Origin: a virus
Lineage: Duplodnaviria; Caudoviricetes
IMG/VR virus record: IMGVR_UViG_3300005805_000086
Coordinates: 1,547 to 65,546 of that record
Length of the DNA stretch: 64,000 nucleotides
Reading direction: 5' to 3' (one strand)
Below, in pieces: positions 1 to 64,000 of the stretch. The notes below the pieces were generated by a model. The model was not told the origin of the DNA, ran no database searches, and worked only from the letters and a program-made list of their open reading frames with translations. A program made the translations under genes and the position numbers. Numbering within the stretch: the stretch's first letter is position 1; every line of letters begins with the position of its first letter.

Positions 1-3000
1 GCAATTGATTTTTTACAATCAGCAAGCATCTCCATAAGTTCAAATGGGGTTCCAACTATTACCTTTTCTCCGCACCCACTGTTTGTTAACTATTCTGAAA
101 GTGACCGCAATTGGGGAAGTGTTGAAGCACCATCGGTAGATGAAATACGTGATGTTGTCTCGTATTTATTGCCATATATTTATGACAGTGCGGGCACGAC
201 TTCTGATCCTTTTGCGGATATATTAGAGATTCGTGAAAATAGAGAAGAACTATGGGCTGAAAATCTTTGGGATATTCTTTATGGTGAAAACCGCATTGGT
301 CCATCATTTGAAGTTTCTGAAGCAGCTAGGAAAGATGCAGAAAAAGGAAATAGTCCACTAGGAGAACTGTTAAGGGCACTTAAGATATCACGAAAAATAA
401 ATGAACCACGTACGGTTATTGATATTATGCTTGAATCCGTATTTAACCCAATTGAACTTGGTGTACATGATGCTACTGAACACCTTTCAACCGGACGCGG
501 ATTCGATAGGCATGGAGAATGGGCTGCATTACTGATAGCTTCCGCAGAAGATGCTGTCAGCGCTGATGATTGGGTGGAAACTGATGATCAACTCAGATCG
601 CTTTTAACTAACTTATTTTCCACTTTTGGCGGAATGCAAATTCTACTGCAACAGATAGAAACAGCAATTCAGAAAGAAAAAGCTAACGGCATTAATGATT
701 CTGACCGAAAGTCCTCAATTCAATTATCAGATCTCAAAGCTCTTGTCGTAGAAATTCTAAGTAGAAGTAACGAGTCAAAAATAGCAAAGGCGCTCAAGGA
801 TCGTGGACTTTTTTCCCCAATCGAGTTGTTTGATTTGCGCGACGAAGATGGACGACCAATTAATGGCAGCAAGTCTACGACTAGAGAAAACTTTAGAATA
901 AATGATGCTTCAAATAGACTTCTAAATGCCACTGCGGATGAATCAGGTGCAAGTCCGGTACATGGATCTAAGTCACGCACGGATAGGTATCGACTCGTAG
1001 GTCGAGAAGCAGAAGAAATATATGATGATCTCGAACTTACTACTGAGGAAAAAGTAGCTATTCGGCGAGCCCTGTCTGATGACCTATCCCACATACAAGC
1101 GTTGTACGATATGGTAAAAAGTGGACAGATACCAGAGTATGTACACCCAGGACTAACACGGAAACAAGTAATTGATATCCTCGAATCAATTGAACTATCC
1201 GTCTCATCTAATGGCGTTCCAGTCATAACTTTTATGGGGATGCCATACTTGCAAGATCTTCTTCCAAAAGATAGAAATTGGTCTACGGTAGAGGCGCCAT
1301 CTGTTGCAGAACTAGACAAAATCGGTGAACGGCTCGAAAATAATTTTGGCTCGAATTGGTCTGAAGAAGAAGAAGAGGCGCAGCTATTGGCTCTTCAAAT
1401 CTCAAGAATGATTATTGGGGGTGAAGATACTGGTAGCAAGCTAATACAAGAGAGATTATCTAATTTTATTGATAGTTTGAGATCGGCAACCCCTGATGCG
1501 GATATACGAAAGTTCTGGTTGGAGTTACTTAATGATTTGCCAGTTAATAATTTATCTGATGAAGAAAATCGTAAATTTATTGAGAAATTATTTGGTTTAA
1601 GTGCTGAAGGGCAGGGCCGACCACGATCATTTCCCGAAGTCATTATAAGAGAAATATTTGGGGTTTTATCTACGTCGCAGAGTCATGATCATGGAGAGCA
1701 CGCAGTAACTGGTCGTGGTTTTGACCGTCACGGGGAATGGGCCACATTTCTTTTTGCACTTAGTGTAGCGGATGGCCAGGTGCGGGATGTCGCTGCAGAA
1801 TTGGGTATTGAAGATGAAAGGGTAATCGACTTTGCTCGAAAAAATATTATTGCACATCTTCTTAATATTGGTTCAGAACAAATATTCTACTTTCAACAAC
1901 AAACTCACAGAGAGGGCCTACGACCACTCTTTAATAGACTCTACCCAGATCGCCAGATTCTTCCTGCAGCTATCGACATTGAAAAAATTATTACTGAAGG
2001 AATTGTCGATAATCTTATTCCTGAACGTACGCTTGCGACAAATGAAGTAAATATCAAACGGGCAGTCGGTCTTTTAATGAATGCAATTTATGCCAATAAG
2101 GTCGTAGACTATATGCCACCTGAAATGATGACCGACCTACTACGGGAAATGCTTGGTGATAGAGAGTTTATAGATAATATTTTGCCCCTATTGGCAAAAG
2201 AGCAAACAGGACTTATATCACCCCTGGAAATACAAGATGTTTTTAGTGGAATAAACTCAATAGTTACGAGAATAACGCGCTCTATAGTTAAGGACAAGAA
2301 GCCGGATGTTCTAAAAAACAAAGAAACGGCCATATTGTTTGAGGGAATAGGAACTGAAACATCGCAATATAATATTGATGGTAGGAGTATTGCAGATTCT
2401 AGGTTGAGTGCTGATGAGATAATTCAGCTACTTGATCCACGTAATGAAAATGGGGTTCCATTAAACGGTAGCAAATCATCCACAAAGATTAGTAAGCCAA
2501 TAAACGAAATGAATTTGGATGATATCAATGCAGTAGTAGAAGAAACACAACTGCATCACCTTCCAGATGCCGATGGGATAGACCCAAATAGAAAGAAAAT
2601 TGGGAGGAAGCTCATTGGTCTCATTGATGCTGATATCGCATCTTCAGGTGATCCAACCGAAGCACTCATCGAGAGAATGATAAATGAGCTTGGCTTAGAT
2701 CCACAAAATGTACAAATAGCCAGAGACCAACTTGATAGTGCGATTAATGCGATTACGCAAATTCTAAACAATGAATCAGGGCTCAAATTTCATGTAAGCA
2801 TGCCAGAAGAAACGGTACGCATGATATTGCAGTCATTCTCGGTTGGTGTAGCATCAGACGGATTGCCATATATAGTATTTGCCCCCGACCCACGCGTATC
2901 TAGTGTTATACCCGATGAACGAAATTGGCGCAATGTCGAAATACCATCCATTGATCGAATGATGGAATTTTTTGAGTTCATAAAGAGTGGGCGCGAGTCG

Positions 3001-6000
3001 GCTCCTGAAGAAGTTCAAAGAATCATAGAGAGCTTCATGGGTGGCATGCCCACCCAGGAAGAGGCAGATGGACTATGGGATCTAAGAAAAGCAACATTCG
3101 ATCTAAAAGAAGAGATATTAGCCACGTTAGATAGATTGTATAAATCTGCAAACATGTACGATGGAGACTATACCGAACAGTCAAAAGAAGATATAAAGAA
3201 ATTTAAAGAATTTGCAGAAAGAACTGGCATTCTTGGTTCACAACAATTAAACGGCTCTATCGTATATACGGTTCTGAAGTCTCTATTCTTGCCGTATACT
3301 GGCATCTTTCGCACGGGAAATCCGCACGATCCAGTCGAGCATATGGGTATTGGTCGCGGATTCGATAGGCATGGAGAATGGGCTGCATTTTTGGTTCAAT
3401 TGTCATTATGGAAGTCCTCTGAATCTTTCAATAACATGACTCCCGAACAAAGACAACATGCACTTCATCAAATATTCATAGACGGCAATATAATGCGCTT
3501 AATAAATGCGCAGATAAATTCAGCGACTTCCCAAACCAGTGATTCTGATCCAAATAGGAAAAAATTACTGAGCGAAATGAGAGATTTCCTATGGGAAATA
3601 TTTGATAATCGCAGCGATGCGACCGGTTATCTTGGAGTCGACTGGGATAAGGCAATTGAGATACTTGATCCACGGGACAGTAACGGTGAGCCAATTAATG
3701 GAAGCAAATCTAGTACGAGAAGCTTTTCACCACTTACCGAAGCCTCTGGAGCAACAAGAACACTGATTGCTGCCCAGGAAATGAATCATCGCAGTAGCCA
3801 AGATATGCTCAGGCCACGATTCGGACAATTGGATTCAGGTGATCTACGCAAGATTAATGGTCCATTCAAGCGCAATCCTTTCAAATATCAACTAAATAAT
3901 ATTGCTGAGAGAATGCGCAGTAATGAATCCGTAATCTCCGGATCAAAAAGTACAACTGGCTCACTTGTTCCAAACATACGCATGCGCGCCATATCGGATA
4001 TTCGAAAAGGGCGTGGCGATCTTGTTATTGAGAGATTTAATGATTTGCTACGGGCTCGACGCAATGTTGAGGATCAGATTAAATTCCTAGAGCAGTTCCT
4101 TGATGATGAAGATAATGAATTATGGGAAAGGTACGAAAATAGACATTCCCAACTTGAGGCAATTCTTGATGGAATAAACGCAGAGCTTAAAGAAATAATT
4201 GGCTCACTAGAATTTATGTCATCTGAACATAAAGCAGCAGATATATCGCGCAATGCGTCACAAAAAGCAAAGCAACTTCTGACTGAGCAGATGGGCAGAA
4301 TTAAGTCGGAATTTGATCTTACTCAAGATGATATTGATGAAATTAATAAATTATTAGATATTGACAATCGAGCAATGCGTGATTTATTGAATACGGCTCC
4401 AAGCACACAATCAATGGTGGAAATAATTAATAGCATCAATGCTGCTATTGATGAAATCGGAGCACGCGACATAGATAAACCAAAAGACAATTTTTATGAT
4501 CAATATGATGATGAGGATCGTAAACTTGTTAATGCCTCGGCTGCAGAAATGCTTAGTCATGCAATATCTATAGTTTCACGCAAAAAAGGCATTGACTCTA
4601 TTGGTAGGGCGGTTATAGAAGTTCAGTCAAGAGAGCTGAATGATGATGCTTCAATCACATCTACAACCCCAGGAAGCAAGTCATCAACCGCATCACGTGA
4701 ACAAATAGAGTCTTATCTAACTAATGAGTTAAGCCAAGATGATACCATTATTTCTCTTTCGGAAAAATTTAATACGCCGCCAGCAATTATAAACAGCATT
4801 ACTTTAAGAATGGGTGGACTTCAGGCATTAAGGCGTAATCGTGGGATTGCTATAGGTAATAGCGGTCAACAGAAACTCGCTGGAACTGTTGAACTGGAGA
4901 GATATCTCCTCGATGGCTTACAGTCATCGGATACCGCAACATCGCTAGCTAAAAGATTTGGCATACCGTTAAATCGTGCACAGTCAATAATTACACGCAT
5001 GGGTGGTATTGGGAAATTACGCAAGGAGCGTGGACTCGTGCGTACCACGAAGTTGGATGATCCGCCGATGCAAAGATTGGAAGAACATGCCCTGAATTCT
5101 ATTCGCGATACCGACACGATTAATTCACTAGCTAAGGAATTTGGCATAAGTCCTGGCCGTGTTGGGTATAGAATTAATTTACTTGGCGGATTGCGAAAGT
5201 TGAAACTAAAGAATAGACAACAGAATTCTGAGGTATCTTCGGTAGATGGTAGCAAATCCAGCACCAACGTGGCGCAAAAATATTTTGACTGGATCAACAG
5301 AGGAATGAACTCTCGAGAAATGGATGATATGAAATTCAGTTTGTTGATGGACAAAGAAGATATACATCGAGCGGCAATGGATTATGCGCGTAAGGAGGTT
5401 GAGCGTCTGCAGCTGTCACTCTCCGCAGAGGAAATTGAAAAAGAAACCGGAATACCCCTATTCGTTATCGCTTTAGTGACAGCCCAAATGAGTGATGATG
5501 ATATCAATGATGATACACTTCTCATGCTCAGTGATGATGATGATGATGATGATGAGTATGATGATAACGACGGGCCCGAGCGTAGTTTATTCGATAGTGT
5601 ATATGACAATAGATTTAGATTACTACGCGATCTTATAAAAACCCCGCGATTTATTCTTAAGTTCTTTATTGATAATAATGGGGAGGAGTCACTTCACAAA
5701 CTTGGGGAAAAGATTGTTCAGGCTATGGGCGTAGATAAAACAACCGCCCTAAGGATCATGGCCTCATATAATGGTTTCCGAAAAGGTTTTAATATCCGAG
5801 AATATGCAGACATTTTTGATTTAGATCTAGAAATTGCAGTTTATTCAAGGTATATGGGGCAACTACCGTTAGAGGAAATTCCCATCCTAGCTCGTGAACT
5901 AGGTATGACTGTTGCTCAATTTCTTGATTCCCCGTTGGGTAATGCCAATAGTAGTTTCAGAGTCTACAAAACCCTTAATACCACTAGTCTTGGAGGAAAT

Positions 6001-9000
6001 TTTAGAGGACGAGAAAGTTTTAGAAAAAGCTTTACCCCTGTTATTAGAGAAAGCCTTATCGAACTCATAAGGAGGACGGTGGCGCGGATGCGTGAAGATG
6101 AGTCCAGTTATGGGGCTGATGAACTCGAACAGTACGCTAATTCACTTGAGAACCTGGATACAGAAAACACACTTGACCCATCGTCAGCGACAGACGATGA
6201 GTTTCTTGCTTATGTCAATAGGGGACCATTGACGGACAGTGTGGTTGTTGGGGGTGATGAAGAAGTACGGGAGGCTGTATGGGACATGATACTATCGAAT
6301 GACAGTATCGAAACAATTGCCAACCGTTTTCGCACAACAGAAGATGATGTGCGAATGGCGATGATTGGCTTCTCGCGTCTCCCAGAGGATGAGGCTACCG
6401 CTGGGATGTACATATATCGCGCCTTCGTTCCCGAAAATCCGGGACTACCAGTGAGCAATACTGCCAGATTTGTTCAATACTTACCAAATATCGAAGTCGT
6501 TGCGAAGCTCCTGGGCGTTCCAGAACAACGTATTGTTTATTTATTTAGGGAGTACGCAAAACAAAATGATTTCACTACAGAAATGCTTTTTGAAACACTT
6601 TATGAGCATAGGACCGGACTGTCATCCATGGCAAAAATTCTCAACATTACCATCCCCGAATTGATCAATAAACATATAGAGATTCAAGAAGAAGAATATA
6701 AACAATTTTTATTGCGGGGATTCAGTAAAGATCCTGTCGAATATTCATATTCAATACGCCTCGGTGGGCATCTCAATGATTTGACAGAAAAAGATAGGTT
6801 TTCCATTGAGGACGTCGCGAAAATGATGGATATGAGCGTTCCGGAAGTCAGTGCACTGATAGATAAGTTTAAAGAAGTCTCGACAAAGAATAGAAAACTA
6901 CTTTCCCGCGTTTATAGCGATAATGATATTGATAATGATATTGATGACCCAGGTTCTGGTAGCAAATCCAGTACCAACTCGCCCAAATTAGTAGGCGTGG
7001 CAAAAACACCAAAAGAAATACTTGATGAAATAGACAAATATCTATCAAATAGCCTTGAGGAGAATGACACGGTAGGATCAATAGCTGAGAAGTTCGGACT
7101 GAGCTTTTTTGTCATAAATGAAAGAGTAAAAAAACTCGGTGGCATGAACAGATTGCGTTCAGAACGCGGATTTGCAAAAGACGCAAAATATTTAAGAAAT
7201 GCGTCCATAATCGATGATCTTCGTGAGCGTGGTGTCGACTTTCTGGAAGAAGGGGAAGCCGAAGAGCGGATGCGAAATGACTGGAATAAAAAAATTAAAG
7301 AAATAGCTCCGATGTTTTCGCAAGCAGCAAGGGATGTCGTATCTAGTGGTAGAAAAACATTAAAAGATGCTGGATATGCGTTCATTATGGGCCAGTTGGC
7401 ACAAATCGACCAAGATGGACGACCAATAGCAAAGATAAGGTGGAGCGACGTTGGTAATGATATTCATATACTTGCCGCCCGAACAAGACTCATAGAATCA
7501 AACGAACTTGAAGCACTTGAAAAACTAGATTCCATAATAGAAAGACTTGCTAACTCATCATCCGATGAGGAATCTGAAGACATAATGCGTGAAATATTTG
7601 GTGATATAGGTGAATCATTTGATCCAAGAGCACAACATTGGACAAATACAATCTCCGCTCGTGGGATAATATCTCAAGGAAGAATGCTCACACCACATCA
7701 CGGAGTTAATGGATTCGCCGGAACCGACAGCGCGCTACGCGCTAGGCAAGAAGCCCTTTATGGATTTCCGGTTCCTGAAGGTGGGAATGACCCATTCCTT
7801 GACCAGCGAACAATTAGTAGCGAAATGATTCCTTCATCCATAAATGATGATCACGTAAGACGACTGCGTGAAATATATGGAGAAGATATAGACATTATTG
7901 ATGGCTATGCTCTTGGAGATGATTCAAGGTATTCCAAGCTCCACAGATCGCCGTATGGCGCAACCAACTTCCAAACAGGAGACCGTAGGAGTGGCCTCCC
8001 AGCAAGAATAATACTGCGTCCAGAAACGGGCGATAGGAGTAGGTTCCACAGCGGAGATGGTCAGGCCGATACAAAGGAATCATTTACTGCTGCATCATTG
8101 AGCGACCCGGAGGTTGCCGCCTACATAATTGGCGGCCAGACGATCAATAGGCCATCAATACAAAATATTCTCCTAAGGGCATCCGGATCACGTAAGGCAT
8201 TTGTTGAATATAGGGCAAATAACGAAAATGATGGTGGCAAGTATCACGAAGCTATAGTTGCTGGCGGCATTGAGTTACAGGATATCGAGGCAATCATTAT
8301 GGGAATGGATGATGTCGCCAAAAAAGAAGGAAATGATGTTCTCGGTCTAAATGTAGATGATTCAACGTCCGTTTCATATGATCTTGGTGGACTGATCGGA
8401 CTAGTTCGAATGGGTGACGATGCCATGGATCAGCATGGCATTAAGATTGTCCCCGATGTTCTTGGTGGGCTTGGCAGTCAGGTTGAACTACATAATCCAG
8501 CAATGACACGCACATTTGTTGAGAGCGTTGCTGGTAGCGAATTTGAAGGGGTAGATACATCCTTTATCGAGGATGGTCAAACAACTCCATATATTGCGAT
8601 TCTTCAGGAGGCCTTACAGCGTTTAAAGGCAGGGGAAGATCCACGCATTACTAACATAAGTCCATCCCAGCTGAAAAAACCAGGTGCCAGGGAAAGCGCA
8701 ATAGATGGAATCCAAAATGAACTAGATAGGGTTATGGCCCGTAGGGTAAATACTACTGGAAGTAAGTCAACGACACGTTCCAATAGCGAACTGCCCGCCG
8801 TGCGAGCTGATAGGCGTGGAAAAGTTACTGGACCAAATACAATTGCTCTTCGTGAATATATTGAATCATCACTAGCAGAGGACGACACCATACGTTCTCT
8901 TGCTCGCAAATTTAATATTTCTGAATCAACTGTTGGTATTGAGGTTCAAAAACTCGGCGGTTTTAGTAAAATTAGGGCTGATCGTGGTTGGGATAACAGG

Positions 9001-9372
9001 AGTAGACGTGGTGTTCCGTCTGGTTCTGGAACAATTGCTTTACGCAATTACTTGAGTGGCACCATATCTGGAGATGACACCATCAGTTCACTAGCTGAAA
9101 AATTTGGAGTCTCGACATCGGTTGTTGGCGTTGAATTGCGCAAGCTTGGTGGGTTGAGGAAATTGCGTTCAAATAGCGAAACCACTCCACGTCAACGAAA
9201 CAGTCGAGAAATATCAAACAATGAAAGATCACTTATTTCCCATGTTTCGTCAAATCTAAGACCTGGAGATACGATTGAATCTTTGGGTAATGAGTTTGAT
9301 CTTCCATATGGCATAGTTCAGTCAATAGTTAATACACTTGGTGGAATGAAAAGACTAAAAGCCCAAAAATAA
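1..9372 (+). CDS. Giant polyvalent / putative virion polyprotein (5'-partial, >=3123 aa): 3 HDxxEH-GRGFDRHGEWA modules, coiled coil, multiple HTH repeats, ART-like domain
   Basis: Frame 1 is open from base 1 (AIDFLQSASISISSNGVPTITF...), so the track start at 169 (TTG) is internal. The upstream residues are homologous to two later repeats (SVSSNGVPVITF..RNWSTVEAPS; GVASDGLPYIVF..RNWRNVEIPS). Stop TAA at 9370-9372. Confidence 0.9.
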   Translation, partial: AIDFLQSASISISSNGVPTITFSPHPLFVNYSESDRNWGSVEAPSVDEIRDVVSYLLPYIYDSAGTTSDPFADILEIRENREELWAENLWDILYGENRIGPSFEVSEAARKDAEKGNSPLGELLRALKISRKINEPRTVIDIMLESVFNPIELGVHDATEHLSTGRGFDRHGEWAALLIASAEDAVSADDWVETDDQLRSLLTNLFSTFGGMQILLQQIETAIQKEKANGINDSDRKSSIQLSDLKALVVEILSRSNESKIAKALKDRGLFSPIELFDLRDEDGRPINGSKSTTRENFRINDASNRLLNATADESGASPVHGSKSRTDRYRLVGREAEEIYDDLELTTEEKVAIRRALSDDLSHIQALYDMVKSGQIPEYVHPGLTRKQVIDILESIELSVSSNGVPVITFMGMPYLQDLLPKDRNWSTVEAPSVAELDKIGERLENNFGSNWSEEEEEAQLLALQISRMIIGGEDTGSKLIQERLSNFIDSLRSATPDADIRKFWLELLNDLPVNNLSDEENRKFIEKLFGLSAEGQGRPRSFPEVIIREIFGVLSTSQSHDHGEHAVTGRGFDRHGEWATFLFALSVADGQVRDVAAELGIEDERVIDFARKNIIAHLLNIGSEQIFYFQQQTHREGLRPLFNRLYPDRQILPAAIDIEKIITEGIVDNLIPERTLATNEVNIKRAVGLLMNAIYANKVVDYMPPEMMTDLLREMLGDREFIDNILPLLAKEQTGLISPLEIQDVFSGINSIVTRITRSIVKDKKPDVLKNKETAILFEGIGTETSQYNIDGRSIADSRLSADEIIQLLDPRNENGVPLNGSKSSTKISKPINEMNLDDINAVVEETQLHHLPDADGIDPNRKKIGRKLIGLIDADIASSGDPTEALIERMINELGLDPQNVQIARDQLDSAINAITQILNNESGLKFHVSMPEETVRMILQSFSVGVASDGLPYIVFAPDPRVSSVIPDERNWRNVEIPSIDRMMEFFEFIKSGRESAPEEVQRIIESFMGGMPTQEEADGLWDLRKATFDLKEEILATLDRLYKSANMYDGDYTEQSKEDIKKFKEFAERTGILGSQQLNGSIVYTVLKSLFLPYTGIFRTGNPHDPVEHMGIGRGFDRHGEWAAFLVQLSLWKSSESFNNMTPEQRQHALHQIFIDGNIMRLINAQINSATSQTSDSDPNRKKLLSEMRDFLWEIFDNRSDATGYLGVDWDKAIEILDPRDSNGEPINGSKSSTRSFSPLTEASGATRTLIAAQEMNHRSSQDMLRPRFGQLDSGDLRKINGPFKRNPFKYQLNNIAERMRSNESVISGSKSTTGSLVPNIRMRAISDIRKGRGDLVIERFNDLLRARRNVEDQIKFLEQFLDDEDNELWERYENRHSQLEAILDGINAELKEIIGSLEFMSSEHKAADISRNASQKAKQLLTEQMGRIKSEFDLTQDDIDEINKLLDIDNRAMRDLLNTAPSTQSMVEIINSINAAIDEIGARDIDKPKDNFYDQYDDEDRKLVNASAAEMLSHAISIVSRKKGIDSIGRAVIEVQSRELNDDASITSTTPGSKSSTASREQIESYLTNELSQDDTIISLSEKFNTPPAIINSITLRMGGLQALRRNRGIAIGNSGQQKLAGTVELERYLLDGLQSSDTATSLAKRFGIPLNRAQSIITRMGGIGKLRKERGLVRTTKLDDPPMQRLEEHALNSIRDTDTINSLAKEFGISPGRVGYRINLLGGLRKLKLKNRQQNSEVSSVDGSKSSTNVAQKYFDWINRGMNSREMDDMKFSLLMDKEDIHRAAMDYARKEVERLQLSLSAEEIEKETGIPLFVIALVTAQMSDDDINDDTLLMLSDDDDDDDEYDDNDGPERSLFDSVYDNRFRLLRDLIKTPRFILKFFIDNNGEESLHKLGEKIVQAMGVDKTTALRIMASYNGFRKGFNIREYADIFDLDLEIAVYSRYMGQLPLEEIPILARELGMTVAQFLDSPLGNANSSFRVYKTLNTTSLGGNFRGRESFRKSFTPVIRESLIELIRRTVARMREDESSYGADELEQYANSLENLDTENTLDPSSATDDEFLAYVNRGPLTDSVVVGGDEEVREAVWDMILSNDSIETIANRFRTTEDDVRMAMIGFSRLPEDEATAGMYIYRAFVPENPGLPVSNTARFVQYLPNIEVVAKLLGVPEQRIVYLFREYAKQNDFTTEMLFETLYEHRTGLSSMAKILNITIPELINKHIEIQEEEYKQFLLRGFSKDPVEYSYSIRLGGHLNDLTEKDRFSIEDVAKMMDMSVPEVSALIDKFKEVSTKNRKLLSRVYSDNDIDNDIDDPGSGSKSSTNSPKLVGVAKTPKEILDEIDKYLSNSLEENDTVGSIAEKFGLSFFVINERVKKLGGMNRLRSERGFAKDAKYLRNASIIDDLRERGVDFLEEGEAEERMRNDWNKKIKEIAPMFSQAARDVVSSGRKTLKDAGYAFIMGQLAQIDQDGRPIAKIRWSDVGNDIHILAARTRLIESNELEALEKLDSIIERLANSSSDEESEDIMREIFGDIGESFDPRAQHWTNTISARGIISQGRMLTPHHGVNGFAGTDSALRARQEALYGFPVPEGGNDPFLDQRTISSEMIPSSINDDHVRRLREIYGEDIDIIDGYALGDDSRYSKLHRSPYGATNFQTGDRRSGLPARIILRPETGDRSRFHSGDGQADTKESFTAASLSDPEVAAYIIGGQTINRPSIQNILLRASGSRKAFVEYRANNENDGGKYHEAIVAGGIELQDIEAIIMGMDDVAKKEGNDVLGLNVDDSTSVSYDLGGLIGLVRMGDDAMDQHGIKIVPDVLGGLGSQVELHNPAMTRTFVESVAGSEFEGVDTSFIEDGQTTPYIAILQEALQRLKAGEDPRITNISPSQLKKPGARESAIDGIQNELDRVMARRVNTTGSKSTTRSNSELPAVRADRRGKVTGPNTIALREYIESSLAEDDTIRSLARKFNISESTVGIEVQKLGGFSKIRADRGWDNRSRRGVPSGSGTIALRNYLSGTISGDDTISSLAEKFGVSTSVVGVELRKLGGLRKLRSNSETTPRQRNSREISNNERSLISHVSSNLRPGDTIESLGNEFDLPYGIVQSIVNTLGGMKRLKAQK
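865..8775 (+). repeat. Nine copies of peptide motif G-S-K-S-[S/T/R]-T in the giant ORF
   Basis: Gly codons start at 865, 964, 2467, 3700, 3940, 4672, 5248, 6958 and 8758, read directly from the sequence. Confidence 0.95.
4699..9369 (+). repeat. Seven copies of a ~48-aa HTH-like repeat (DTIxSLAxKFGxS...LGGxxKLRxxRG)
   Basis: Copies at about 4700, 4890, 5075, 7025, 8845, 9035 and 9230, aligned by eye. Confidence 0.85.
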
Positions 9373-9388
9373 ACTATAGTTAAAATTT

Positions 9389-9730
9389 ATGAAACAAGCG
9401 AAGAAGACAAAACACATAAATCATTTGTGTAATATCGTTTTGCGTGTCAAGGGTTCGGTTAAAAACGAGATAGTTGATGCTGCAAGAAAAAATAATATGC
9501 CACTGTCGCAATACATTTTATATTGCGTCTGGGAACACATGCGTTCAGAACGCGGAATTCCACAGCCTGGGTCGGCACAATTCGCGATTCCGGATGTCAA
9601 GACTGAACTCGAGGCATATCTTCGTGGAGAACAAGTACTGATGCCGTGTGGGCGTCCTGCCTGCGATATTGTCGTCACTGAATTCCAGGGAATGGAATTC
9701 TGCGAAACATGCAATGTGAGGATCAAATGA
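9389..9730 (+). CDS. Ribbon-helix-helix (Arc/CopG-like) regulator with C-terminal Cys4 zinc finger
   Basis: IVLRVKGSVKNEIVDAARKNNMPLSQYI fits the RHH strand-helix-helix pattern; PCGRPAC...CETC at the C-terminus. Confidence 0.6.
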   Translation: MKQAKKTKHINHLCNIVLRVKGSVKNEIVDAARKNNMPLSQYILYCVWEHMRSERGIPQPGSAQFAIPDVKTELEAYLRGEQVLMPCGRPACDIVVTEFQGMEFCETCNVRIK

Positions 9731-10110
9731 GAATTGAGGAAAAAAACGTTTCAGCTGTTGCCAATAAGGCTGATGCTTTATTCTTTTTTGTTGATCAGAA
9801 TGGTTCCGCAACAAAAACAGCTCGTTCATTATTCCCCGACATTTGCCAAGTTGCCGAAATGATGTTTATGACTAAAACATTTCCTTCTGGGGGAATCGCA
9901 TTTACAACAACAGACGGTCAGCACATTATTGTTGGCCAGCGTGGGCCACTGAAGGAGGTAATTGAATCACTCTTAAACATATTAGAAGAACGAAAAATCG
10001 AATCCATAAATATTGCGTCAATCGATGAGTTCAATTACTCACTCGCGCAGGCAGAGGTTAAAATTGATGACAACGGGCCAACAATCACCTTTTGCAATCC
10101 ACTAACATAA
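9727..10110 (+). CDS. Hypothetical protein
   Basis: ATG at 9727 overlaps the upstream TGA (ATGA coupling); 127-aa ORF. Confidence 0.7.
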   Translation: MRIEEKNVSAVANKADALFFFVDQNGSATKTARSLFPDICQVAEMMFMTKTFPSGGIAFTTTDGQHIIVGQRGPLKEVIESLLNILEERKIESINIASIDEFNYSLAQAEVKIDDNGPTITFCNPLT

Positions 10111-10115
10111 AAGCG

Positions 10116-10183
10116 GAGCCCCTAGCCGGAGGGGGATCCGCTAGGGGCTCAACGCAGGAGGATGGTGGGGGTTTTCCTCCTTT
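10116..10183. terminator. Double hairpin between convergent genes (probable intrinsic terminator)
   Basis: GAGCCCCTAGC (10116-10126) / GCTAGGGGCTC (10140-10150) form a perfect 11-bp stem; a second stem GGAGGA/TCCTCC (10157-10180) is followed by TTT. Lies between a + stop at 10110 and a - stop at 10217. Confidence 0.65.
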
Positions 10184-10216
10184 CGACACTTTAGCATTAA
10201 AATTATTATTTGCAAG

Positions 10217-12199
10217 TTATGTGATTGAATCAAGTAGATTAAAAATTATATTTGTCGCGTCTGGAGCATCATCGATATACTCACCATCAACCGCCTTGTC
10301 TACTACTCGACGTTTTCGGTCGATTAGATCATATATTTCCTGATCTATTGTTCCATTCGTCATCATATATGTCGCGGTTACTGAACCCTTTTGGCCAATT
10401 CTGTGACATCTGCTGTATGTTTGATCAACATCGGCTGGAGTCCACGGAAGTTCCACAAATAGAACTTCTTGAGATGCAGTAAGTGTATGTCCCGTCTTTG
10501 CTGCCTGGATAGATAATACAATTACTGGAGCCTCTTCGCATGATGCTGTCTGGAATTTGTATTTCATATCCTCGACAGTCTGGACATCCATCTGGCCCTG
10601 AATCTTTAGCCCACCATACTTATTGGCAAGTTCGTTGACTATTTCCCTGTGATGCGCAGCGACTACAACCTTTCTTCCTTCCGATATGCGTTCCTGAATC
10701 CATTCATGAACCATTTCCATTTTTGCTTTTGCTGCAATTTTTCGCAAAACACTTATTCTGAGGAGGTGATCATGCGCTTCCGCTTTAAGCCGAGCACGAA
10801 CTGCAGCAGCACCTATTGGTAGTCCCATTTCGGTTGCAATACGTGTTGCTTGATCTACTAAATATGAAACAATGTCAGCTTGTGCTTTTGAATATTCTTT
10901 CATAATTGTTGCATTACCATCAACCAATAGCGGATTGTGAACTACCGGGGGAAGGTCTTGCATGACCTGGTCTTTTGTTCTCCTGATATAACAAGTTGAA
11001 CGTAGTTTATCGTTTAGCTCCTCGAGATTTGAGTTCCCTTCAAGATGCCACTGCCCCCACTTATCGCGATATGCGGCACAGTAGCGTCTGTAGAAACCCC
11101 ACAAACCACCAAACTTGTCGAGTCGTCCAAGAATATCTAATTGTGGCGCATATTCGGCTGGTTTATTTGTAACTGGAGTTCCAGTAAGGCATAGTACTAC
11201 AGCATTCGATGGAGCTGATTTTACGATTTTACGTGCGGCACGCGTTCTTTGTGCGTCCATTGACTTGCAATAGTGAGACTCATCAAAAACATAAGCGTTA
11301 TGTTTCATGAGATTCTTTTCCCACGCAGCAAGATTGCTATATCCAATAACTACAACATCGTATGTTCCAAACATTGGTATTTCTTTACGATTCAAACATA
11401 CTTCAACAATTCGTTCAGGCAAGAATCTGTTGTACTCATTCTTCCAGTTAAGCACCAAGTTTGGTGGACATACAACAACAGCTGGGTATGATGGAAAACC
11501 GTCAAACTTTTCATACTCTTGATGTAGGTACTCAAGCGTAGCCATTGCCTGCAATGTTTTCCCAAGGCCCATTTCATCCGCAATAAATGCACGACGTGCA
11601 TTGGCGGCATAAGCAACACCAGCGCGCTGATATGCCAATAACTGACCATTGAGGGTCTCAATATGGATCTCGGCATCCGTGGAACGACTTGCATCACGCA
11701 GGGCTGTCAGGTCAGCAACAATATTATCGGCTACTACCTTCACGTCTTCGGGGATTGGTTGTCTGAAGGTCTGTGCCCATTTAATAACGGACTGAGATGC
11801 AGAAAATGGAGCCTTCCATGCCTTTGTTTTTGGGTCCCATGTAATTCCGTCTATTTGCTTAACTGATCGAACCATTACTGGGTCATATTTAAAGGCGAGA
11901 GTGAAGTATTCGCCATCTATGCCAAGTCCGCCGCCGGGATTTGGGTGAATCGGAAGATCAAAAGCTAAAACTTCATTAGTGATTTCAAAATCGTACTTAA
12001 TAGCGAAGTCACGAGCTACCTTTAGGCTTGAAACTGGTACTTTCCAAATCTTTGATATCTTGTCCCATTTTGCCCCACTTATTGACTTAACTTCACTTAC
12101 CAGTTTTTCATCAAATGGAAAGTCAAGTACAAGGAAGTCCTCGTGCAAATAGAGGGTGGATTTCTGCTGGCCGTTCTGATTTGTCTGGAAATTGCTCAT
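10217..12199 (-). CDS. SNF2-family (SMARCAL1/HARP-like) helicase
   Basis: LLAYQRAGV, IADEMGLGKT (Walker A), VFDESH, LTGTPVTN, ELPWTPADVDQTYSRCHRIGQ; two N-terminal HARP-like repeats (F.YD..V..VK.I.G..WD...K.W..P). Confidence 0.9.
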   Translation of the reverse strand: MSNFQTNQNGQQKSTLYLHEDFLVLDFPFDEKLVSEVKSISGAKWDKISKIWKVPVSSLKVARDFAIKYDFEITNEVLAFDLPIHPNPGGGLGIDGEYFTLAFKYDPVMVRSVKQIDGITWDPKTKAWKAPFSASQSVIKWAQTFRQPIPEDVKVVADNIVADLTALRDASRSTDAEIHIETLNGQLLAYQRAGVAYAANARRAFIADEMGLGKTLQAMATLEYLHQEYEKFDGFPSYPAVVVCPPNLVLNWKNEYNRFLPERIVEVCLNRKEIPMFGTYDVVVIGYSNLAAWEKNLMKHNAYVFDESHYCKSMDAQRTRAARKIVKSAPSNAVVLCLTGTPVTNKPAEYAPQLDILGRLDKFGGLWGFYRRYCAAYRDKWGQWHLEGNSNLEELNDKLRSTCYIRRTKDQVMQDLPPVVHNPLLVDGNATIMKEYSKAQADIVSYLVDQATRIATEMGLPIGAAAVRARLKAEAHDHLLRISVLRKIAAKAKMEMVHEWIQERISEGRKVVVAAHHREIVNELANKYGGLKIQGQMDVQTVEDMKYKFQTASCEEAPVIVLSIQAAKTGHTLTASQEVLFVELPWTPADVDQTYSRCHRIGQKGSVTATYMMTNGTIDQEIYDLIDRKRRVVDKAVDGEYIDDAPDATNIIFNLLDSIT

Positions 12200-12578
12200 C
12201 TATCAACCTGCTGATTCTTGCTTTTCCCCAACCATTTGGTTCTGTCCATATAGCGTACTGTACGCCATTATCAAGGAGGAGTGATTGGCACCTCTTGCAC
12301 GGTCGAGCAAGGCCAATTTTTCCACTTCGTGTCATTCGAGCAACATATATCGTTGCACCCTCGGCATTACCGGCACGTCGTATTGCAACCTCTTCTGCGT
12401 GGTACGAAACACCATCGATGTCAACTTTTGATGGGTTATTTCGATATCGGTTTACCCCAACAGAAAGTACGCGCCCAGACCTGACAAGAACCGCCCCAAC
12501 GCGCCACTGAGTATGTGATGCATTTAGTGATTCATCTACAGCGTATGTCAGCCACTTAAGTTCACTGGCGGAAAGCAT
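12123..12578 (-). CDS. Zn-dependent cytidine/dCMP deaminase-family protein
   Basis: HAEE and ARPCKRC zinc/catalytic motifs; VGAVLV...LSVGVN N-terminal motif. Confidence 0.85.
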   Translation of the reverse strand: MLSASELKWLTYAVDESLNASHTQWRVGAVLVRSGRVLSVGVNRYRNNPSKVDIDGVSYHAEEVAIRRAGNAEGATIYVARMTRSGKIGLARPCKRCQSLLLDNGVQYAIWTEPNGWGKARISRLIDEQFPDKSERPAEIHPLFARGLPCT

Positions 12579-12766
12579 TAACTTCTCTTTCTGGAAATGG
12601 TATTAATTCTTTCAATGACGGCATTCCACTTTGCGGCAGTGAGAACCGCCTGCTCGCGCTCAATGGGAAGATCGGGCAGCTCTTCATACTTGTTTTGTTG
12701 ATTCCCCAAGCCAGTCGAAATGGCTGACAATGGTAAAACTGATGTTAGAAATGCGCGTCGATTCAT
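12578..12766 (-). CDS. Small hypothetical protein with N-terminal RRAFL (twin-arginine-like) motif
   Basis: 62-aa ORF abutting the deaminase start; begins MNRRAFLTS. Confidence 0.5.
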   Translation of the reverse strand: MNRRAFLTSVLPLSAISTGLGNQQNKYEELPDLPIEREQAVLTAAKWNAVIERINTISRKRS

Positions 12767-12817
12767 TTATTGCACACTAGTTCATTATGTGACATGGATC
12801 AAATTGCAATCCGTAAA

Positions 12818-13141
12818 TTACATTGTCTCTCGTATTGCCTTCATAGCCCTTCGACGCTGCTCGCCTTCCAGGGTCATCGCCTTGCGTCTGGCAATATCTC
12901 TTTCAACCTTCTTTATTGTGCGTGCTAGTTGACCAGGTCTGCGGGCACGTGGTGAAACTCCGCCCCAAATTCCATGAATTTCGTGAGTTTCTGCGGCATA
13001 CATAAGGCACTCCAGCCGTACTGGGCACTCTCCGCATATTTGTATTGTCGTTGATATCGTGCTTTCCCCTTGTTCAAGATAGAACAGTTCAGGACTCAAT
13101 CCACGACAAGCAGCATCTTTGAAAAATTCACGAGACGTCAT
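12818..13141 (-). CDS. whiB: WhiB-family Fe-S transcription factor (copy 1)
   Basis: AAC-x23-CGECPVRLEC...HGIWGG; ATG at 13141 is preceded by GGAGGGG. Confidence 0.92.
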   Translation of the reverse strand: MTSREFFKDAACRGLSPELFYLEQGESTISTTIQICGECPVRLECLMYAAETHEIHGIWGGVSPRARRPGQLARTIKKVERDIARRKAMTLEGEQRRRAMKAIRETM

Positions 13142-13230
13142 TTCCCCTCCATTTTTGCTCAATCATTACTTCACTCAATAATTACGTAATTCAGAGGCAT
13201 TTTCAAGTTCTGACTAAGAAATTGAAGAAA

Positions 13231-13404
13231 TTATTTTGAGCTATCTTGTTTCATCATTTTGAAACTTGGTAATTCTTTTCGCAACCTTTCGATCTCGTCG
13301 GCTGCCTCAGCTTCAAGGCATGAACCACATTTGCCGCAGTAGTCTTTGCATTCCCCCCACCATAATATGTCTTCTCGTAGTCGGCTCACAATGTCGTCAC
13401 TCAC
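13231..13404 (-). CDS. Small hypothetical protein (DDIVxRLR...EAADEIERLR family), not in the ORF track
   Basis: Manual translation: MSDDIVSRLREDILWWGECKDYCGKCGSCLEAEAADEIERLRKELPSFKMMKQDSSK (57 aa, GTG start). Confidence 0.7.
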   Translation of the reverse strand: MSDDIVSRLREDILWWGECKDYCGKCGSCLEAEAADEIERLRKELPSFKMMKQDSSK

Positions 13405-13600
13405 CACGCAACTCCGTCCATGCGTCTAGCGCATCATCCCATTGTCCTGTGCGGATGCCGTGAGCAAGAGCATCTCCCGCTTGTCGTAGGCGCTCAATCT
13501 CATCAGCAGCTTCCCAGCAAGCGGATGGAATAATGCGACCACTCATGTCGCCACGTAGACTGGCGATATCACGCAGTCGGGTAATGATGTCGTCAGTCAT
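13397..13600 (-). CDS. Small hypothetical protein (DDIITRLR...EAADEIERLR family)
   Basis: ATG at 13600; shares motifs with the neighbouring small genes. Confidence 0.7.
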   Translation of the reverse strand: MTDDIITRLRDIASLRGDMSGRIIPSACWEAADEIERLRQAGDALAHGIRTGQWDDALDAWTELRGE

Positions 13601-13901
13601 TATCGGCCTCACCATTCTCTGGAATATATTCCATTTCTTTCTTATGCCATTTGCGGACCTCTGCTAAGGCATCATCAATATTTGAGAAATGATGATTACG
13701 ATTTGGGCCAAGGCAATATGAGTAAACAGATATGGTTGGTTCTGTTTTGCCATTACGCATTTCAAAGAATGTTGGGTAGTTTACAGAAACAGCGCCCTCA
13801 TCCGACTTGCAATGTGATTCGTATGAGAAATAGTGCTCATATGCTTCAGCGAGGAGGCTCCATATTTCTTGTAGTTTTGTCTGCAATGTTGTTTCGTTCA
13901 C
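13593..13901 (-). CDS. Hypothetical protein
   Basis: ORF within a tightly packed run; start uncertain (GTG at 13901 chosen). Confidence 0.55.
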   Translation of the reverse strand: MNETTLQTKLQEIWSLLAEAYEHYFSYESHCKSDEGAVSVNYPTFFEMRNGKTEPTISVYSYCLGPNRNHHFSNIDDALAEVRKWHKKEMEYIPENGEADND

Positions 13902-14127
13902 TACGCAATGCCTTTTCATATGCCATAACTGCTCTAAACAAATCAGAACCATCCGAGATGACAAACTGTCCCGATTTATCCGTAGTATATGCTCGACCGA
14001 ATAAATCCGCTACTTTTTTCCATCGTTCACAGTTGGTGCGAAGTTGTTCAATTTCCTTGGCAGCATTGTGACAGAGGCTCCAGTCTGGAAATGCCAGCAG
14101 TTGATTCACGATATCATCTTCCATCAT
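13846..14127 (-). CDS. Small hypothetical protein (DDIV...AAKEIEQLR family)
   Basis: Motif similarity to 13231-13404 and 13397-13600. Confidence 0.6.
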   Translation of the reverse strand: MMEDDIVNQLLAFPDWSLCHNAAKEIEQLRTNCERWKKVADLFGRAYTTDKSGQFVISDGSDLFRAVMAYEKALRSERNNIADKTTRNMEPPR

Positions 14128-14131
14128 GCAC

Positions 14132-14350
14132 CTACCTTCTGGCACGCTCGTAGGAAATAAGAGCAGAATTTCTCTTTATATTAAAATTAACTTCTTGGTC
14201 GAGAGAGTATAACAAATTGGCTAAATTATCAGCAATTTGTCTTTCATCAGAAAGCTGTGCTTCCATCTGCTTGATTCGATTACGGAGATAAATTACCTCA
14301 TCCTCGAGACGAAAATTAAACTCAGCAACTGGATCATATCCCTGCGTCAT
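14132..14350 (-). CDS. Small coiled-coil hypothetical protein
   Basis: GGGAGAA SD upstream; ERQIADNLANLL motif similar to 19070-19324. Confidence 0.7.
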   Translation of the reverse strand: MTQGYDPVAEFNFRLEDEVIYLRNRIKQMEAQLSDERQIADNLANLLYSLDQEVNFNIKRNSALISYERARR

Positions 14351-14368
14351 AGTTTTCTCCCTATTGCG

Positions 14369-14444
14369 TGGCTGGCGAGGTAGGGCTCGAACCTACGACA
14401 AGCGGATTAACAGTCCGCTGCTCTGCCAACTGAGCTACTCGCCA
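14369..14444 (-). tRNA. tRNA-Asn (GTT), CCA encoded
   Basis: Acceptor stem TGGCGAG/CTCGCCA, discriminator G then CCA; anticodon arm GCGGA-CT GTT AA-TCCGC; T-loop GGTTCGAGCC. Confidence 0.97.
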
Positions 14445-14519
14445 ATGTCAATACACCTCAAAGAATATTAATTCCAGCACAATGGGATGTATTGATATTT
14501 ATGATTTATGCAACCCAAT

Positions 14520-16445
14520 TTACTTGATTGGACACGCTCCTGTGGCGCAATCATCCATTGTTAGTTCGCCATCAAATGCTTGTCGATGCAATGGAACAGA
14601 GAAGTCAACCTTTGCCAACATCTTCTCATAGGCATCCTTAGTGATTTCCTCATATGGGGGCAATGGGAAGTTGTGGTCAGTATGAAGAAGGAACGATACA
14701 GACTTAACTGAGTCATCATAGTTCTTAGACAACCACTCTTTGATTTCTGAAAGTTCTTCCTTACGGTAATACACAGTCACCGATACGGCATTATCAGCCC
14801 ACTCGGTCTGCATCTTCTTGACCCACTCCAACTGAGCAACTGCCGTCATATCCTTAGCAAGAACGGAACCCTCGGGTGATTCGCATGGGAACTCAACGAC
14901 GAAACGAGTGTGATCTTCTCGGCCATCAATACCTACGTCATACTGAACCTTGTAGCCACGCTTGCGACACGCATCAACGAGTGGATCAGATGATCCAAAT
15001 CGCACTCGTCGTATGTAGTACTGAGCATAGGCTGGGTGAATGCCAGGTGTAACTCCAGGTAGAAGCGATAGGGTTCCTGATGGCTGTACGGTAGTTAGTC
15101 GGACAGATGTCGGAAGTCCATTCTCTTTTGAGTACTTGGCATCAAGCTCCTCTAGCGCAACATATGCCTCACTGAGCCAGTTAATTTTTTCTTGCTCGCA
15201 CTGAAGAATTCCAGTAATCGACTGACCAAGCCGTGCATTTTTCTGAACGATTTTGGTTGTCTTTTCGTATGGGTAGTTCAGGCGAGTAATTTGCTTCTGT
15301 GTCTTGTATAGCAAATATGAGATGTCTTTGAATTGCTTGAGTGAGTCAATATTTGGCAGAAAGATTGTTGAGAGATTGCATGACTCTCCATCACCAAGCG
15401 CAATTTCTGCACACGGATTGTATCCCTCGATTGTTGGGTCTGACTTGAGTTGACCAACTCGCCCATACTTGCGTGCAAGCTTGCGGTTTACGAGACCATA
15501 TGGCTCACCAGTTCCATCATATCCACGCCAGAGTTCTGGAAGAATCTCATCGTATGAGTCGGCATAGATGCTGTTATTGGAGTTGGCACGCCATGCTGGG
15601 ATGTTTCCAGTTCCCCAATTCTTTGCACGCAAGAAAAGAACATCGTCCGGATCGCCAATTGCAATTTGCGCAGAGCGACGCGATGACCCAGAAACAACAA
15701 TGCGACCGATAATATTGCAGATATCTAGGACATCAATTGAGCGGAGCTTCTTACCAACGCGGTTTTCCATTACCCTGCAGATGTCTGCAATTCCATCAAT
15801 CAATGCACCTGGACCAGATGCCGTTCCACCAAATGTCTTTAGTGGTGCACCATACTCACGAATCAGGATTGTTGAATATGTGAAAGATCGACCAGTTTCG
15901 AAGTATGACTTGAGAACCGAATGTAGGAGTCGACGCCATCCTTGACGGCTGTCAGGAACAATAATGTCGGCATCGTTAGAACGCTCATGAGTAATTGATA
16001 CTCCGCCCTTCACTTTTGGCAGATCGTGAATCTTGGAGCGCTCAACGGAAAAACCAACTCCACCGCCAAGCATTAGGTAATCAAAAAGAAGTTCAAAATC
16101 TTCAATGGATTCAATATTTGTGAAGTAGCAGTTATTGAGACTCGTGCCAGAGAATTTCTGAGTTAGTGGAGTGCCGAGCTGCCACAAGGATCGACCAGAA
16201 AAAGAACAACGCAAATTAAACATGTGATCAAACAGGCGCTCTGCTTCATCCTGGGTATAAGGAACGCCAATATCAATTGCGCCATTGATTACTCGCTGTA
16301 GTGTCTCGACCCACGACTCAGTATCACCGTTTTCCTTCTTGCGACTGTATGTGCGCAGGAAAACTATTTCACCCATTCCATTAAATCCCCAAGGTGGGGT
16401 TTGTGTGGAATATGAACGGACAAATTCGTCTGTGATGCGAGTCAT
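14520..16445 (-). CDS. nrdJ: Class II (adenosylcobalamin-dependent) ribonucleotide reductase, RTPR type
   Basis: FLRTYSR, LNNC, RRSAQI, YNPCAEIAL...CNLS, TTVQPSGTLSLL and C-terminal CATGACPIK redox cysteines. Confidence 0.95.
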   Translation of the reverse strand: MTRITDEFVRSYSTQTPPWGFNGMGEIVFLRTYSRKKENGDTESWVETLQRVINGAIDIGVPYTQDEAERLFDHMFNLRCSFSGRSLWQLGTPLTQKFSGTSLNNCYFTNIESIEDFELLFDYLMLGGGVGFSVERSKIHDLPKVKGGVSITHERSNDADIIVPDSRQGWRRLLHSVLKSYFETGRSFTYSTILIREYGAPLKTFGGTASGPGALIDGIADICRVMENRVGKKLRSIDVLDICNIIGRIVVSGSSRRSAQIAIGDPDDVLFLRAKNWGTGNIPAWRANSNNSIYADSYDEILPELWRGYDGTGEPYGLVNRKLARKYGRVGQLKSDPTIEGYNPCAEIALGDGESCNLSTIFLPNIDSLKQFKDISYLLYKTQKQITRLNYPYEKTTKIVQKNARLGQSITGILQCEQEKINWLSEAYVALEELDAKYSKENGLPTSVRLTTVQPSGTLSLLPGVTPGIHPAYAQYYIRRVRFGSSDPLVDACRKRGYKVQYDVGIDGREDHTRFVVEFPCESPEGSVLAKDMTAVAQLEWVKKMQTEWADNAVSVTVYYRKEELSEIKEWLSKNYDDSVKSVSFLLHTDHNFPLPPYEEITKDAYEKMLAKVDFSVPLHRQAFDGELTMDDCATGACPIK

Positions 16446-16523
16446 GTGACTTTCTTTCTATGATTATGGGTAGGATGTATCAGTTTACCCTAGGAGAAAA
16501 TAATGAAAGTGTCTACTGTAGAT

Positions 16524-16838
16524 TTAATCTTGATTCAGTAGACCAATTCTTATTGCTTCATCCCTGGTTATGCTGGACCCCTTCTTGTGAACGAGGACTC
16601 TAGCACGGGTATACGGCGTGATGTCGCGTTCTTCCCAATAATCTTCTTCAAGAAAATACATCGGCGTTGCTTTATTCGTATTCATATCAAAACCGACAAC
16701 GTAATCGATTGAACCCTCGCCCGGACAATCACCAGTTGGGTGACCACATACTGGGCATGGCTGTCTGTCAGCTCGCGTAACAATATAACCGTTGCCCTGT
16801 GCGTTATTTCCATTTAGATAGTCAAAGAAGTATCCCAT
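16524..16838 (-). CDS. Hypothetical protein with CPVCGH-x3-C motif
   Basis: 104-aa ORF; possible small Zn site. Confidence 0.65.
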   Translation of the reverse strand: MGYFFDYLNGNNAQGNGYIVTRADRQPCPVCGHPTGDCPGEGSIDYVVGFDMNTNKATPMYFLEEDYWEERDITPYTRARVLVHKKGSSITRDEAIRIGLLNQD

Positions 16839-16899
16839 AAGACAATTTTACATTAGTCGATCACGAGCAGTACATACTCTATTGATCTTTATCAACTTG

Positions 16900-16972
16900 T
16901 AAGCCAGGTGGGAATTGAACCCACGACCTGCACCTTATAAGAGTGCCACTCTAACCACTGAGTTACTGGCTT
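16900..16972 (-). tRNA. tRNA-Ile (TAT anticodon), no encoded CCA
   Basis: Acceptor stem AAGCCAG/CTGGCTT, discriminator A; D arm ACTC/GAGT; anticodon arm GCACT-CT TAT AA-GGTGC (anticodon 16937-16939); T-loop GGTTCAATTCC. Confidence 0.92.
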
Positions 16973-17001
16973 CTGCTTGCCTTAAACTGCGAGGAATTTT
17001 G

Positions 17002-17493
17002 TCAGATTCTCTTTATTTGTTCTGTAAGCAGTGTCAATGGAAGTAACTCATTTTGTGGAACAAAGTATGCTGCCGGTCGACCACCATGCTCCTGCAAGAA
17101 ATTTCTGGACTTGCCATCTTTCCCCGATATGAAGCCCCATATTCGATAATTGGGACATTTTCCAGTTACGAGAACGAAAAGATCATTATCCGCATCATTG
17201 GGTCGAATAATTAATTCATATTTATGTGAAGAACGTGTTCTGACTTGGATGTTCTCCGATATATCAGCCGCCTTGAAGGTGTCAATTCCTCCGTCCCAGT
17301 AAATGCCAAGAACTTTACTTACGGCCATCTCCCCACATGCACCTTCGATATGTTCACTCCAGCCTAAACCCTCAAAACCATGCTGATCCATGCTTCCCCG
17401 CTTAATTGAGGCAAGTTGGCGCAGTCGTCCAATTTCAGATGCCATTGCATACTCGTGCCAGCGAAGTGTCACTTCATGATAGCGAGTTGTCAC
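17002..17493 (-). CDS. Hypothetical protein, possible PD-(D/E)xK restriction-endonuclease fold
   Basis: The pattern GEMAV...AD...IQVRT resembles E..D..(E/Q)xK catalytic spacing; recognised by eye only. Confidence 0.45.
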   Translation of the reverse strand: MTTRYHEVTLRWHEYAMASEIGRLRQLASIKRGSMDQHGFEGLGWSEHIEGACGEMAVSKVLGIYWDGGIDTFKAADISENIQVRTRSSHKYELIIRPNDADNDLFVLVTGKCPNYRIWGFISGKDGKSRNFLQEHGGRPAAYFVPQNELLPLTLLTEQIKRI

Positions 17494-17529
17494 ATCAAAC
17501 CCCGTTCTTTAATTATTTCCAATAAATAG

Positions 17530-17602
17530 TGGGCCCGGTGGGTATCGAACCCACGACCAAGGAATTATGAGTTCCCTGCTCTGACCACTGAGCTACAGGC
17601 CC
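17530..17602 (-). tRNA. tRNA with CAT anticodon, probably Ile2 (lysidine type), no encoded CCA
   Basis: Acceptor stem GGGCCTG/CGGGCCC, discriminator A. C4:G69 and C5:G68 (TilS determinants in E. coli) are present. No C1:A72 mismatch and no G29-G30-G31 run, so not an initiator. Confidence 0.9.
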
Positions 17603-17633
17603 CTACCAACGCATTGTGGCATCAAAAGGTGGC

Positions 17634-18278
17634 TCAGTCAAGTGGAGCGAACTCTTGTATATTGAAACCCATTTTCTCTATCTCTTCGATGGATGACTCA
17701 ATTTCCTCGTCAGTCACTGATCCTGGTGCAGTCATTGAAAGGCATTCTATCAATATTTTTGGCAGAGGTGAATTTTTAAGCACAGTTTCTGTTCCCTTGG
17801 TAAAACCGAGCGGCGACCCCCATTCAACTGTGCGTCCAAGCGAATATGTATATGTTGTCGAAACAAGATATACCTCTAGTAGTGAAGTTATTTCATTTGC
17901 TTCACAGTGTGTTACTGTGAGACATTCTTTAACTAGTCCCCTTTCTTCTACAAAAGCAACTGCTAGCTCTCTGCCTTGTAGTGAGTTTTTGTCCAATGTT
18001 TCAAAACCCTCAGCTACGGCACTTACAGCATCGATACCCCAGCAATAACGCATATGCCCCAAAACCATACTCGATAGAATTAATCGCTTTTCAATTGGTA
18101 AATGTGAGTGCTCTTGGCGTAATTGCGATACAACGATTAAATTATCATCTTTCCATCCAAAAAAGTTGAAAGTAAGATCTTCCCCAATACCGAACTCGTC
18201 AACAAATGAATCCTTGGCCAATTGAGCAGCGCTCATACATAAAGCCATCTTGCTTATAACGTCTGGGTATGTGTTCAT
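17634..18278 (-). CDS. Hypothetical protein
   Basis: 215-codon ORF from ATG 18278; no motif recognised. Confidence 0.75.
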   Translation of the reverse strand: MNTYPDVISKMALCMSAAQLAKDSFVDEFGIGEDLTFNFFGWKDDNLIVVSQLRQEHSHLPIEKRLILSSMVLGHMRYCWGIDAVSAVAEGFETLDKNSLQGRELAVAFVEERGLVKECLTVTHCEANEITSLLEVYLVSTTYTYSLGRTVEWGSPLGFTKGTETVLKNSPLPKILIECLSMTAPGSVTDEEIESSIEEIEKMGFNIQEFAPLD

Positions 18279-18369
18279 TAAGCCCACACTACTAGATTCG
18301 ATAGTTGCAGCGTGCAACACTGGTGTGGTATTAATATCTGGTCGTCAGACATATCGTAAAGGAGTTACA

Positions 18370-18840
18370 ATGTCAGCAAAGAAGCCAGTCCAGAAGAAGC
18401 CAGCTCAGAAGAAGCAGTCAGCTACTGCTGGGCAAAAGAAGGCTGCTGCTAAGCCAAAGAAGAAGCCAGCAGGTGGTGGAGCAGCATCAAGCACTACTCC
18501 AGCCAAGAAGGCGGGTCGCCCCAAAAAGCAGGCCGCACCAAAGGCAACGGCAACTCCCAAGGCGCCTACCCCTCGGGTCACAACAACAACCACGATCAGT
18601 GAAAATGGAACTGCAACCAATGGCGGAACAGGCAATAACATCGTTGTTACATTTACGCCAACAACAATCCCTTCAAACATTTCTATATCCCCTGCCACTG
18701 GCGCAACTCCGCCAGTTGATGTTCAAAAGGCAGTTCAGAAGGTTGTCTCGGAAGCATTGAAGCCCCATAATTCCTCTGCCAAGAAAAAGAAGAAGGGTAT
18801 ATTCCGTCGTTTTTTCTCTAAGTTTAAGCGGTCGAAGTAA
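18370..18840 (+). CDS. Basic Lys/Ala/Pro-rich histone H1-like protein with AT-hook-like GRP motif
   Basis: AGGAG SD before ATG 18370; KKPAQKK, PAKKAGRPKK, basic amphipathic C-terminus KKKKGIFRRFFSKFKRSK. Confidence 0.75.
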   Translation: MSAKKPVQKKPAQKKQSATAGQKKAAAKPKKKPAGGGAASSTTPAKKAGRPKKQAAPKATATPKAPTPRVTTTTTISENGTATNGGTGNNIVVTFTPTTIPSNISISPATGATPPVDVQKAVQKVVSEALKPHNSSAKKKKKGIFRRFFSKFKRSK

Positions 18841-18846
18841 AACCAC

Positions 18847-18882
18847 TTAAACAATCAATCCTGTCGTATATAATGCTACGAC
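18847..18882 (+). promoter_or_regulatory. Putative sigma70-type promoter with a palindrome around the -10 box
   Basis: TATAAT at 18869-18874 is flanked by GTCGTA (18863-18868) and TACGAC (18877-18882), followed by GGAGG SD and ATG 18895. Confidence 0.5.
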
Positions 18883-18894
18883 GGAGGTGATGAT

Positions 18895-19077
18895 ATGGAA
18901 AAAAAACTCAACGCAATCGAAGAGGCTGCTGCTCTCATTGGAGCAGAGCCGGATTCACTATCCGAAGAGCAGGCAATGCGAATACTTCGTCATATGGTAA
19001 TGACGAACGACAGCATTAGAATTAGGCAAGGGCTAGCATCATTTGCCAGAGATAAGGAAGACCAACAGGATGAGTGA
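18895..19077 (+). CDS. Small hypothetical protein
   Basis: Strong SD (GGAGGTG); 60 aa. Confidence 0.7.
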   Translation: MEKKLNAIEEAAALIGAEPDSLSEEQAMRILRHMVMTNDSIRIRQGLASFARDKEDQQDE

Positions 19078-19324
19078 GCTAGTTAGTCGCATACGTGATC
19101 TCAAATCTCACATTTCCCACTTGGAAGATTCTGTACTGAACGAGAAGCGCAAGTATGCAGATGAGGTCGATCACTCAGATAACCTCGCATACCTTATGAC
19201 GCTCTTGCATAATGGCACCAATTGTGCACAATTCTGTTCATTTTGTGACGCAATCAAGACACATGAGCGTAGGCGAGCTTCAGACTATGGCATTGCAGGT
19301 GACGCAAATGAAAAACCAGCGTGA
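19070..19324 (+). CDS. Small coiled-coil hypothetical protein
   Basis: ATG 19070 overlaps the upstream gene; EVDHSDNLAYLM motif. Confidence 0.65.
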   Translation: MSELVSRIRDLKSHISHLEDSVLNEKRKYADEVDHSDNLAYLMTLLHNGTNCAQFCSFCDAIKTHERRRASDYGIAGDANEKPA

Positions 19325-19517
19325 CATCGACATAGTTTTTGGTCCAGCATCTGTTGCTCTTTTTATTTTAATTTATGACATTGTTGCTCTTAAGAAAAAG
19401 AAAAAGACAATAAGTACTAGCATTCGACGACTCACTACACAGAGTTCGTTTGGACCAGAAATAGCTGGCGCAATATTGGGCGGTTTAGCTTTCCATTTAT
19501 TTTTAAAACAAAATTGA
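19308..19517 (+). CDS. Small membrane protein
   Basis: Two hydrophobic segments separated by KKKKKT. Confidence 0.65.
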   Translation: MKNQRDIDIVFGPASVALFILIYDIVALKKKKKTISTSIRRLTTQSSFGPEIAGAILGGLAFHLFLKQN

Positions 19518-19549
19518 CATACCCACCCAATGCATGGTAGTTAATAACT

Positions 19550-19870
19550 ATGCATCTAAAAATCCTCGAAGATTACATCTGTGATTTGATGGAAGTTTCC
19601 ATGGAGAAGCCACACGCACGCTGTCGCGTGGATACGGTATGCGGTGAACTCATGGATATCCTAATCGAACAAGAGAGGGTAATCCCAGATTTTGTAATAA
19701 ATGGTGACGCTCGACAAGTGGTCATTGACCATGAACAATATGAGGTGGTAAGATTCACGGAAGCGATCACCGAAGAACGGAGTGAAAGTGTGAAGAAATT
19801 AATTTGGCTTACTGCAACTGCACTGATCAGTGGTATTTGTTTCTTAGTTGGATTTTTTGTTGCACCATGA
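19550..19870 (+). CDS. Hypothetical protein with C-terminal TM helix
   Basis: LIWLTATALISGICFLVGFFVAP hydrophobic tail. Confidence 0.65.
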   Translation: MHLKILEDYICDLMEVSMEKPHARCRVDTVCGELMDILIEQERVIPDFVINGDARQVVIDHEQYEVVRFTEAITEERSESVKKLIWLTATALISGICFLVGFFVAP

Positions 19871-20226
19871 ACGATGCAGTTTTAAATATTTCACACAACG
19901 AAGAAAGTATTCCAGAATATCGTGAATCATTCATTACTACGAGAATGGAATATCTTGGAAGAATCTGGCAACTTGAATGGAATGCAGAAAAATTACTTAT
20001 GAGACTTTCCATTGTAAGGACAGCGGAGGGCAGCAATACGGAAATACTCAATATAATTGCATACCTACATCCCGGGCATAAGTATTATGTCGAGGGAAGA
20101 AGCCTGAATGACACACTGAGAACCATTGTTTTGGAAATATCTGACGGAGCTCCTCCATCGGATGATAACTATATATCACCCTGGGAAAAACACTTCATCT
20201 TGAAGGAAGGCGGCAGTAATGTTTGA
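19867..20226 (+). CDS. Hypothetical protein
   Basis: ATGA coupling at 19867. Confidence 0.65.
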   Translation: MNDAVLNISHNEESIPEYRESFITTRMEYLGRIWQLEWNAEKLLMRLSIVRTAEGSNTEILNIIAYLHPGHKYYVEGRSLNDTLRTIVLEISDGAPPSDDNYISPWEKHFILKEGGSNV

Positions 20227-20374
20227 GAAAGACAAGAACGCAGCGGCGAGATTAGCTATCTGCTTTGACTGTGATAAATTTTATAAGCCGACCCGCCAAT
20301 GCAAGGAATGTGGCTGCTTCATGAAAGTGAAGACTCGTCTTTCGTCAGCAAAATGCCCACTTGGAAAGTGGTAG
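20219..20374 (+). CDS. Small Cys-rich zinc-ribbon protein (DUF6171-like), not in the ORF track
   Basis: Manual translation: MFEKDKNAAARLAICFDCDKFYKPTRQCKECGCFMKVKTRLSSAKCPLGKW (51 aa). Confidence 0.75.
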   Translation: MFEKDKNAAARLAICFDCDKFYKPTRQCKECGCFMKVKTRLSSAKCPLGKW

Positions 20375-20380
20375 ACGGAT

Positions 20381-20704
20381 TTATCTCAGACGCTTATTGC
20401 AACGAGTGCAAAACTCGGACCAAGGGTAAGATTTTCTCATGTTCTGAGGGTGGTCGCAGTCAAGTATTGCTACTACACGCTCATTGATAGTGTCACGTAT
20501 AAATTCCGCCAGACTCAGACCACGTGCCTGCGCCGCAGCCTTCCAGCGCTCCCTATCCTCGTCGGTAGTACGTATTAAAACCTGCTTGTCTGCAGGTGTA
20601 TCCCCAGCAATTCGTGTGGATATTGAGTGGTCCATTATGTCGGCCACAGCATTCATCGCTTGCTCAAGGTTGTCTTGTTGTTCAACGTGCTCATTACTGG
20701 ACAT
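20381..20704 (-). CDS. Ribbon-helix-helix regulator with C-terminal Zn finger
   Basis: QVLIRTTDEDRERWKAAAQARGLSLAEFIR, then CDH...CTRC. Confidence 0.7.
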   Translation of the reverse strand: MSSNEHVEQQDNLEQAMNAVADIMDHSISTRIAGDTPADKQVLIRTTDEDRERWKAAAQARGLSLAEFIRDTINERVVAILDCDHPQNMRKSYPWSEFCTRCNKRLR

Positions 20705-21329
20705 GATCGTCTGCCTCCATGTCTGACTGTACATCATTAATTACCTCTGCGTCCACAATATCATCCTTTGGGCCAATTAATTCTCCAATGATATTTGAAG
20801 AAATTATCCCGGATTTCCCCATTAATTCCAGCAAAGCCTTTGCTTCTGCTTCGGGATTAAACGTCTCTAACTTTGCTGCCGGAGTTTCCCCAACAAGGGT
20901 GGATTTAATATTGTCCTGAGTTGTTATATCCATCTGTACGCTGAGATTATTTCTGTCCATTCCAAGAAGTTTTGCCCGTCTGTCCATTATCAGCAAAACC
21001 TGTTGAATTGCTTTTAGGTCTGGCTCTACTTGTACTTCACTACCATCATCGAGCCTCACCTTGCGATGTTGGGTAAGCGGCCAGATTGATGACTGTAGGC
21101 TGTCGAGCCTTTCTAGTTCCATCCTGAGAACTTCCGGATAGGCCAACATTGTTTCGCGATTGAGTTTTTCAAGCTGCCTATTAATTGCTTTTTGAACAAC
21201 AGATGACGACACGCCGAAACGTTTTGCTATATCGGCAACACTCATTCCCGCTTGTCGCATCTTGAGTATTCTGGAATCTCTTTCGGCAAGAAATTCTCTT
21301 GTCATTACAGATGGTTTGTCATCTTTCAT
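20694..21329 (-). CDS. HTH protein resembling actinophage terminase small subunits
   Basis: N-terminal HTH (GMSVADIAKRFGVS) followed by ELERLD.LQ..IWP...DLKAI..VL.IMDRRAKLLG.D. Confidence 0.55.
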   Translation of the reverse strand: MKDDKPSVMTREFLAERDSRILKMRQAGMSVADIAKRFGVSSSVVQKAINRQLEKLNRETMLAYPEVLRMELERLDSLQSSIWPLTQHRKVRLDDGSEVQVEPDLKAIQQVLLIMDRRAKLLGMDRNNLSVQMDITTQDNIKSTLVGETPAAKLETFNPEAEAKALLELMGKSGIISSNIIGELIGPKDDIVDAEVINDVQSDMEADDHVQ

Positions 21330-23196
21330 GTTTCACCGTCCGGAATTCAAGTGGCTCAAACGGCCACTTTTTTCCACGCTTCATCTTAGTTGGCCAACGT
21401 CTCTCATCTCGCTCGCCACGAAAATGGCGAACATCGTATACATATTCTCCCACACTCATCGCATCTGGCTGTAAAGCCAAACCAAATTCTGGCCAACGCG
21501 ACCAAACCGCCGATCCAAATGGTCGTAAGTTCCGGCTTGTCATTGATTCACCCAATGGGGCATGGTGCTCAAGCCATAAAGCACAACCATAGGCAACGCG
21601 AATGGTATCAAGATATTTCACCACCTCAATTGCTACTGACTCTGATGTTTTATTGCCAGGATCAATAAATGCCTTATACAGTGGACCAAGAACAAGGAGA
21701 TCTGGCTTAATCAATTCGAGCTGTGTCTCTAAATACAATCTGTCAATCGATGAAAGTAAATTTAGTCCGTCAGGCTTCATTAAAAGATGCGAGTGCGATG
21801 TCATTGAGTAATTCATCGACATTGCTGCTCCATGAATGGCACGTGATGTGCGGCGAATAATTCTCTCTGGGTTCTCCAAATCAACAAACAGCGTTGTTAT
21901 TGGCTTGATTCGCTCAAATGTAAAGGGATGCACACCCCATGAGGGGAGAATCGCAACCTGTCTTGCAAGCATCGTCTTTCCAACACCTTCAGCAGCAACG
22001 ACAATCACACGCTCACGTCTTTCTAGTAGATCAGGAATAAGCCAATCGTATGAGTCATCAACATTTTCTTGGACGAACTGATGCCAGTCTACGAGCCGCC
22101 CATCATTCGTGATTGACTCCGATAGTGCCGATGAGGCAAGTAGGGAAACTTGCGTGAGGGCACGTAGTGGACTTGACTCACCATCCGCAATAAGTGTCTT
22201 AATTTTTGCCAACATCTCATCGGCTTTTGTTGGAAAAATTTCTTCAAAGTTTTCGTCAGCATCGTCATCTTGATCATCGAGAGCAAGCTGTTCGGTATTT
22301 TCGACTGCAACGGACTCCGAAGAAGACGGAGGAATTGTATGTTCATCAAACTTAAGTAACTCATCCATTTGACCGCCGTCTTCAAGAAAATCAGTAATAT
22401 CTTTTGTGCGAGGGCAAATCCATCCCTGCACATCGGATCCTGCTTTGCGAAGTTCGTTAATTACATTAAGTGCATGTAGTCGACCAGGCTCATCATTATC
22501 TGCAATAACATCAACTACTGCACCAGCAAGAGCATCTGTATGAATATCAAGCCACTTACCTGCACCACCAGGCATTGTTGTTGCGCATAATCCCATATTG
22601 ATAAGGGTGTCAGCATCCTTTTCACCCTCTACAACTATTATTGTTTCACCTTTTGCTTTTGCTTTTAGAACTCGTGGCAGGTTATACAAAACCTTTGGTG
22701 TGTCATCGAGTTTGTATGAATAACCACCATGCCCATCGGGCTTACGTTGGCGAAATGTTTTCTTTCCATTTTCTTTAATGAATCGAACTTTCTGAAACAG
22801 CAGCTCGCCATGCTCTGATACGTAATTGTACTTTTCAACAAGCTTCAGCTTTTGTGGTTCAGCAATGTTGAGTTTTCGTGGCTCTCCGTTTGGTCGCTGT
22901 GGGGAAAAGTTACGCTCGCTACCATTCCACTCACGTGATTGATCTTTCGACATTAAGTCACGAATCGACATTCCGACAGATGAGGCAATCTGGTCAACCG
23001 TACATCCGCCAGCACGATGACAGTGAACGAGAACAACACCATCACGTTCTGCTATCGATAGTGATGGGTTATGGTCATCGTTTCTGCATGGACACCGAGC
23101 GTCCCAGCCATTCCCGGTCTTAACAACACCATCTAAACGAGAAAGAAATTCCTGCGTATTATCAAGCACGCTCGCCACCACCAAATCCAATTCCAA
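21319..23196 (-). CDS. Primase-helicase (Zn-binding + TOPRIM + RepA/AAA_25-like helicase)
   Basis: CPCRNDD...CHRAGGC; VVEGEKDAD and IADNDEPG (TOPRIM); AAEGVGKT (Walker A); LWLEHH, GSAVW. Confidence 0.9.
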   Translation of the reverse strand: MELDLVVASVLDNTQEFLSRLDGVVKTGNGWDARCPCRNDDHNPSLSIAERDGVVLVHCHRAGGCTVDQIASSVGMSIRDLMSKDQSREWNGSERNFSPQRPNGEPRKLNIAEPQKLKLVEKYNYVSEHGELLFQKVRFIKENGKKTFRQRKPDGHGGYSYKLDDTPKVLYNLPRVLKAKAKGETIIVVEGEKDADTLINMGLCATTMPGGAGKWLDIHTDALAGAVVDVIADNDEPGRLHALNVINELRKAGSDVQGWICPRTKDITDFLEDGGQMDELLKFDEHTIPPSSSESVAVENTEQLALDDQDDDADENFEEIFPTKADEMLAKIKTLIADGESSPLRALTQVSLLASSALSESITNDGRLVDWHQFVQENVDDSYDWLIPDLLERRERVIVVAAEGVGKTMLARQVAILPSWGVHPFTFERIKPITTLFVDLENPERIIRRTSRAIHGAAMSMNYSMTSHSHLLMKPDGLNLLSSIDRLYLETQLELIKPDLLVLGPLYKAFIDPGNKTSESVAIEVVKYLDTIRVAYGCALWLEHHAPLGESMTSRNLRPFGSAVWSRWPEFGLALQPDAMSVGEYVYDVRHFRGERDERRWPTKMKRGKKWPFEPLEFRTVKHER

Positions 23197-23491
23197 GTAC
23201 GTCTTGTATGGTTGGGCGTTTAATTCGCAAACCTAGAGACTTTCGCATTTTCTCTCGCTGAATTTCCGGTATCCCGCCCCAGATTCCAAATGGTTCCCAC
23301 TCAAGTGAGTAATCAAGGCATTCCAATCGGATCGGACATTCATTGCAAACCATTATTGCCTTGGATGCATGGGCCCGTGCTGCAGCGCGTTCTTCTGCTG
23401 GCTGGCGATTTGAAAAATTGGGGAACCACCATTCAGTTGGCTTCCCAAGACATGAACCACCACTCGGTGGATATTTAATTGTTGTTTCCAT
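23162..23491 (-). CDS. whiB: WhiB-family transcription factor (copy 2)
   Basis: SC...CNECPIRLEC...FGIWGG. Confidence 0.9.
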   Translation of the reverse strand: METTIKYPPSGGSCLGKPTEWWFPNFSNRQPAEERAAARAHASKAIMVCNECPIRLECLDYSLEWEPFGIWGGIPEIQREKMRKSLGLRIKRPTIQDVLGIGFGGGERA

Positions 23492-23984
23492 TGACCCCCC
23501 TCACCTGTGTCAATCTCGAAATATCTTTCCCAGAAAGAAAGATATATGCAGAAGTTATGATTGTCCTACCAGCAGAAGCATCCGTGTTGACACTTACTGC
23601 ATCTACTGGAATTCCAAGTAGTGAAGCTATGTCTGCGGCTACTCGTCGAACAAGAATCTCATCTTCCCCGAAAGTTTCATTGAAATCAAGTCGGGTATCA
23701 AAATAATCTAGAGGAACTGATTGCATGGTGTCGTTTGCATTCATTGTGCCGACCGCGAGTTGTGTGTCGTCTTTTTTATTCATGCATGATGAACACGCAA
23801 TTTTTTTAGCCGATGATGCACGCACTAAAAGTTCTGAGTGTCCACAAACAAGCTGATGCTCGTAACGAATATTGCCCCATGGACCAACCTTGTTTATTGC
23901 GATGACTTCTTGCTTTGGAGCTTGTCTTCGTCCGGTCATCTTGCGAATAATACACGAGGAGCAAAGTTGATTCCGTACATGCAA
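23475..23984 (-). CDS. Hypothetical protein with Cys motifs
   Basis: LVCGH...CSSC; start uncertain. Confidence 0.6.
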   Translation of the reverse strand: MHVRNQLCSSCIIRKMTGRRQAPKQEVIAINKVGPWGNIRYEHQLVCGHSELLVRASSAKKIACSSCMNKKDDTQLAVGTMNANDTMQSVPLDYFDTRLDFNETFGEDEILVRRVAADIASLLGIPVDAVSVNTDASAGRTIITSAYIFLSGKDISRLTQVRGVNGNNN

Positions 23985-24055
23985 AAGCCCGCCATTTCTG
24001 GCGGGCCATGCAATCGATCCCTCTCTCTGTAGGGATTATCGATATGGTGGAATTG

Positions 24056-24502
24056 TCAGAACGGTTCGTCGTCCTCTTCAACAACCTGACGTGCTGCCTG
24101 TCGTGGCGCAGCAGCCTTCTTGGCTGGCTGTCCGTCAGAACCGGACCGACGCTTACGTTCAAAGGACTCAATCGAACGAGTCTGCACGCCGATTGCGTCA
24201 GCAACAAGCTCGATGATGGAGCGGTTCTTGCCAGTCTCTTTGTCTTCCCATGAGCGCTGCTCGAGTCGTCCGACGACAATCACACCAACACCCTTTTCGA
24301 GAACATTGGCAGAATCATCGGCAAGGTATCGCCAGGAAACAACATTGATGTAGGAGACTTTCTCCTGCTTTTCTCCGGAACCATCAGTCCAGTAGTGGTT
24401 AACGGCTACCGAAAATGCAAGGCGAGGCTTGCCGTCAGCAGTGAATGTCAGCTTTGGGTCATCGGTCACATTGCCGATGATCGTCGCGGGTGCTTGACTC
24501 AT
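24056..24502 (-). CDS. ssb: Single-stranded DNA-binding protein (actinobacterial type)
   Basis: TIIGNVTDDPKLTFT, GRLEQRSWE, acidic C-terminal EEDDEPF. Confidence 0.95.
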   Translation of the reverse strand: MSQAPATIIGNVTDDPKLTFTADGKPRLAFSVAVNHYWTDGSGEKQEKVSYINVVSWRYLADDSANVLEKGVGVIVVGRLEQRSWEDKETGKNRSIIELVADAIGVQTRSIESFERKRRSGSDGQPAKKAAAPRQAARQVVEEDDEPF

Positions 24503-24689
24503 TTATTTCTCTTTCTGTGTTTTGGGGCACGCCCCAATCGGTTATTCGGAACACTACATGTCCACCGGATGCGGTGCAAGCCATGCCAGACAATATTCAA
24601 AAAATAATAAATTACTATACTAATACTCAATATAGGCTAGAAGTTTTTCTACGACTTGAGTTTTTCCTCAGAGCTGCTATGGTGAGATT

Positions 24690-24947
24690 ATGACAAAAAA
24701 TTATGATGCAATTCTCGCCCTATCAGACAGCCTTGCTGATGCGCTATATGCCTATGCAACTTTTGATTTGGATGATTTGACCGATGAAGAACAGGAGGCG
24801 CAGCGCGATACATGCCGCGATATTGCTGACTTCATTACATTCTGTATGGACATCGATGCCAGTCTGGGTGAAGATCAGAAGTCATTTACTGCAACTGGAA
24901 AATTCAGCAATCCAGTAGACATGATAAAGAAATTTTTGGAAGCATAA
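24690..24947 (+). CDS. Acidic hypothetical protein
   Basis: 85-aa ORF divergent from ssb. Confidence 0.7.
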   Translation: MTKNYDAILALSDSLADALYAYATFDLDDLTDEEQEAQRDTCRDIADFITFCMDIDASLGEDQKSFTATGKFSNPVDMIKKFLEA

Positions 24948-24992
24948 CACCTGCTAGTAACGCATTTTAATGATTTTTTAGCCGTCAAGTGG

Positions 24993-25020
24993 TTGCATAA
25001 CTGTAATCAAATGGTAATAT
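24993..25020 (+). promoter_or_regulatory. Putative promoter for the transglycosylase operon
   Basis: -35 TTGCAT (24993-24998), 16-nt spacer, extended -10 TGGTAATAT (25012-25020). Confidence 0.5.
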
Positions 25021-25026
25021 TTGGAA

Positions 25027-25097
25027 GGTAACGGGGAAGCCCGTACATACGGAGGCCTTGCAAGTCTCCAGCCGTATCCGCCGAACACTGGAGACAC
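25027..25097 (+). ncRNA. Candidate cis-regulatory (riboswitch-like) 5' leader
   Basis: Hairpin ACGGG/CCCGT (25031-25044); ATACGG (25047-52) / CCGTAT (25072-77); GTCTCCAG (25064-71) / CTGGAGAC (25088-95), which covers the SD; alternative GGAGGC (25051-56) / GTCTCC (25064-69). Confidence 0.45.
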
Positions 25098-25640
25098 ATG
25101 AAACATCCGTTAAGGTCACTTTTAGCCATTCCCATAATCACACTAGGCATCGCAGTCGGTGTCAGCGCACAGGGAAGGGAGGAAGTCCAAACGGAGCCAA
25201 CAACGACAACAACTATCGCCCCTGCCGTCACTACAACGACAGCGCCGACAACTGTTGTCCCAGTCACCACAACGACTGTCATGACGCTCCCTGAAGGATT
25301 CTCCCTTCCAACGCTTCCGCCTGATGTTCCTTGCCAAGAGTGGACGCAGGTCGCATTGGATGCAGGATGGCCCTGGGAACTCCTTCCTGAGCTGCTTCGC
25401 GAAGTTTGGTCAGAATCACGTTGCCAGAACGTAATTCAGGGTCACCCCCAGTGGAATGGCCATGACCGTGGCCCTCTACAGATTAATCAAGTGTGGCTTG
25501 ATGACATTGAGGCGAAGTATGGACATTGGGAAGTCATAAATGATCCCCGCTACAACTTTGCTTGGGCATGGGAAATGTACAGATGGTATGACGACCATAA
25601 GGGATGTGGATTTATTCCTTGGTCGCGTCCCTGTAAATAG
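25098..25640 (+). CDS. Secreted lytic transglycosylase (SLT/lysozyme-like) 1
   Basis: Signal peptide, Thr/Pro linker, WSESRC (catalytic Glu), GPLQIN, DPRYN..AW.MY, PW. Confidence 0.85.
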   Translation: MKHPLRSLLAIPIITLGIAVGVSAQGREEVQTEPTTTTTIAPAVTTTTAPTTVVPVTTTTVMTLPEGFSLPTLPPDVPCQEWTQVALDAGWPWELLPELLREVWSESRCQNVIQGHPQWNGHDRGPLQINQVWLDDIEAKYGHWEVINDPRYNFAWAWEMYRWYDDHKGCGFIPWSRPCK

Positions 25641-25655
25641 AAAGAGGATTTAATA

Positions 25656-26210
25656 ATGTATAAAAATAAAATAAGTTCATTATCAAAACGATTGTCAATA
25701 ATTTGTGGCACTTCGGCACTATTGGTCATGGGGGTTATTGCCTGCGGTGGAGATGATCATTCATCTGAAATTTCAGACAAGAACAATGTTTCAATCCCAA
25801 CCACAGTGGCAGCAACTACCACTGTCCTCCCATTGACCACGGTTGCTACAACGACTACAACAACTATCCCAGATTTAAGTGGAGTTGATTTTGTTGAATT
25901 AGCACGATTCGTCTATGGAAAATGTGGAGAATGGCACGATGTGGCAATTAATGTTGGCTGGCCGGAGGAAGAATGGGAATTTTTACGTGAAGTTATTTGG
26001 CGTGAATCACGTTGCAAGCCAGATGCTTGGAATGGAGCTGATGCTGGACTAACGCAGATCAACCAAGTCCATACTGAATGGTTGTCGCAGATGGGTCTTT
26101 CTCATCCCGACGACATGTTTAATCCAGCAAATAATCTATATTTTGCCTATCGACTTTGGGAAACATCTGGATGGAAGCCATGGCGATTCAGTGGACCAAT
26201 CCCCGAGTGA
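25656..26210 (+). CDS. Lipoprotein lytic transglycosylase 2
   Basis: Lipobox-like VIA-C, Thr-rich linker, WRESRC, GLTQIN, FNPANNL, WKPW. Confidence 0.85.
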   Translation: MYKNKISSLSKRLSIICGTSALLVMGVIACGGDDHSSEISDKNNVSIPTTVAATTTVLPLTTVATTTTTTIPDLSGVDFVELARFVYGKCGEWHDVAINVGWPEEEWEFLREVIWRESRCKPDAWNGADAGLTQINQVHTEWLSQMGLSHPDDMFNPANNLYFAYRLWETSGWKPWRFSGPIPE

Positions 26211-26259
26211 AATTAGCGATTGTTGTAATCATGGAAGTGCATTGAAGGAGGAATCATAA

Positions 26260-26790
26260 ATGACCAGGTCGGAAAAAATAGCATCTATAGTCGTTGCAAT
26301 TATTTTGGCAACATCCATAATTATTGGGTTGACGTTTGGCAACGCAAAGGGCATAGTCGTGCAAAAATCAGAGAAGCCAAGTGTTAATTCCACCGTGCCG
26401 ATTGACCTCTCTGGAGTTGACTGGATAGGCCTAGCGCGACTTGTCTACGGCAGATGCGGTGAGTGGCATGACCTTGCCATGTCTGTTGGCTGGACTGAGG
26501 CTCAATGGCCCAAGTTGAGTTATGTTATTTATCGTGAGAGCCGTTGCAATATCGGCACCATCAATAAGAGTGACCCCAATGGCGGGAGTCGTGGACTCAT
26601 GCAGATTAATGGATACTGGTGCCGAAAGAATAAGTACAACCCAAGCGGTTGGCTGCAGGCACAGGGAACACTGAATACTTGTGATGACTTATTTAATCCC
26701 GAGGTTAATCTCCGTTCCGGATTAGCCATATGGAACTACAGTCAACAGCGCAATAAGTGTGGCTGGAGGCCATGGGCCACGAGGTGCTAG
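26260..26790 (+). CDS. Membrane-anchored/secreted lytic transglycosylase 3
   Basis: N-terminal hydrophobic helix, YRESRC, GLMQIN, LFNPEVNL, WRPW. Confidence 0.88.
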   Translation: MTRSEKIASIVVAIILATSIIIGLTFGNAKGIVVQKSEKPSVNSTVPIDLSGVDWIGLARLVYGRCGEWHDLAMSVGWTEAQWPKLSYVIYRESRCNIGTINKSDPNGGSRGLMQINGYWCRKNKYNPSGWLQAQGTLNTCDDLFNPEVNLRSGLAIWNYSQQRNKCGWRPWATRC

Positions 26791-26881
26791 CAAGTATCGG
26801 CAATGAAATTTAGCTCAATGCTTGAACCGTTAATTACAGTCATGTAGTCTGCGCCCAACGCACCATCAGGGAGATTTATCA

Positions 26882-27148
26882 ATGCCGATTCAAGTACCTC
26901 GCTCAATCGAAGTCTGCGGAGTGAAGGTTGAATCGTTGGAGCAAGCAAGAAAAGCCATAATAGATGCATATGAGGCAGTCATTGGTAAGCCCCTTGGGTC
27001 TATGGAGCCATGCGAGTATTCCAGCGTAATCAAAGAATTAGATACAATCGGATTTTTCGCATTGCGTGGTGCTGCGACCTATCTTTCTAAGCGCATCGGT
27101 GTTTCTAAAGTTACTGTCTATAACGTTATTAAAAAAGACAGGCAATAA
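26882..27148 (+). CDS. HTH regulator resembling the C-terminal HTH_22 domain of YheO/DauR
   Basis: VIKELDTIGFFALRGAATYLSKRIGVSKVTVYNVI. Confidence 0.65.
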   Translation: MPIQVPRSIEVCGVKVESLEQARKAIIDAYEAVIGKPLGSMEPCEYSSVIKELDTIGFFALRGAATYLSKRIGVSKVTVYNVIKKDRQ

Positions 27149-27248
27149 TTACTGAAAGCTACTGTAACAAATATTTAAATACATGTAATATGTGACGTTC
27201 CCTTGCGTAGTTTATTCCCACTACGCTGTACTCGATTGGAGGCGACAC

Positions 27249-27413
27249 ATGTGCTTGTTTTTTTACATTTCCGGTGTAGCAACTGGCTATCTTGCCTGGC
27301 GACTAACTAGCGCCCCAAAGCTGTGGGACTCTGAAGAGGAAGCTAAATTTTGGAGATCGAAATGGATCTCTGCCCAAAATCAACTTGATAAACTTAATAT
27401 AGAAAAAGATTAG
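27249..27413 (+). CDS. Small membrane-anchored protein
   Basis: GGAGG SD, ATG 27249; hydrophobic N-terminus; upstream hairpin GCGTAGT/ACTACGC. Confidence 0.6.
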   Translation: MCLFFYISGVATGYLAWRLTSAPKLWDSEEEAKFWRSKWISAQNQLDKLNIEKD

Positions 27414-27430
27414 TCTCATATATTGACGGC

Positions 27431-27490
27431 TTGTGCTAGTCACTAGCAGCATGTACACTGCTCTTAGTTGAATTTAACTAGAGGAGTTGC
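27431..27490 (+). promoter_or_regulatory. Putative promoter with a 15-bp palindromic operator upstream of the DUF932 gene
   Basis: TTGTGC (27431-36), 17 nt, TACACT (27454-59); perfect palindrome TGCTAGT-C-ACTAGCA (27434-27448); SD GAGGAG. Confidence 0.45.
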
Positions 27491-27491
27491 G

Positions 27492-28541
27492 ATGTCTCAT
27501 GGCCTAGATAAAAACAGAGCAGGGAAAGTCAGAATGGCCTATTCTGATGTAGAAATTCCCTGGCATCGCATGGGAACTCCGGTTAAGGGTCTTGGTACTG
27601 CTTCCGAAATGCTGAGAGCCGCCGATGCAGATTATTCCGTTATTCTTACACAGGTAGCTGCGGTAGATGATAATGGCAATGTCATATTTACACAAAACGA
27701 ACAAGGACTTTCTGTTCCTTTAGTAGTAAATGACAGCAGAGCTACAGTACGATTAAACAGTGACGGCACTCACGATGCATTATCCACCGTTGGCACTCGT
27801 TACGTTGTTCAGCAAAATATTGACTGCCTTAACAGGGCGCTAGACATAGTTGGGGCTAGCTCTGGTGATGCAATCGTTGATACATGTGGAGTAATCGATC
27901 AGGGGCGCGAATTTTTTGCATCCATCGATATGGGCCCACTATCAATTGACCCATCTGGCATCAATGACCAAATACAGAGATATCTATTGGTCAGGAATGG
28001 ACATGATGGAAAGACACCAATTACCTATGCCAATACATCAGTTCGTGCTGTTTGTAAAAATACAGTGAATGCTGGAATGAAGTCGTCATTGCGTGTCTTT
28101 ACAGCAAGACATACAAAAAATCAAGATAATGTTGTCAATGAAGCACGCCAAGTTTTAGAGCTGTCCGCTGAATGGTCTAAAGACTTAGCTCAGACAGCGA
28201 AAAAAATGCTAACAATCCAGATTCCCGCTTCATCAATGAAACTTGATGCGCTAATTAATTCAATCTTCCCACCTAAAACAAACGAAAGCAATCGCCAAAG
28301 AAAGAACAGGGAAGAAATCAACGAGATAGTACGAATGCTTTATATTTCGGACAGAAATGCAGGAGGATTCGGGTTCAATGGTTGGTCGGCATACAACACA
28401 ATAGTTGAATATTTTGACCACTTTCGCGATGCGTCTCCAGACGACCGGGCAGTATCATCGATGGATCCGACATCATGGGTATCGAGAAAAAAGGAAGCTG
28501 CCCAGAATGCAATCCTTTCAATGGCTGGAGGATATTCGTGA
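27492..28541 (+). CDS. DUF932 / TIGR03299-like phage-plasmid protein
   Basis: MSH...PWHRMG, LSTVGTRYVVQQN, YLLVRNGHDG, VRAVCKNT, GWSAYNTIVEYFDH. Confidence 0.85.
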   Translation: MSHGLDKNRAGKVRMAYSDVEIPWHRMGTPVKGLGTASEMLRAADADYSVILTQVAAVDDNGNVIFTQNEQGLSVPLVVNDSRATVRLNSDGTHDALSTVGTRYVVQQNIDCLNRALDIVGASSGDAIVDTCGVIDQGREFFASIDMGPLSIDPSGINDQIQRYLLVRNGHDGKTPITYANTSVRAVCKNTVNAGMKSSLRVFTARHTKNQDNVVNEARQVLELSAEWSKDLAQTAKKMLTIQIPASSMKLDALINSIFPPKTNESNRQRKNREEINEIVRMLYISDRNAGGFGFNGWSAYNTIVEYFDHFRDASPDDRAVSSMDPTSWVSRKKEAAQNAILSMAGGYS

Positions 28542-28584
28542 GACAATTAGTCAGGCTTCATTCTTCGCTAAGGGGTGGTCGGCC

Positions 28585-29022
28585 ATGAATTTTGAAGAAG
28601 ACGATGAGAATGAGTTTTCTCGAGCTGACCTACTCAATTTTTTGGGTGAGTTCATAAGTCAGAATCGAGATGCCGATTTACTTTATCGGTCATCTCTTTG
28701 CGGAATCCTTGTTGGACGCATTTATGAAGAGTTCGGACAAGAGGGGCTGTGTGAGCTAATGATGCAAATAGATATCCGTGGTGGCTGGATATCTGACATC
28801 ATATTCGAGTCATCGGACTTTAATAATGCGCTCTTCAAGCGACATGGCATATATGACGACGACATTGTAATGAAAGCACGAAGCGCATCGACAATGAATG
28901 AAATGAATAAAAAAATTTGGCGCCTGAGAAGGAAGTACGCAAATATCATTGCCGATGAGATTATTAATGGCGGAGACCCCGTAGCTCTGGATGCCGAAAA
29001 GGAGACTGGAGAGGGGAAGTAG
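28585..29022 (+). CDS. Hypothetical protein
   Basis: ATG 28585; acidic helical ORF. Confidence 0.7.
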   Translation: MNFEEDDENEFSRADLLNFLGEFISQNRDADLLYRSSLCGILVGRIYEEFGQEGLCELMMQIDIRGGWISDIIFESSDFNNALFKRHGIYDDDIVMKARSASTMNEMNKKIWRLRRKYANIIADEIINGGDPVALDAEKETGEGK

Positions 29023-29282
29023 TGTCTCGATTTCTTGGGAGAATCGTAAAAATCTGCCCCCCATTTAGGGGAACGCAAGAGCAGATAATGAAGAACTACG
29101 ACACTCATACTTGGCGCGTCGTGGATATGGATCTGAGATTTTCGGTTCGTGGCATAGGAACATTTGTTGAATGTGAGGAATGCCAAATTATTGCAGATAC
29201 CGAATACGCAAAATATGAATGCGGTAAAGCTCCCGAGGGAATAATCTACGATGACTATATGCGTAGTTTGAATGGGCGCTAG
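29022..29282 (+). CDS. Hypothetical protein (H..CxxC..C motif)
   Basis: ORF coupled to the upstream stop; start uncertain. Confidence 0.55.
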   Translation: MSRFLGRIVKICPPFRGTQEQIMKNYDTHTWRVVDMDLRFSVRGIGTFVECEECQIIADTEYAKYECGKAPEGIIYDDYMRSLNGR

Positions 29283-29485
29283 TTATTTCTTAAAAGTTGC
29301 CTCATGAGCTCAATTTCATTTACTTGAGCCTGAATTATCGAGTAGGCAATTGACTCAACGTCATGATGATTGACGGTGCTAAGCATGTTTTTACACATCC
29401 TTACTGCCATTTCATGATGTTTGATCATCTCATTCAAAAAATCAATTTCATCGGATTTGAGTTTGTGATCTGATCTACTACTCAC
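29279..29485 (-). CDS. DUF305 (ferritin-like, CopM-like) single-repeat protein
   Basis: DFLNEMIKHHEMAVRM...IAYSIIQAQVNEIELM. Confidence 0.8.
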   Translation of the reverse strand: MSSRSDHKLKSDEIDFLNEMIKHHEMAVRMCKNMLSTVNHHDVESIAYSIIQAQVNEIELMRQLLRNN

Positions 29486-29793
29486 GACTCATACCCCCAC
29501 ATTTGGGCAAGCGTTGGTCGAATTGGGGATATTCCTCGACGACGTTGCTCTGCTGCCAGTTGCCTACTTGTGAGACCAGCCCATACTCCATGCATGTCAA
29601 CCGTTGGGAACTGTAATGCATATTCAAGACATGGTTCCTTGACGGGACATTCAGCACATAATGCTCGTGCTGCAACTATATAAGTAATGTCTTTGTGTTC
29701 TTTGGGGAACATCATTGATGTTTTTCCTCTACATGAGGCATCGTCCATCCATGATGTTTCTGAATCATTCAGGTTTTGTTGTTCGTTTTGCAT
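29482..29793 (-). CDS. whiB: WhiB-family transcription factor (copy 3)
   Basis: WMDDASC...CAECPVKEPC...HGVWAG. Confidence 0.92.
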   Translation of the reverse strand: MQNEQQNLNDSETSWMDDASCRGKTSMMFPKEHKDITYIVAARALCAECPVKEPCLEYALQFPTVDMHGVWAGLTSRQLAAEQRRRGISPIRPTLAQMWGYES

Positions 29794-30430
29794 TTCCCTT
29801 TGTCCGTGTCGATGGGGTAGCCATTGACGTATCCTGGATAATCACATTGTAAGGAAATCCACTATGTGGATCATGTTTGGCGGCAATAGCAATTGCTTTT
29901 GTTGCATGTTTTTTTGCTTGCTGTAGCGTGGTTGGCTTTGGGCACAATATTCCAAGTGCGCCAATTGCGTATGCTGAACCAGTACCAATTGCATAAATTC
30001 CACTACTATCCGTAAACCACGAATAATCATTATCGACTTGATAAATCGTTCGATTAATCGCAACGAGGAGCGTAGAACCAGCTTCAATTGATCTTGGATT
30101 ATTGGATTCCGTAGCTACGTATGAGTATCCATTGAGTTCATAGCACGAGCGTAATGCTGGTATAAACTTAGTGGTGAAGAACTCATCTAGCTTTTTGCCA
30201 CGCATAGACGGTGGTGGGCTTGGTGGTTGGAAGGCATATGTAATTAGGTTTATGGCCCGAACATCGCCAGCAATCCCTATGTGATACGGGCCGATGCAGG
30301 CAATCTTAGACATAGATGACGAAAGTGTCTGAACACTCGAGGTATATCCCTCATTGTCAATCGAGGATATACGACTATCGGCACACAAAACGGCGTATCC
30401 ATCCCCCGTGATGCCAATAACTGTCGTCAT
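29765..30430 (-). CDS. Proteasome beta / HslV-like N-terminal-threonine protease
   Basis: M-TTVIG (Thr1), ADSR, MSK, IAGD, AIGTGS..A.GAL. Confidence 0.85.
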   Translation of the reverse strand: MTTVIGITGDGYAVLCADSRISSIDNEGYTSSVQTLSSSMSKIACIGPYHIGIAGDVRAINLITYAFQPPSPPPSMRGKKLDEFFTTKFIPALRSCYELNGYSYVATESNNPRSIEAGSTLLVAINRTIYQVDNDYSWFTDSSGIYAIGTGSAYAIGALGILCPKPTTLQQAKKHATKAIAIAAKHDPHSGFPYNVIIQDTSMATPSTRTKGNAKRTTKPE

Positions 30431-30431
30431 G

Positions 30432-31640
30432 TCACTTAGCCTTTTTGGCTATCCTGCTCTTTGGTTTCGTGGTCGTGGCTTCTTCCTTGGCCGAAAATTC
30501 TTGACCACGGAACATTCCCCATCCACTGTAGATTGGCATGCACTCATAGGAAAACTTATGATCACCAGAGTCTTCGTACATGACAATGCCCAGGCCCTGC
30601 TGCCAATTTTCATGACGAGTTAATGGCCTCCCGTCCAAATCGACACCACCCTTAGTGCTGGGGATTGCACCATCAATTCGGGCAAGACAGCCCGGTGATG
30701 CGGCCATTATTGTTCGTGGACCATCCCAATCCTCACGTGTCTTGAATGCGCACTCAATGCGGTGAATGTGACCGTAGATAACGCTGCTCTTCTCGGCGTT
30801 CAAATACACGTGCGCCGTGGAGCCGGAACTCTTCACGCGGTCACCGTGAATAATGCGGAGTTTTTTATTCACCCAAATATCTGATGCCGGATAACCGGGA
30901 CGATACTCAACATCAAAGTCCTCCATTCTGCATAGGAATGGGACGGAAAGAACGGGCCATGATTCTGGCGTATTTCCACGGCGCAAACCATAAGCAGCCG
31001 TAGCATTTTGGACAATATACTTTGGCATGCGTTCTTCGTGATTGCCAGCAAGCCATACAATTTTTGCTGTCGGAGCAGCCGCACGCAACTCTGCACAAAA
31101 TAACGTTGCTCGGTCTATCGTTGCCTGCGTTGTTAGTGCGTAACTTGGATAGGTGACATACTTGCCCATTTCCGGAAGGTCCAGATTGTCGCCAACGCAA
31201 ACAACCAAATCAGGATTGAGATGCTCGATGACAGACAGTGCGACACCGATTGCTTGTTCATCGTGCGTCGGCTCCAGAACTCCTTCTTTATTTCGGAAGA
31301 AACCAAATTGAATATCTGGAACAACTATGCAAGTTTTGAATGAATCATTACGCTGTGGTTTGACTTTTGTTTTCGGAATATTGACGGATGGTCCTCGCTG
31401 AATGACTTGCCATTCTGGGCCAGATTCCCACTTGGGACTTATCTGAATTGCCGCAAGGTCAACTACTTGCGGGTCACCATTTTCATCCTTGAGCATCGAC
31501 TGGTAAATGGAGATCCTCTTAATCTCCCCAATTTCATTAATATCGATCTGCTTTGCCTCTAGCAAATCCGCTATGGCGCCAAGTGTTTTTGTACGCGATC
31601 CAGACGATGAGGCCTGAGATAGCTTGTCGGATAATGACAT
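30432..31640 (-). CDS. Calcineurin-like metallophosphoesterase
   Basis: PDIQ, GDNLD, GNHEE, IHG, GHIH motifs; TGATG coupling gives the start at 31640. Confidence 0.9.
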   Translation of the reverse strand: MSLSDKLSQASSSGSRTKTLGAIADLLEAKQIDINEIGEIKRISIYQSMLKDENGDPQVVDLAAIQISPKWESGPEWQVIQRGPSVNIPKTKVKPQRNDSFKTCIVVPDIQFGFFRNKEGVLEPTHDEQAIGVALSVIEHLNPDLVVCVGDNLDLPEMGKYVTYPSYALTTQATIDRATLFCAELRAAAPTAKIVWLAGNHEERMPKYIVQNATAAYGLRRGNTPESWPVLSVPFLCRMEDFDVEYRPGYPASDIWVNKKLRIIHGDRVKSSGSTAHVYLNAEKSSVIYGHIHRIECAFKTREDWDGPRTIMAASPGCLARIDGAIPSTKGGVDLDGRPLTRHENWQQGLGIVMYEDSGDHKFSYECMPIYSGWGMFRGQEFSAKEEATTTKPKSRIAKKAK

Positions 31641-31906
31641 CAGTTTTCTCCTATTGTTGGAATACCGCATTTGCATGGGTAAGCGCCAGTAATACACAGT
31701 CGTCCACGCGTCATTGCGTCGCGGGATACAGGTATTCCTTCCGTTCTTAATGTTTCACAAATTGCCCTTATCGATACCGTCGAGTCTGCAAGAGCTCCTA
31801 TAAGGGCAGTCTTATCGTCCGTCGAAAGGTCAGCGAGAATATGTGGTATTCGGCACTGATGCTTCTGTGAGCGCGAATTGATTGCATTTAATTTATCAGC
31901 TAACAT
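31640..31906 (-). CDS. Small HTH-like hypothetical protein
   Basis: SIRAICETLRTEGIPVSRDAM; terminal CKC. Confidence 0.6.
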   Translation of the reverse strand: MLADKLNAINSRSQKHQCRIPHILADLSTDDKTALIGALADSTVSIRAICETLRTEGIPVSRDAMTRGRLCITGAYPCKCGIPTIGEN

Positions 31907-31977
31907 AATCCCCTCCCGATTATCGATGTGGTGTAACCTCGAGAGTAGATCATATGTTCAGTAGGAGGTGTGGATCA

Positions 31978-32286
31978 ATGCAGATTAACGATTTGTTAAC
32001 TATGTGGTCCGATGATAGTAAATACACTACTAAACCAAATATATTGACTACCAATATGAGGGTGTTGATGCTGATTGCCCTCGATAATGAGATAACCCAA
32101 ATTGCAATGTCGGTTATTTTGCGAGTTTCCGAGACGGCAATAGAAAAAGCGGTTGCAAATTTGGAAAGTGACGGTATCGTCATCGTCGAAAGAAGTGGTC
32201 GAAGGAATCGCTACGTTGTTGATAACAACGTACTCAATAGCCACAGAGAAATCATCGCACTGAAGGAATTTATAGAAAATGTTTAA
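31978..32286 (+). CDS. MarR-like winged-helix protein
   Basis: TQIAMSVILRVSETAIEKAVANLESDGIVIVERSGRRNRY. Confidence 0.75.
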   Translation: MQINDLLTMWSDDSKYTTKPNILTTNMRVLMLIALDNEITQIAMSVILRVSETAIEKAVANLESDGIVIVERSGRRNRYVVDNNVLNSHREIIALKEFIENV

Positions 32287-32530
32287 ACGCGGATCAAACA
32301 CACATAGCCTTCTAATGGTAGCCAAAATGCTCAGAAAACCATTTACGGAGTCGGAAATAACCTATATTCTCGGAGTGTTCGATGGGCCAGCAAAAGTCAG
32401 GAGATCGGCTAAAGTTTTAGTTGATCTTGGGTTTCTTGCTGAATGCGAAAATGGAAAATGGGTAATAACGCAGAGTGGGATAGATGCCGTCTACGCAAAC
32501 GCAACCAAGTCAGAGACGCACTACAGTTAG
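32279..32530 (+). CDS. Winged-helix-like small protein
   Basis: LVDLGFL...KWVITQSG. Confidence 0.55.
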   Translation: MFKRGSNTHSLLMVAKMLRKPFTESEITYILGVFDGPAKVRRSAKVLVDLGFLAECENGKWVITQSGIDAVYANATKSETHYS

Positions 32531-32535
32531 CAAAT

Positions 32536-32880
32536 TTATCGCCCCATTCTGGATTCCATCCATGAATGAAAAACCTCATCATTGAGCGGCACAAACCACA
32601 GTTGCGACTCATCTAGGTCAGTCGGATCACCAACGAGCGACCAGCATATTTCGAGCATTTCACTTGCCATACATGAACCGACATTGCAGTCCATGCCAAA
32701 TCTGTGAATAAAGTACTTGACGGCACACCCATATCTCGCTGAGTAGCATGCAGCATTAGAAGAATCTAGATGTGGACACGATATATCATAAACTTCAAGT
32801 TCTGATTTTACGATACGTAAAAATATCCTATGGCCATCGTTGTTCCACAGCATTTCGCTGTCATGAATAAGGTTAGCCAA
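32536..32880 (-). CDS. Hypothetical Cys-containing protein
   Basis: 114-aa ORF at the end of the late operon. Confidence 0.65.
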   Translation of the reverse strand: MANLIHDSEMLWNNDGHRIFLRIVKSELEVYDISCPHLDSSNAACYSARYGCAVKYFIHRFGMDCNVGSCMASEMLEICWSLVGDPTDLDESQLWFVPLNDEVFHSWMESRMGR

Positions 32881-32945
32881 GGCTTGTCCTTTTGTTGAGA
32901 TTTATAATTTTCAGCCACATTTTTGACATGGCGGATTTCACTGTA

Positions 32946-33194
32946 TCAGGCTGGGTTCTCTTCCTCAACCTCATGAAATACAGCGTCCATTTCCGCTACA
33001 GATATTGTACCGTCATTCAGGTACGCTCGGGCCAAACCTTCTATAACTTGAGCAACTCCACCAATTCCGGCCATCATCACGGCCTTCCATAGTGGGATAT
33101 TGGCAATCGCCCCAGCTCCGACTACACCCAACCCAGATACTGTAAAAGTGGCCAGGATTCTCCATAAAATTGGTTTTACATTATTTAGTTTCAT
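32946..33194 (-). CDS. Small 2-TM membrane protein (holin-like)
   Basis: Two hydrophobic helices; ATG 33194. Confidence 0.55.
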   Translation of the reverse strand: MKLNNVKPILWRILATFTVSGLGVVGAGAIANIPLWKAVMMAGIGGVAQVIEGLARAYLNDGTISVAEMDAVFHEVEEENPA

Positions 33195-34584
33195 TATTGT
33201 CACCACCAAATTTCTGACTGATCAATTTTATTACATATCCAGATAGGAGTAGTGCAATTATGAAGAAAAACCACCTAGAGTGTGGCATCCCTGTGGTCGG
33301 CAGCGAGGGCGCCTCATACCCATGATCGTGTGAACTGTGGTCATGAATTGTTGTTGGCACAACGGGGTCAGTATTGTCTGGGGCCGTAGTCGGTGCAACG
33401 GTCGTTGGCGCTGGTTCAGTCGTTGTGGTGGGCACCTCTGTCGTAGTCGTTGGTGCGACGGTTGTTGATGCTGGAATCGTTGTTACCGGAGGATTCCATG
33501 AAACCGTTGCCGAAACTGTTTTGGCGACATTATTTACAGTTGCGGTTGCTGTATATACGGCAGTTCCGGTGCTATTCGTACGTACAGTTATTGTCGCAAT
33601 TCCACTTGCATTTGTGGTAGCCGTGAAAGTCTGACCAGCGTCTGGTCCAGCGCTTACAGTCACAGTCACTACAACCCCAGATTGAGGAACTCCAGCAAGT
33701 GTTTGTGCAGTAGCGGTAATTACGAGGTCTTCGCCAGCATTTGGGCTCTGTGGGGAGATGCTAAGAGTGAAAGAACTTGGAAGCGATACGGAACCACCAC
33801 CAATAGAGACTGCCTTGCGTGTTCCTGGTGCGGATTCCCCTGGTCCAGGATATGGGTAGTCAACAAGAGTCTTGAGTGTTCCAACATTGCCAGTAAAGTA
33901 TCCGTGCCAACATGCTGCGACAAGGGTATCGCTAAGACCAAAATCAGCAATACCATCAGCAGTTGCCTCTGGCCCACCGTTACATCCACCGTTGTTAAAT
34001 ACCGCACTTGGAAGTAGTGCTGTTAGCCAGCCGTATGTTCCATTATTCGCAAATAGACCGCCACCACTATTGACATAGTCGGCAATTTTTTCAGCGTTTG
34101 TTGTAAATATTCCTTCAGTTGTAGATGTTCTATTCCAGTTATCTGGAATCCATAACACAGCGGGGGGATTTGACGCAATGGTAGTGGCGAAGAAAGCATT
34201 AATTTGAGCATCGGTTACATAGAAGTCAATAACTGGCGCCGTTGTAAATTCGGCAAGGAACTGTGAACTAAGTTGCGTTGCCCAGGTAGCACCACAGGAT
34301 GTGGTTGTCGCATTGGAGCCAACAATAGCAATATGTCCATTATTTGGATTTACTGCTCCGTCATGGACCTTCTTGAGAACCTTGGCAATGTACTGGCCGG
34401 TCGACTCCCAGCCAGAGTGACAGACTGGGTCCATTCCATCAAGAACAATTGGACCCCCCGTTCCCGTTCCGCTTGCACTGACACGTGCTGGACTTACTGG
34501 GGTTGGAGTGTCTGTTAAAGACAAAATCCCAAATAGTCCAAAAACTCCGCACAGAATGATAGATACTTGCTTGAATAACTTCAT
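33181..34584 (-). CDS. Secreted surface protein: N-terminal domain + Ig-like (Big_1) domain + Thr/Pro linker + LPTTG sorting signal
   Basis: Signal peptide; GVVVTVTV..GP...TATTNASGIATIT (Big_1-like); LPTTG at 33289-33303 followed by a hydrophobic helix and basic residues. Confidence 0.8.
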   Translation of the reverse strand: MKLFKQVSIILCGVFGLFGILSLTDTPTPVSPARVSASGTGTGGPIVLDGMDPVCHSGWESTGQYIAKVLKKVHDGAVNPNNGHIAIVGSNATTTSCGATWATQLSSQFLAEFTTAPVIDFYVTDAQINAFFATTIASNPPAVLWIPDNWNRTSTTEGIFTTNAEKIADYVNSGGGLFANNGTYGWLTALLPSAVFNNGGCNGGPEATADGIADFGLSDTLVAACWHGYFTGNVGTLKTLVDYPYPGPGESAPGTRKAVSIGGGSVSLPSSFTLSISPQSPNAGEDLVITATAQTLAGVPQSGVVVTVTVSAGPDAGQTFTATTNASGIATITVRTNSTGTAVYTATATVNNVAKTVSATVSWNPPVTTIPASTTVAPTTTTEVPTTTTEPAPTTVAPTTAPDNTDPVVPTTIHDHSSHDHGYEAPSLPTTGMPHSRWFFFIIALLLSGYVIKLISQKFGGDNNETK

Positions 34585-34605
34585 TTATTGCCCCTTTGTT
34601 TAACA

Positions 34606-34782
34606 TTATGAAAATTCGCCCTTTGCATGGTCATTTATATGACCGTCTATTTTTGTTTCAATGCGTGATAATGACTCAACAACAAGATTGTGGTCGTTCT
34701 TGTTTTCGCGTCGCCCCTTCTCGACGAGAGCAACTAAAATGATGCTTACCGCACCAATGAGGGCGACAACTATCTCAATCAT
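34606..34782 (-). CDS. Small N-terminal-TM + coiled-coil protein (lysis-cassette type), not in the ORF track
   Basis: Manual translation: MIEIVVALIGAVSIILVALVEKGRRENKNDHNLVVESLSRIETKIDGHINDHAKGEFS (58 aa). Confidence 0.75.
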   Translation of the reverse strand: MIEIVVALIGAVSIILVALVEKGRRENKNDHNLVVESLSRIETKIDGHINDHAKGEFS

Positions 34783-35066
34783 TCTTCTGGCTCTTGTGAT
34801 GCATGGTTTTCATCGTTGTTTCTTTTGCCACGACCCTGAATCATGAGGCCAGCCAGAGTTCCAGTAATAAATGTTGCTACGTTTGAGAGAACGCCAAAAA
34901 ACATTTTGTCATTTTCCGCCTGTGCACCAATCGGCTGGGTAACAAAAATAAGAGCATACAAAATTGCAATAGTTGTTGTCAAGAGAACTGAACCCAATAT
35001 GCAGCCAATAACAAACTTAAGGCGCGCATCAAGCTCTTCTTCAGAATATCTACGTCGGCCACTCAT
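34779..35066 (-). CDS. 2-TM membrane protein
   Basis: ATG 35066 coupled to the upstream TGA; two long hydrophobic helices. Confidence 0.7.
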   Translation of the reverse strand: MSGRRRYSEEELDARLKFVIGCILGSVLLTTTIAILYALIFVTQPIGAQAENDKMFFGVLSNVATFITGTLAGLMIQGRGKRNNDENHASQEPEE

Positions 35067-35263
35067 CCTGCGTCCTCCTCGTTCCAACCAAGGATGTCTG
35101 ATGTGCACGTTCCTGTTACTTTGCATTTTGGTGGAACGCACTCTTCGTTCTCCCAGTTTTCTGGGTCCTGACATGAGTACCTGAAATGCCCGTCGTATCC
35201 ACATGATGAAAGCGCTCCTAGCGGGAATACGGCCAACGAAAGTAGCAACAATTTAATTTTCAC
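35063..35263 (-). CDS. Small Cys-rich lipoprotein
   Basis: MKIK + hydrophobic segment + LSS-C lipobox; four further cysteines. Confidence 0.75.
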   Translation of the reverse strand: MKIKLLLLSLAVFPLGALSSCGYDGHFRYSCQDPENWENEECVPPKCKVTGTCTSDILGWNEEDAG

Positions 35264-35284
35264 ATTGCCCCTTTCTGCTAGATT

Positions 35285-36097
35285 TCAGAACATCTTGTCC
35301 CAAGTAATTGGACCAATGACGCCATCATCCTTCAGACCATTTGCCTTCTGCCAAGCCTTGACTTTGGCCTCTGTTGCTGGACCGAAGTCACCATCCGCTT
35401 TTGCGCCAACAATGGCCTGAACCAGCATTACCTCTGGGCCCTTTGAGCCCTTCTTGACGGGGGTTCCTGGGTACTTGAATTCCATTGGCCCAGCCTCAAT
35501 GGCACCACCAGAGGGCTTAATTGCTTCTGCTGGTGCTGCAACAGAACCATCGGGGGAAGCATCACCGAGGCAGTACTGCCAGTGCCAAGCTTCAAACTCC
35601 TTAGAGTTTTTATCGCCAGTCTGTAGGTAGAAACCCCACTTAGGGGCGTTGGCGCACATCCACTCGAAACAAGCCCCACCCATTGACTGCAATTTCCCGC
35701 CAGCCTCGTATCCAAGGTCGATGGCTAGACCCCAACCATGATTTGAGCCTTTGACGCCAGTGGGGTCTGGGGCTGCCGATGGCGCTTTGCCTGGCTTCAG
35801 ATACCAAGTCTTTCCCTCATACTGGCGTGTTACTTGTGGGCTACGACCCTGGTCTGTAGTAGTATACCGATCCATAAACATAGACAGCTGGCCTTCAAAC
35901 GAGCGATAGTCGCCAACATTGCGAAGCTTGTAGCCAGCCGCAAGTGCCGCATCGTACATTTTGTCAAATTGTGCAGCAACTGGGGCATACATCTGGCCAC
36001 CAGTCTTTACTTTTGCAAGCAAATTTGCTGGTAGCTGACCATTTTTGTGACCATTAAGGGCAGTTGGCTTTACGAGTTTAATGTATGGGTACGCCAT
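35285..36097 (-). CDS. Endolysin: M15 (VanY-like) Zn peptidase + peptidoglycan-binding domain
   Basis: YRS..Q, SNHGWGLAID, EAWH; C-terminal KKGSKGPEV...ADGDFGPATE..VK.WQ...GL.DDGVIGPITW. Confidence 0.92.
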   Translation of the reverse strand: MAYPYIKLVKPTALNGHKNGQLPANLLAKVKTGGQMYAPVAAQFDKMYDAALAAGYKLRNVGDYRSFEGQLSMFMDRYTTTDQGRSPQVTRQYEGKTWYLKPGKAPSAAPDPTGVKGSNHGWGLAIDLGYEAGGKLQSMGGACFEWMCANAPKWGFYLQTGDKNSKEFEAWHWQYCLGDASPDGSVAAPAEAIKPSGGAIEAGPMEFKYPGTPVKKGSKGPEVMLVQAIVGAKADGDFGPATEAKVKAWQKANGLKDDGVIGPITWDKMF

Positions 36098-36131
36098 TTC
36101 ACAACCTCCATTGTTTAACTACAAGTATACG

Positions 36132-36341
36132 CTATGCACTAGATTCCTGTTTGGACTCCTTGTGCTTCATAGCCATAATTTGAGCAATGTTAATAAGTGT
36201 TGACGCCGCAAATATCTTGATCCCGATTTCTTGAGTATCTCCACTCAATGTGATAAGGACAAGAATGGTCCCGGAAAGCGTCCAGTTCATTTCAGTAATT
36301 GAATCCCAGAACAGACCAGCTAAATATTTAAATAATTTCAT
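36132..36341 (-). CDS. Small membrane protein
   Basis: WTLSGTILVLITLSG and a second hydrophobic helix; coupled to the upstream gene. Confidence 0.65.
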   Translation of the reverse strand: MKLFKYLAGLFWDSITEMNWTLSGTILVLITLSGDTQEIGIKIFAASTLINIAQIMAMKHKESKQESSA

Positions 36342-39085
36342 TTAATTCTCCCTCTTTGTGGACTTGATGTTGGCATTGCAGCAACAACAGCGGCAGTTGC
36401 AGCAATGAGAGTTCTTCTAGTACTTACTGGAACACTTGAACCGATTGGGACATATGTATCCATTGTGCCAGCACTAAAAATATCAATTTCTTCTTCAAAT
36501 GATTCACGCACTTCTTGTGGAGCATCCTGTACGGCCTCAATGACTTCAGCGGCCTGAGATTCATCCAGTTCTTCAGCATCAACAGTTGCGAAAATCTCAC
36601 TAGCTTGATCGCCAGTAATTGACTCCAGGACTTCTCCACTACTCGCGATACTCAAGGCTTGAGATTCATCAATGCCATTTTCAATAATTGTGTCAACGGC
36701 AGCAATAACCTGTTCGTCCGAAACGGTATCGCTACCAAGCACATCGACCAACTCGTCAAATGCTTCTTCAGATATTGGCTCATCTAAAATTGCGTCAATA
36801 ACTGATTCGAATGCCTCATCGCTGAGCGGTTCTTCGAACACGGTATTTAGAACCTCAGTAAATGCCTCATCGCTCAAATCGGCAGTAAAAACTTCGTCAA
36901 CTACTGATGCAATTTCTTCATCAGAAAGGTCTTGAGAGAAAACCTCAGACACCAATTCGGTTAGTGCTTCGTCAGATAGGTCCTGACTAAAAACTTCGGA
37001 TACCACAGCGGCAAATTGTTCAGCATCTAAGTCGGAAGTTAGTAGCTCTACAGCAATACCAATTAGCTCTTCGTCTGATTCAGCAGCATTTAAGGCATTC
37101 TCGACGGCATCTGCTAATTCTTCTGGTGATGGGTCATCGGCAAGAATGTCATCAACTACTTGCTCAGTATCTGGCTCGACTATCGGTACGCCTGGTGTCG
37201 TATCTGGCGTTTCTTCTTCTGGGGCTGATTGAGGTACGGTTGCTTCGGGGGACGTTGTGTCGGCTGAATCTCCGGTTCCTCCATCAGGACCTCCGTCTAT
37301 AGTGTCTGGAACTGTTGGTATTGTATCACTAGGAATAGTGGTGTCCGGCTCATCAGGTAGTGTCGTTGGTGGAATTGTTGGTTCCGGTTCTGGTTCGGTT
37401 GTTGTGGTTGGAGGAGTGGGTTCGTCAACCACTAGTTGAACTGCTTCTGATGGCTGTGAATAAACACCATGTGTGTCGTTATCGGCACGAACGGTAAATG
37501 AATATTCGGTGCCCAAACCCCCTGTCGAGGAAAATAACTGATAACCAAGTGTGATTTCAGTATTTAGGGAATTTTCGTCTCCAACATTCCCTGTTGCAAT
37601 CCCCCATCCCGATTCGCCGGTACTCCATGAAATTGCATATCTCTCGGGCGAGACCCCGGAGTTTTGATCCGAAGAATTCCATGAGACCGCTACGCCATCT
37701 TCGCTATTGGAAACAGAAAGATTTGTTGGTTGACCTAAAAACTTCGGAATAGTTGTGGTTGTTGTTGTTGGCGTCGGGCTTCCATATATCTTTATATTAA
37801 AACCGCACCAATCACTGCCCCAGGCACTTGTAGTGACACCGTTATTAGAGCCACCCACATAAGATGCATATAGATTTACGTCATAGGGTTCAATCCACGC
37901 ACTCTCGCCCGGATCGACGAGACCTGCAAAAACCGCCATTGCGTTGAAATTGGAGTCGTCAGTGAATGGACCAGCACCCCATCCAGATCCATTCGTAGTT
38001 CCAGTAACATAAATTGGTGAATATGGACCACATCCTCCGCCAGAGTAGTTGCCAGAGGGAATCGTCGTAGTTGTAGTTGTTGTCGTCGTTGTTGTCGGAG
38101 TTGACTGAGTAGTAAAAGCACTCGCTGGAACAACTTCCCATCCGTTACCAATATTCCACCAAAGAGCCATGCATTCTCCGCCACCCCACTCATAAAACCA
38201 TGCATCCAATGGCACCGATTGTCCTGGGGTAAATTGTATTACTGGAGATTCCGTATAGTTACATGCCCTTATTCCCCAGTAACCAAAGTCGGTATTGCCG
38301 ATTGTTGCTGATGAGCCGTCGTCCGAATACAACCTAAACTGTGCCTGGGATACTGGGACCACAATATTCCCGGTATAATGGAGCATGACCTGATTCGTTC
38401 TACACCCAGCCATGTATGTTTCTGGCCAGTTATTAATATTTTCATATGATGTAGTGCAATCTGGACTAATAGAGTCAACACGTAATGGTGGATTAGTTGT
38501 TATTTCGTAACCACGAACATAAACACCTGTTTGGGGTGCGGCAGCAACTGGTTCACCAAGAAGAGACATGTTTGTAAATATTGCGCCATAACAGCCTGCC
38601 CAAACAACATTTGGCCCATCATTTCCTGATATCGAAATAGTTATAACTTCGTTTGGAATTGAGGTTGTTATCTCCATTCCAAATTCTGTAGTTATATCTG
38701 GAGCAGTTTGCCACGATGATGTAACGGTCTCGTTTGAGTCAGATAGATCTACCTTGTATTCCGCATCAATCCATGTTTCAGTTCGATCCGTAACTTCATA
38801 TGTGAGCAATAATTCTGAGGGTTCGGCGATTGTTAATGTTTGAGTTACTGTTGACGTTTGATAAGAAAAATTAAGTGCGTTTTGTTGCCACTCCCCAAGC
38901 GACGGGAGTCCGCTATCACAATTTTGCCCACCGCTTGCTCCAATCCACTTGCCACCAGATGAGGAAAATGCCCCATTGATGCCATACGCGGCATATGCCT
39001 TGGTCGGGGTAGGGGAAAACCATGCGAGTGCAGCTATAAGCCAGAAGACCCATCTGGCACCACTATGGCGACGACTAGTACTCAA
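36338..39085 (-). CDS. Large secreted multi-domain protein: PA14 + LCCL-like + FN3 + acidic 17-aa repeats + hydrophobic C-terminus
   Basis: Signal peptide; RLYSDDG...FYEWGGGE (PA14); G.W..GP.TDDS..AMAV.AG (LCCL-like); PTNLSV...YSFTVRADN (FN3); VFSQDLSDEA repeats. Confidence 0.8.
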   Translation of the reverse strand: MSTSRRHSGARWVFWLIAALAWFSPTPTKAYAAYGINGAFSSSGGKWIGASGGQNCDSGLPSLGEWQQNALNFSYQTSTVTQTLTIAEPSELLLTYEVTDRTETWIDAEYKVDLSDSNETVTSSWQTAPDITTEFGMEITTSIPNEVITISISGNDGPNVVWAGCYGAIFTNMSLLGEPVAAAPQTGVYVRGYEITTNPPLRVDSISPDCTTSYENINNWPETYMAGCRTNQVMLHYTGNIVVPVSQAQFRLYSDDGSSATIGNTDFGYWGIRACNYTESPVIQFTPGQSVPLDAWFYEWGGGECMALWWNIGNGWEVVPASAFTTQSTPTTTTTTTTTTTIPSGNYSGGGCGPYSPIYVTGTTNGSGWGAGPFTDDSNFNAMAVFAGLVDPGESAWIEPYDVNLYASYVGGSNNGVTTSAWGSDWCGFNIKIYGSPTPTTTTTTIPKFLGQPTNLSVSNSEDGVAVSWNSSDQNSGVSPERYAISWSTGESGWGIATGNVGDENSLNTEITLGYQLFSSTGGLGTEYSFTVRADNDTHGVYSQPSEAVQLVVDEPTPPTTTTEPEPEPTIPPTTLPDEPDTTIPSDTIPTVPDTIDGGPDGGTGDSADTTSPEATVPQSAPEEETPDTTPGVPIVEPDTEQVVDDILADDPSPEELADAVENALNAAESDEELIGIAVELLTSDLDAEQFAAVVSEVFSQDLSDEALTELVSEVFSQDLSDEEIASVVDEVFTADLSDEAFTEVLNTVFEEPLSDEAFESVIDAILDEPISEEAFDELVDVLGSDTVSDEQVIAAVDTIIENGIDESQALSIASSGEVLESITGDQASEIFATVDAEELDESQAAEVIEAVQDAPQEVRESFEEEIDIFSAGTMDTYVPIGSSVPVSTRRTLIAATAAVVAAMPTSSPQRGRIK

Positions 39086-39148
39086 TGACAGTCCCCTTTC
39101 ATTGTAGTACTACTGTACCAAATGAAACGTTTATGTCAGTATGTCTTT

Positions 39149-39919
39149 TTAGTTAAATATTTTATCTAACTCTGGCGCATAGTATGCTGAAATATTTTTT
39201 ACATGTTCCTGTATTGCTGCATTACGAACTCTTTGAGCAGTAACAGGGGATATGTGTTGCTTATACAGCAATTCCGGGATGTGAACACACTGCGTTTTTA
39301 GAAACGTTCTCACAAATAGCTCATAATCATCGGCAACTTCAAGATGTGGGCTATGTCCGCCAAGCTCCCTGTACGTACTTGCTCGCCAGGCCCTGACGTG
39401 ATTTGGCGCAGATACTATGTGTCCTACCGTTGTTCGATTAAGGGGCGGAGAAGACATAACCCAAAGGTTGTATTCCTGCGACCAGTACTCGGAGCCATAA
39501 CCAAATGCCCAACCCGGCGGATAGCGCCCAGACTCTCCTGATGGAAGAATTTCACACCAATCTGAATATACAAATCCAGCATCTGGATTGTTTTGAAATG
39601 CATCGTGGATTAGCTGTAATGCATTTGGCGTCAGTTCATCATCATGGTCTAATTCTACGAGGATGTCTCCTTCTGCAACCATGAATCCGCGCCGCTTCAC
39701 TCTGCCAATTGAACCAGAGTGGACATGTGAGCGATGCATTTGAATCTTATACCGCTCGTCCGAGCAGAAGCCATAGATTTGGCGCCACGTTTCATTGTGT
39801 GTCGAGTCATCCCAGATGACCCATTCCCAATCAGTGAACGTCTGGGACTTAAGGGAGCCCCATGTCCGGGCCAAAATATCCTGCGGCGTATTGTACGTAG
39901 GTGTGATTATTGAAATCAT
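39149..39919 (-). CDS. Glycosyltransferase family 2
   Basis: ISIITPTYN, IWDDS, ELDHDD (DxD), DYEL. Confidence 0.92.
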   Translation of the reverse strand: MISIITPTYNTPQDILARTWGSLKSQTFTDWEWVIWDDSTHNETWRQIYGFCSDERYKIQMHRSHVHSGSIGRVKRRGFMVAEGDILVELDHDDELTPNALQLIHDAFQNNPDAGFVYSDWCEILPSGESGRYPPGWAFGYGSEYWSQEYNLWVMSSPPLNRTTVGHIVSAPNHVRAWRASTYRELGGHSPHLEVADDYELFVRTFLKTQCVHIPELLYKQHISPVTAQRVRNAAIQEHVKNISAYYAPELDKIFN

Positions 39920-40564
39920 TTATTCTGCCTTATGCACATGGAACTCAACTGGATTGCATACCAGGAATGAACTAAGAATGAGTTTTTCAGATGAAATTGG
40001 AACAAGCGCTTCATGTGGGTACATCCATGATGTTGGAAACAGCACAATTGCTCCCTTTTGTGGCTTGACTTTTAGGTCTTGGTAGCGAAAGTACGTTTCC
40101 CCACCTTCATCAACTGTATTGATGTAACACAAAATTGCGGCAACTCTGTTGAACACATTGAATGACCATTGCTCGCCATCGATGTGTTCTTTGTAGTAGC
40201 CCTCATTCTGCTTGTACATTTGCCATAGATATCCAGTATCTTCAATATTTGGCGCAGTTGATAGATATTGAAAATTATCTAGGTAATCAGTAATTGTTGA
40301 TTTGATTTCCTGATAAATTTTTTCGTCAATAACTTTTCGTTCCTTGAGAATCTCTTCCTCATTGATGAAATTCTTATTGACATCTTGGTCAAGGGTGTTT
40401 TTCCATTTGACATTGTCTGGGCCAGATGATTGTCCGGAAATGGTGATTCCTGGAGACGACTTGTGGAGATTATTGAAATAAAAGTTCCATATCTCATCAC
40501 ATAGTTCATCGGAGAGTCCATTTTCGTAATATGCAATACCCTGATGTATGAATTTTGCAGTCAT
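39920..40564 (-). CDS. 2OG-Fe(II) oxygenase (prolyl-hydroxylase-like)
   Basis: HID (HxD), YIN...GGETYF, P..G.IVLFP...HEA, K. Confidence 0.9.
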   Translation of the reverse strand: MTAKFIHQGIAYYENGLSDELCDEIWNFYFNNLHKSSPGITISGQSSGPDNVKWKNTLDQDVNKNFINEEEILKERKVIDEKIYQEIKSTITDYLDNFQYLSTAPNIEDTGYLWQMYKQNEGYYKEHIDGEQWSFNVFNRVAAILCYINTVDEGGETYFRYQDLKVKPQKGAIVLFPTSWMYPHEALVPISSEKLILSSFLVCNPVEFHVHKAE

Positions 40565-40565
40565 T

Positions 40566-41471
40566 TCAAATAAACATGTTCCTGTAGAGGTGGCCGATGT
40601 TGTCGTAGAACATTTTTGATTTTATCCACATCTTTGTCAATGGTTGCATTTCTGAAAGTTCTTCAACTGGGGGCTGTCTTCGGGCATCTGCCTCACCGCG
40701 CAAATATCTATAAACATGCATATCGCTTTGATTTTCCTCAATCTCGTTCTTCACTTCTTCGGGCATGCGAATCTTATACAAAAAATCACGCGCCGCAAGT
40801 GCTACTGGCTCGGTGGAGCACCATGGCTCATTCGTCATTTCTGCCCACTCAATGATTAATTTAAGATTTGGTAAGAGGCTTCGTGATGCTGTGGGTAAAT
40901 CGCTTTCATTCGTTTCGAAGACTTCATTAGAGTCATTCTGGCCCTCAAAATACTTCACATAAATCAAGTGTCCCACTCCATCAACGGAAAGCAAGGAGAA
41001 ATAAACTTCTAGATTACTTAGGGCAAAAGGTCTTAAACTATTCACGGCAGAACCAAGTGCCACCTGGCCATTTCGTATGAATACCGCTGGGCCATTTCTT
41101 GCAGCATCACATCTTTCTTCGCTGTACCTGCGCGCTGGTTGAGAGTCCATGAACTTGAAAACTCCGACTGATGAATTTGCTGGTCTAGTAATTAGTTCCG
41201 CAATGTACTCATGGCGAATATTATTAATCACATATGCATCATCGTCATAAAACAAAGTAAATGTATAGGTATTTATCCCCTCGTTCATTGCGAGGAATAT
41301 GTTTCCTCTCTCGTCACTAAACAGGCTATACAGATAGGGTGAAACTAATTTGCCGGTCGCATCAATCCTCAAGGAGTGAGTGTCGCTTGGGATTTTGGTG
41401 AATACAAACGTACGGGTTGAATTTAGGTCATGTCTCACTGGATAAATGTGATTATATTGCGTTATGTCCAT
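40566..41471 (-). CDS. Hypothetical protein, paralogue of 41484-42200
   Basis: Shared C-terminal motifs IxEWA, EPVAxAA, RYLRGxxDAR. Confidence 0.75.
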   Translation of the reverse strand: MDITQYNHIYPVRHDLNSTRTFVFTKIPSDTHSLRIDATGKLVSPYLYSLFSDERGNIFLAMNEGINTYTFTLFYDDDAYVINNIRHEYIAELITRPANSSVGVFKFMDSQPARRYSEERCDAARNGPAVFIRNGQVALGSAVNSLRPFALSNLEVYFSLLSVDGVGHLIYVKYFEGQNDSNEVFETNESDLPTASRSLLPNLKLIIEWAEMTNEPWCSTEPVALAARDFLYKIRMPEEVKNEIEENQSDMHVYRYLRGEADARRQPPVEELSEMQPLTKMWIKSKMFYDNIGHLYRNMFI

Positions 41472-41483
41472 AAATCACGTCAA

Positions 41484-42200
41484 TCACTTTGGGCCATACG
41501 GCCAGATGGTTGGACGATGCAAAATCAACTCTTCAACCCATTCATTAAATTCGTTGGTCATGTCTGGGATACCCTCAATAGGTGCTCTCATTCTTGCGTC
41601 CGTATGTCCACGCAGATATCTGGCAACCTTTTGGTCTGGGACAGATGACCAGAGCCAATCCAAAATATTTTCTGGAATGTTTAGTTCATTAATAAACCCA
41701 GATGCTGCAATGGCAACTGGTTCATTGTTGCCCATATTCTCATGAACCCATGCCCACTCTAGGATGCCGCGAAATACTTCCTGGAATGTTCTGCCATTAC
41801 ATTCTGAATGCTGCATACTATAGTCTTCATTTTCGGGATTAAAATATTCTAGGTAAACAATAAATCCCTTCTCGGTTTGGACAGGTACTCGGAAAATCCT
41901 ACAATGTGTCAAACATGTGTAGTGGTCATTGGTAGTTCCATACGGTTTTGAAGTAGAGCCACAGGAGCAAACTTCGTTTTCATAATCCCATTCATGGAAT
42001 GCACTTGGAAGGTATACATTTCTTGGAGCACTATTGTCGCAGCGATTGAAAGTAGCGTTGGTTTCACTGTCTATGTCAGCCTCAAATCTAAAATTTTTGA
42101 CCGCTTTGCAGAAATTAAACAAACCGACTGAATCGGTAATACCAATTTCGCGGAAATAGTAACCAATTCCGCCTTCATGCGTTGGGTGATTATCAAGCAT
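41484..42200 (-). CDS. Hypothetical protein, paralogue of 40566-41471
   Basis: Same shared motifs; Cys cluster CSC...HYTCLTHC. Confidence 0.75.
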   Translation of the reverse strand: MLDNHPTHEGGIGYYFREIGITDSVGLFNFCKAVKNFRFEADIDSETNATFNRCDNSAPRNVYLPSAFHEWDYENEVCSCGSTSKPYGTTNDHYTCLTHCRIFRVPVQTEKGFIVYLEYFNPENEDYSMQHSECNGRTFQEVFRGILEWAWVHENMGNNEPVAIAASGFINELNIPENILDWLWSSVPDQKVARYLRGHTDARMRAPIEGIPDMTNEFNEWVEELILHRPTIWPYGPK

Positions 42201-42209
42201 TTTTTCTCC

Positions 42210-43055
42210 CTAAAATTTTATGATAAAGCATATCGGTACAACATTGAGTGTGTGATTATGTGCTGTTGTATTTGCGGTATCAGAAGTTGCGCTGTTTGAC
42301 CACGTATGGGAATGACTCAATGTTGTTGATGTTGGAATTGTGTGTCCATGGTTGGCATTTGACGTCTGGGTTCCAGTTGTGTGGCTATGAACTTGGGCAT
42401 TATCAGTAGAAAAGTATCCATGTTGTGTTGCATCATGTCCGGTATATCCAGTTTCATAGTTTGCTGCACTATTCCCGGCAGGTATCGTGTGTCTATGGGT
42501 ATTGCTTGGTCCTCCCGTATTGTGGGAGTGATTCCAGTTTGAGGTAACTAGTGAGTGGTTATGTGAACCACCATCACTCAAGGTGTGGCTATGGGAAGCG
42601 CCATCAGCATTTGTTGTCGCATTTGCGGTTAACGTATGGGTATGGGCAAGTGACGTTGCGGCGTACGATGCTGTCGTTGCTCCAGCATTTGCCCCAGATG
42701 TGATTCCAATTGGGATATACGCTGTCATATCGGGCACCCTGAAGTGACTACTCCCAGCACCACCGCTTCCATTAGTGTAACTACCATATCGTGTTGTTAT
42801 CACCTGAGATAAGGCGTAGTACTGAGAACCTACGGAGCCAATTGCGTACTGACCACCATCACAAAGCAGCCATCCTGATGGGATTGCCGAAGAAAGCCCA
42901 GCCCACATCTCAATTGTCCCAATTGGGACAATGCTATCAACAACAAATGATGTTCCATTAAATACGAATACCTCACTATCAAGCGGAGATGAAGCATCCA
43001 GAACGATGTTATTTATCGTAATTGTTGATGGAATTCTAAAAGTAGACTCAGCCAT
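42210..43055 (-). CDS. Tail-collar-domain fibre with HxH repeats (1)
   Basis: PIGTIEMWAG...GWLLCDG...FRVPD collar; 9 HxH motifs; C-terminal FIIK. Confidence 0.88.
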   Translation of the reverse strand: MAESTFRIPSTITINNIVLDASSPLDSEVFVFNGTSFVVDSIVPIGTIEMWAGLSSAIPSGWLLCDGGQYAIGSVGSQYYALSQVITTRYGSYTNGSGGAGSSHFRVPDMTAYIPIGITSGANAGATTASYAATSLAHTHTLTANATTNADGASHSHTLSDGGSHNHSLVTSNWNHSHNTGGPSNTHRHTIPAGNSAANYETGYTGHDATQHGYFSTDNAQVHSHTTGTQTSNANHGHTIPTSTTLSHSHTWSNSATSDTANTTAHNHTLNVVPICFIIKF

Positions 43056-43882
43056 TACTGAAACCTTATGTAGAAATATACACCAGTAACTGACGTTAGT
43101 GTATGTGAATGATTAAATGTAGTGTTGGACAGCGTAGTGCTGTAGTTGTGAGACGAATGTGTTCCTCCATCACTACTTGACCCATGGGTGTGCCCGGAAG
43201 CAGAGTTTACGTTGTGATTATGGCTCGCAGATGCATTATTGATGTTGTGCGTGTGGTTTCCGCTAATTCCGCCGGTATTGCCACTCCCAGATGTATTTGT
43301 TAAAGCGATATTGTGAGCATGCTGCACAGATGTTGATGACCCAACGTGGCTATGCCCTCCGGAGTTGGCGGATGTATTGCCAAAATTGTGAGTGTGTGCC
43401 ACTGACTCATTACCACTTATTGTATGAGAGTGGTCATGTGCCTTATTTGCACCAGCATCAACGCTTCTGGTTATTGTCGTATTATGTGTGTGGCTGCCGT
43501 CAAATGTTGTTCCACCAATATTTATTGTTGTTGGTAGGCTTGTGTTCGCAACGCTTCCATATGGGAAGCCATAGTCTATTAAATTTGGTAGATTAAATGT
43601 TGTTGAGTTATCGCCAACTCCATATTTTGTGCCTATGACAGAAAATAATGCTGAATAAGTTGTGCGAGAAATCGCCTGACCATTACATATGAGGTAATTA
43701 CTTGGCGCAGTTCCAGTCACATACATTCTTACAATCCCAATTGGTATTGCTTGAACTGTTGCAATAAATTTACTAGAACTCAAACTATAAACAAGATTTC
43801 GTTTATCCGAGACACCAGATGTATCAATGAGAACACTCTGTGTCGTAAGTGTTGTTGGAGTAGAAAACTTTGATGACGACAT
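43055..43882 (-). CDS. Tail-collar-domain fibre with HxH repeats (2)
   Basis: PIGIV...YLICNGQAISRTTYSALFSVIGTKYG.GD.STTFNLP; about 9-10 HxH motifs. Confidence 0.9.
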   Translation of the reverse strand: MSSSKFSTPTTLTTQSVLIDTSGVSDKRNLVYSLSSSKFIATVQAIPIGIVRMYVTGTAPSNYLICNGQAISRTTYSALFSVIGTKYGVGDNSTTFNLPNLIDYGFPYGSVANTSLPTTINIGGTTFDGSHTHNTTITRSVDAGANKAHDHSHTISGNESVAHTHNFGNTSANSGGHSHVGSSTSVQHAHNIALTNTSGSGNTGGISGNHTHNINNASASHNHNVNSASGHTHGSSSDGGTHSSHNYSTTLSNTTFNHSHTLTSVTGVYFYIRFQ

Positions 43883-43884
43883 AA

Positions 43885-44694
43885 TTACGACCTAATAATA
43901 AACATGACTTGCATAACTGCAAATGTTCCATGGCTATGATTGCTAATGCTCGTATTTTGTGATGATGCTGAAATTGACGTAATCGCATGAGTATGAGAAA
44001 GGCTTGTACTTCCCGTTGCAGTGTGTGTGTGGTTGGCACTATTTCCGGCATCATTATGTGAATGGGCAGCATCATTTGCCGAAGCACCATGTTCGTGCGT
44101 AGTATCTGAATAGCCAGTATTAGTTTGTGCGCCAGAAAGTTTTGTTTGATATGTATGTGTATGTGCTCCTCCGGCTGAAACAGAACCGCCGTGTGTATGA
44201 GTTCCTTTGTCGTCGCTTGTAACTGAATGTGAGTGCGCGCCATCAGTCGCAGAGTTGTGAGAATGTGCCAATGAAACAGAAGTACCGTCTGTTCCATATG
44301 TAGCAGTATGTGAATGGTTGTGTGTGACCGTTGAACTTGCAGAGTTTTGCAATGAGTTGGCAGTATTTGATGTCATTCCTATTGGAATACGTGACACCAA
44401 ATTCGGAACTCGCACATTACCCGCTGTTTCTCCGCCAGTATTAAAACGAGTACCCAATAATGTTCCGAGGGCCGATGACGACAAGACCTGTTGGCCATCA
44501 CACAATAACCAGCCAGATGGCACGGAACTTCCGGCATACATGATAACCGTGCCAACAGGATTTTCTGTCGTTGGGGTGAACGATGTTGAAGAAGAAGCGT
44601 ATGTCAATACCTGACCGGATGTTGCTCCAGCAAGATTGAATGTAACGCCATCTAGATTTAGGTCGTCTGATATTTTGAATGAACTAACAGCCAT
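43885..44694 (-). CDS. Tail-collar-domain fibre with HxH repeats (3)
   Basis: PVGTVIMYAG..VPSGWLLCDG...VPNL; about 10 HxH motifs; C-terminal FIIR. Confidence 0.88.
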   Translation of the reverse strand: MAVSSFKISDDLNLDGVTFNLAGATSGQVLTYASSSTSFTPTTENPVGTVIMYAGSSVPSGWLLCDGQQVLSSSALGTLLGTRFNTGGETAGNVRVPNLVSRIPIGMTSNTANSLQNSASSTVTHNHSHTATYGTDGTSVSLAHSHNSATDGAHSHSVTSDDKGTHTHGGSVSAGGAHTHTYQTKLSGAQTNTGYSDTTHEHGASANDAAHSHNDAGNSANHTHTATGSTSLSHTHAITSISASSQNTSISNHSHGTFAVMQVMFIIRS

Positions 44695-44696
44695 AG

Positions 44697-47600
44697 TTAC
44701 ACCATTACGAACTTCTCAAGTTTGGCTGTTACGTTAGTTGTTGCGGCATCACTCGCGGCAACAAGCAATCTAAAGTTTGGTGCTGAGTAATCTGCCGTTA
44801 CAGAAACACCACTTATTGCACCACCCGTTTCGATGACGGCGTATTCAACAAAATCAACATCTGTACCAGCACTATTAGGATTGACAAGGATTTTGGACAG
44901 TCGTCTCTTGGTCCCTTGGGTGAGGCGCAGCGTGTACTCAATAGCGAGAGTTCCACTAGCGGTTACGGAGTCAACGACGGTCGCGGTACTGTTTGTTGTG
45001 ACTGTATTGTCACCGTTTTCTCCAGTTATTTCGAAGGAGTTACCCATTACGGCGGCAGGTATTGTTCCGGAAAGATTTCCTGCAGTTAGGCTTGTCAGGT
45101 TGGCTCCTGAAACTGCGCCAAATGACCCCGACCATGTTCCTGAAGTAATTGTTCCAACCGAAGTAAGACTTGAACTAGTAACTCCCGAACCAAGCGTTGT
45201 CTCACTAAGAACGGAAGTTCCATTAATGTAATACGCTTTGCCTGACGCAAGGTTAAGGTGCTCAGAAGAAGTCCAGGCATCTGTTGCGTCAACCCAGTTG
45301 AAAGTCTTGTCTGACGCGCCCTTGAGGGTGATACCACCACCATCTGCGGCAGTGTCAAGCGTATTATCTGCGCCAAGAACAATATTCTTATCATCAATGC
45401 TCAAGGTTGTTGAGTTGATGGTTGTTGTTGTTCCATCAACAACTAGGTCGCCTTTAATGTTTACCGTTGCGCCAGTTGTACCGCCACCGAGATTGATTGT
45501 CGCAGTGGATGCGCCAATATTGAGTGTCGTTGCTGCTCCGGCAAAGTTTATAGTTGTTGCCGTCGTATTGATTAAGTCAAAAGAGGTAGAGGAGGTGGTA
45601 ATACTGGTGCTAATTGAGGGCGATAATGCAAATACAAGGTTTCCAAGCCCTGTAGTCCCAGATATTAGTGTGCGTAATTCGGTGGGTGTCGTGCCGGATG
45701 CAAACTGAGCAAGGGTTCCAGTCGTTAGTGCAACGTTAGTAATCGCTCCACTAGAACCGTTTACCGTTGTTACGCCAGTAGAAGATGTCAAATATGTTGC
45801 CGTATCTACCGTCCATGTACCAGAGCCATTCGTTTTGAGAAAGCCCGATGTTCCCGACAGGGCGGCAATCGCTGATAGGTCTGCATCGTACGCTTGAACA
45901 TTGGTTCCAATGACAAGGCCGAGTGTTGTTTGTGCTGCCGAAGCGTCGGCGTCATCAACTAGTGAGCGGCCAAATGTAGTAAATGTTGCAAGTGCTGCAG
46001 CCCCAGAGCCAGTGAAATATGGAACCCTATCTGCGGCGCTAGTCAATCCTGCTATTGCTGCAAGTTCGGCGTCATATGCCTGAACGTCTGTCCCAATTGC
46101 CAGACCAAGATTTGTTCTTGCTGTCGCAGCATCTGTTGCCCCAGTTCCACCATAAGCAACGGCAATAGCAGTTCCGTTCCATTGACCAGAGCCAATCGTC
46201 CCAACAGAAGTCAAACTTGAAGAAACAACGGAAGAGTTAAGCGTAGTTCCAGTGAGTGTTCCTGCTGCTGCCGTGACTGTTTGTGTACCAGAACTTGTCA
46301 AAGATACAGATGTTCCATTTAGGGAAATGCTCGTGTTCGACAAAGATATTGTCGCGTTTGAGCCTTCACCCGGAGTATGCGAAACGGTGATTCCGGTGCT
46401 GGCCGTAATATCCGAAACATAATTTCCAACGGTGTCTGTTCCAAGATTGATGGGGTCATTGACCCATGAGCCAGCGTTGTACTTAAGGAAATCGCCAGTT
46501 ACCGGACTTGACAACGCCACATCCGATAGGTCATCTATTGAGCCAGTTGGGCCAGCAGGACCCTGAGCGCCCTGAGGGCCAGTCGCTCCTTGTGTTCCCG
46601 TAGCACCTTGTGGTCCTTGCGTTCCCTGTGGACCAGTATCTCCCTGTGCTCCAGTTGAACCCTGCGCGCCAGTGGCACCCTGAGGACCCTGTGTTCCTTG
46701 TGGACCCGTCGCACCTTGGGGACCCTGGGGACCAGTCGCGCCCTGAGGCCCTGTAGCACCTTGTGCGCCAGTTGCACCCTGTGGCCCTTGTATCCCAGCG
46801 AGAAGGTTAGTACTTGCAGCAGCACCACCGCCAGTTATGTCTATGTAAAAGCCTCTTGCCGAACCACCTTGCTCAAAAAACCTTAGTTTGTTTTGATAGG
46901 CATCAATAGTGATGCCACCATCAAGGGTTGTATTTGTTGACGGTTTGGCAAGGAAAAATTCTCCGCCTTCGTCACCAGAAGATGCAGTTGATTGAACCTT
47001 GCCACCAACAGATAGGTCTGTTCCGTTGTATGTGAATGAAGAACTACCAGCGGGGTTATTTGAGCCGTCTTTATATACGACTTGGTTTGCTGAACCAGCA
47101 ACAGGACCAGTAGCGCCCTGTGCCCCCTGTGCTCCCTGAGCACCGGTTGCGCCTTGGGGTCCTTGCGCGCCCGTGGCGCCTGTAGCACCCTGCGGACCAG
47201 CATCCCCTTGTGGGCCGGTTGCACCTTGTGCCCCAGTTGCGCCTTGTGCTCCAGTCGCACCCTGCGGTCCCTGGGGACCGACATCTCCTTGTGCTCCCGT
47301 CGCCCCTTGTGGACCAGTTGCTCCCTGCGGACCTGTAGCCCCAGTTGCTCCCTGTGGACCTGCATCTCCTTGTGGTCCCTGAGGTCCTGTCGCACCCTGC
47401 GCGCCCGTTGCGCCAGTAGCGCCTTGCGCCCCTTGGGGACCTGTTGCTCCCTGGGGTCCCTGTGGACCTTCAGCACCAGTTGCACCCTGAGAACCAGTTG
47501 CACCCTGAGCACCAGTTGCACCCTGAGGTCCAGTCGCCCCCTGGGCACCCTGTGCACCGGTCGCACCCTGCGGACCGATGTCGCCTTGAGGTCCTTGTGC

Positions 47601-49778
47601 TCCCGTAGCACCACTCGCCCCCTGAGCGCCAATGTCTCCCTGTGGACCCTGAGCACCAGTCGCACCCTGCGCACCAGTCGCACCCTGTGGTCCCTGTGCT
47701 CCAGTTGCTCCCTGTGCGCCAACGTCTCCAGTCCGTGCAAATGTGATGATGACATCATCATTATTGGAAAATGGGGTTGTGCTTGACCCAGTTACATAAG
47801 ACGAGACAACCCTAAAGAATCCAGTTTCCTCACTGATTGAAGAAATTGTGAAAAGTGCAAAGGCAGAAGAATCTGCTTTCTTTGATACCCTGAAGTGACC
47901 CTTGATGGTGCTTGTTGAGTCATCGATTGTTCGTAAATATGACTGAATATCCGTTGAATTGTCATCTACATCGTCAATGACGAGTTCGGTTGACAGGTTC
48001 AGTGATGCATTATCAAACTTAAGTTTTCCAGTACCGGGGTCTGTCTGGGCGGTATTGGAATCAAAGGTGTAGTCGAATGTAACTCCACCAAAGTTTCCTT
48101 GTACACCCTGGGGACCCTGAGTACCTTGAGCGCCCTGAGCACCGGTTGCTCCTTGTGGTCCTTGTGTACCGGCATCGCCAGTTGCTCCTTGTGGGCCGGT
48201 CGCACCTTGCGCTCCCTGTGCGCCCGTAGCACCCTGTGCGCCCGTTGCACCCTGAGGACCAACATCGCCCTGCGGACCTTGGGGTCCTGTAGCACCCTGA
48301 GAGCCTGTAGCGCCCTGGGGTCCTGTGGCGCCTTGTGGACCTTGCGCTCCCGTCGCACCGGCAGCGCCCTGTGCGCCAGTATCTCCTTGTGGACCAGTTG
48401 CGCCCTGTGGACCCTGCGGTCCCTCTGCTCCTGTCGCACCCTGAGGTCCTGTCGCACCCTGCGCTCCGGTAGCGCCCTGAGGACCCTGAGGTCCGGCGTC
48501 ACCAGTCGCCCCCTGTGGACCCGTGGCACCCTGAGCGCCTTGCGCACCAGTAGCCCCTTGCGCGCCTGTTGCCCCCTGTGGACCTTGGGGTCCAGTTGAA
48601 CCCTGTGGACCCGTCTCTCCCTGTGGGCCGATTGAACCCTGCGGACCCTGAGCACCAGTTGCGCCAGTATCACCCTGCGCTCCTTGGGGACCCTGCGGAC
48701 CAGTTGCCCCCTGTGGGCCTTGTGGACCAGTATCGCCTTGAGGGCCAGTTGCCCCCTGAGGACCAGTTGCACCTTGAGAACCAGTCGCTCCCTGTGGTCC
48801 GGTATCCCCCTGTGGTCCTATCGCGCCTTGTGCGCCTTGTGCGCCCTGTGCGCCAGTAGCACCCTGTGGACCTTGTGCGCCCTGGGTTCCCAATACCTGG
48901 GAATTCTCCCATAGACCAGTGCTGGAGTTGTAAACGAGAGCATCGCCATCTGCCAGTGATTCGAGGTCAATGGCGACATTATGCAACTCATCTAATTCGT
49001 ATCCATTTTGGGTCGCAACATAAATAATTCCATTATTGGTAGCACGAGCAACAACACCAACGAATACAAGGTGCTCTGGCGCAGACGGCTTAGTCTTAGT
49101 AAATTGACCATTTTCTCCAAGCCATAGAACATCACCTGCGGAATATCCGACAGAGAGGTCAATTCCGTCAACGTATCCACGCGTTACTACTGGCCCATTT
49201 TCTGATGATGCAATGCTTGCGCCCACAACACCAATAGTCTTGGAAGACGTAGTGTCTGAGCCATTATCGGCACGCTTTACCGATGCGTGGTCACCGGTTG
49301 CTCCAAAAAGATAAACAACAGTTCCGGTAGTTAATGTACTTGCCTCGGCATTGCGAACATATGTAACCGTGGGCGAGTAAGAATTAACCCAATTTGTTCC
49401 ATTGTATGTGAGCGACTGAAACTCCGAGGAGTCGGTAAGAACAACATCACCAAGTTCGTCTAGGGATGCGCTCGCTGGTGCGAATTTTGTTCCATCATAT
49501 TTGAGGATTAGATTTGCCGTAGCGCCAGTTGTATCTATCTCAATACCATCAATAAAAAGTGCTGCTGATTTAAATGTGTCGTCGGTTTTCAGTACGTCAG
49601 CGGCATCACGATAGAGGTTCGTATCTAGTGCTCCGTTGCCGGGACCCCAGACAAGCCGTCCACCAGCCTCAATCTTTAACCGAGCATAGGCATCAGCATC
49701 AACGTATAGCGTAATGGCATCAGAACCAGCAGATGATAACTGCTTGACCGTAATGGGTACTGTAAATTTCTGTGCCAC
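44697..49778 (-). CDS. Long tail fibre with three collagen-like blocks
   Basis: Gly-X-Y runs (GPQ/GAT/GAQ) and fibre motifs (LDELGDV, IDDLSDV, DVQAYD); GTG start. Confidence 0.9.
46545..48890 (-). repeat. Collagen Gly-X-Y coding repeats in three blocks
   Basis: Blocks at about 48099-48890 (~88 triplets), 47100-47729 (~70) and 46545-46796 (~28); 9-nt periodicity. Confidence 0.95.
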
Positions 49779-49825
49779 GACCTCAATCGCCTTTTGTAGT
49801 TTGGCCCCTCAAGGCCATGTGTTGA

Positions 49826-51487
49826 TTACCCAGTTACGACAATCTTGTAGTCACCGAGAGAAATAGTGCCATTGAGAACAACCGTTACCTGGTTTGTATT
49901 GTCGCGTGTAATATCACCATAAACAGTCGCGCCGGTTGCTACCTCAAATATCTGAACAATAACGCTAGTGGTTCCAAGGTTGTGTACCACCGTAGTACTC
50001 GACACGCCAGCACTTGACGCCGCACAGCCCTGAGAAGCGATACGGGCTAGTGTTGGTGTGCTGGTAGTTAGACCACTTGCTGATGTTTCTGCAAGATTAT
50101 TTCTTGCGTTAGCGGCGGTGCTGGCGCCAGTACCGCCATCAGCAATTGCGATATCCGTGCCATTCCAGACACCGCTGGTAATCGTGCCAACGGTCGTGAT
50201 GCTGTCATCACCAGTATATGTTCCCCCGGCGACAGCAGCAAGAGTTGAGTTGTAAGCCTGGACATCAGTCCCAATTGCTAGACCAAGCGTTGTACGCATA
50301 TCGGAATAACTGGCGTCATCCAATAGCCCTCGCGCCTGGGAAGTAAGGTCAGTAAGGGCTGCCGTGCCAGAGCCCGTGAAGTATGGAAGTTTATTGGCTG
50401 CAGATGTCAGACCGGCAAGTGCAGCAAGTTCTGCGTCATACGCCTGAACATCAGTACCGATAGCAAGTCCAAGGTTTGTTCTCGCAGTTGCCGCATCGGT
50501 AGCCCCAGTACCACCGTAGGCAACTGCAATTGCAGTTGCATTCCATGTCCCAGTAGCAACAGTTCCCAGAGTAGTAATGCTGGATTGACCAGCATACGTT
50601 GCCGAGATTTGGACAGTATCAGCATTGACGGTAATGCCAGTACCAGCACCGACATTGAGCGTGTTGCCACTCTTGGTGAGACCATCACCAGCGGTGATTT
50701 GGCCAGCACCAGAGAATTGAGCAAATACAAGTCCAGTAGTACCTAAGGTAATTGTGTCATTGGTCGTCAGCACCCAACCACTATCGCCGTTTACCGTACC
50801 TTCAGCAACGAAGGTGAACATGCCAGCAGTGACTTCAGCGCTTGAATCAGCGTCAGTCGCTCTATCCGGCGCACCAGATGCCTTGACGACATAGATGCCG
50901 TTTTCTGAAGCAGTGTCCTGGTTCTTAACGAGGACTCGGTCGCCAGTAGCGAGAGTTACCCCATCAACCGTATCGCCGTTTTCTAGGTCGGATGAGAGCG
51001 TTAGCGCTGCGGTTGTGGCGACACGCACGGATTGCTTGACGTCCAGCCCAGAACGCACGCCATCGACGTAGCCTTTTGTTGCGGCATGAGCAGCGTCGGT
51101 TGGTTCGGCAACCTTGATATTGCCATTTGCATCACGTTTTGCTAGTTTGCTAGCAGTTGCATCCGATGTGGCGTCGTTGAGTAGGTTCCAGAAGGTTGAC
51201 GACAGAAGACCAGCACTGTCGGTATCCGCAAGATTTAGGGTGAGCGTAACCGTTCCGTTAGACTCACTAACTGTTAATGCATCGGTATATGAGCCACCGG
51301 CAGATACGGTATGCGGCAACGAGCGCCATGCACCATTTGCGTATACTTTAATGGTATCTGTCGTGCTGTTATAAATCAGACGACCTTCAAAGTTCCCACT
51401 TCCCGGGTCGCTCGCAAGTACCTCAAAAGTTGCATTGACGATTTGGTTCTGATTGAGGTCAATATTTGTTAGGAACTTTTGCGCCAT
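49826..51487 (-). CDS. Tail fibre / virion structural protein
   Basis: [15 protein letters not shown]...GDRVLVKNQ...NGIY...RATD domain, GGTGA/DVQAY repeats. Confidence 0.8.
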
Positions 51488-51499
51488 TTTGAATGTCCT

Positions 51500-51838
51500 T
51501 TAGGTCAAGTATGCGTAGCCGGAGAACGCCGCACTAAAAAGTACCCGAATTTCGGTATTTGATAAATATTGTACCTCACCATAGACAACCGTACCTGCAG
51601 AATCCACGATAGTTACTTGTGGACGACCACCAAGGGAATGGCTTATCGTCCAGGTGGAAGAGGCAGAACCTTGACTATGCACATATCTTTTAGTTGTACC
51701 CTGTGCAATCGAACCAGTTGTGACGGTTACGTTATTTAGAACAGTTCTCACTGTTACTAGATTTTGGTCATCTTGATTTACGGTTACAGTATTCGGAGAA
51801 TCTTGCTGTATATTGACAGTATTGGGAACACCGCTCAT
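51500..51838 (-). CDS. Small virion structural protein
   Basis: YVHSQ..ASSTWTISHSLG..PQVTIVDS beta-sandwich pattern typical of fibre-associated genes. Confidence 0.7.
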   Translation of the reverse strand: MSGVPNTVNIQQDSPNTVTVNQDDQNLVTVRTVLNNVTVTTGSIAQGTTKRYVHSQGSASSTWTISHSLGGRPQVTIVDSAGTVVYGEVQYLSNTEIRVLFSAAFSGYAYLT

Positions 51839-52203
51839 CTCGTGACCTCTGGCAGTAGAGTAAATGCTCCCTTAATTAGTTTTGATACCTCGCCAGAATC
51901 ACTTATTACTTCCAGGTCATATACACCGCTTGTTTCGAGTGCTGCGGTTTCAGTATCTGTCATGTAGACGGTAAGTTCTCCATTTTCCTCATCAGTAAAT
52001 GTGATGCCGCCATTTTCCGTTGTTAGTTCAATCATGGCAACAGATGACTCAATTGTTCTGCGAATTTGCATTCTTGCCGTGTAGTCAGTAAAATCAAACG
52101 GCAGCATAGTGCTTTCATCCGTGGGGTCTGGATATTCGACAGTAATAATACGACTGAATGTCGAACCCTGTTCGCATGTGATGTTATAGGTTCCTGCGAG
52201 CAT
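51835..52203 (-). CDS. Small Ig-like virion/baseplate structural protein
   Basis: YNITCEQGSTF...YTARMQIR...GVYDLEV. Confidence 0.7.
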   Translation of the reverse strand: MLAGTYNITCEQGSTFSRIITVEYPDPTDESTMLPFDFTDYTARMQIRRTIESSVAMIELTTENGGITFTDEENGELTVYMTDTETAALETSGVYDLEVISDSGEVSKLIKGAFTLLPEVTR

Positions 52204-52259
52204 GACTGAACTCCTTGGTCATAAACAAGTGTAGATGACCAGGGGTATTGGCGTGTGAA

Positions 52260-52478
52260 CTACTTGAGCACCGAGCCAGATTGCTTGTTGGGGCCGACAT
52301 TCTTGAGACCAAACGCGGCAGCCACAATGAGTGCAGCGGCAACAACGCCAGTCTTGAGGCTATCAACATTTGTTAGCCCATCAAAGTCGGCACCGGCATT
52401 CACCCACGCACCAAGATATGATGCGAAAAATGCTACGACAGCACGCTCCGCTGTATCTTTCAGAAATCTAATTGACAT
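52260..52478 (-). CDS. Putative holin (r1t-like)
   Basis: FLKDTAERAVVAF plus two TM helices; GGAGG SD. Confidence 0.7.
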   Translation of the reverse strand: MSIRFLKDTAERAVVAFFASYLGAWVNAGADFDGLTNVDSLKTGVVAAALIVAAAFGLKNVGPNKQSGSVLK

Positions 52479-52508
52479 ATATCCTCCATGCTTGAGCAGT
52501 GATACTAA

Positions 52509-52550
52509 TTATACAATAACTTATTAGATTTATACAATAACTTATTAGAT
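52509..52550. repeat. Perfect 21-bp tandem duplication TTATACAATAACTTATTAGAT x2
   Basis: Copies at 52509-52529 and 52530-52550, intergenic. Confidence 0.95.
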
Positions 52551-54283
52551 CAAGCCAAACTCCCAGCAGTCGTCTGCACTCCTTCTACATAGAATCCACG
52601 AACAAGGAAATAATTTGATCCATTTGGTAAGCACCCAAATCCACCTTCAGCAATTCGCGCAGCACTTCCTGCTGGAGCACCATCCACCCACTCAAATGTT
52701 AATTTTATCTGTCCGCCACTCAGGGTTGAGCCACCAACGGATATTGACTGGGCGCGAAGCGAATAAGTCGAGCCAGTATTATCATTCAATGCACTGGATG
52801 CCCCATAGTTCTTTGTACTTCCGCCAGGCCACTCAAAGTACAGGTATTCAGTTACAGTATTTGAAAATCCACCACTTTTAATCTGAACACCGACGGTAGT
52901 AATATTAATGTACCCAACCTCATTGTCGCTAGATGGGATATAGCCAAATGATGCTATTTCGCTACTTGGAGAACATCCACTAAGGCTGCTGTTGGTTGCT
53001 GCAAGGAACCTATCCCCATAGCCATTTGGAACAACTTGATAGACCTGGTTCTTCTTTGGCGTAACCCATGTCCTGGTATTACTATTAGTTGAGTTTTCAC
53101 TAATTCTATTTGTCACATACGCATAAAATGTATATGTCTGATTGTGCTGAAGTGAACCTATGCTCCATGTAAAGTTTCCGCCCGATGACGTAGCGGCATA
53201 TGAACCAACTCCAGAAACGACAAGAGTAGCCGATGTCGCATATGTTGGTATTGTCATATATAGGCTAGCAGTACCCCAAGATGAGTTGGTCATTGAACCG
53301 CTCCAGGATAGGGTCCCGACTGATGGTACTCCCGGATTCAGTCGTCCTGGTGAACTCGTAAAATATGAGCCAGCAGTTCCACTAGTTGCGGAAATAGCTC
53401 TTACTTCGACATAAAAGTATTGGTCGGGACTCACTCCAGCCGTTACTGTTTTTGAAGTTTCTGCAGTTGTCATTGTTCCCGAACTAACAACTACGAGTGA
53501 TGTATTGAGTATTCTCCATTCATATGATGCAACTGCATATGTTCCACCACTTGACGTTCCTCGTGAGAATGTTACATTCGTAGTCGTAACGGAGTCTACT
53601 GTTACTGATGTTGGTTGACTATTGGGGATTTCAGCATCCGTCCACGCGGTTGCTGATCCAGCTAGACCAGACAACCCAGATGTTGCCGATATCGCGCGTA
53701 CCTGAATTGTATGTTGTGTATTTGGGTTTAGTCCAGTGAGCTCATACGTACTCGATGGACCCATTGGCGTTGTCGTCCATCCGCTAGTGAGTTCTGATGG
53801 GCCACGATATAACCTATATTGATAATAATCAACAGCATATGTTCCACCAGTTGATGCAGCAAAGGACCACGATAGTTTAGTTGCATTAATTGGTGTTCCG
53901 GTTGATTCAAGTTGACTCAATGTGACAGATGGTGCGCTGTTGGCAATTTCTGCCGTCGTTGTGCTTGATACAGAATCTGAAGCAGCCCCAACCTGTCCAG
54001 TTACGTCAATTGCACGAATAGCAACACTGTATGTTGTTGATGCAGAAAGTCCACTAATTGTAAAGTCAGTAGACGACCCAGATATTGGGCCCGTATAAGA
54101 TCCGCCATTTAGGCTATATTGAAAATAGTCGATCTGATAAGATCCAGTAATTGGTGTGAAAAAGACAGTAAGTGATGTCGCTCCTGGTGTTATTCCAGTA
54201 ATTACTGGTGCCCCCGGGGCAATGCCGCTTGTGATTCCAAGTCCCCTCGCAGCCATGGCGTTAAATGAGGCAAATAGAGGCAT
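52550..54283 (-). CDS. Fibronectin-III repeat tail/receptor-binding protein
   Basis: Four FN3-like units (YQYSLNGG...GLSASTTYSVAIRA, GLNPNTQHTIQVRA). Confidence 0.85.
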   Translation of the reverse strand: MPLFASFNAMAARGLGITSGIAPGAPVITGITPGATSLTVFFTPITGSYQIDYFQYSLNGGSYTGPISGSSTDFTISGLSASTTYSVAIRAIDVTGQVGAASDSVSSTTTAEIANSAPSVTLSQLESTGTPINATKLSWSFAASTGGTYAVDYYQYRLYRGPSELTSGWTTTPMGPSSTYELTGLNPNTQHTIQVRAISATSGLSGLAGSATAWTDAEIPNSQPTSVTVDSVTTTNVTFSRGTSSGGTYAVASYEWRILNTSLVVVSSGTMTTAETSKTVTAGVSPDQYFYVEVRAISATSGTAGSYFTSSPGRLNPGVPSVGTLSWSGSMTNSSWGTASLYMTIPTYATSATLVVSGVGSYAATSSGGNFTWSIGSLQHNQTYTFYAYVTNRISENSTNSNTRTWVTPKKNQVYQVVPNGYGDRFLAATNSSLSGCSPSSEIASFGYIPSSDNEVGYINITTVGVQIKSGGFSNTVTEYLYFEWPGGSTKNYGASSALNDNTGSTYSLRAQSISVGGSTLSGGQIKLTFEWVDGAPAGSAARIAEGGFGCLPNGSNYFLVRGFYVEGVQTTAGSLA

Positions 54284-54285
54284 TA

Positions 54286-55245
54286 TTAGGCAAACCTTGT
54301 CCTGGAAGCAAAGACGGTATATGTGTCGACTAAAGTACGAACAATCGTGTATGTATAGGCATCTATACCAGCAGAAGTATTGGATGTTCCTGGAGTGATT
54401 CCGCCTTGCCAGTTAAGCGATGTACTACTGGCGCCAGTTATAGATATGGAACTTGAGTACCCTGCACTTGAGCCGACTCTGACGATAACTGCAACAGTTA
54501 CTGCTTTGCCGTTTGCACCAAGTAATGTGCTTATGTTTGTGAATGTTGGCGTCCATGTTGTTGTTACAGCGGTACTTGGATAGTAGAAATATGCCGTCGA
54601 TGACGTTAGATCCAATGTGAGTGTACCGCTTGGTGAGCTAGTTGAATATGTCCACTGTTCAACTGCCCTATCCAGGACAGACTGATTGATTACTGCTGTA
54701 TTGATCGTTGGTGAAGTCAGTGTCTTGCTTGTGAGTGTCTGTGCACCGCTCGGGGTTACTGCTTCAGCCCACGCAACTGCAGATGCTGTGCTTGATAGGA
54801 AATATCCATCTGTACCGTTGAGTATTTTATCGAGGGTAATCGCATCATCTGCAATGCCATTGGTATCGACTTCGCCCCACCTAAGTCCAGTATCCTCAGT
54901 ACTATCAGCAATAAGAACCGTGCCATCAGTCCCAACCGACAATGCGACAACCTCTTCGGTGACGCCATCAAATGTAGCTAGATCGCCAGCTGCCTGGGTT
55001 AGGTAACCACCAAGTTCTGATTGTTTAGCAACTTTTACCCATGATGACCCAGTATAAAATTCAATAGTATTTTCAGTTTTAAGGTATCGAACAGCGCCTT
55101 CTGCTGGGGTGAATCCAGAGCTCGTATATGCTGAGGTGTCATCAAATACAAGAACAGACTGATTCATGAGATACCCCATTAAGTCAGAAGCAGTGAGCAC
55201 CTCATTCGCTGAGAATTCTTTCCAGCCTAGACCATTATCTGACAT
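54286..55245 (-). CDS. Minor tail protein
   Basis: WKEFSANEVLTASDL..YLMNQ N-terminus typical of actinophage minor tail proteins; fibre-like middle; IDAYTYT C-terminal domain. Confidence 0.7.
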   Translation of the reverse strand: MSDNGLGWKEFSANEVLTASDLMGYLMNQSVLVFDDTSAYTSSGFTPAEGAVRYLKTENTIEFYTGSSWVKVAKQSELGGYLTQAAGDLATFDGVTEEVVALSVGTDGTVLIADSTEDTGLRWGEVDTNGIADDAITLDKILNGTDGYFLSSTASAVAWAEAVTPSGAQTLTSKTLTSPTINTAVINQSVLDRAVEQWTYSTSSPSGTLTLDLTSSTAYFYYPSTAVTTTWTPTFTNISTLLGANGKAVTVAVIVRVGSSAGYSSSISITGASSTSLNWQGGITPGTSNTSAGIDAYTYTIVRTLVDTYTVFASRTRFA

Positions 55246-55254
55246 TTTTTCTCC

Positions 55255-58200
55255 TTAACCCAATGATGACTTAGATATTTTACCCAAGGCAACACTATTG
55301 AGTGTAAATCTGAATAGATTCTCTGATGAGTGGCTTATCGAAAATCCCATTGGGCGGGAAAATTCCAATAATTCCAATACTGCATCAGATGTCCTTGATG
55401 CGGTACCAGTGCCGTCCGTTGTGCTTCCACTAGGAGCGGAATTGGCTACGACTATTCTATGTGGTGATGATGTTGTAACAGAAACAACACTGAATGTTCC
55501 ATTATACTCCGATGGGGATAATCCACGTACGGTAACTATATCCCCAGCAGCAAAGCCATGGGCTGCTGACGTTGTGTATTGCACCTGGCCGGACGAGGGC
55601 GTATTCCTCACAGCAGCAGTAATACTTGCAGGGGCGCCAGTATCTGGGGTCTCTCTCGCGAGAGTCATTACATGTATTTTCCATGGATCATTCATGTAAG
55701 TGGTAAGCACAGCAATTGAACGATTCTCAACTATTGTATTGAGTATCTGCGTACTAACTGCAGTATTTAGGGTTCCATCTGTATTTATTTTCTTAACTTC
55801 TGGGTAAAACTCTCCACAAACAAAAACTTCATTACTATCATTAACAACTATAGAATTAATTTCATTAATTGACGACGACCCAAAGTTATATAATTCAATA
55901 TTATTATTAAATCTTGAATCAATATCCCCGTCCTCCATCAGTCTAGCCAATCGATTGCTTGGAATTGAGAATTGACCGCCAATAACTATTTTATCATCGC
56001 CATCAATAGCAACTGCATTTATTTGTCCGTCTATTGAATATGTCGTCTGCAGGGGATTAGTTCCAGTTTCATCAATTGTGAAATTTTCGCTACGAGGAAT
56101 GAGTTTCCAGAATGTTCCACCATTCGTGGTCCCATCAGTAACAAAAATCGTTGGCTCATTTAGTATTTCTGATGCCTGATTAAAATCAGTAGCCCGAGTA
56201 AATACATTTGACGTAAGCGTATATATTCCATTTTGCTCACCGCGTGCCACTGCGGTTCCATTTATTTCCGTAACTGCATCATCAGTTGACTCAAGGACTT
56301 GGAATGTAGTTTCGGTTACGTTAGTTATTTCATAAAGCTGATTATATGCCCCGGGGACGATCCCATTTATTAAAACATAGTTACCTACGGAGAAGCCATG
56401 TGCCGACAATGTCGTAAATTCAACCGTTCCAGTACTTGGATGTCCAGGAACGACGTTAGTTATCGTAGCTGTTAGTTCTTGATTTTTTACTAAAATCCTT
56501 GAGTTTGGCGGAATGTATGCAACAGCAACACCATCAATTGACCCAGTAAAGTAGGATAAATCACTTATAGCTGAAGTTGTTGCCAAATAAACTGGCTCTA
56601 CAGTTTTGCCGATTGTGCTAGAAAAAGTTGTATCTTCAGTTCCATCGATATTCAAGCGTGCTATATATCGTGTCGGCTTACTAAATTGACCAACAGCGAT
56701 AATTTTTCCGTCAGACTGAATATCTACGTCAAGAACAGATCCATTTAATACCGTGGATGCATTTGCCGTGAATGCCGCCACCTCATTGCCATCTTCGTCA
56801 AATTTGGCAATGAATGATGATGGTGAACCGAATGATCCGCCAACAATAATGTCTCCATTGCTGGGGCTTATCGCGATACATTTGACTTCCGAATCTATGG
56901 CCCCAGAAATGTTTGTATTAAATGTTGTATCTGGATCTCCACTTGAATCAACTTTAAGTAGGTATTCTGTAAAGTTTCCAGCAACTATTATTTTTCCGTC
57001 ATCAAGTATTTGAATATCATTTACTTCTCCGTCAAATAACGCTCCTGCATCAAAATCATCATCGATTGACCCATCAATATTAAGCCTAGCCAAATAATCC
57101 CTAGTTGATCCATCAACTGAGGTAAAAGCACCTCCACATACAATTTTTCCATCAGATTGAGCCCTTACAGCATAAATGTCATCATCAAATCCAGTACCCT
57201 GATTCGTATATGCATCGGTATCAAGAGTTCCGTCATAATTAAATTGCCAGACGTTCCTTTGAACATCGCTAATTACAATTCCGGTCCTGATTGGTTTATG
57301 TGCAACGATAATTCTGTTATTAACCGAAAGGTCAATTGACTGAGCTCTGCCAGATAGGGCAAGTGATGCGGCAGCAGTTAATGAATCAGTACTTCCAGCA
57401 TTAATTCCATGATTGCGGCTTGATAGCTGCCAATACCTAAATAAATCTATGTCGATATTATTTACTAGGAGCTGATTTGTTATTTTATTTCCAGAAAATT
57501 GTCCCAACCAAGGAAGGTTTTCTTCAGTTACATGAAGTGGATTAACTAATGTGCTGTTTGCCCAATCCTCCAAGCCGTCCGCTACTACTGGCAACTCGGG
57601 AAGTGAGTACTGAAATATGTCCCTATATTTTACAAGAGACTGATCTGCCGCATATGTAAGCACATCGAAAAGTTTATAAAATGTGTATTCAGGATCTTGC
57701 TGTTGATCAATATCCCAATAGAAGTGTGGAATATATTGCGCGCGACCATTTTGTACAAAGTTATTTGCACTCCATCCGTAAATATTTATTAAGCATGGAT
57801 ATGTCATATGCAATGTATTCCCATTATGTCCAGAAATACGTACCGCCATTGAAACCGAGTCAGTGCTACGACCCTCAACTTCTGGTGAAGTAAATTCAGC
57901 ACTCCGCGTAACCCCATATACATTAATATCTGTTATCGTCGTAGCACCTTGATAGGTGGATTCATTACCACCTGATCTAAATATTGAGCTCACAACAGAG
58001 ACTCTGTCTGTTAATGATTTTACGAGAGCATGAAATAAAATTGTATGAGAATTGAATATGTCAGTAATTTCAACATCGTTCAATCTGAGAACTACTGGGT
58101 CTGTCGTGTTTGTCGGTCTAATAAGAAGTGTGTAGTGCGTAAGGTATTTTTTTTCCAAAGCAGAAACCGCAATTGTCCCATTGTCTATTGTCCAATCAGT

Positions 58201-58290
58201 TGGGTAATTGTCAACAGGGACAAGAACATCACTTTCGTCAAGTGCAGAAAGTGATTGATATATGGAAAGAAGGTTCGGTGTCCTGCTCAT
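55255..58290 (-). CDS. Baseplate wedge (P2 gpI-like) protein with inserted delta-60 propeller repeats and small beta domains
   Basis: Follows the baseplate J gene; LVNP...ENLPWLGQFSG; repeats QSDGKIV..G.F...LARLNIDG..D..F. Confidence 0.7.
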   Translation of the reverse strand: MSRTPNLLSIYQSLSALDESDVLVPVDNYPTDWTIDNGTIAVSALEKKYLTHYTLLIRPTNTTDPVVLRLNDVEITDIFNSHTILFHALVKSLTDRVSVVSSIFRSGGNESTYQGATTITDINVYGVTRSAEFTSPEVEGRSTDSVSMAVRISGHNGNTLHMTYPCLINIYGWSANNFVQNGRAQYIPHFYWDIDQQQDPEYTFYKLFDVLTYAADQSLVKYRDIFQYSLPELPVVADGLEDWANSTLVNPLHVTEENLPWLGQFSGNKITNQLLVNNIDIDLFRYWQLSSRNHGINAGSTDSLTAAASLALSGRAQSIDLSVNNRIIVAHKPIRTGIVISDVQRNVWQFNYDGTLDTDAYTNQGTGFDDDIYAVRAQSDGKIVCGGAFTSVDGSTRDYLARLNIDGSIDDDFDAGALFDGEVNDIQILDDGKIIVAGNFTEYLLKVDSSGDPDTTFNTNISGAIDSEVKCIAISPSNGDIIVGGSFGSPSSFIAKFDEDGNEVAAFTANASTVLNGSVLDVDIQSDGKIIAVGQFSKPTRYIARLNIDGTEDTTFSSTIGKTVEPVYLATTSAISDLSYFTGSIDGVAVAYIPPNSRILVKNQELTATITNVVPGHPSTGTVEFTTLSAHGFSVGNYVLINGIVPGAYNQLYEITNVTETTFQVLESTDDAVTEINGTAVARGEQNGIYTLTSNVFTRATDFNQASEILNEPTIFVTDGTTNGGTFWKLIPRSENFTIDETGTNPLQTTYSIDGQINAVAIDGDDKIVIGGQFSIPSNRLARLMEDGDIDSRFNNNIELYNFGSSSINEINSIVVNDSNEVFVCGEFYPEVKKINTDGTLNTAVSTQILNTIVENRSIAVLTTYMNDPWKIHVMTLARETPDTGAPASITAAVRNTPSSGQVQYTTSAAHGFAAGDIVTVRGLSPSEYNGTFSVVSVTTSSPHRIVVANSAPSGSTTDGTGTASRTSDAVLELLEFSRPMGFSISHSSENLFRFTLNSVALGKISKSSLG

Positions 58291-58292
58291 TT

Positions 58293-59972
58293 CTATACTG
58301 TCCGACCAGTAGCATTAATCATTATTGCGCCATTAAAGCCATTATTTGAAGCAGAATAAGTGGATGTTATGTCCGCATATGTTGGCTCAAGATCGACGCC
58401 AATTGTCTCTCCGTCTATTTCCGATACCGCAAATACAAGGCCCGCATTATCGTCGCCTTCGCTCACCAGGATAGCCCTATCAATGACAAAATTGATTTCA
58501 TCATCATAGTCCGTTGCTCTAGTTAATACGTATGGGACACTAACTGTACCAGCAGTTGTTACTTTGTAAATTCCATTATGTTTTGCATTTGCTTGATCTT
58601 TTACGAGTATCCTGTCATGCAGAACAGCATTCACCCCATCTATCGCCAGAATTCCATTGCTCGCCGCAGTTAGTGTTGCTCCAACGCCATTCGTTCCATT
58701 GCTATAAGTAGGAGAAAATGTTAATGCTGTAGTTGTTGCTAGACGGACACTTTTTGCTGCCTTGCCAACAATTGGAAGCGTGGCCTTATGAATGAATTCC
58801 AAATCACCGTTGGTATCTAATGAATATCCATCCGTGTAGTCAACAAATTCAATTCGACCAACAGATAGAACTCCATCGAGTGATGATGCAACAGTTGCAA
58901 CAAGAGACTTACGGAGATGTTGTTCTGCTAGTGGGAAATTCTCACGACTGATGGCATTAAAGATGAATTCTCTCAGGAGTATTTTTAATGCTGTTTCATC
59001 AAATGAATTATCGTAAATGATATCTATTTCAATATCAACACTTAGCTCATGAAAATCATCAATACCAACAGATATGCCAGCAATAGATTTATTTGTTACA
59101 TCGGCAACAATCGATGTTTTTTCAGCACTCGGCAACAGCTGTTTATTTCCGTACGCATATATAGTTATATACCCAGTATCATTTGTTCCACCAATGCGCG
59201 TTGACCCACCAGAACCAGTATCATCATATTTCGTTAGGTCAAGAACAAGGCAACGTCCAACACTGTCATAATTTGCAAGAATATAAGATTGCACCTGCTT
59301 GGCTGTCACTAGCGTCTCATTTAAAGAGGCCATAAATGTGCGTGCCCTACTGAGATATGCAATATCCGACTCTGGTTCGACACCATTAACAAATGGATAA
59401 GTGTCATCGGGCGGGTCAGGAATAGTTATTGATGATGCGACAACAACTGAACCAAGATCACTAACTACGCTCAATGGAGTTAGAACATCGCCAGCCGTAA
59501 GAACTGGGTGTATTCCAACATTCTGCGAATACAAAACAACTTGCTCTGTTTGTGGGGTGCTGACATGTTCGGGAATGGTTACATCTTCAGCAAGCTGAAA
59601 CGTGTACTGGGTTGAAATTCCGCCAATTGTCTCTACGTAACCAAATACCGTGCCAGATGGAATGAATGTTTCATCATCATTATCGCGTGCAGTCATATCA
59701 ACAACAACTCGCGCCCTAGTGCCAAAACGCCGATCCATGCCGATCATCTTGACTAGGCCCTCCATCAGCCGTGGGGGCAATCTATTGATTGAACCAACAG
59801 ATAGGGCGGACATGTAGGCAAATGCCTGGAATAGGGCATCTTCCGGAGTGCCTTGACGCAGAGTGAACTCCGGAAGAGTCCTACGCGCCAGCTCTATTGC
59901 CCCAAGGTAGATGTCAACTGGTTGGACGTCATAGATCGTGAGGTCAACATATGGACTAAAATCTGCTGCCAT
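58293..59972 (-). CDS. Baseplate J-like (gp47) protein with C-terminal appended fibre domain
   Basis: LRQGTPEDALF, IPSGTVF, NG..PESD..YLSR; C-terminal VRLATT..DRILVKDQ..NGIY. Confidence 0.85.
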   Translation of the reverse strand: MAADFSPYVDLTIYDVQPVDIYLGAIELARRTLPEFTLRQGTPEDALFQAFAYMSALSVGSINRLPPRLMEGLVKMIGMDRRFGTRARVVVDMTARDNDDETFIPSGTVFGYVETIGGISTQYTFQLAEDVTIPEHVSTPQTEQVVLYSQNVGIHPVLTAGDVLTPLSVVSDLGSVVVASSITIPDPPDDTYPFVNGVEPESDIAYLSRARTFMASLNETLVTAKQVQSYILANYDSVGRCLVLDLTKYDDTGSGGSTRIGGTNDTGYITIYAYGNKQLLPSAEKTSIVADVTNKSIAGISVGIDDFHELSVDIEIDIIYDNSFDETALKILLREFIFNAISRENFPLAEQHLRKSLVATVASSLDGVLSVGRIEFVDYTDGYSLDTNGDLEFIHKATLPIVGKAAKSVRLATTTALTFSPTYSNGTNGVGATLTAASNGILAIDGVNAVLHDRILVKDQANAKHNGIYKVTTAGTVSVPYVLTRATDYDDEINFVIDRAILVSEGDDNAGLVFAVSEIDGETIGVDLEPTYADITSTYSASNNGFNGAIMINATGRTV

Positions 59973-60277
59973 TAGCTTCTTCTCCTAAATGAGAAAGAAA
60001 TTGTACTATCTCCTTGTGCATCAATATTATTCTCAACCTGCAATATTTGAATTTCTGGAACGTATCTAGATGCATTGATTATGAACTGCCCACGATCTGC
60101 CATATTGAAGGTTGGATCATATACACCAAAATCGGGAGTAATCCTTAACACATTTGGTTCCGTAAGTGCGGAAATGCTGAGCATTTGCTTGTAGTAGTCG
60201 TCGCTACCATCTTGCAATTTTTTTAATCCACTGATGTCAAATTCAAGTGGAAATTTCAACGAGTCCATAGGCACCAA
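59972..60277 (-). CDS. Baseplate wedge gp25/GpW-like protein
   Basis: LKFP, TEP...TPDFG..DP; position immediately upstream of J (start may be ATG 60268). Confidence 0.7.
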   Translation of the reverse strand: MVPMDSLKFPLEFDISGLKKLQDGSDDYYKQMLSISALTEPNVLRITPDFGVYDPTFNMADRGQFIINASRYVPEIQILQVENNIDAQGDSTISFSFRRRS

Positions 60278-60311
60278 CCAACATAAGGGAGTTCACTACC
60301 AATATGATACT

Positions 60312-60470
60312 TTACTCTTTGCTTTCTGGAGTCGTATCCGCCTTATTGGAAAGTGCCAATTTTAGTGAATACACTGTTGCCTCCAGTACCGCAATCCGCT
60401 GCGCCTGTATTGCTACCTGATTGGTCAACGATTCGATAATCTTGTTGACGTCAATCTGCATGTCGCTCAT
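60312..60470 (-). CDS. Small coiled-coil protein, not in the ORF track
   Basis: Manual translation begins MSDMQIDVNKIIESLTNQVA and ends KADTTPESKE (52 aa); ATGA coupling with the upstream gene. Confidence 0.7.
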   Translation of the reverse strand: MSDMQIDVNKIIESLTNQVAIQAQRIAVLEATVYSLKLALSNKADTTPESKE

Positions 60471-62017
60471 TTGTTCTCCAGTGTCTCTATCCGTTGTTTT
60501 AGAAGCGTAATCGTAGCATCCATTTCCTTAATGGCAGCAACGGTAACAGCGACCATCGCAATGCTGTCCAACCCAGTAAATTCATCATTTTCCCCAATAA
60601 TCGCGGCCCCAGGCACAACCTCTCCCACTTCCTGTGAGATGAATCCTAAGTTTCCAATTTCCCAGTTTTTTGTCCATTGGCATGGATTTTCTGCCGTACC
60701 CGCGCAATTATCACGAGCACAGTCATGTCTCAATTCATCAGACTTATATGGCTCTAGTCCATTCTCTTTGCGCAATTTATTGAGACGAGCAAGAGCAAGC
60801 GCTCTTCTTGGATTTTCGGGAAGTTGATAGAAATGTTCATCCTCCTTCCACCTGTAAGTAACTGGTCGCAGCCTCCTCACAATGTCTAAGCCAGTATCAA
60901 GTTCCAATTCATTTACTGCTGCCCCAACAGATTTTATAATTTTAGGAAAATCCTCAATATCCTGTTTGAGGTGAATTGATGAAACGTTAGTAACATATCC
61001 TTCAATCGTCACATATGCCGAATCAATTGCATTGCGTAAATATATTGTGTTATTTCCTGCACCAACTCTTAATTGTGGCGCAACACCGCTTGCCCACATT
61101 GCCACACCGGCACCATTGCCTCCAATGCCAGATTGAAGTCCCTGCTCGGTATGCGCGTCGGCATCGCCATTTCCATTCATTCGGACATAGGTGCCAGTAA
61201 AGGTTGTTGCATTTGACGAGCCAGCAGAACTTACGCTGAAGTTACTTGGACTGTAGACGTAGTGGTTTGTTCCATCATTCCCTCCCCATAGCCAGTTTGG
61301 TTGTCCCCCTTGTCCGGACCAATAAAACGTCATTCCGGTTCCGCTACCACCATTTTGAGCAAGCGTGCTCGCCTTCGTTGCGGTTCCGCTCAATGATGCC
61401 GTAATAGTTCCAGCAGTAAAGTTTCCGGAGGCATCTCGTGCAACAATTGCGCTTGCCGTATTAGAAGAGGTGGCGGTTGTTGCAGAGTTTGAGACCTTAG
61501 ACGCTGTTGAAATTGTTGCGAGTTTTGTATCAGCAATTGCAGCGGAAGAACTAATATCCCCATTGACAATTGTTCCATCAAGAATCATTGTGCTGGTCAC
61601 GGTTCCGGTATCGCCAGTTGTGACCACTGTGCCTGTTGTATTTGGAAGTGTAAGAGTTCTATTTGCACTTAATGTTGCTGGAGTCATTGTTACCGTATAG
61701 GATGATGTTCCACCAGCACGGCCAGCAATCGCAATGCCATCCTGCGTTGCTGCGGCACGTGTTTCTACACGACCGATAACATCAAGGGGGTGCGCTGGAG
61801 ACGCCGTACCAATCCCAACTCGATTATTTGTCGCATCTACATAAAGCGTATTGGTGTCTACCGTCAAGTCACCACTAATGACCAGCTGGGTGAGGGTCCC
61901 CAGTGAGGTGACATTCGGATAAGCGCCGCTGACTGCTGATGCCGGTATTGTTCCTTCAAGTATCCTGGAGCCATCTATGTAGAGAGGATTGCTGAATAAT
62001 GGATTTCTATTAGACAT
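60467..62017 (-). CDS. Tail fibre/spike with C-terminal intramolecular chaperone (peptidase S74)
   Basis: SSIHLKQDI autocleavage motif, LRPVTYRWK, GFISQEV, terminal coiled coil. Confidence 0.88.
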   Translation of the reverse strand: MSNRNPLFSNPLYIDGSRILEGTIPASAVSGAYPNVTSLGTLTQLVISGDLTVDTNTLYVDATNNRVGIGTASPAHPLDVIGRVETRAAATQDGIAIAGRAGGTSSYTVTMTPATLSANRTLTLPNTTGTVVTTGDTGTVTSTMILDGTIVNGDISSSAAIADTKLATISTASKVSNSATTATSSNTASAIVARDASGNFTAGTITASLSGTATKASTLAQNGGSGTGMTFYWSGQGGQPNWLWGGNDGTNHYVYSPSNFSVSSAGSSNATTFTGTYVRMNGNGDADAHTEQGLQSGIGGNGAGVAMWASGVAPQLRVGAGNNTIYLRNAIDSAYVTIEGYVTNVSSIHLKQDIEDFPKIIKSVGAAVNELELDTGLDIVRRLRPVTYRWKEDEHFYQLPENPRRALALARLNKLRKENGLEPYKSDELRHDCARDNCAGTAENPCQWTKNWEIGNLGFISQEVGEVVPGAAIIGENDEFTGLDSIAMVAVTVAAIKEMDATITLLKQRIETLENK

Positions 62018-62379
62018 TATTCAATCCTATTCACAAAGCCAGTTATTGTAATTAGATTTCCAGTTCCTGCAAAAGCCCTCACAGACCGTGTGGCACTGCC
62101 AGTTCCAGACAAAATAAGCCCTGGGGATATCAGCGACAAACCAGTCTTACTTGGGATTGACGCTTTAATGTGATTATCGGGTGACGTTGTTCCGCCAAAT
62201 TCAATAGTGAGCTCAATCGATCCGGTGTGTGAATTGTATGCGTATAGCCAAATTTCATCAACAATATCTGATGATGTTTCGGTTGAATGTATGAGCGTTC
62301 CTGGTGTCGCTGTTGCCGCCACCTTGATTGCTGTGCCGCCAGATGAACCAGATAGATGATGTTTTGAGTAGGTGGTCAT
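62017..62379 (-). CDS. Small virion structural protein
   Basis: 120-aa beta-rich ORF coupled within the tail operon. Confidence 0.65.
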   Translation of the reverse strand: MTTYSKHHLSGSSGGTAIKVAATATPGTLIHSTETSSDIVDEIWLYAYNSHTGSIELTIEFGGTTSPDNHIKASIPSKTGLSLISPGLILSGTGSATRSVRAFAGTGNLITITGFVNRIE

Positions 62380-62387
62380 AATCTGTC

Positions 62388-62693
62388 CTAGGAAAAAATT
62401 TGCGAAGCCAGAATTATGGACGAGTCTATACCGCCATTATGGCCATATGTACCAAATACTGCCATTTCCCTTTGCTGGCCATCGAGAAAACCGCAAATAA
62501 CCTTATCATTTTTCTCTGGAGCAAACACGCCTGACATAATTTTGCAATTTGATATAACAATATTCAGCTTGGGGACGGTCACGTCAACTGTTCCATTTGA
62601 ATTTACATTCCGTATCCTGCCAACATATGTTTCATTTGGCTTTGTGGGGTGCTGGGAGCCTTTGCTCGTAGATACTTGACGCATATCAGGCAT
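62388..62693 (-). CDS. Baseplate spike (gpV-like) N-terminal OB-fold protein
   Basis: YVGRI......VDVTVPKL.......P..NDKVICGFLDG; located after the hub gene. Confidence 0.55.
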   Translation of the reverse strand: MPDMRQVSTSKGSQHPTKPNETYVGRIRNVNSNGTVDVTVPKLNIVISNCKIMSGVFAPEKNDKVICGFLDGQQREMAVFGTYGHNGGIDSSIILASQIFS

Positions 62694-62787
62694 ATAGATA
62701 CCTACTCCTCGGTAAATGTCAAAATATATAATACCAGGACTATTTGTTTTGGGTAATTATCACATAGACGGTCATTTTTGTTCAAAT

Positions 62788-63480
62788 TTATATTAGAGAA
62801 GACGGTCCTATTTCTCCAACCTTATAGGGGATAATTTTCCCATCCTCGCGCTCTGGGCTGGCAAATGAAATACTTACTGGTTCTCTTGTCAGCTGGTCAA
62901 ACGAAACTTCGGTGATCAGGAATGGCCTATTATCAAACATTGGTATACCAAATAGTAGAACTGTCATTCCTGGACGAAGTGCCGATCCAGAAATGAAGTC
63001 TATTTGTGCACTCCCATCAGCGGCAAGGGGATCATCTTCTGATTGGCGCAACTGGGGGCATTGGTATAGTTGAAAAGCACCTCTTGTTGGTTCAAATATT
63101 TTACGAATATCAGGATCAGAGTTAGTTATCCCCGGGGGCCACTCGAGTGGAATTACGTTGAATGGTAAAATCGACGATTTATTTGTCTGTGGATCAACAT
63201 AGTCAAGACTTACTTGGCTTGCCCCCCATTTCCCTATCAGCCTATGTTGTGATACAAAGAATAGAATCCCGTCAGATTCGAATAGAAGGAACTTGGCATC
63301 ACTGGCGAGGTTTTCTAAAACCGTCCAAGTGGAATCGGCCTGCTGATCACCACTCGCCTTATTGATATTTTTATTCTTTGACGTTTTTTGTACCGCATAT
63401 CTTAATTTATATTGTTTTGCAGCAGCAAGAAGATCACTTTCCTCATCATAAGTAAAATTAGGAATGAGAGTGGTTTGCAT
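62788..63480 (-). CDS. Baseplate hub (gpD/gp44-like) protein, apparently lacking its normal N-terminus
   Basis: WTVLENLA...FESDGILFF, LRPGMTV.L.G....FLITEVSF; only 230 aa from ATG 63480. Confidence 0.55.
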   Translation of the reverse strand: MQTTLIPNFTYDEESDLLAAAKQYKLRYAVQKTSKNKNINKASGDQQADSTWTVLENLASDAKFLLFESDGILFFVSQHRLIGKWGASQVSLDYVDPQTNKSSILPFNVIPLEWPPGITNSDPDIRKIFEPTRGAFQLYQCPQLRQSEDDPLAADGSAQIDFISGSALRPGMTVLLFGIPMFDNRPFLITEVSFDQLTREPVSISFASPEREDGKIIPYKVGEIGPSSLI

Positions 63481-63483
63481 AGT

Positions 63484-63564
63484 CTCCTTTGCTTGTGTCT
63501 CTGTATTATAGGGCATCTGCTGCCCCTGCGGTGCTTTACTGTGCCACCTATACAACTGGCACAG
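63484..63564 (-). promoter_or_regulatory. Early-type promoter block: inverted repeat, TATAAT and SD
   Basis: CTGTGCCA (63539-46) / TGGCACAG (63557-64); -10 TATAAT at 63505-63510 (minus strand); GGAG at 63484-63487 before ATG 63480. Confidence 0.55.
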
Positions 63565-63593
63565 TCTCACAGTAGTCTCAAGTGATTTGTAAA

Positions 63594-64000
63594 TTATGTA
63601 GCAGAGAGTTCCCCTTTCACGAAGACAGCATTAACAACATTCTGGAGTTGATTGGCAATTTTATCACCATAGTTATTGTTAACAGGAACAACAATCTTAC
63701 CAAAGGATTTCTTGTAGAACTGATAACTACCTGCTGCAATCTTACCTTCTTGAATTGCTTTACGATCATCACGGTGCATACGCACAACTCGACCAATAGT
63801 TTGGCACATTTCGATCCACGGCAGATTGCGAAGCATAATGCAATGCGTCAATCCATGAACATTGATACCCTCACTGAGAATAGAGTAATGAAACACGATC
63901 ATCTTTTGGTCAGGGTCATTTCCATATTCATTCATCAACTCAAAGAACTTCTCACGGGAGACTTTCTTTTTGTTTACATAGTTTTTAAAGAATCTAGTTT
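63594..64000 (-). CDS. SF2 helicase, C-terminal part (5' end outside the window)
   Basis: Frame open to the window edge; ILSEGINV (motif V) and QTIGRVVR (motif VI). Confidence 0.85.
   Translation of the reverse strand, partial: TRFFKNYVNKKKVSREKFFELMNEYGNDPDQKMIVFHYSILSEGINVHGLTHCIMLRNLPWIEMCQTIGRVVRMHRDDRKAIQEGKIAAGSYQFYKKSFGKIVVPVNNNYGDKIANQLQNVVNAVFVKGELSAT

Follow-up and report, generated by a model that had tools for sequence, protein, structure and literature searches.

The window analysed here, a 64,000-nt stretch, covers nt 1547-65546 of the 65,546-nt single-contig record IMGVR_UViG_3300005805_000086 (contig G000) of an uncultured lake phage, which CheckV estimates to be ~44% complete. 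It opens with one giant ORF (window 1..9372, + strand; stop codon at 9370-9372) that is 5′-truncated by the contig end: 3123 residues lie in the window and 3638 in the contig (contig coordinates 2-10918), the frame is open to the contig's first base, the N-terminus is missing, and an exact-match metagenome search found no 5′ extension of the contig. The nine GSKS[STR]T hexapeptides that an initial annotation had placed at 865, 964, 2467, 3700, 3940, 4672, 5248, 6958, and 8758 start at exactly these positions, and two more upstream of the window bring the total to 11 in 3638 residues; the expectation from composition is 0.09 GSKS and 0.0009 hexamers in the ORF, and shuffling of all large G000 ORFs yields a mean of 0.5 and a maximum of 4 versus the 11 observed. 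GSKS is absent from the other five frames of the contig in a six-frame scan, and the giant ORF is the only motif-bearing protein in G000. It adjoins replication genes (helicase, ribonucleotide reductase) rather than the head module, which is missing from this contig.

The sites lie at the boundaries of recognizable segments, all on the + strand. The first, GSKSTT (865..882), closes HDxxEH module 2 (...DEDGRPIN|GSKS) and is followed by the remainder (883..963) of a 33-residue spacer peptide bounded by a second site, GSKSRT (964..981); spacers of 29-33 residues also come after HDxxEH modules in lineages that use GFAS and GLSS. This second site opens module 3 (GSKS|RTDRY...; 982..2466, with the motif HDHGEH...GRGFDRHGEWA), which GSKSST at 2467..2484 separates from module 4 (2485..3699), whose N-terminus is spacer-like with its second site lost and which is closed by GSKSST at 3700..3717. 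There follow i) GSKSTT (3940..3957) ahead of a helical 244-residue segment, its coiled-coil-like cassette (3958..4671) 46% identical to a 245-residue segment of the homologue L003 that has the same two site boundaries; ii) GSKSST (4672..4689) ahead of three HTH-like repeats (4690..5247), of which the homologue's equivalent segment has five; iii) GSKSST (5248..5265) ahead of an acidic 570-residue cassette (5266..6957) with one weak HTH/sigma region 3 match near its end and no counterpart in L002 or L003; iv) GSKSST (6958..6975) ahead of a cassette that joins an HTH to an ADP-ribosyltransferase (ART)-like domain (7480..8757; SopF/DUF3626- and DarT-like fold); and v) GSKSTT (8758..8775) ahead of three C-terminal HTH-like repeats (8776..9369) that match Pfam HTH_Tnp_ISL3, HTH_41, and HTH_28, and on which LysM also scores. 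Pfam HTH matches fall within both segments that had been called HTH triplets, and the flexible-looking context ascribed to the sites is reflected in flanks more hydrophilic than random positions (p ~0.014); the site residues that end both of our AlphaFold models have pLDDT <50. The ORF thus joins at least two unrelated effector-type domains, among the ART fold, the HTH arrays, and a new helical domain; Pfam detected no MuF domain in it, and its 3638 residues contain neither HExxH nor a peptidase Pfam match.

The helical domain is the HDxxEH module, defined by HDxxEH...GRGFDRHGEWA. Three copies had been counted in the window's ORF; there are four, one of them upstream of the window, and all end in ...P(I/L)N-GSKS as described. 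The AlphaFold model is nearly all-helical (pLDDT 83). We found no sequence match in the PDB and no Foldseek match to PDB structures; VIA-align returned only generic helical-bundle matches (best Z 5.2), BFVD only weak matches to actinophage proteins of unknown function, and none of 20 members matched a Pfam family. The module appears to be a new helical domain that matches no known fold, although the lack of a match does not by itself make the fold a different one. We also considered a zincin metalloprotease and found no support for it, the H-D-x-x-E-H spacing differing from both HExxH and HxxEH.

The ART-like call is borne out by fold. An AlphaFold2 model of the domain (pLDDT 76.5) matches SopF in Foldseek (7dn9_A, probability 1.00, E 9.5e-5) and DarT (probability 0.99), and an Arg, a Tyr-Gly, and a Glu (KYHEA) are invariant across an 11-sequence alignment. 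The domain scores 11.6 bits against Pfam DUF3626, below the cut-off of 27 (E 0.13); the terminal domain of a relative in genome G003, which aligns weakly with it, passes DUF3626 at 30.8 bits. The protein atlas was uninformative for this domain. The same module recurs in unrelated giant proteins, flanked there by other recurrent peptides.

The codons of the sites vary (Gly GGA, GGC, or GGT; Ser from both the AGY and TCN families; Lys AAG or AAA), and this synonymous variation places the constraint on the peptide, not the DNA. A DNA-level explanation such as a recombination or restriction site is ruled out because codons differ between sites, and self-cleavage by a flanking domain is ruled out since five of the sites have unrelated domains at their flanks.

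A tblastn search of 50,697 cultured-phage records found no match for 3000 residues of the ORF, and a word-indexed protein search returned a single homologue, P0002, whose apparent start at M-A-GSRSRT turned out not to be genuine but to result from truncation of its contig; L004, a sister contig, has a leader of ~150 residues and a GTG start behind GGAGG. The motif is kept at module boundaries in homologues while the cassettes between sites differ: some site-bounded segments match homologue segments end to end (244 versus 245 residues; the 33-residue spacers), and other cassettes are unique to each phage. More distant homologues have the same joints with another peptide, GFAS, GLAS, LSSG, S[ST]RS, or GMRS, so that a single equivalent joint reads GSKS|RTDRY, GLAS|RTDRI, GFAS|RTDAV, or STRS|RTDTY according to lineage; the consensus for the whole family is G-[SFLM]-[KRAS]-S-x-[ST], and GSKSxT is its form in this phage. 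Six fuller relatives (G001-G003 and G006-G008) each use their own peptide 16-38 times in 4-7 large proteins, and the table of genomes by motifs is nearly diagonal (11, 30, 19, 28, 17, 38, and 16, with off-diagonal values of 0-5 and shuffled means of 0.25-1.4). In an unbiased count of 4-mers in non-collagen ORFs of at least 400 residues, the motif is the top word in four genomes. The motif therefore changes as a block between lineages, across several proteins per genome, a result that goes beyond the initial annotation, and such block switching cannot occur unless something acting in trans reads the peptide.

The one protease gene that we detected in the contig encodes an HslV/proteasome-like N-terminal-Thr peptidase (29765..30430, − strand; beginning MTTVIG). 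The HK97-type protease that the initial annotation had suggested looking for elsewhere in the genome was not detected in G000, where we found no head protease, capsid, or portal gene in the 44% that the contig represents, but Peptidase_S78 is found in relatives: in G001-G004 and in 308 IMG/VR relatives. S78 is the N-terminal domain of motif-rich giants in G002 (2891 residues), G003 (2105 residues), G008 (2295 residues), and G007 (3661 residues, with 15 GMRS), and in G006 one 4433-residue ORF combines an S78 domain, an HDxxEH module, and seven sites; S78 thus starts a motif-bearing giant in five of the six relatives, and in the sixth, the GSKS-lineage relative G001, it (64520-65992) lies directly upstream of one. 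Motif proteins of G001 fill ~40 kb from the portal and S78 protease genes to the capsid gene, and there the homologue of our ORF and the giant adjoining the protease have a common leader of ~50 residues before the first site. Homologues carry a leader of ~150 residues with a DGDGDG...TPFxRP element ahead of the first site, and other head proteins have comparable DGDGDG leaders upstream of their first site; a candidate signal at the extreme N-terminus, ‘ILNG’, was dropped as not general. At the probable maturation junction of the capsid protein, four of six lineages have (F/I)K|SIG, a sequence of the hydrophobic-Lys|Ser type, and this junction does not co-vary with the cargo dialect. The giant ORF itself is tied to the head through relatives that share 25-45% identity.

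The GSKSxT peptide, read from its sequence pattern, is most likely a protease cutting code, and we interpret the ORF as one of a set of giant cargo polyproteins from uncultured ~150 kb phages, probably freshwater actinophages with a probable actinobacterial host. One chain of unrelated modules (four HDxxEH modules, a helical cassette, HTH-like arrays, an acidic block, and an ART-like domain) would be carried into the prohead, by analogy, through an N-terminal leader (...DGDGDG..(E/D)(G/S)TPFxRP...) that ends at the first site; a phage-encoded protease would recognize the six-residue joint peptide and cut the chain into modules; and the pieces would then be delivered with the DNA. Among candidate enzymes the S78 prohead protease ranks first, with a predicted cut on the N-terminal side of the conserved Ser (GSK|S, GFA|S, GMR|S). 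The initial proposal that the chain is a polyprotein cut by a phage protease is supported by the position of the motif at boundaries and by the HK97-type protease of relatives. We infer cleavage at the motif and consider it quite likely; the whole reading, a cargo polyprotein cut at the motif by a phage protease with S78 as leading candidate, we regard as fairly probable. Head packaging and injection of the pieces would follow the scheme just outlined, and S78 as the cutting enzyme is a tentative assignment: two or three copies of the lineage motif are also present in tape-measure-like tail proteins, which a protease confined to the prohead would not explain, and the capsid site does not co-vary with the cargo motif.

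We wish to stress that the motif could be cut by another enzyme, either a zincin-like (HExxH) module in sister cargo proteins or the HslV-like Thr peptidase, although we consider this unlikely. Many of the giants that bear the motif in G001, G002, G003, G006, G007, and G008 contain HExxH modules, and the G001 homologue of our ORF has HExxH at residue 2970, but the ORF itself has none; in many dialects the second position is hydrophobic (F, L, or M), which would suit the P1′ pocket of a metalloprotease. The HslV-like gene has an intact nucleophile and is conserved in G003 (52% identity), but was not found in G001, G002, G004, or G005, all of which are incomplete. The motifs in tape-measure-like proteins and the non-co-varying capsid site speak for either of these enzymes against one confined to the prohead, but neither is as consistently fused or adjacent to motif-rich proteins as S78, and the conservation of Ser after a small or basic residue resembles the cutting of the assemblin/HK97 protease superfamily, whose members cut before Ser, at A|S in herpesviruses and K|S in HK97. 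Autoprocessing by embedded metallopeptidases has been proposed for polyvalent proteins (PMC5512222).

Alternatively, the motif might remain uncut, as a short linear motif of exposed linkers, and be either modified (for example O-glycosylated or phosphorylated on the conserved Ser and Ser/Thr) or used for docking to a capsid, scaffold, or DNA partner, which we judge decidedly improbable. The S-x-[ST] core lies in hydrophilic linkers, genes for a family-2 glycosyltransferase and a 2OG-Fe(II) oxygenase are present within the window, and the reader demanded by lineage-wide switching need not be a protease; but the motif is absent from the exposed virion proteins identified here (fibres, capsid), the usual targets of glycosylation, it follows propeptide-like leaders and flanks the 29-33-residue spacers, motif-rich chains start with a protease domain, and the Lys or Arg of some dialects is Ala in others, so that a single chemistry at that residue is unlikely. 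A third possibility, that the motif is an inert leftover which travelled along as a linker when cassettes were duplicated or recombined and which nothing reads, would fit the sites that flank duplicated HDxxEH modules with homologous ends, but is extremely improbable and strongly disfavoured by the codons, which differ at every site, and by whole genomes switching motif in concert across non-homologous proteins, for which drift or gene conversion acting on 12-18 nt is insufficient, quite apart from the five sites that join unrelated cassettes with unrelated flanks.

If the motif is indeed a cutting code, a widespread freshwater phage family would spend about one third of its genome on giant polyproteins that a head protease cuts at a six-residue code, with code and reader co-evolving, a broader proposition whose chances we consider evenly balanced. 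Dozens of enzymes and DNA-binding proteins would then be injected, under lineage versions of the code (GSKSxT, GFAS, GLAS, LSSG, and GMRS among others); tailed dsDNA phages would be using the polyprotein strategy of RNA viruses, with cassettes exchanged at code sites; the code would tell packaged and delivered proteins from the rest and would account for the swapping of effector cassettes; and thousands of residues of unannotated phage protein could be parsed into units from sequence alone. The code also yields short, specific protease-site pairs testable in E. coli, and the analysis flags new domains, among them the HDxxEH...GRGFDRHGEW module and, from phage, an ADP-ribosyltransferase resembling SopF and DarT.

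Processing at short motifs has clear precedents. Prohead proteases of the T4 and SPN3US types process proteins of the head and of ejection at such motifs (PMC10052503): for T4 IPI-III and Alt the elements are a capsid-targeting sequence, gp21, and L/I-x-E, and in phiKZ/SPN3US they are gp175/gp245 and A/S/G-x-E (PMC10052503, PMC5694885). As in these phages, the relatives share one brief motif among several proteins of the head module, the leaders of homologues end at a site, and the relatives' protease gene lies within the head module; as in T4, with its Alt, the cargo includes an ADP-ribosyltransferase-like module. T4, phiKZ, and SPN3US mostly lose a single N-terminal propeptide, whereas here up to 16 sites lie between unrelated modules in chains of 2000-4400 residues; the candidate protease is S78 (HK97 type) rather than S77/T4 type, and in many cases the chain begins with it; the motif lacks Glu and varies with lineage; tape-measure-like proteins carry it; and the processing is predicted from sequence.

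The polyvalent proteins of phages and conjugative elements (Iyer, Burroughs, Anand, de Souza, Aravind 2017, PMC5512222) are another close system: in that paper these giant multidomain proteins are likened to polyproteins, with release by peptidases predicted, and they too combine unrelated conflict-type domains predicted to travel with DNA. NUDIX, pentapeptide, and zincin modules occur in relatives of our ORF, and ART and DNA-binding repeats in the ORF itself. A zincin-like (HExxH) metallopeptidase is given there for ~36% of polyvalent members and is not obligatory (PMC5512222), and our ORF lacks this hallmark. To judge from the accessible portions of that paper, what sets the present proteins apart is the recurrent junction peptide, the lineage site code, and the S78 fusion. 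The novelty for actinophages that had been suggested holds in part: we found no published description of this phage family in the literature, but processing of phage polyvalent proteins by embedded peptidases was already proposed in 2017 (PMC5512222).

A further precedent is HK97, in which the capsid protein loses a 103-residue scaffold domain (PMC10275583). The herpesvirus assemblin-scaffold (UL26/UL80) and HK97 gp4/gp5 resemble our system in protease superfamily and in the N-terminal protease of a scaffold-type chain; UL26/UL80 and HK97, with two sites, release only protease and scaffold, whereas dozens of sites separate enzyme-like cargo here, some of them in genes of their own at a distance from the head module. 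The MuF-fused polymorphic toxins of temperate phages, which Jamet et al. are said to have described in 2017, reportedly have one toxin per carrier and no repeated junction motif; like them, the present proteins place swappable effector domains on a carrier that would be packaged in the head.

The giant reading frame (window 1-9372, +) is open in frame 1 from the window's first base to a stop at 9370-9372, and in contig coordinates it remains open to the first base of a 65,546-nt single-contig virus record (completeness 44%, CheckV estimate) of which the window covers nt 1547-65546, giving 3638 amino acids with the N-terminus missing. The nine GSKS[STR]T start coordinates in the initial annotation (865, 964, 2467, 3700, 3940, 4672, 5248, 6958, and 8758) are all exact; two extra sites upstream of the window bring the total in the contig ORF to 11, where composition predicts 0.09 GSKS and 0.0009 hexamers by chance, and when every large ORF is shuffled, 0.5 sites are obtained on average and never more than 4. 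The contig's five remaining frames contain no GSKS. The 18-nt sites vary at synonymous positions, with serine drawn from both codon families, and constraint therefore acts on the peptide; the same codon differences exclude a DNA signal as the cause of the motif, and also recent copying of sites. Compared with positions chosen at random, site flanks show greater hydrophilicity (p about 0.014), and where the two structure models (HDxxEH module and 426-aa domain) terminate, their site residues are disordered.

The sites delimit recognizable modules. Four HDxxEH...GRGFDRHGEWA modules are present rather than the three originally counted, and every one terminates, as claimed, in ...P(I/L)N-GSKS; they are followed in order by a 244-aa helical cassette, three HTH-like repeats, a 570-aa acidic block, an HTH with a 426-aa domain, and three further HTH-like repeats. 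The HDxxEH module is confidently modeled as nearly all-helical (pLDDT 83, pTM 0.83), with invariant His, Asp, His, and G.FDRHGE residues. PDB structures, BFVD, Pfam, and PDB sequences yielded nothing convincing for it; it is probably a new domain, and a metalloprotease reading of it is without any support. The earlier ART-like call for the 426-aa domain (pLDDT 76.5) holds by fold, the best structural matches being the Salmonella ADP-ribosyltransferase SopF (probability 1.00) and the DNA ADP-ribosyltransferase DarT (probability 0.99), but not by family score, since the only Pfam match, DUF3626 (SopF family), falls below threshold. The HTH-like repeats (window 4690-5247 and 8776-9369) produce a Pfam LysM score as well (whole-protein E 1.7e-9, although no single stretch passes), so that DNA binding and peptidoglycan binding are both possible. 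Each HDxxEH module is followed by a 29-33-aa spacer (...D(I/L)xxIVxE...HH) with the junction motif on both sides (window 883-963, and homologous loci L010, L012, and L016), retained across GSKS, GFAS, and GLSS lineages; a small peptide would be released if both flanking sites were cut.

No cultured phage matches the giant ORF, and the FDRHGE domain is found at 57 loci in IMG/VR. The nearest three homologues (L002, L003, L004) have eight GS[KR]SxT sites each. When the proteins were cut at junction sites and the pieces compared, site-bounded segments corresponded from one end to the other (a 244-aa against a 245-aa segment, 33-aa spacers, three HTH repeats against five). Within this set only the window phage has the acidic block and ART cassette, and the C-terminal cassettes of the compared homologues are likewise unique to them. 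The comparison thus bears out the expectation that the motif is kept at boundaries between shuffled modules. Sister giants (G001 28987-37569, -; L027 775-10110, +) contain pentapeptide-repeat modules, a NUDIX domain, and a DUF3626 domain, and many also contain HExxH zincin-like modules.

More distant homologues contain no GSKS; their top 4-mers are GFAS (8-12 copies), GLAS (10), LSSG (10), GLSS, STRS (9), and SSRS (9). These dialect peptides occupy the same places, with module starts reading GSKS-RTDRY, GLAS-RTDRI, GFAS-RTDAV, and STRS-RTDTY, and position-specific counts yield the family consensus G-[SFLM]-[KRAS]-S-x-[ST]. In all six fuller records surveyed genome-wide (94-132 kb), the genome's own dialect is present in 16-38 copies distributed over four to seven large proteins (shuffled means 0.25-1.4); it ranks first by unbiased 4-mer count in four of them, and in a genome-by-motif table nearly all counts fall on the diagonal. 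Such concerted change of a peptide across non-homologous proteins requires a trans-acting reader of the peptide.

Our preferred reading is that the giant ORF encodes a cargo polyprotein which a phage protease would cut at the junction peptide, the pieces probably being delivered from the head along with DNA, much as the initial annotation envisaged. Cleavage of the junction peptide we regard as likely; the HK97-type prohead protease Peptidase_S78 (S78) as the enzyme reading it is a more tentative assignment, somewhat short of an even chance. HK97 is cut before serine at K↓S and herpesvirus assemblin at A↓S; the serine following K, R, A, or S in the junction peptide resembles both, and both belong to the same protease superfamily. 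Precedents for head processing include the 103-residue scaffold domain of HK97 (PMC10275583) and the established processing of SPN3US head and ejection proteins at the short motif AXE (PMC10052503); PMC5512222 proposes that embedded peptidases free the domains of polyvalent proteins.

The search for an HK97-type protease suggested at the outset succeeded in relatives, where S78 lies in or beside motif-rich giants, but not in the window's contig, in which neither S78 nor an HK97-fold capsid gene was found, nor a portal gene among the scanned ORFs. Specifically, i) G001, a related genome with the GSKS version, has 30 GS[KR]SxT sites over seven proteins and the gene order portal, Peptidase_S78 (491 aa), giants of 3707, 3043, and 2861 aa, smaller proteins, and capsid gene; ii) in G002, G003, G007, and G008 the S78 domain is itself the N-terminus of a motif-rich giant, the largest having 3661 aa and 15 GMRS; iii) a single 4433-aa ORF of G006 (42570-55868, +; the record holding locus L092) combines S78 at its start with an HDxxEH module and seven S[ST]RS sites, so that protease and HDxxEH cargo family can form one chain; and iv) many of 308 S78 relatives in IMG/VR have the same kind of fusion. 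A leader of ~50 aa (core ...DGDxDG..TPFxRP...) is also common to the G001 homologue of the giant ORF and to the giant next to S78, in each case upstream of the first site, and other head proteins have similar leaders ahead of theirs; the layout is that expected of a targeting propeptide. An N-terminal leader with a DxDxDG-type element (...FDPNAxDGDGDGxxQEGTPFxRPxxP...) is shared by the proteins at G001 5986-15231 and 53415-64535, and at G003 28355-37690, 49004-51421, 51753-55694, and 67285-73599, where it lies just before the first motif; this leader is a candidate propeptide or signal for capsid targeting.

Two observations count against the prohead protease. The probable maturation junction of the capsid protein, (F/I)K↓SIG in 4 of 6 lineages, does not track the cargo dialect; and tape-measure-like or tail-lysin-like proteins (G001 85042-89676, +; G003 89101-93669, +) contain their own genome's motif two or three times, unexplained by a reader acting only inside the prohead. 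The reader could instead be a protease of another type: HExxH modules are present inside sister giants, and an HslV/proteasome-like peptidase is encoded both in the window (29765-30430, -; 221 aa) and, at 52% identity, in the 132-kb G003, the window copy beginning MTTVIG and hence having its N-terminal Thr nucleophile intact. That the junction peptide is a modification or docking motif seems improbable, and the codon differences at sites and the diagonal genome-by-motif table leave practically no room for a passive linker relic.

In the literature searched we found no giant phage polyproteins described as having a junction code specific to each lineage or an S78 fusion; in concept there is overlap with polyvalent proteins and with the processing of cargo by prohead proteases. 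The window phage is probably an actinophage: the best cultured-phage matches of its primase are to Arthrobacter, Microbacterium, and Gordonia phages (~35% identity), and the contig has a G+C content of 40-45%, which would fit low-GC freshwater Actinobacteria. A 1693-aa collagen-like tail fibre gene with G-x-x repeats (window 44697-49778, -) has ~55% G+C, compared with 40-45% for the rest of the contig.

Follow-up and report, generated by a model that had tools for sequence, protein, structure and literature searches.

The short leader that, in a freshwater phage, precedes an operon for exported transglycosylase-like proteins can fold into two mutually exclusive hairpins built around a single anti-SD strand, and these hairpins are conserved in homologous phages. 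The reading that we favour, with about even confidence, is that the leader is a translational attenuator that needs no ligand: folding alone, modelled as a kinetic passage between two states, would restrain and probably time the expression of the first transglycosylase gene. The leader (25027-25097) was studied within a stretch of 64,000 nucleotides (the window), which makes up most of a 65.5-kb IMG/VR virus record whose completeness is put at 44% by CheckV.

The window has a GC content of about 44% and includes phage tail-fibre and virion genes, a ribonucleotide reductase and a helicase. A megablast search against deposited phage genomes returned no match, and no protein relatives were confirmed in bacterial and archaeal genomes. 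At gathering scores, the Rfam 15 models found only three tRNA genes in the whole window, all on the minus strand (14372-14444, 16900-16972 and 17530-17602). The phage encodes a WhiB-family protein (29482-29793, minus strand; Pfam E 1.3e-14), so its host is probably an actinobacterium. The leader is followed by three tandem paralogous genes, all on the plus strand, for SLT-like exported proteins. The first (25098-25640) encodes a protein of 180 aa with a predicted cleavable signal peptide, a Thr-rich linker and a WSESRC...GPLQIN motif; this protein has no match of its own in a Pfam search and, at 37% identity (E 4e-12), is paralogous to the second. The second gene (25656-26210) matches Pfam SLT above the cut-off (PF01464, E 5.6e-09), and the third (26260-26790) gives SLT and SLT_3 matches just under the cut-offs (2.7e-04 and 3.9e-05, respectively). 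The name "transglycosylase operon", used in a first-pass annotation of this DNA, is thus a fair label. An HTH_22 gene lies downstream (26882-27148). Since a VanY-type endolysin with VanY and PG_binding_1 domains is encoded elsewhere (35285-36097, minus strand), the SLT-like trio is separate from the lysis gene.

The segments from which the first-pass annotation had assembled its switch all lie where it had placed them: GGAGGC at 25051-25056, GTCTCCAG at 25064-25071, CCGTAT at 25072-25077, CTGGAGAC at 25088-25095 and the ATG at 25098. In one conformation, state A, the anti-SD strand GUCUCCAG (25064-25071) forms eight Watson-Crick pairs with the SD strand CUGGAGAC (25088-25095), the 3' arm of a hairpin with a 16-nt loop (CCGUAUCCGCCGAACA, 25072-25087). 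The SD core, GGAG (25090-25093), is buried in this helix as had been proposed. In the other conformation, state B, the anti-SD strand is taken away from the SD: an upstream SD-like copy, GGAGGC (25051-25056), acts as an anti-anti-SD and pairs with GUCUCC (25064-25069), with one G·U and, in the window, a 7-nt loop (25057-25063). Both states draw on the same anti-SD strand and are mutually exclusive, again in agreement with the earlier proposal. Mutually exclusive helices that involve the SD are the feature by which a riboswitch-type expression platform is recognised; here they are conserved in 16 leaders. The MFE structure of an 84-nt RNA starting at 25027 is state A (-28 kcal/mol, z = -2.34). 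When the SD region was held fixed and the remaining leader was shuffled 5000 times with dinucleotides preserved, an SD helix of at least 8 bp arose in 49 shuffles, and in only 6 was it joined by a competitor of at least 6 bp for the same strand. The paired structures of the leader exceed chance. Among the 18 GGAG-led genes of the window, the one behind this leader has the most deeply buried SD (predicted unpaired probability, 0.00-0.001). Three other GGAG-led genes have predicted values below 0.02. Strongly buried GGAG sequences (unpaired probability 0.001-0.01, in helices of 5-7 bp) are predicted at the small genes 31640-31906 (minus strand), 29022-29282 (plus strand) and 31978-32286 (plus strand).

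A promoter had been judged plausible at 24993-25020, and it consists of a -35-like TTGCAT (24993-24998), a 16-nt spacer and the extended -10 TGGTAATAT (25012-25020), that is, TAATAT with a TGG extension. The match falls below the threshold of a consensus scan, where it is unlisted; nonetheless, the extended -10 is kept in all related leaders and leader types, at a fixed distance from the 5' hairpin, and a perfect TTGACA occupies the -35 position in several relatives (L004, L005, L016 and L022). Placed from this conserved extended -10, the transcription start would be at about 25027-25028. The promoter spacer (24999-25014, ACTGTAATCAAATGG) is, unlike the variable -35 region, more conserved among relatives than its role as a spacer requires, which may point to an operator that overlaps the promoter.

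A 5'-terminal hairpin (25028-25046; GUA-CGGG / GAAG loop / CCCG-UAC) is present in the MFE structure, and the ACGGG-GAAG-CCCGT element that had been said to come first is found within it at 25031-25044. Every leader type has such a hairpin equally far from the -10, with very different stems: ACGGG/CCCGU, GAUGGGG/CCCCAUC, GUGGCA/UGCCAC, GUGCCCAACC/GGUUGGGCAC and GGCCCUAC/GUAGGGCC. That its position is kept while lineages use entirely different stems argues that it is real and, since it begins at or within a few nucleotides of the presumed 5' end, it is most simply a protective stem-loop that probably stabilises the mRNA. The loop of this hairpin carries the motif C(C)UGCUAG or CCUGCUC in most relatives (L002, L004, L005, L010, L013 and L042), the window's loop being an exception. 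The same motif is found just past the stop codon of the upstream gene (24948-24962 in the window, CACCTGCTAGTAACG). Conservation of the loop on stems that vary may be the mark of a protein-binding hairpin. Two other kinds of leader element were considered and rejected. An upstream ORF or leader peptide would depend on the sole start-like codon, TTG at 25058, which lies 2 nt past GGAGG and is missing in relatives, and a frame ending at the TGA that overlaps the ATG lacks a start codon within the transcript. A terminator or transcription attenuator in the window's leader was dismissed because a U-tract follows neither hairpin.

The use of the first-gene protein as a query identified 32 viral and 70 metagenome loci, from which 53 distinct leaders were extracted. 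Sixteen distinct leaders make up the window's clade and share a common order: extended -10, 5' hairpin, GGAGRC, loop, GUCUCY, AG, (U)CCGUAUCCNCC..., C(U/A)GGAGAC, 2 nt, AUG. The upstream copy, the anti-SD strand and the SD strand are nearly invariant across these leaders; the neutral background is given by the fourfold-degenerate sites of the gene, of which, in 15 of these phages, only 5 out of 37 are invariant. The comparison supports purifying selection on all three strands in the approximately 16 homologous leaders. Ribosome binding would constrain the SD strand anyway, a point against the favoured reading. The anti-SD strand is invariant at 7 of 8 positions, the lone change being a C-to-U in L004 that keeps a G·U pair in both states. 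The upstream copy reads GGAGAC, GGGGAC or GGAGGC; four of its six positions are invariant, the other two each deviate in 2 sequences, and pairing survives in every variant. The loop of state B, 3 nt long in 14 leaders and 7 nt in two (the window and L075), varies at nearly every position (ACA, CAA, UGG, UGA, CGA, UAA, CUUGCAA, ACACCAA).

Three changes are found in the state-B stem: an A-to-G shared by the window and L075, an A-to-G shared by L006 and L017, and the C-to-U of L004. All three yield G·U on the sense strand and, together with the 3-to-7-nt change in the loop, point to an RNA hairpin rather than a DNA operator. Formal pair counts in the 16-leader clade revealed no double-sided compensatory change in either helix. 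The check for covariation that had been suggested for homologous leaders therefore turned up something else, namely G·U changes and conservation of the strands; by covariation in the strict sense, the helices are neither supported nor refuted within the clade. Since double-sided changes are absent, the case for two states is made up of conservation and the G·U changes. In L004, L006 and L017, pair 7 of state A is broken (CAGGAGAC) and state B is also weakened, through G·U, by two independent changes. For these three leaders the computed free energies are -4.5 to -6.7 kcal/mol (state A) and -5.3 to -6.1 kcal/mol (state B); the remaining leaders of the clade have values of about -12 and about -7 kcal/mol, respectively.

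An IMG/VR pattern search was anchored only on a CCGUAU-type loop and the SD. In the matches, the anti-SD was always accompanied by the competitor, or both were absent. No further leader variants emerged, and seven loci, in four sequence groups, were matched by chance, with no leader context around them. A covariance model of the element, run against related genomes, hit each of them a single time, at this operon and nowhere else. Neither switch strand is present in L026, L054 and L029 or in the L015 group, the closest outgroup, whose protein is 80% identical to the window's; the gene can therefore do without the switch.

The H-type pseudoknot that had been thought compatible with state A, formed by ATACGG and CCGTAT, did not withstand the comparison. 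It can form 6 bp in only 3 of the 16 leaders and 4 bp in 4 more; in the other 9, the pairing has been lost through one-sided changes on the 5' side, CCGUAU itself being invariant. The pairing was consequently dropped as a conserved pseudoknot and also as a helix extension. Pairing inside the state-A loop is not conserved either. The first 8 nt of this loop (CCGUAUCC) are invariant in the clade and include the start of a family-wide motif, UAUCCNCC (25075-25082); the sole conserved unpaired stretch of the leader is the loop of the OFF hairpin. In nearly every leader type of the gene family the UAUCCNCC core stands 8-13 nt ahead of the SD. Types without anti-SD or competitor (the L015 group, L026, L054 and L029) have it too, so the conserved loop is not confined to leaders with the switch. 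Elsewhere in the window the motif is not enriched, and neither the promoter nor the loop motif nor its complement has other copies above chance. A search of bacterial and archaeal genomes for the family-wide motif TATCCCCTATCAAGGAG gave 18 matches in unrelated taxa; since about 70 are expected by chance in 596 Gb (by rough arithmetic), the motif is not a host element. It may be conserved for a reason in cis, with its UCC weakly pairing the GGA of the SD or with a pyrimidine tract serving ribosome binding.

At predicted equilibrium, state A prevails. The isolated state-A hairpin has a free energy of -12.1 kcal/mol at 37 C, and the predicted ensemble share of state A at this temperature is at least 0.93 in 13 of the 16 leaders and at least 0.98 in 12. 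The two states are roughly balanced in L017, and L004 and L006 are predicted to be less lopsided than other leaders. For the window's leader the predicted share of state A is 0.993-1.000 between 10 and 37 C, with 1e-5 to 1e-8 for state B. An RNA thermometer was rejected on this account, as the SD helix does not melt in that range and the hairpin still stands at -12 kcal/mol at 37 C. State A is more stable than state B by 4-10 kcal/mol, so that state B can matter only kinetically and any ligand would, at equilibrium, have to make up this difference.

A different picture emerges when the chain is folded as it grows. State B is the MFE structure from nt 43 to nt 68; with nt 69 the SD strand is finished and state A takes over. 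Refolding from B to A meets a barrier of 10-13 kcal/mol for the window (10-37 C) and of 7-13 kcal/mol across the clade at 37 C; these are direct-path estimates from nearest-neighbour energies, and strand displacement may make real refolding much faster. With the usual pre-factors, a barrier of 7-13 kcal/mol would translate, as a rough estimate, into seconds to minutes. On such a time scale state B could persist long enough for ribosomes to load, and an initiating ribosome could in turn hold the SD off the anti-SD.

These data can be assembled into the following model. Transcription would start at about 25027 and the 5'-terminal hairpin would form first, probably protecting the message. Once both strands were synthesised, GGAGGC would pair with the anti-SD GUCUCC, and the true SD would be left free on the nascent RNA, allowing the first ribosomes to load. 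Completion of the SD strand would then favour the more stable GUCUCCAG/CUGGAGAC hairpin with its 16-nt loop, and the RNA would relax over a barrier of some 8-13 kcal/mol into the silent state A. Translation of each message would accordingly be brief or low-level. Both the effect on translation and the role of the competitor, as a kinetic trap rather than a mere setter of the equilibrium, are deduced from modelled folding. The first-pass annotation had envisaged a two-state translational switch responsive to a ligand or a protein. The two-state part is borne out by exclusive, conserved helices around one anti-SD strand, with conservation rather than covariation as its backing; the part concerned with ligand sensing is unsupported, as the leader offers no conserved pocket and the ON loop is variable.

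The conserved loop of state A falls outside what the kinetic attenuator model accounts for. A factor acting in trans, either a small RNA or a protein of the phage or its host, might recognise CCGUAUCCNCC in this loop and lock the SD shut or open it, the competitor hairpin being the alternative state; we consider this unlikely. Eight consecutive loop nucleotides are invariant in the clade, far beyond what is seen at neutral sites, and the UAUCCNCC core recurs at a similar distance from the SD in nearly all leader types. Protein-binding RNA hairpins typically combine a conserved loop with a conserved stem, a pattern that the state-A hairpin fits. However, no candidate binder was found, the window holds no complementary sequence or enrichment of the motif elsewhere, and the loop may be conserved for one of the cis reasons given above instead. 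It is more doubtful that the 16-nt loop (CCGUAUCCNCC...) and the three-strand platform together constitute a very small, undescribed sensor, either a mini-aptamer or a protein-binding hairpin, through which freshwater actinobacterial phages couple translation of exported transglycosylases to a cell-wall signal or to the progress of infection; in that case, the UAUCCNCC core of other leader types would be a common sensing element. A metabolite riboswitch, in which a small ligand related to the cell wall or to a second messenger shifts the leader between A and B, we consider quite improbable. In Actinobacteria, cell-wall hydrolase genes such as rpfA are under the control of ydaO/c-di-AMP riboswitches, and the present genes are also cell-wall hydrolases in a phage whose WhiB makes an actinobacterial host likely; moreover, the three-strand layout is that of translational riboswitch expression platforms and the 16-nt loop is conserved. 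Against this reading, the leader consists of simple hairpins, with no multi-helix junction and no conserved pocket-forming domain with covariation such as defines an aptamer. The loop of the ON hairpin is variable (3 or 7 nt), the 5' hairpin fully so, and the pseudoknot is unconserved. The loop motif is found also in leaders without the switch strands, and the 4-10 kcal/mol needed to favour state B would fall to the ligand. Rfam covariance models, including ydaO/yuaA (RF00379), gave nothing that overlaps 25027-25097, either at E up to 10 on 24000-26500 or at gathering scores on the whole window. The first-pass annotation, which could match the leader neither to the c-di-AMP consensus nor to another family, is thereby confirmed on this point; the ligand-responsive switch advanced alongside it is not, there being no aptamer-like pocket and no compensatory covariation.

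Two further readings do without a sensor. The leader could be a static attenuator in which the SD hairpin always keeps translation low, while the upstream GGAGRC serves otherwise, e.g. as a single-stranded, SD-like standby site for 30S subunits, its pairing with the anti-SD being incidental. The dominance of state A by 4-10 kcal/mol at predicted equilibrium agrees with this idea, as do the L085-type leaders, which bury the SD with no visible competitor; furthermore, GGAGRC is unpaired in state A and often looks like a good SD (AAGGAGAC, GAGGAGAC). It is difficult to see from this standpoint, however, why C6 of GGAGAC should be invariant, since pairing with 16S rRNA does not need it and its partner is G1 of GUCUCC, or why all variants of the upstream copy should keep pairing. 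State B is weaker in just the lineage in which state A is weaker, and in the IMG/VR matches bearing the CCGUAU-type loop and SD the anti-SD never appears without the competitor. On balance, a static attenuator seems a minority possibility, about as credible as the trans-acting factor. Alternatively, the three GGAGAC/GTCTCC copies could act at the DNA level, as operator half-sites through which a repressor blocks transcription just past the promoter. GGAGAC-N3-GTCTCC is indeed a perfect palindrome in most relatives and the HTH_22 gene (26882-27148) lies downstream; yet in the window and L075 the palindrome is spaced by 7 bp instead of 3, the half-site changes are all transitions that preserve G·U solely on the sense RNA strand, and the third copy is the SD itself. 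Such an operator is very improbable.

Orthologous genes are preceded by other leader types as well, and these were compared by hand, as a MAFFT alignment across types put the helices out of register. Two of them bury the SD with different letters. The L085 type does so with UUUUCCUU/AAGGAGAA, a helix of 8-9 bp with the loop AUCCCCUAUC, leaving the SD with a predicted unpaired probability of 0.01-0.08. This helix and that of the window differ on both sides at three positions with pairing retained; the difference perhaps reflects convergence and not inherited covariation, because intermediate lineages lack the helix. In leaders of this type (L085:685-723, L086:592-630, L087:1276-1314 and L106:1273-1311), a GC-rich 5' hairpin (GGCCCUAC/GUAGGGCU) runs straight into UUUUCCUU. 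The hairpin and the U-tract of UUUUCCUU resemble an intrinsic terminator right after the promoter, and the same U-tract is the anti-SD that pairs with AAGGAGAA, raising the possibility that the L085-type leader may combine transcription and translation attenuation. The L066 type has an SD helix of about 10 bp around GCCUCU/GGAGG. It represents a third, unrelated design (L066, L083, L092, L097, L100, L102 and L103) occupying approximately 70-140 nt before the start codon, with a long conserved upstream region, the SD-burying helix (GAGCCUCUG.../...CCGGAGGUUC) and a second CCUCU copy in the loop.

Restrained translation therefore recurs for these exported enzymes, whether by convergence or covariation. 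In freshwater phages, at least three unrelated SD-hiding designs precede orthologous genes for exported transglycosylases, which suggests that infection depends critically on how much of these enzymes is made, or when. If the kinetic two-state reading is true, the present leader would be a natural and very compact (70 nt, aptamer-free) case of translation control by folding order in a dsDNA phage. To our knowledge, the examples of such control described so far come mostly from RNA phages and from type I toxin mRNAs. The element could also be used as a simple module where expression is to be timed or kept low.

Four groups of known systems offer points of comparison. The ydaO/yuaA c-di-AMP riboswitch (RF00379) controls the same class of gene, for exported peptidoglycan hydrolases, in what is probably the same host group. 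With well over 100 nt, the ydaO aptamer is large and has a pseudo-two-fold architecture; the phage leader, in contrast, has 70 nt and two simple hairpins, and the region 24000-26500 has no Rfam match to it. A closer resemblance is found in translational riboswitch platforms such as those of thiM (TPP) and btuB, where three exclusive strands decide access to the SD (PMC2018614, PMC11162775). In the phage leader the aptamer domain is absent and the strand derived from it is replaced by a plain hairpin arm with a variable loop; its layout is that of a riboswitch expression platform minus the aptamer. Metastable hairpins formed during transcription are also known from the hok mRNA of plasmid R1. 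Type I toxin mRNAs, among them that of Helicobacter pylori aapA3 (PMC6733600), resemble the phage leader in that successive local hairpins made from copies of the SD and anti-SD control the time of translation through the folding pathway, with no ligand. The logic in aapA3 and hok is reversed, however: there, transient hairpins hide the SD and later processing activates the message, whereas here, according to prediction, the transient hairpin exposes the SD and the final one hides it.

The closest mechanistic precedent is the leader of the MS2 maturation gene. In that RNA a 5' hairpin is followed by an upstream complement that pairs with the SD at equilibrium, a metastable hairpin delays this pairing, and only nascent RNA is translated (PMC4615214). 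The two systems differ in that MS2 has an RNA genome and pairs its SD over a long distance within a cloverleaf, whereas here a dsDNA phage would use a local hairpin, known from predicted folds, in an mRNA leader of 70 nt; there is no sequence similarity, and the competitor strand of the phage leader is a literal copy of the SD. Two features of the MS2 mechanism are nevertheless predicted here. The SD is paired upstream at equilibrium (share of at least 0.93 in 13 of 16 leaders, with the SD unpaired at a probability of about 0), and a conserved metastable hairpin forms first, state B being the MFE structure from nt 43 to nt 68. The order of the parts is the same in the two leaders, and in both a small metastable hairpin that uses part of the SD complement would form ahead of the final structure, with no ligand involved.
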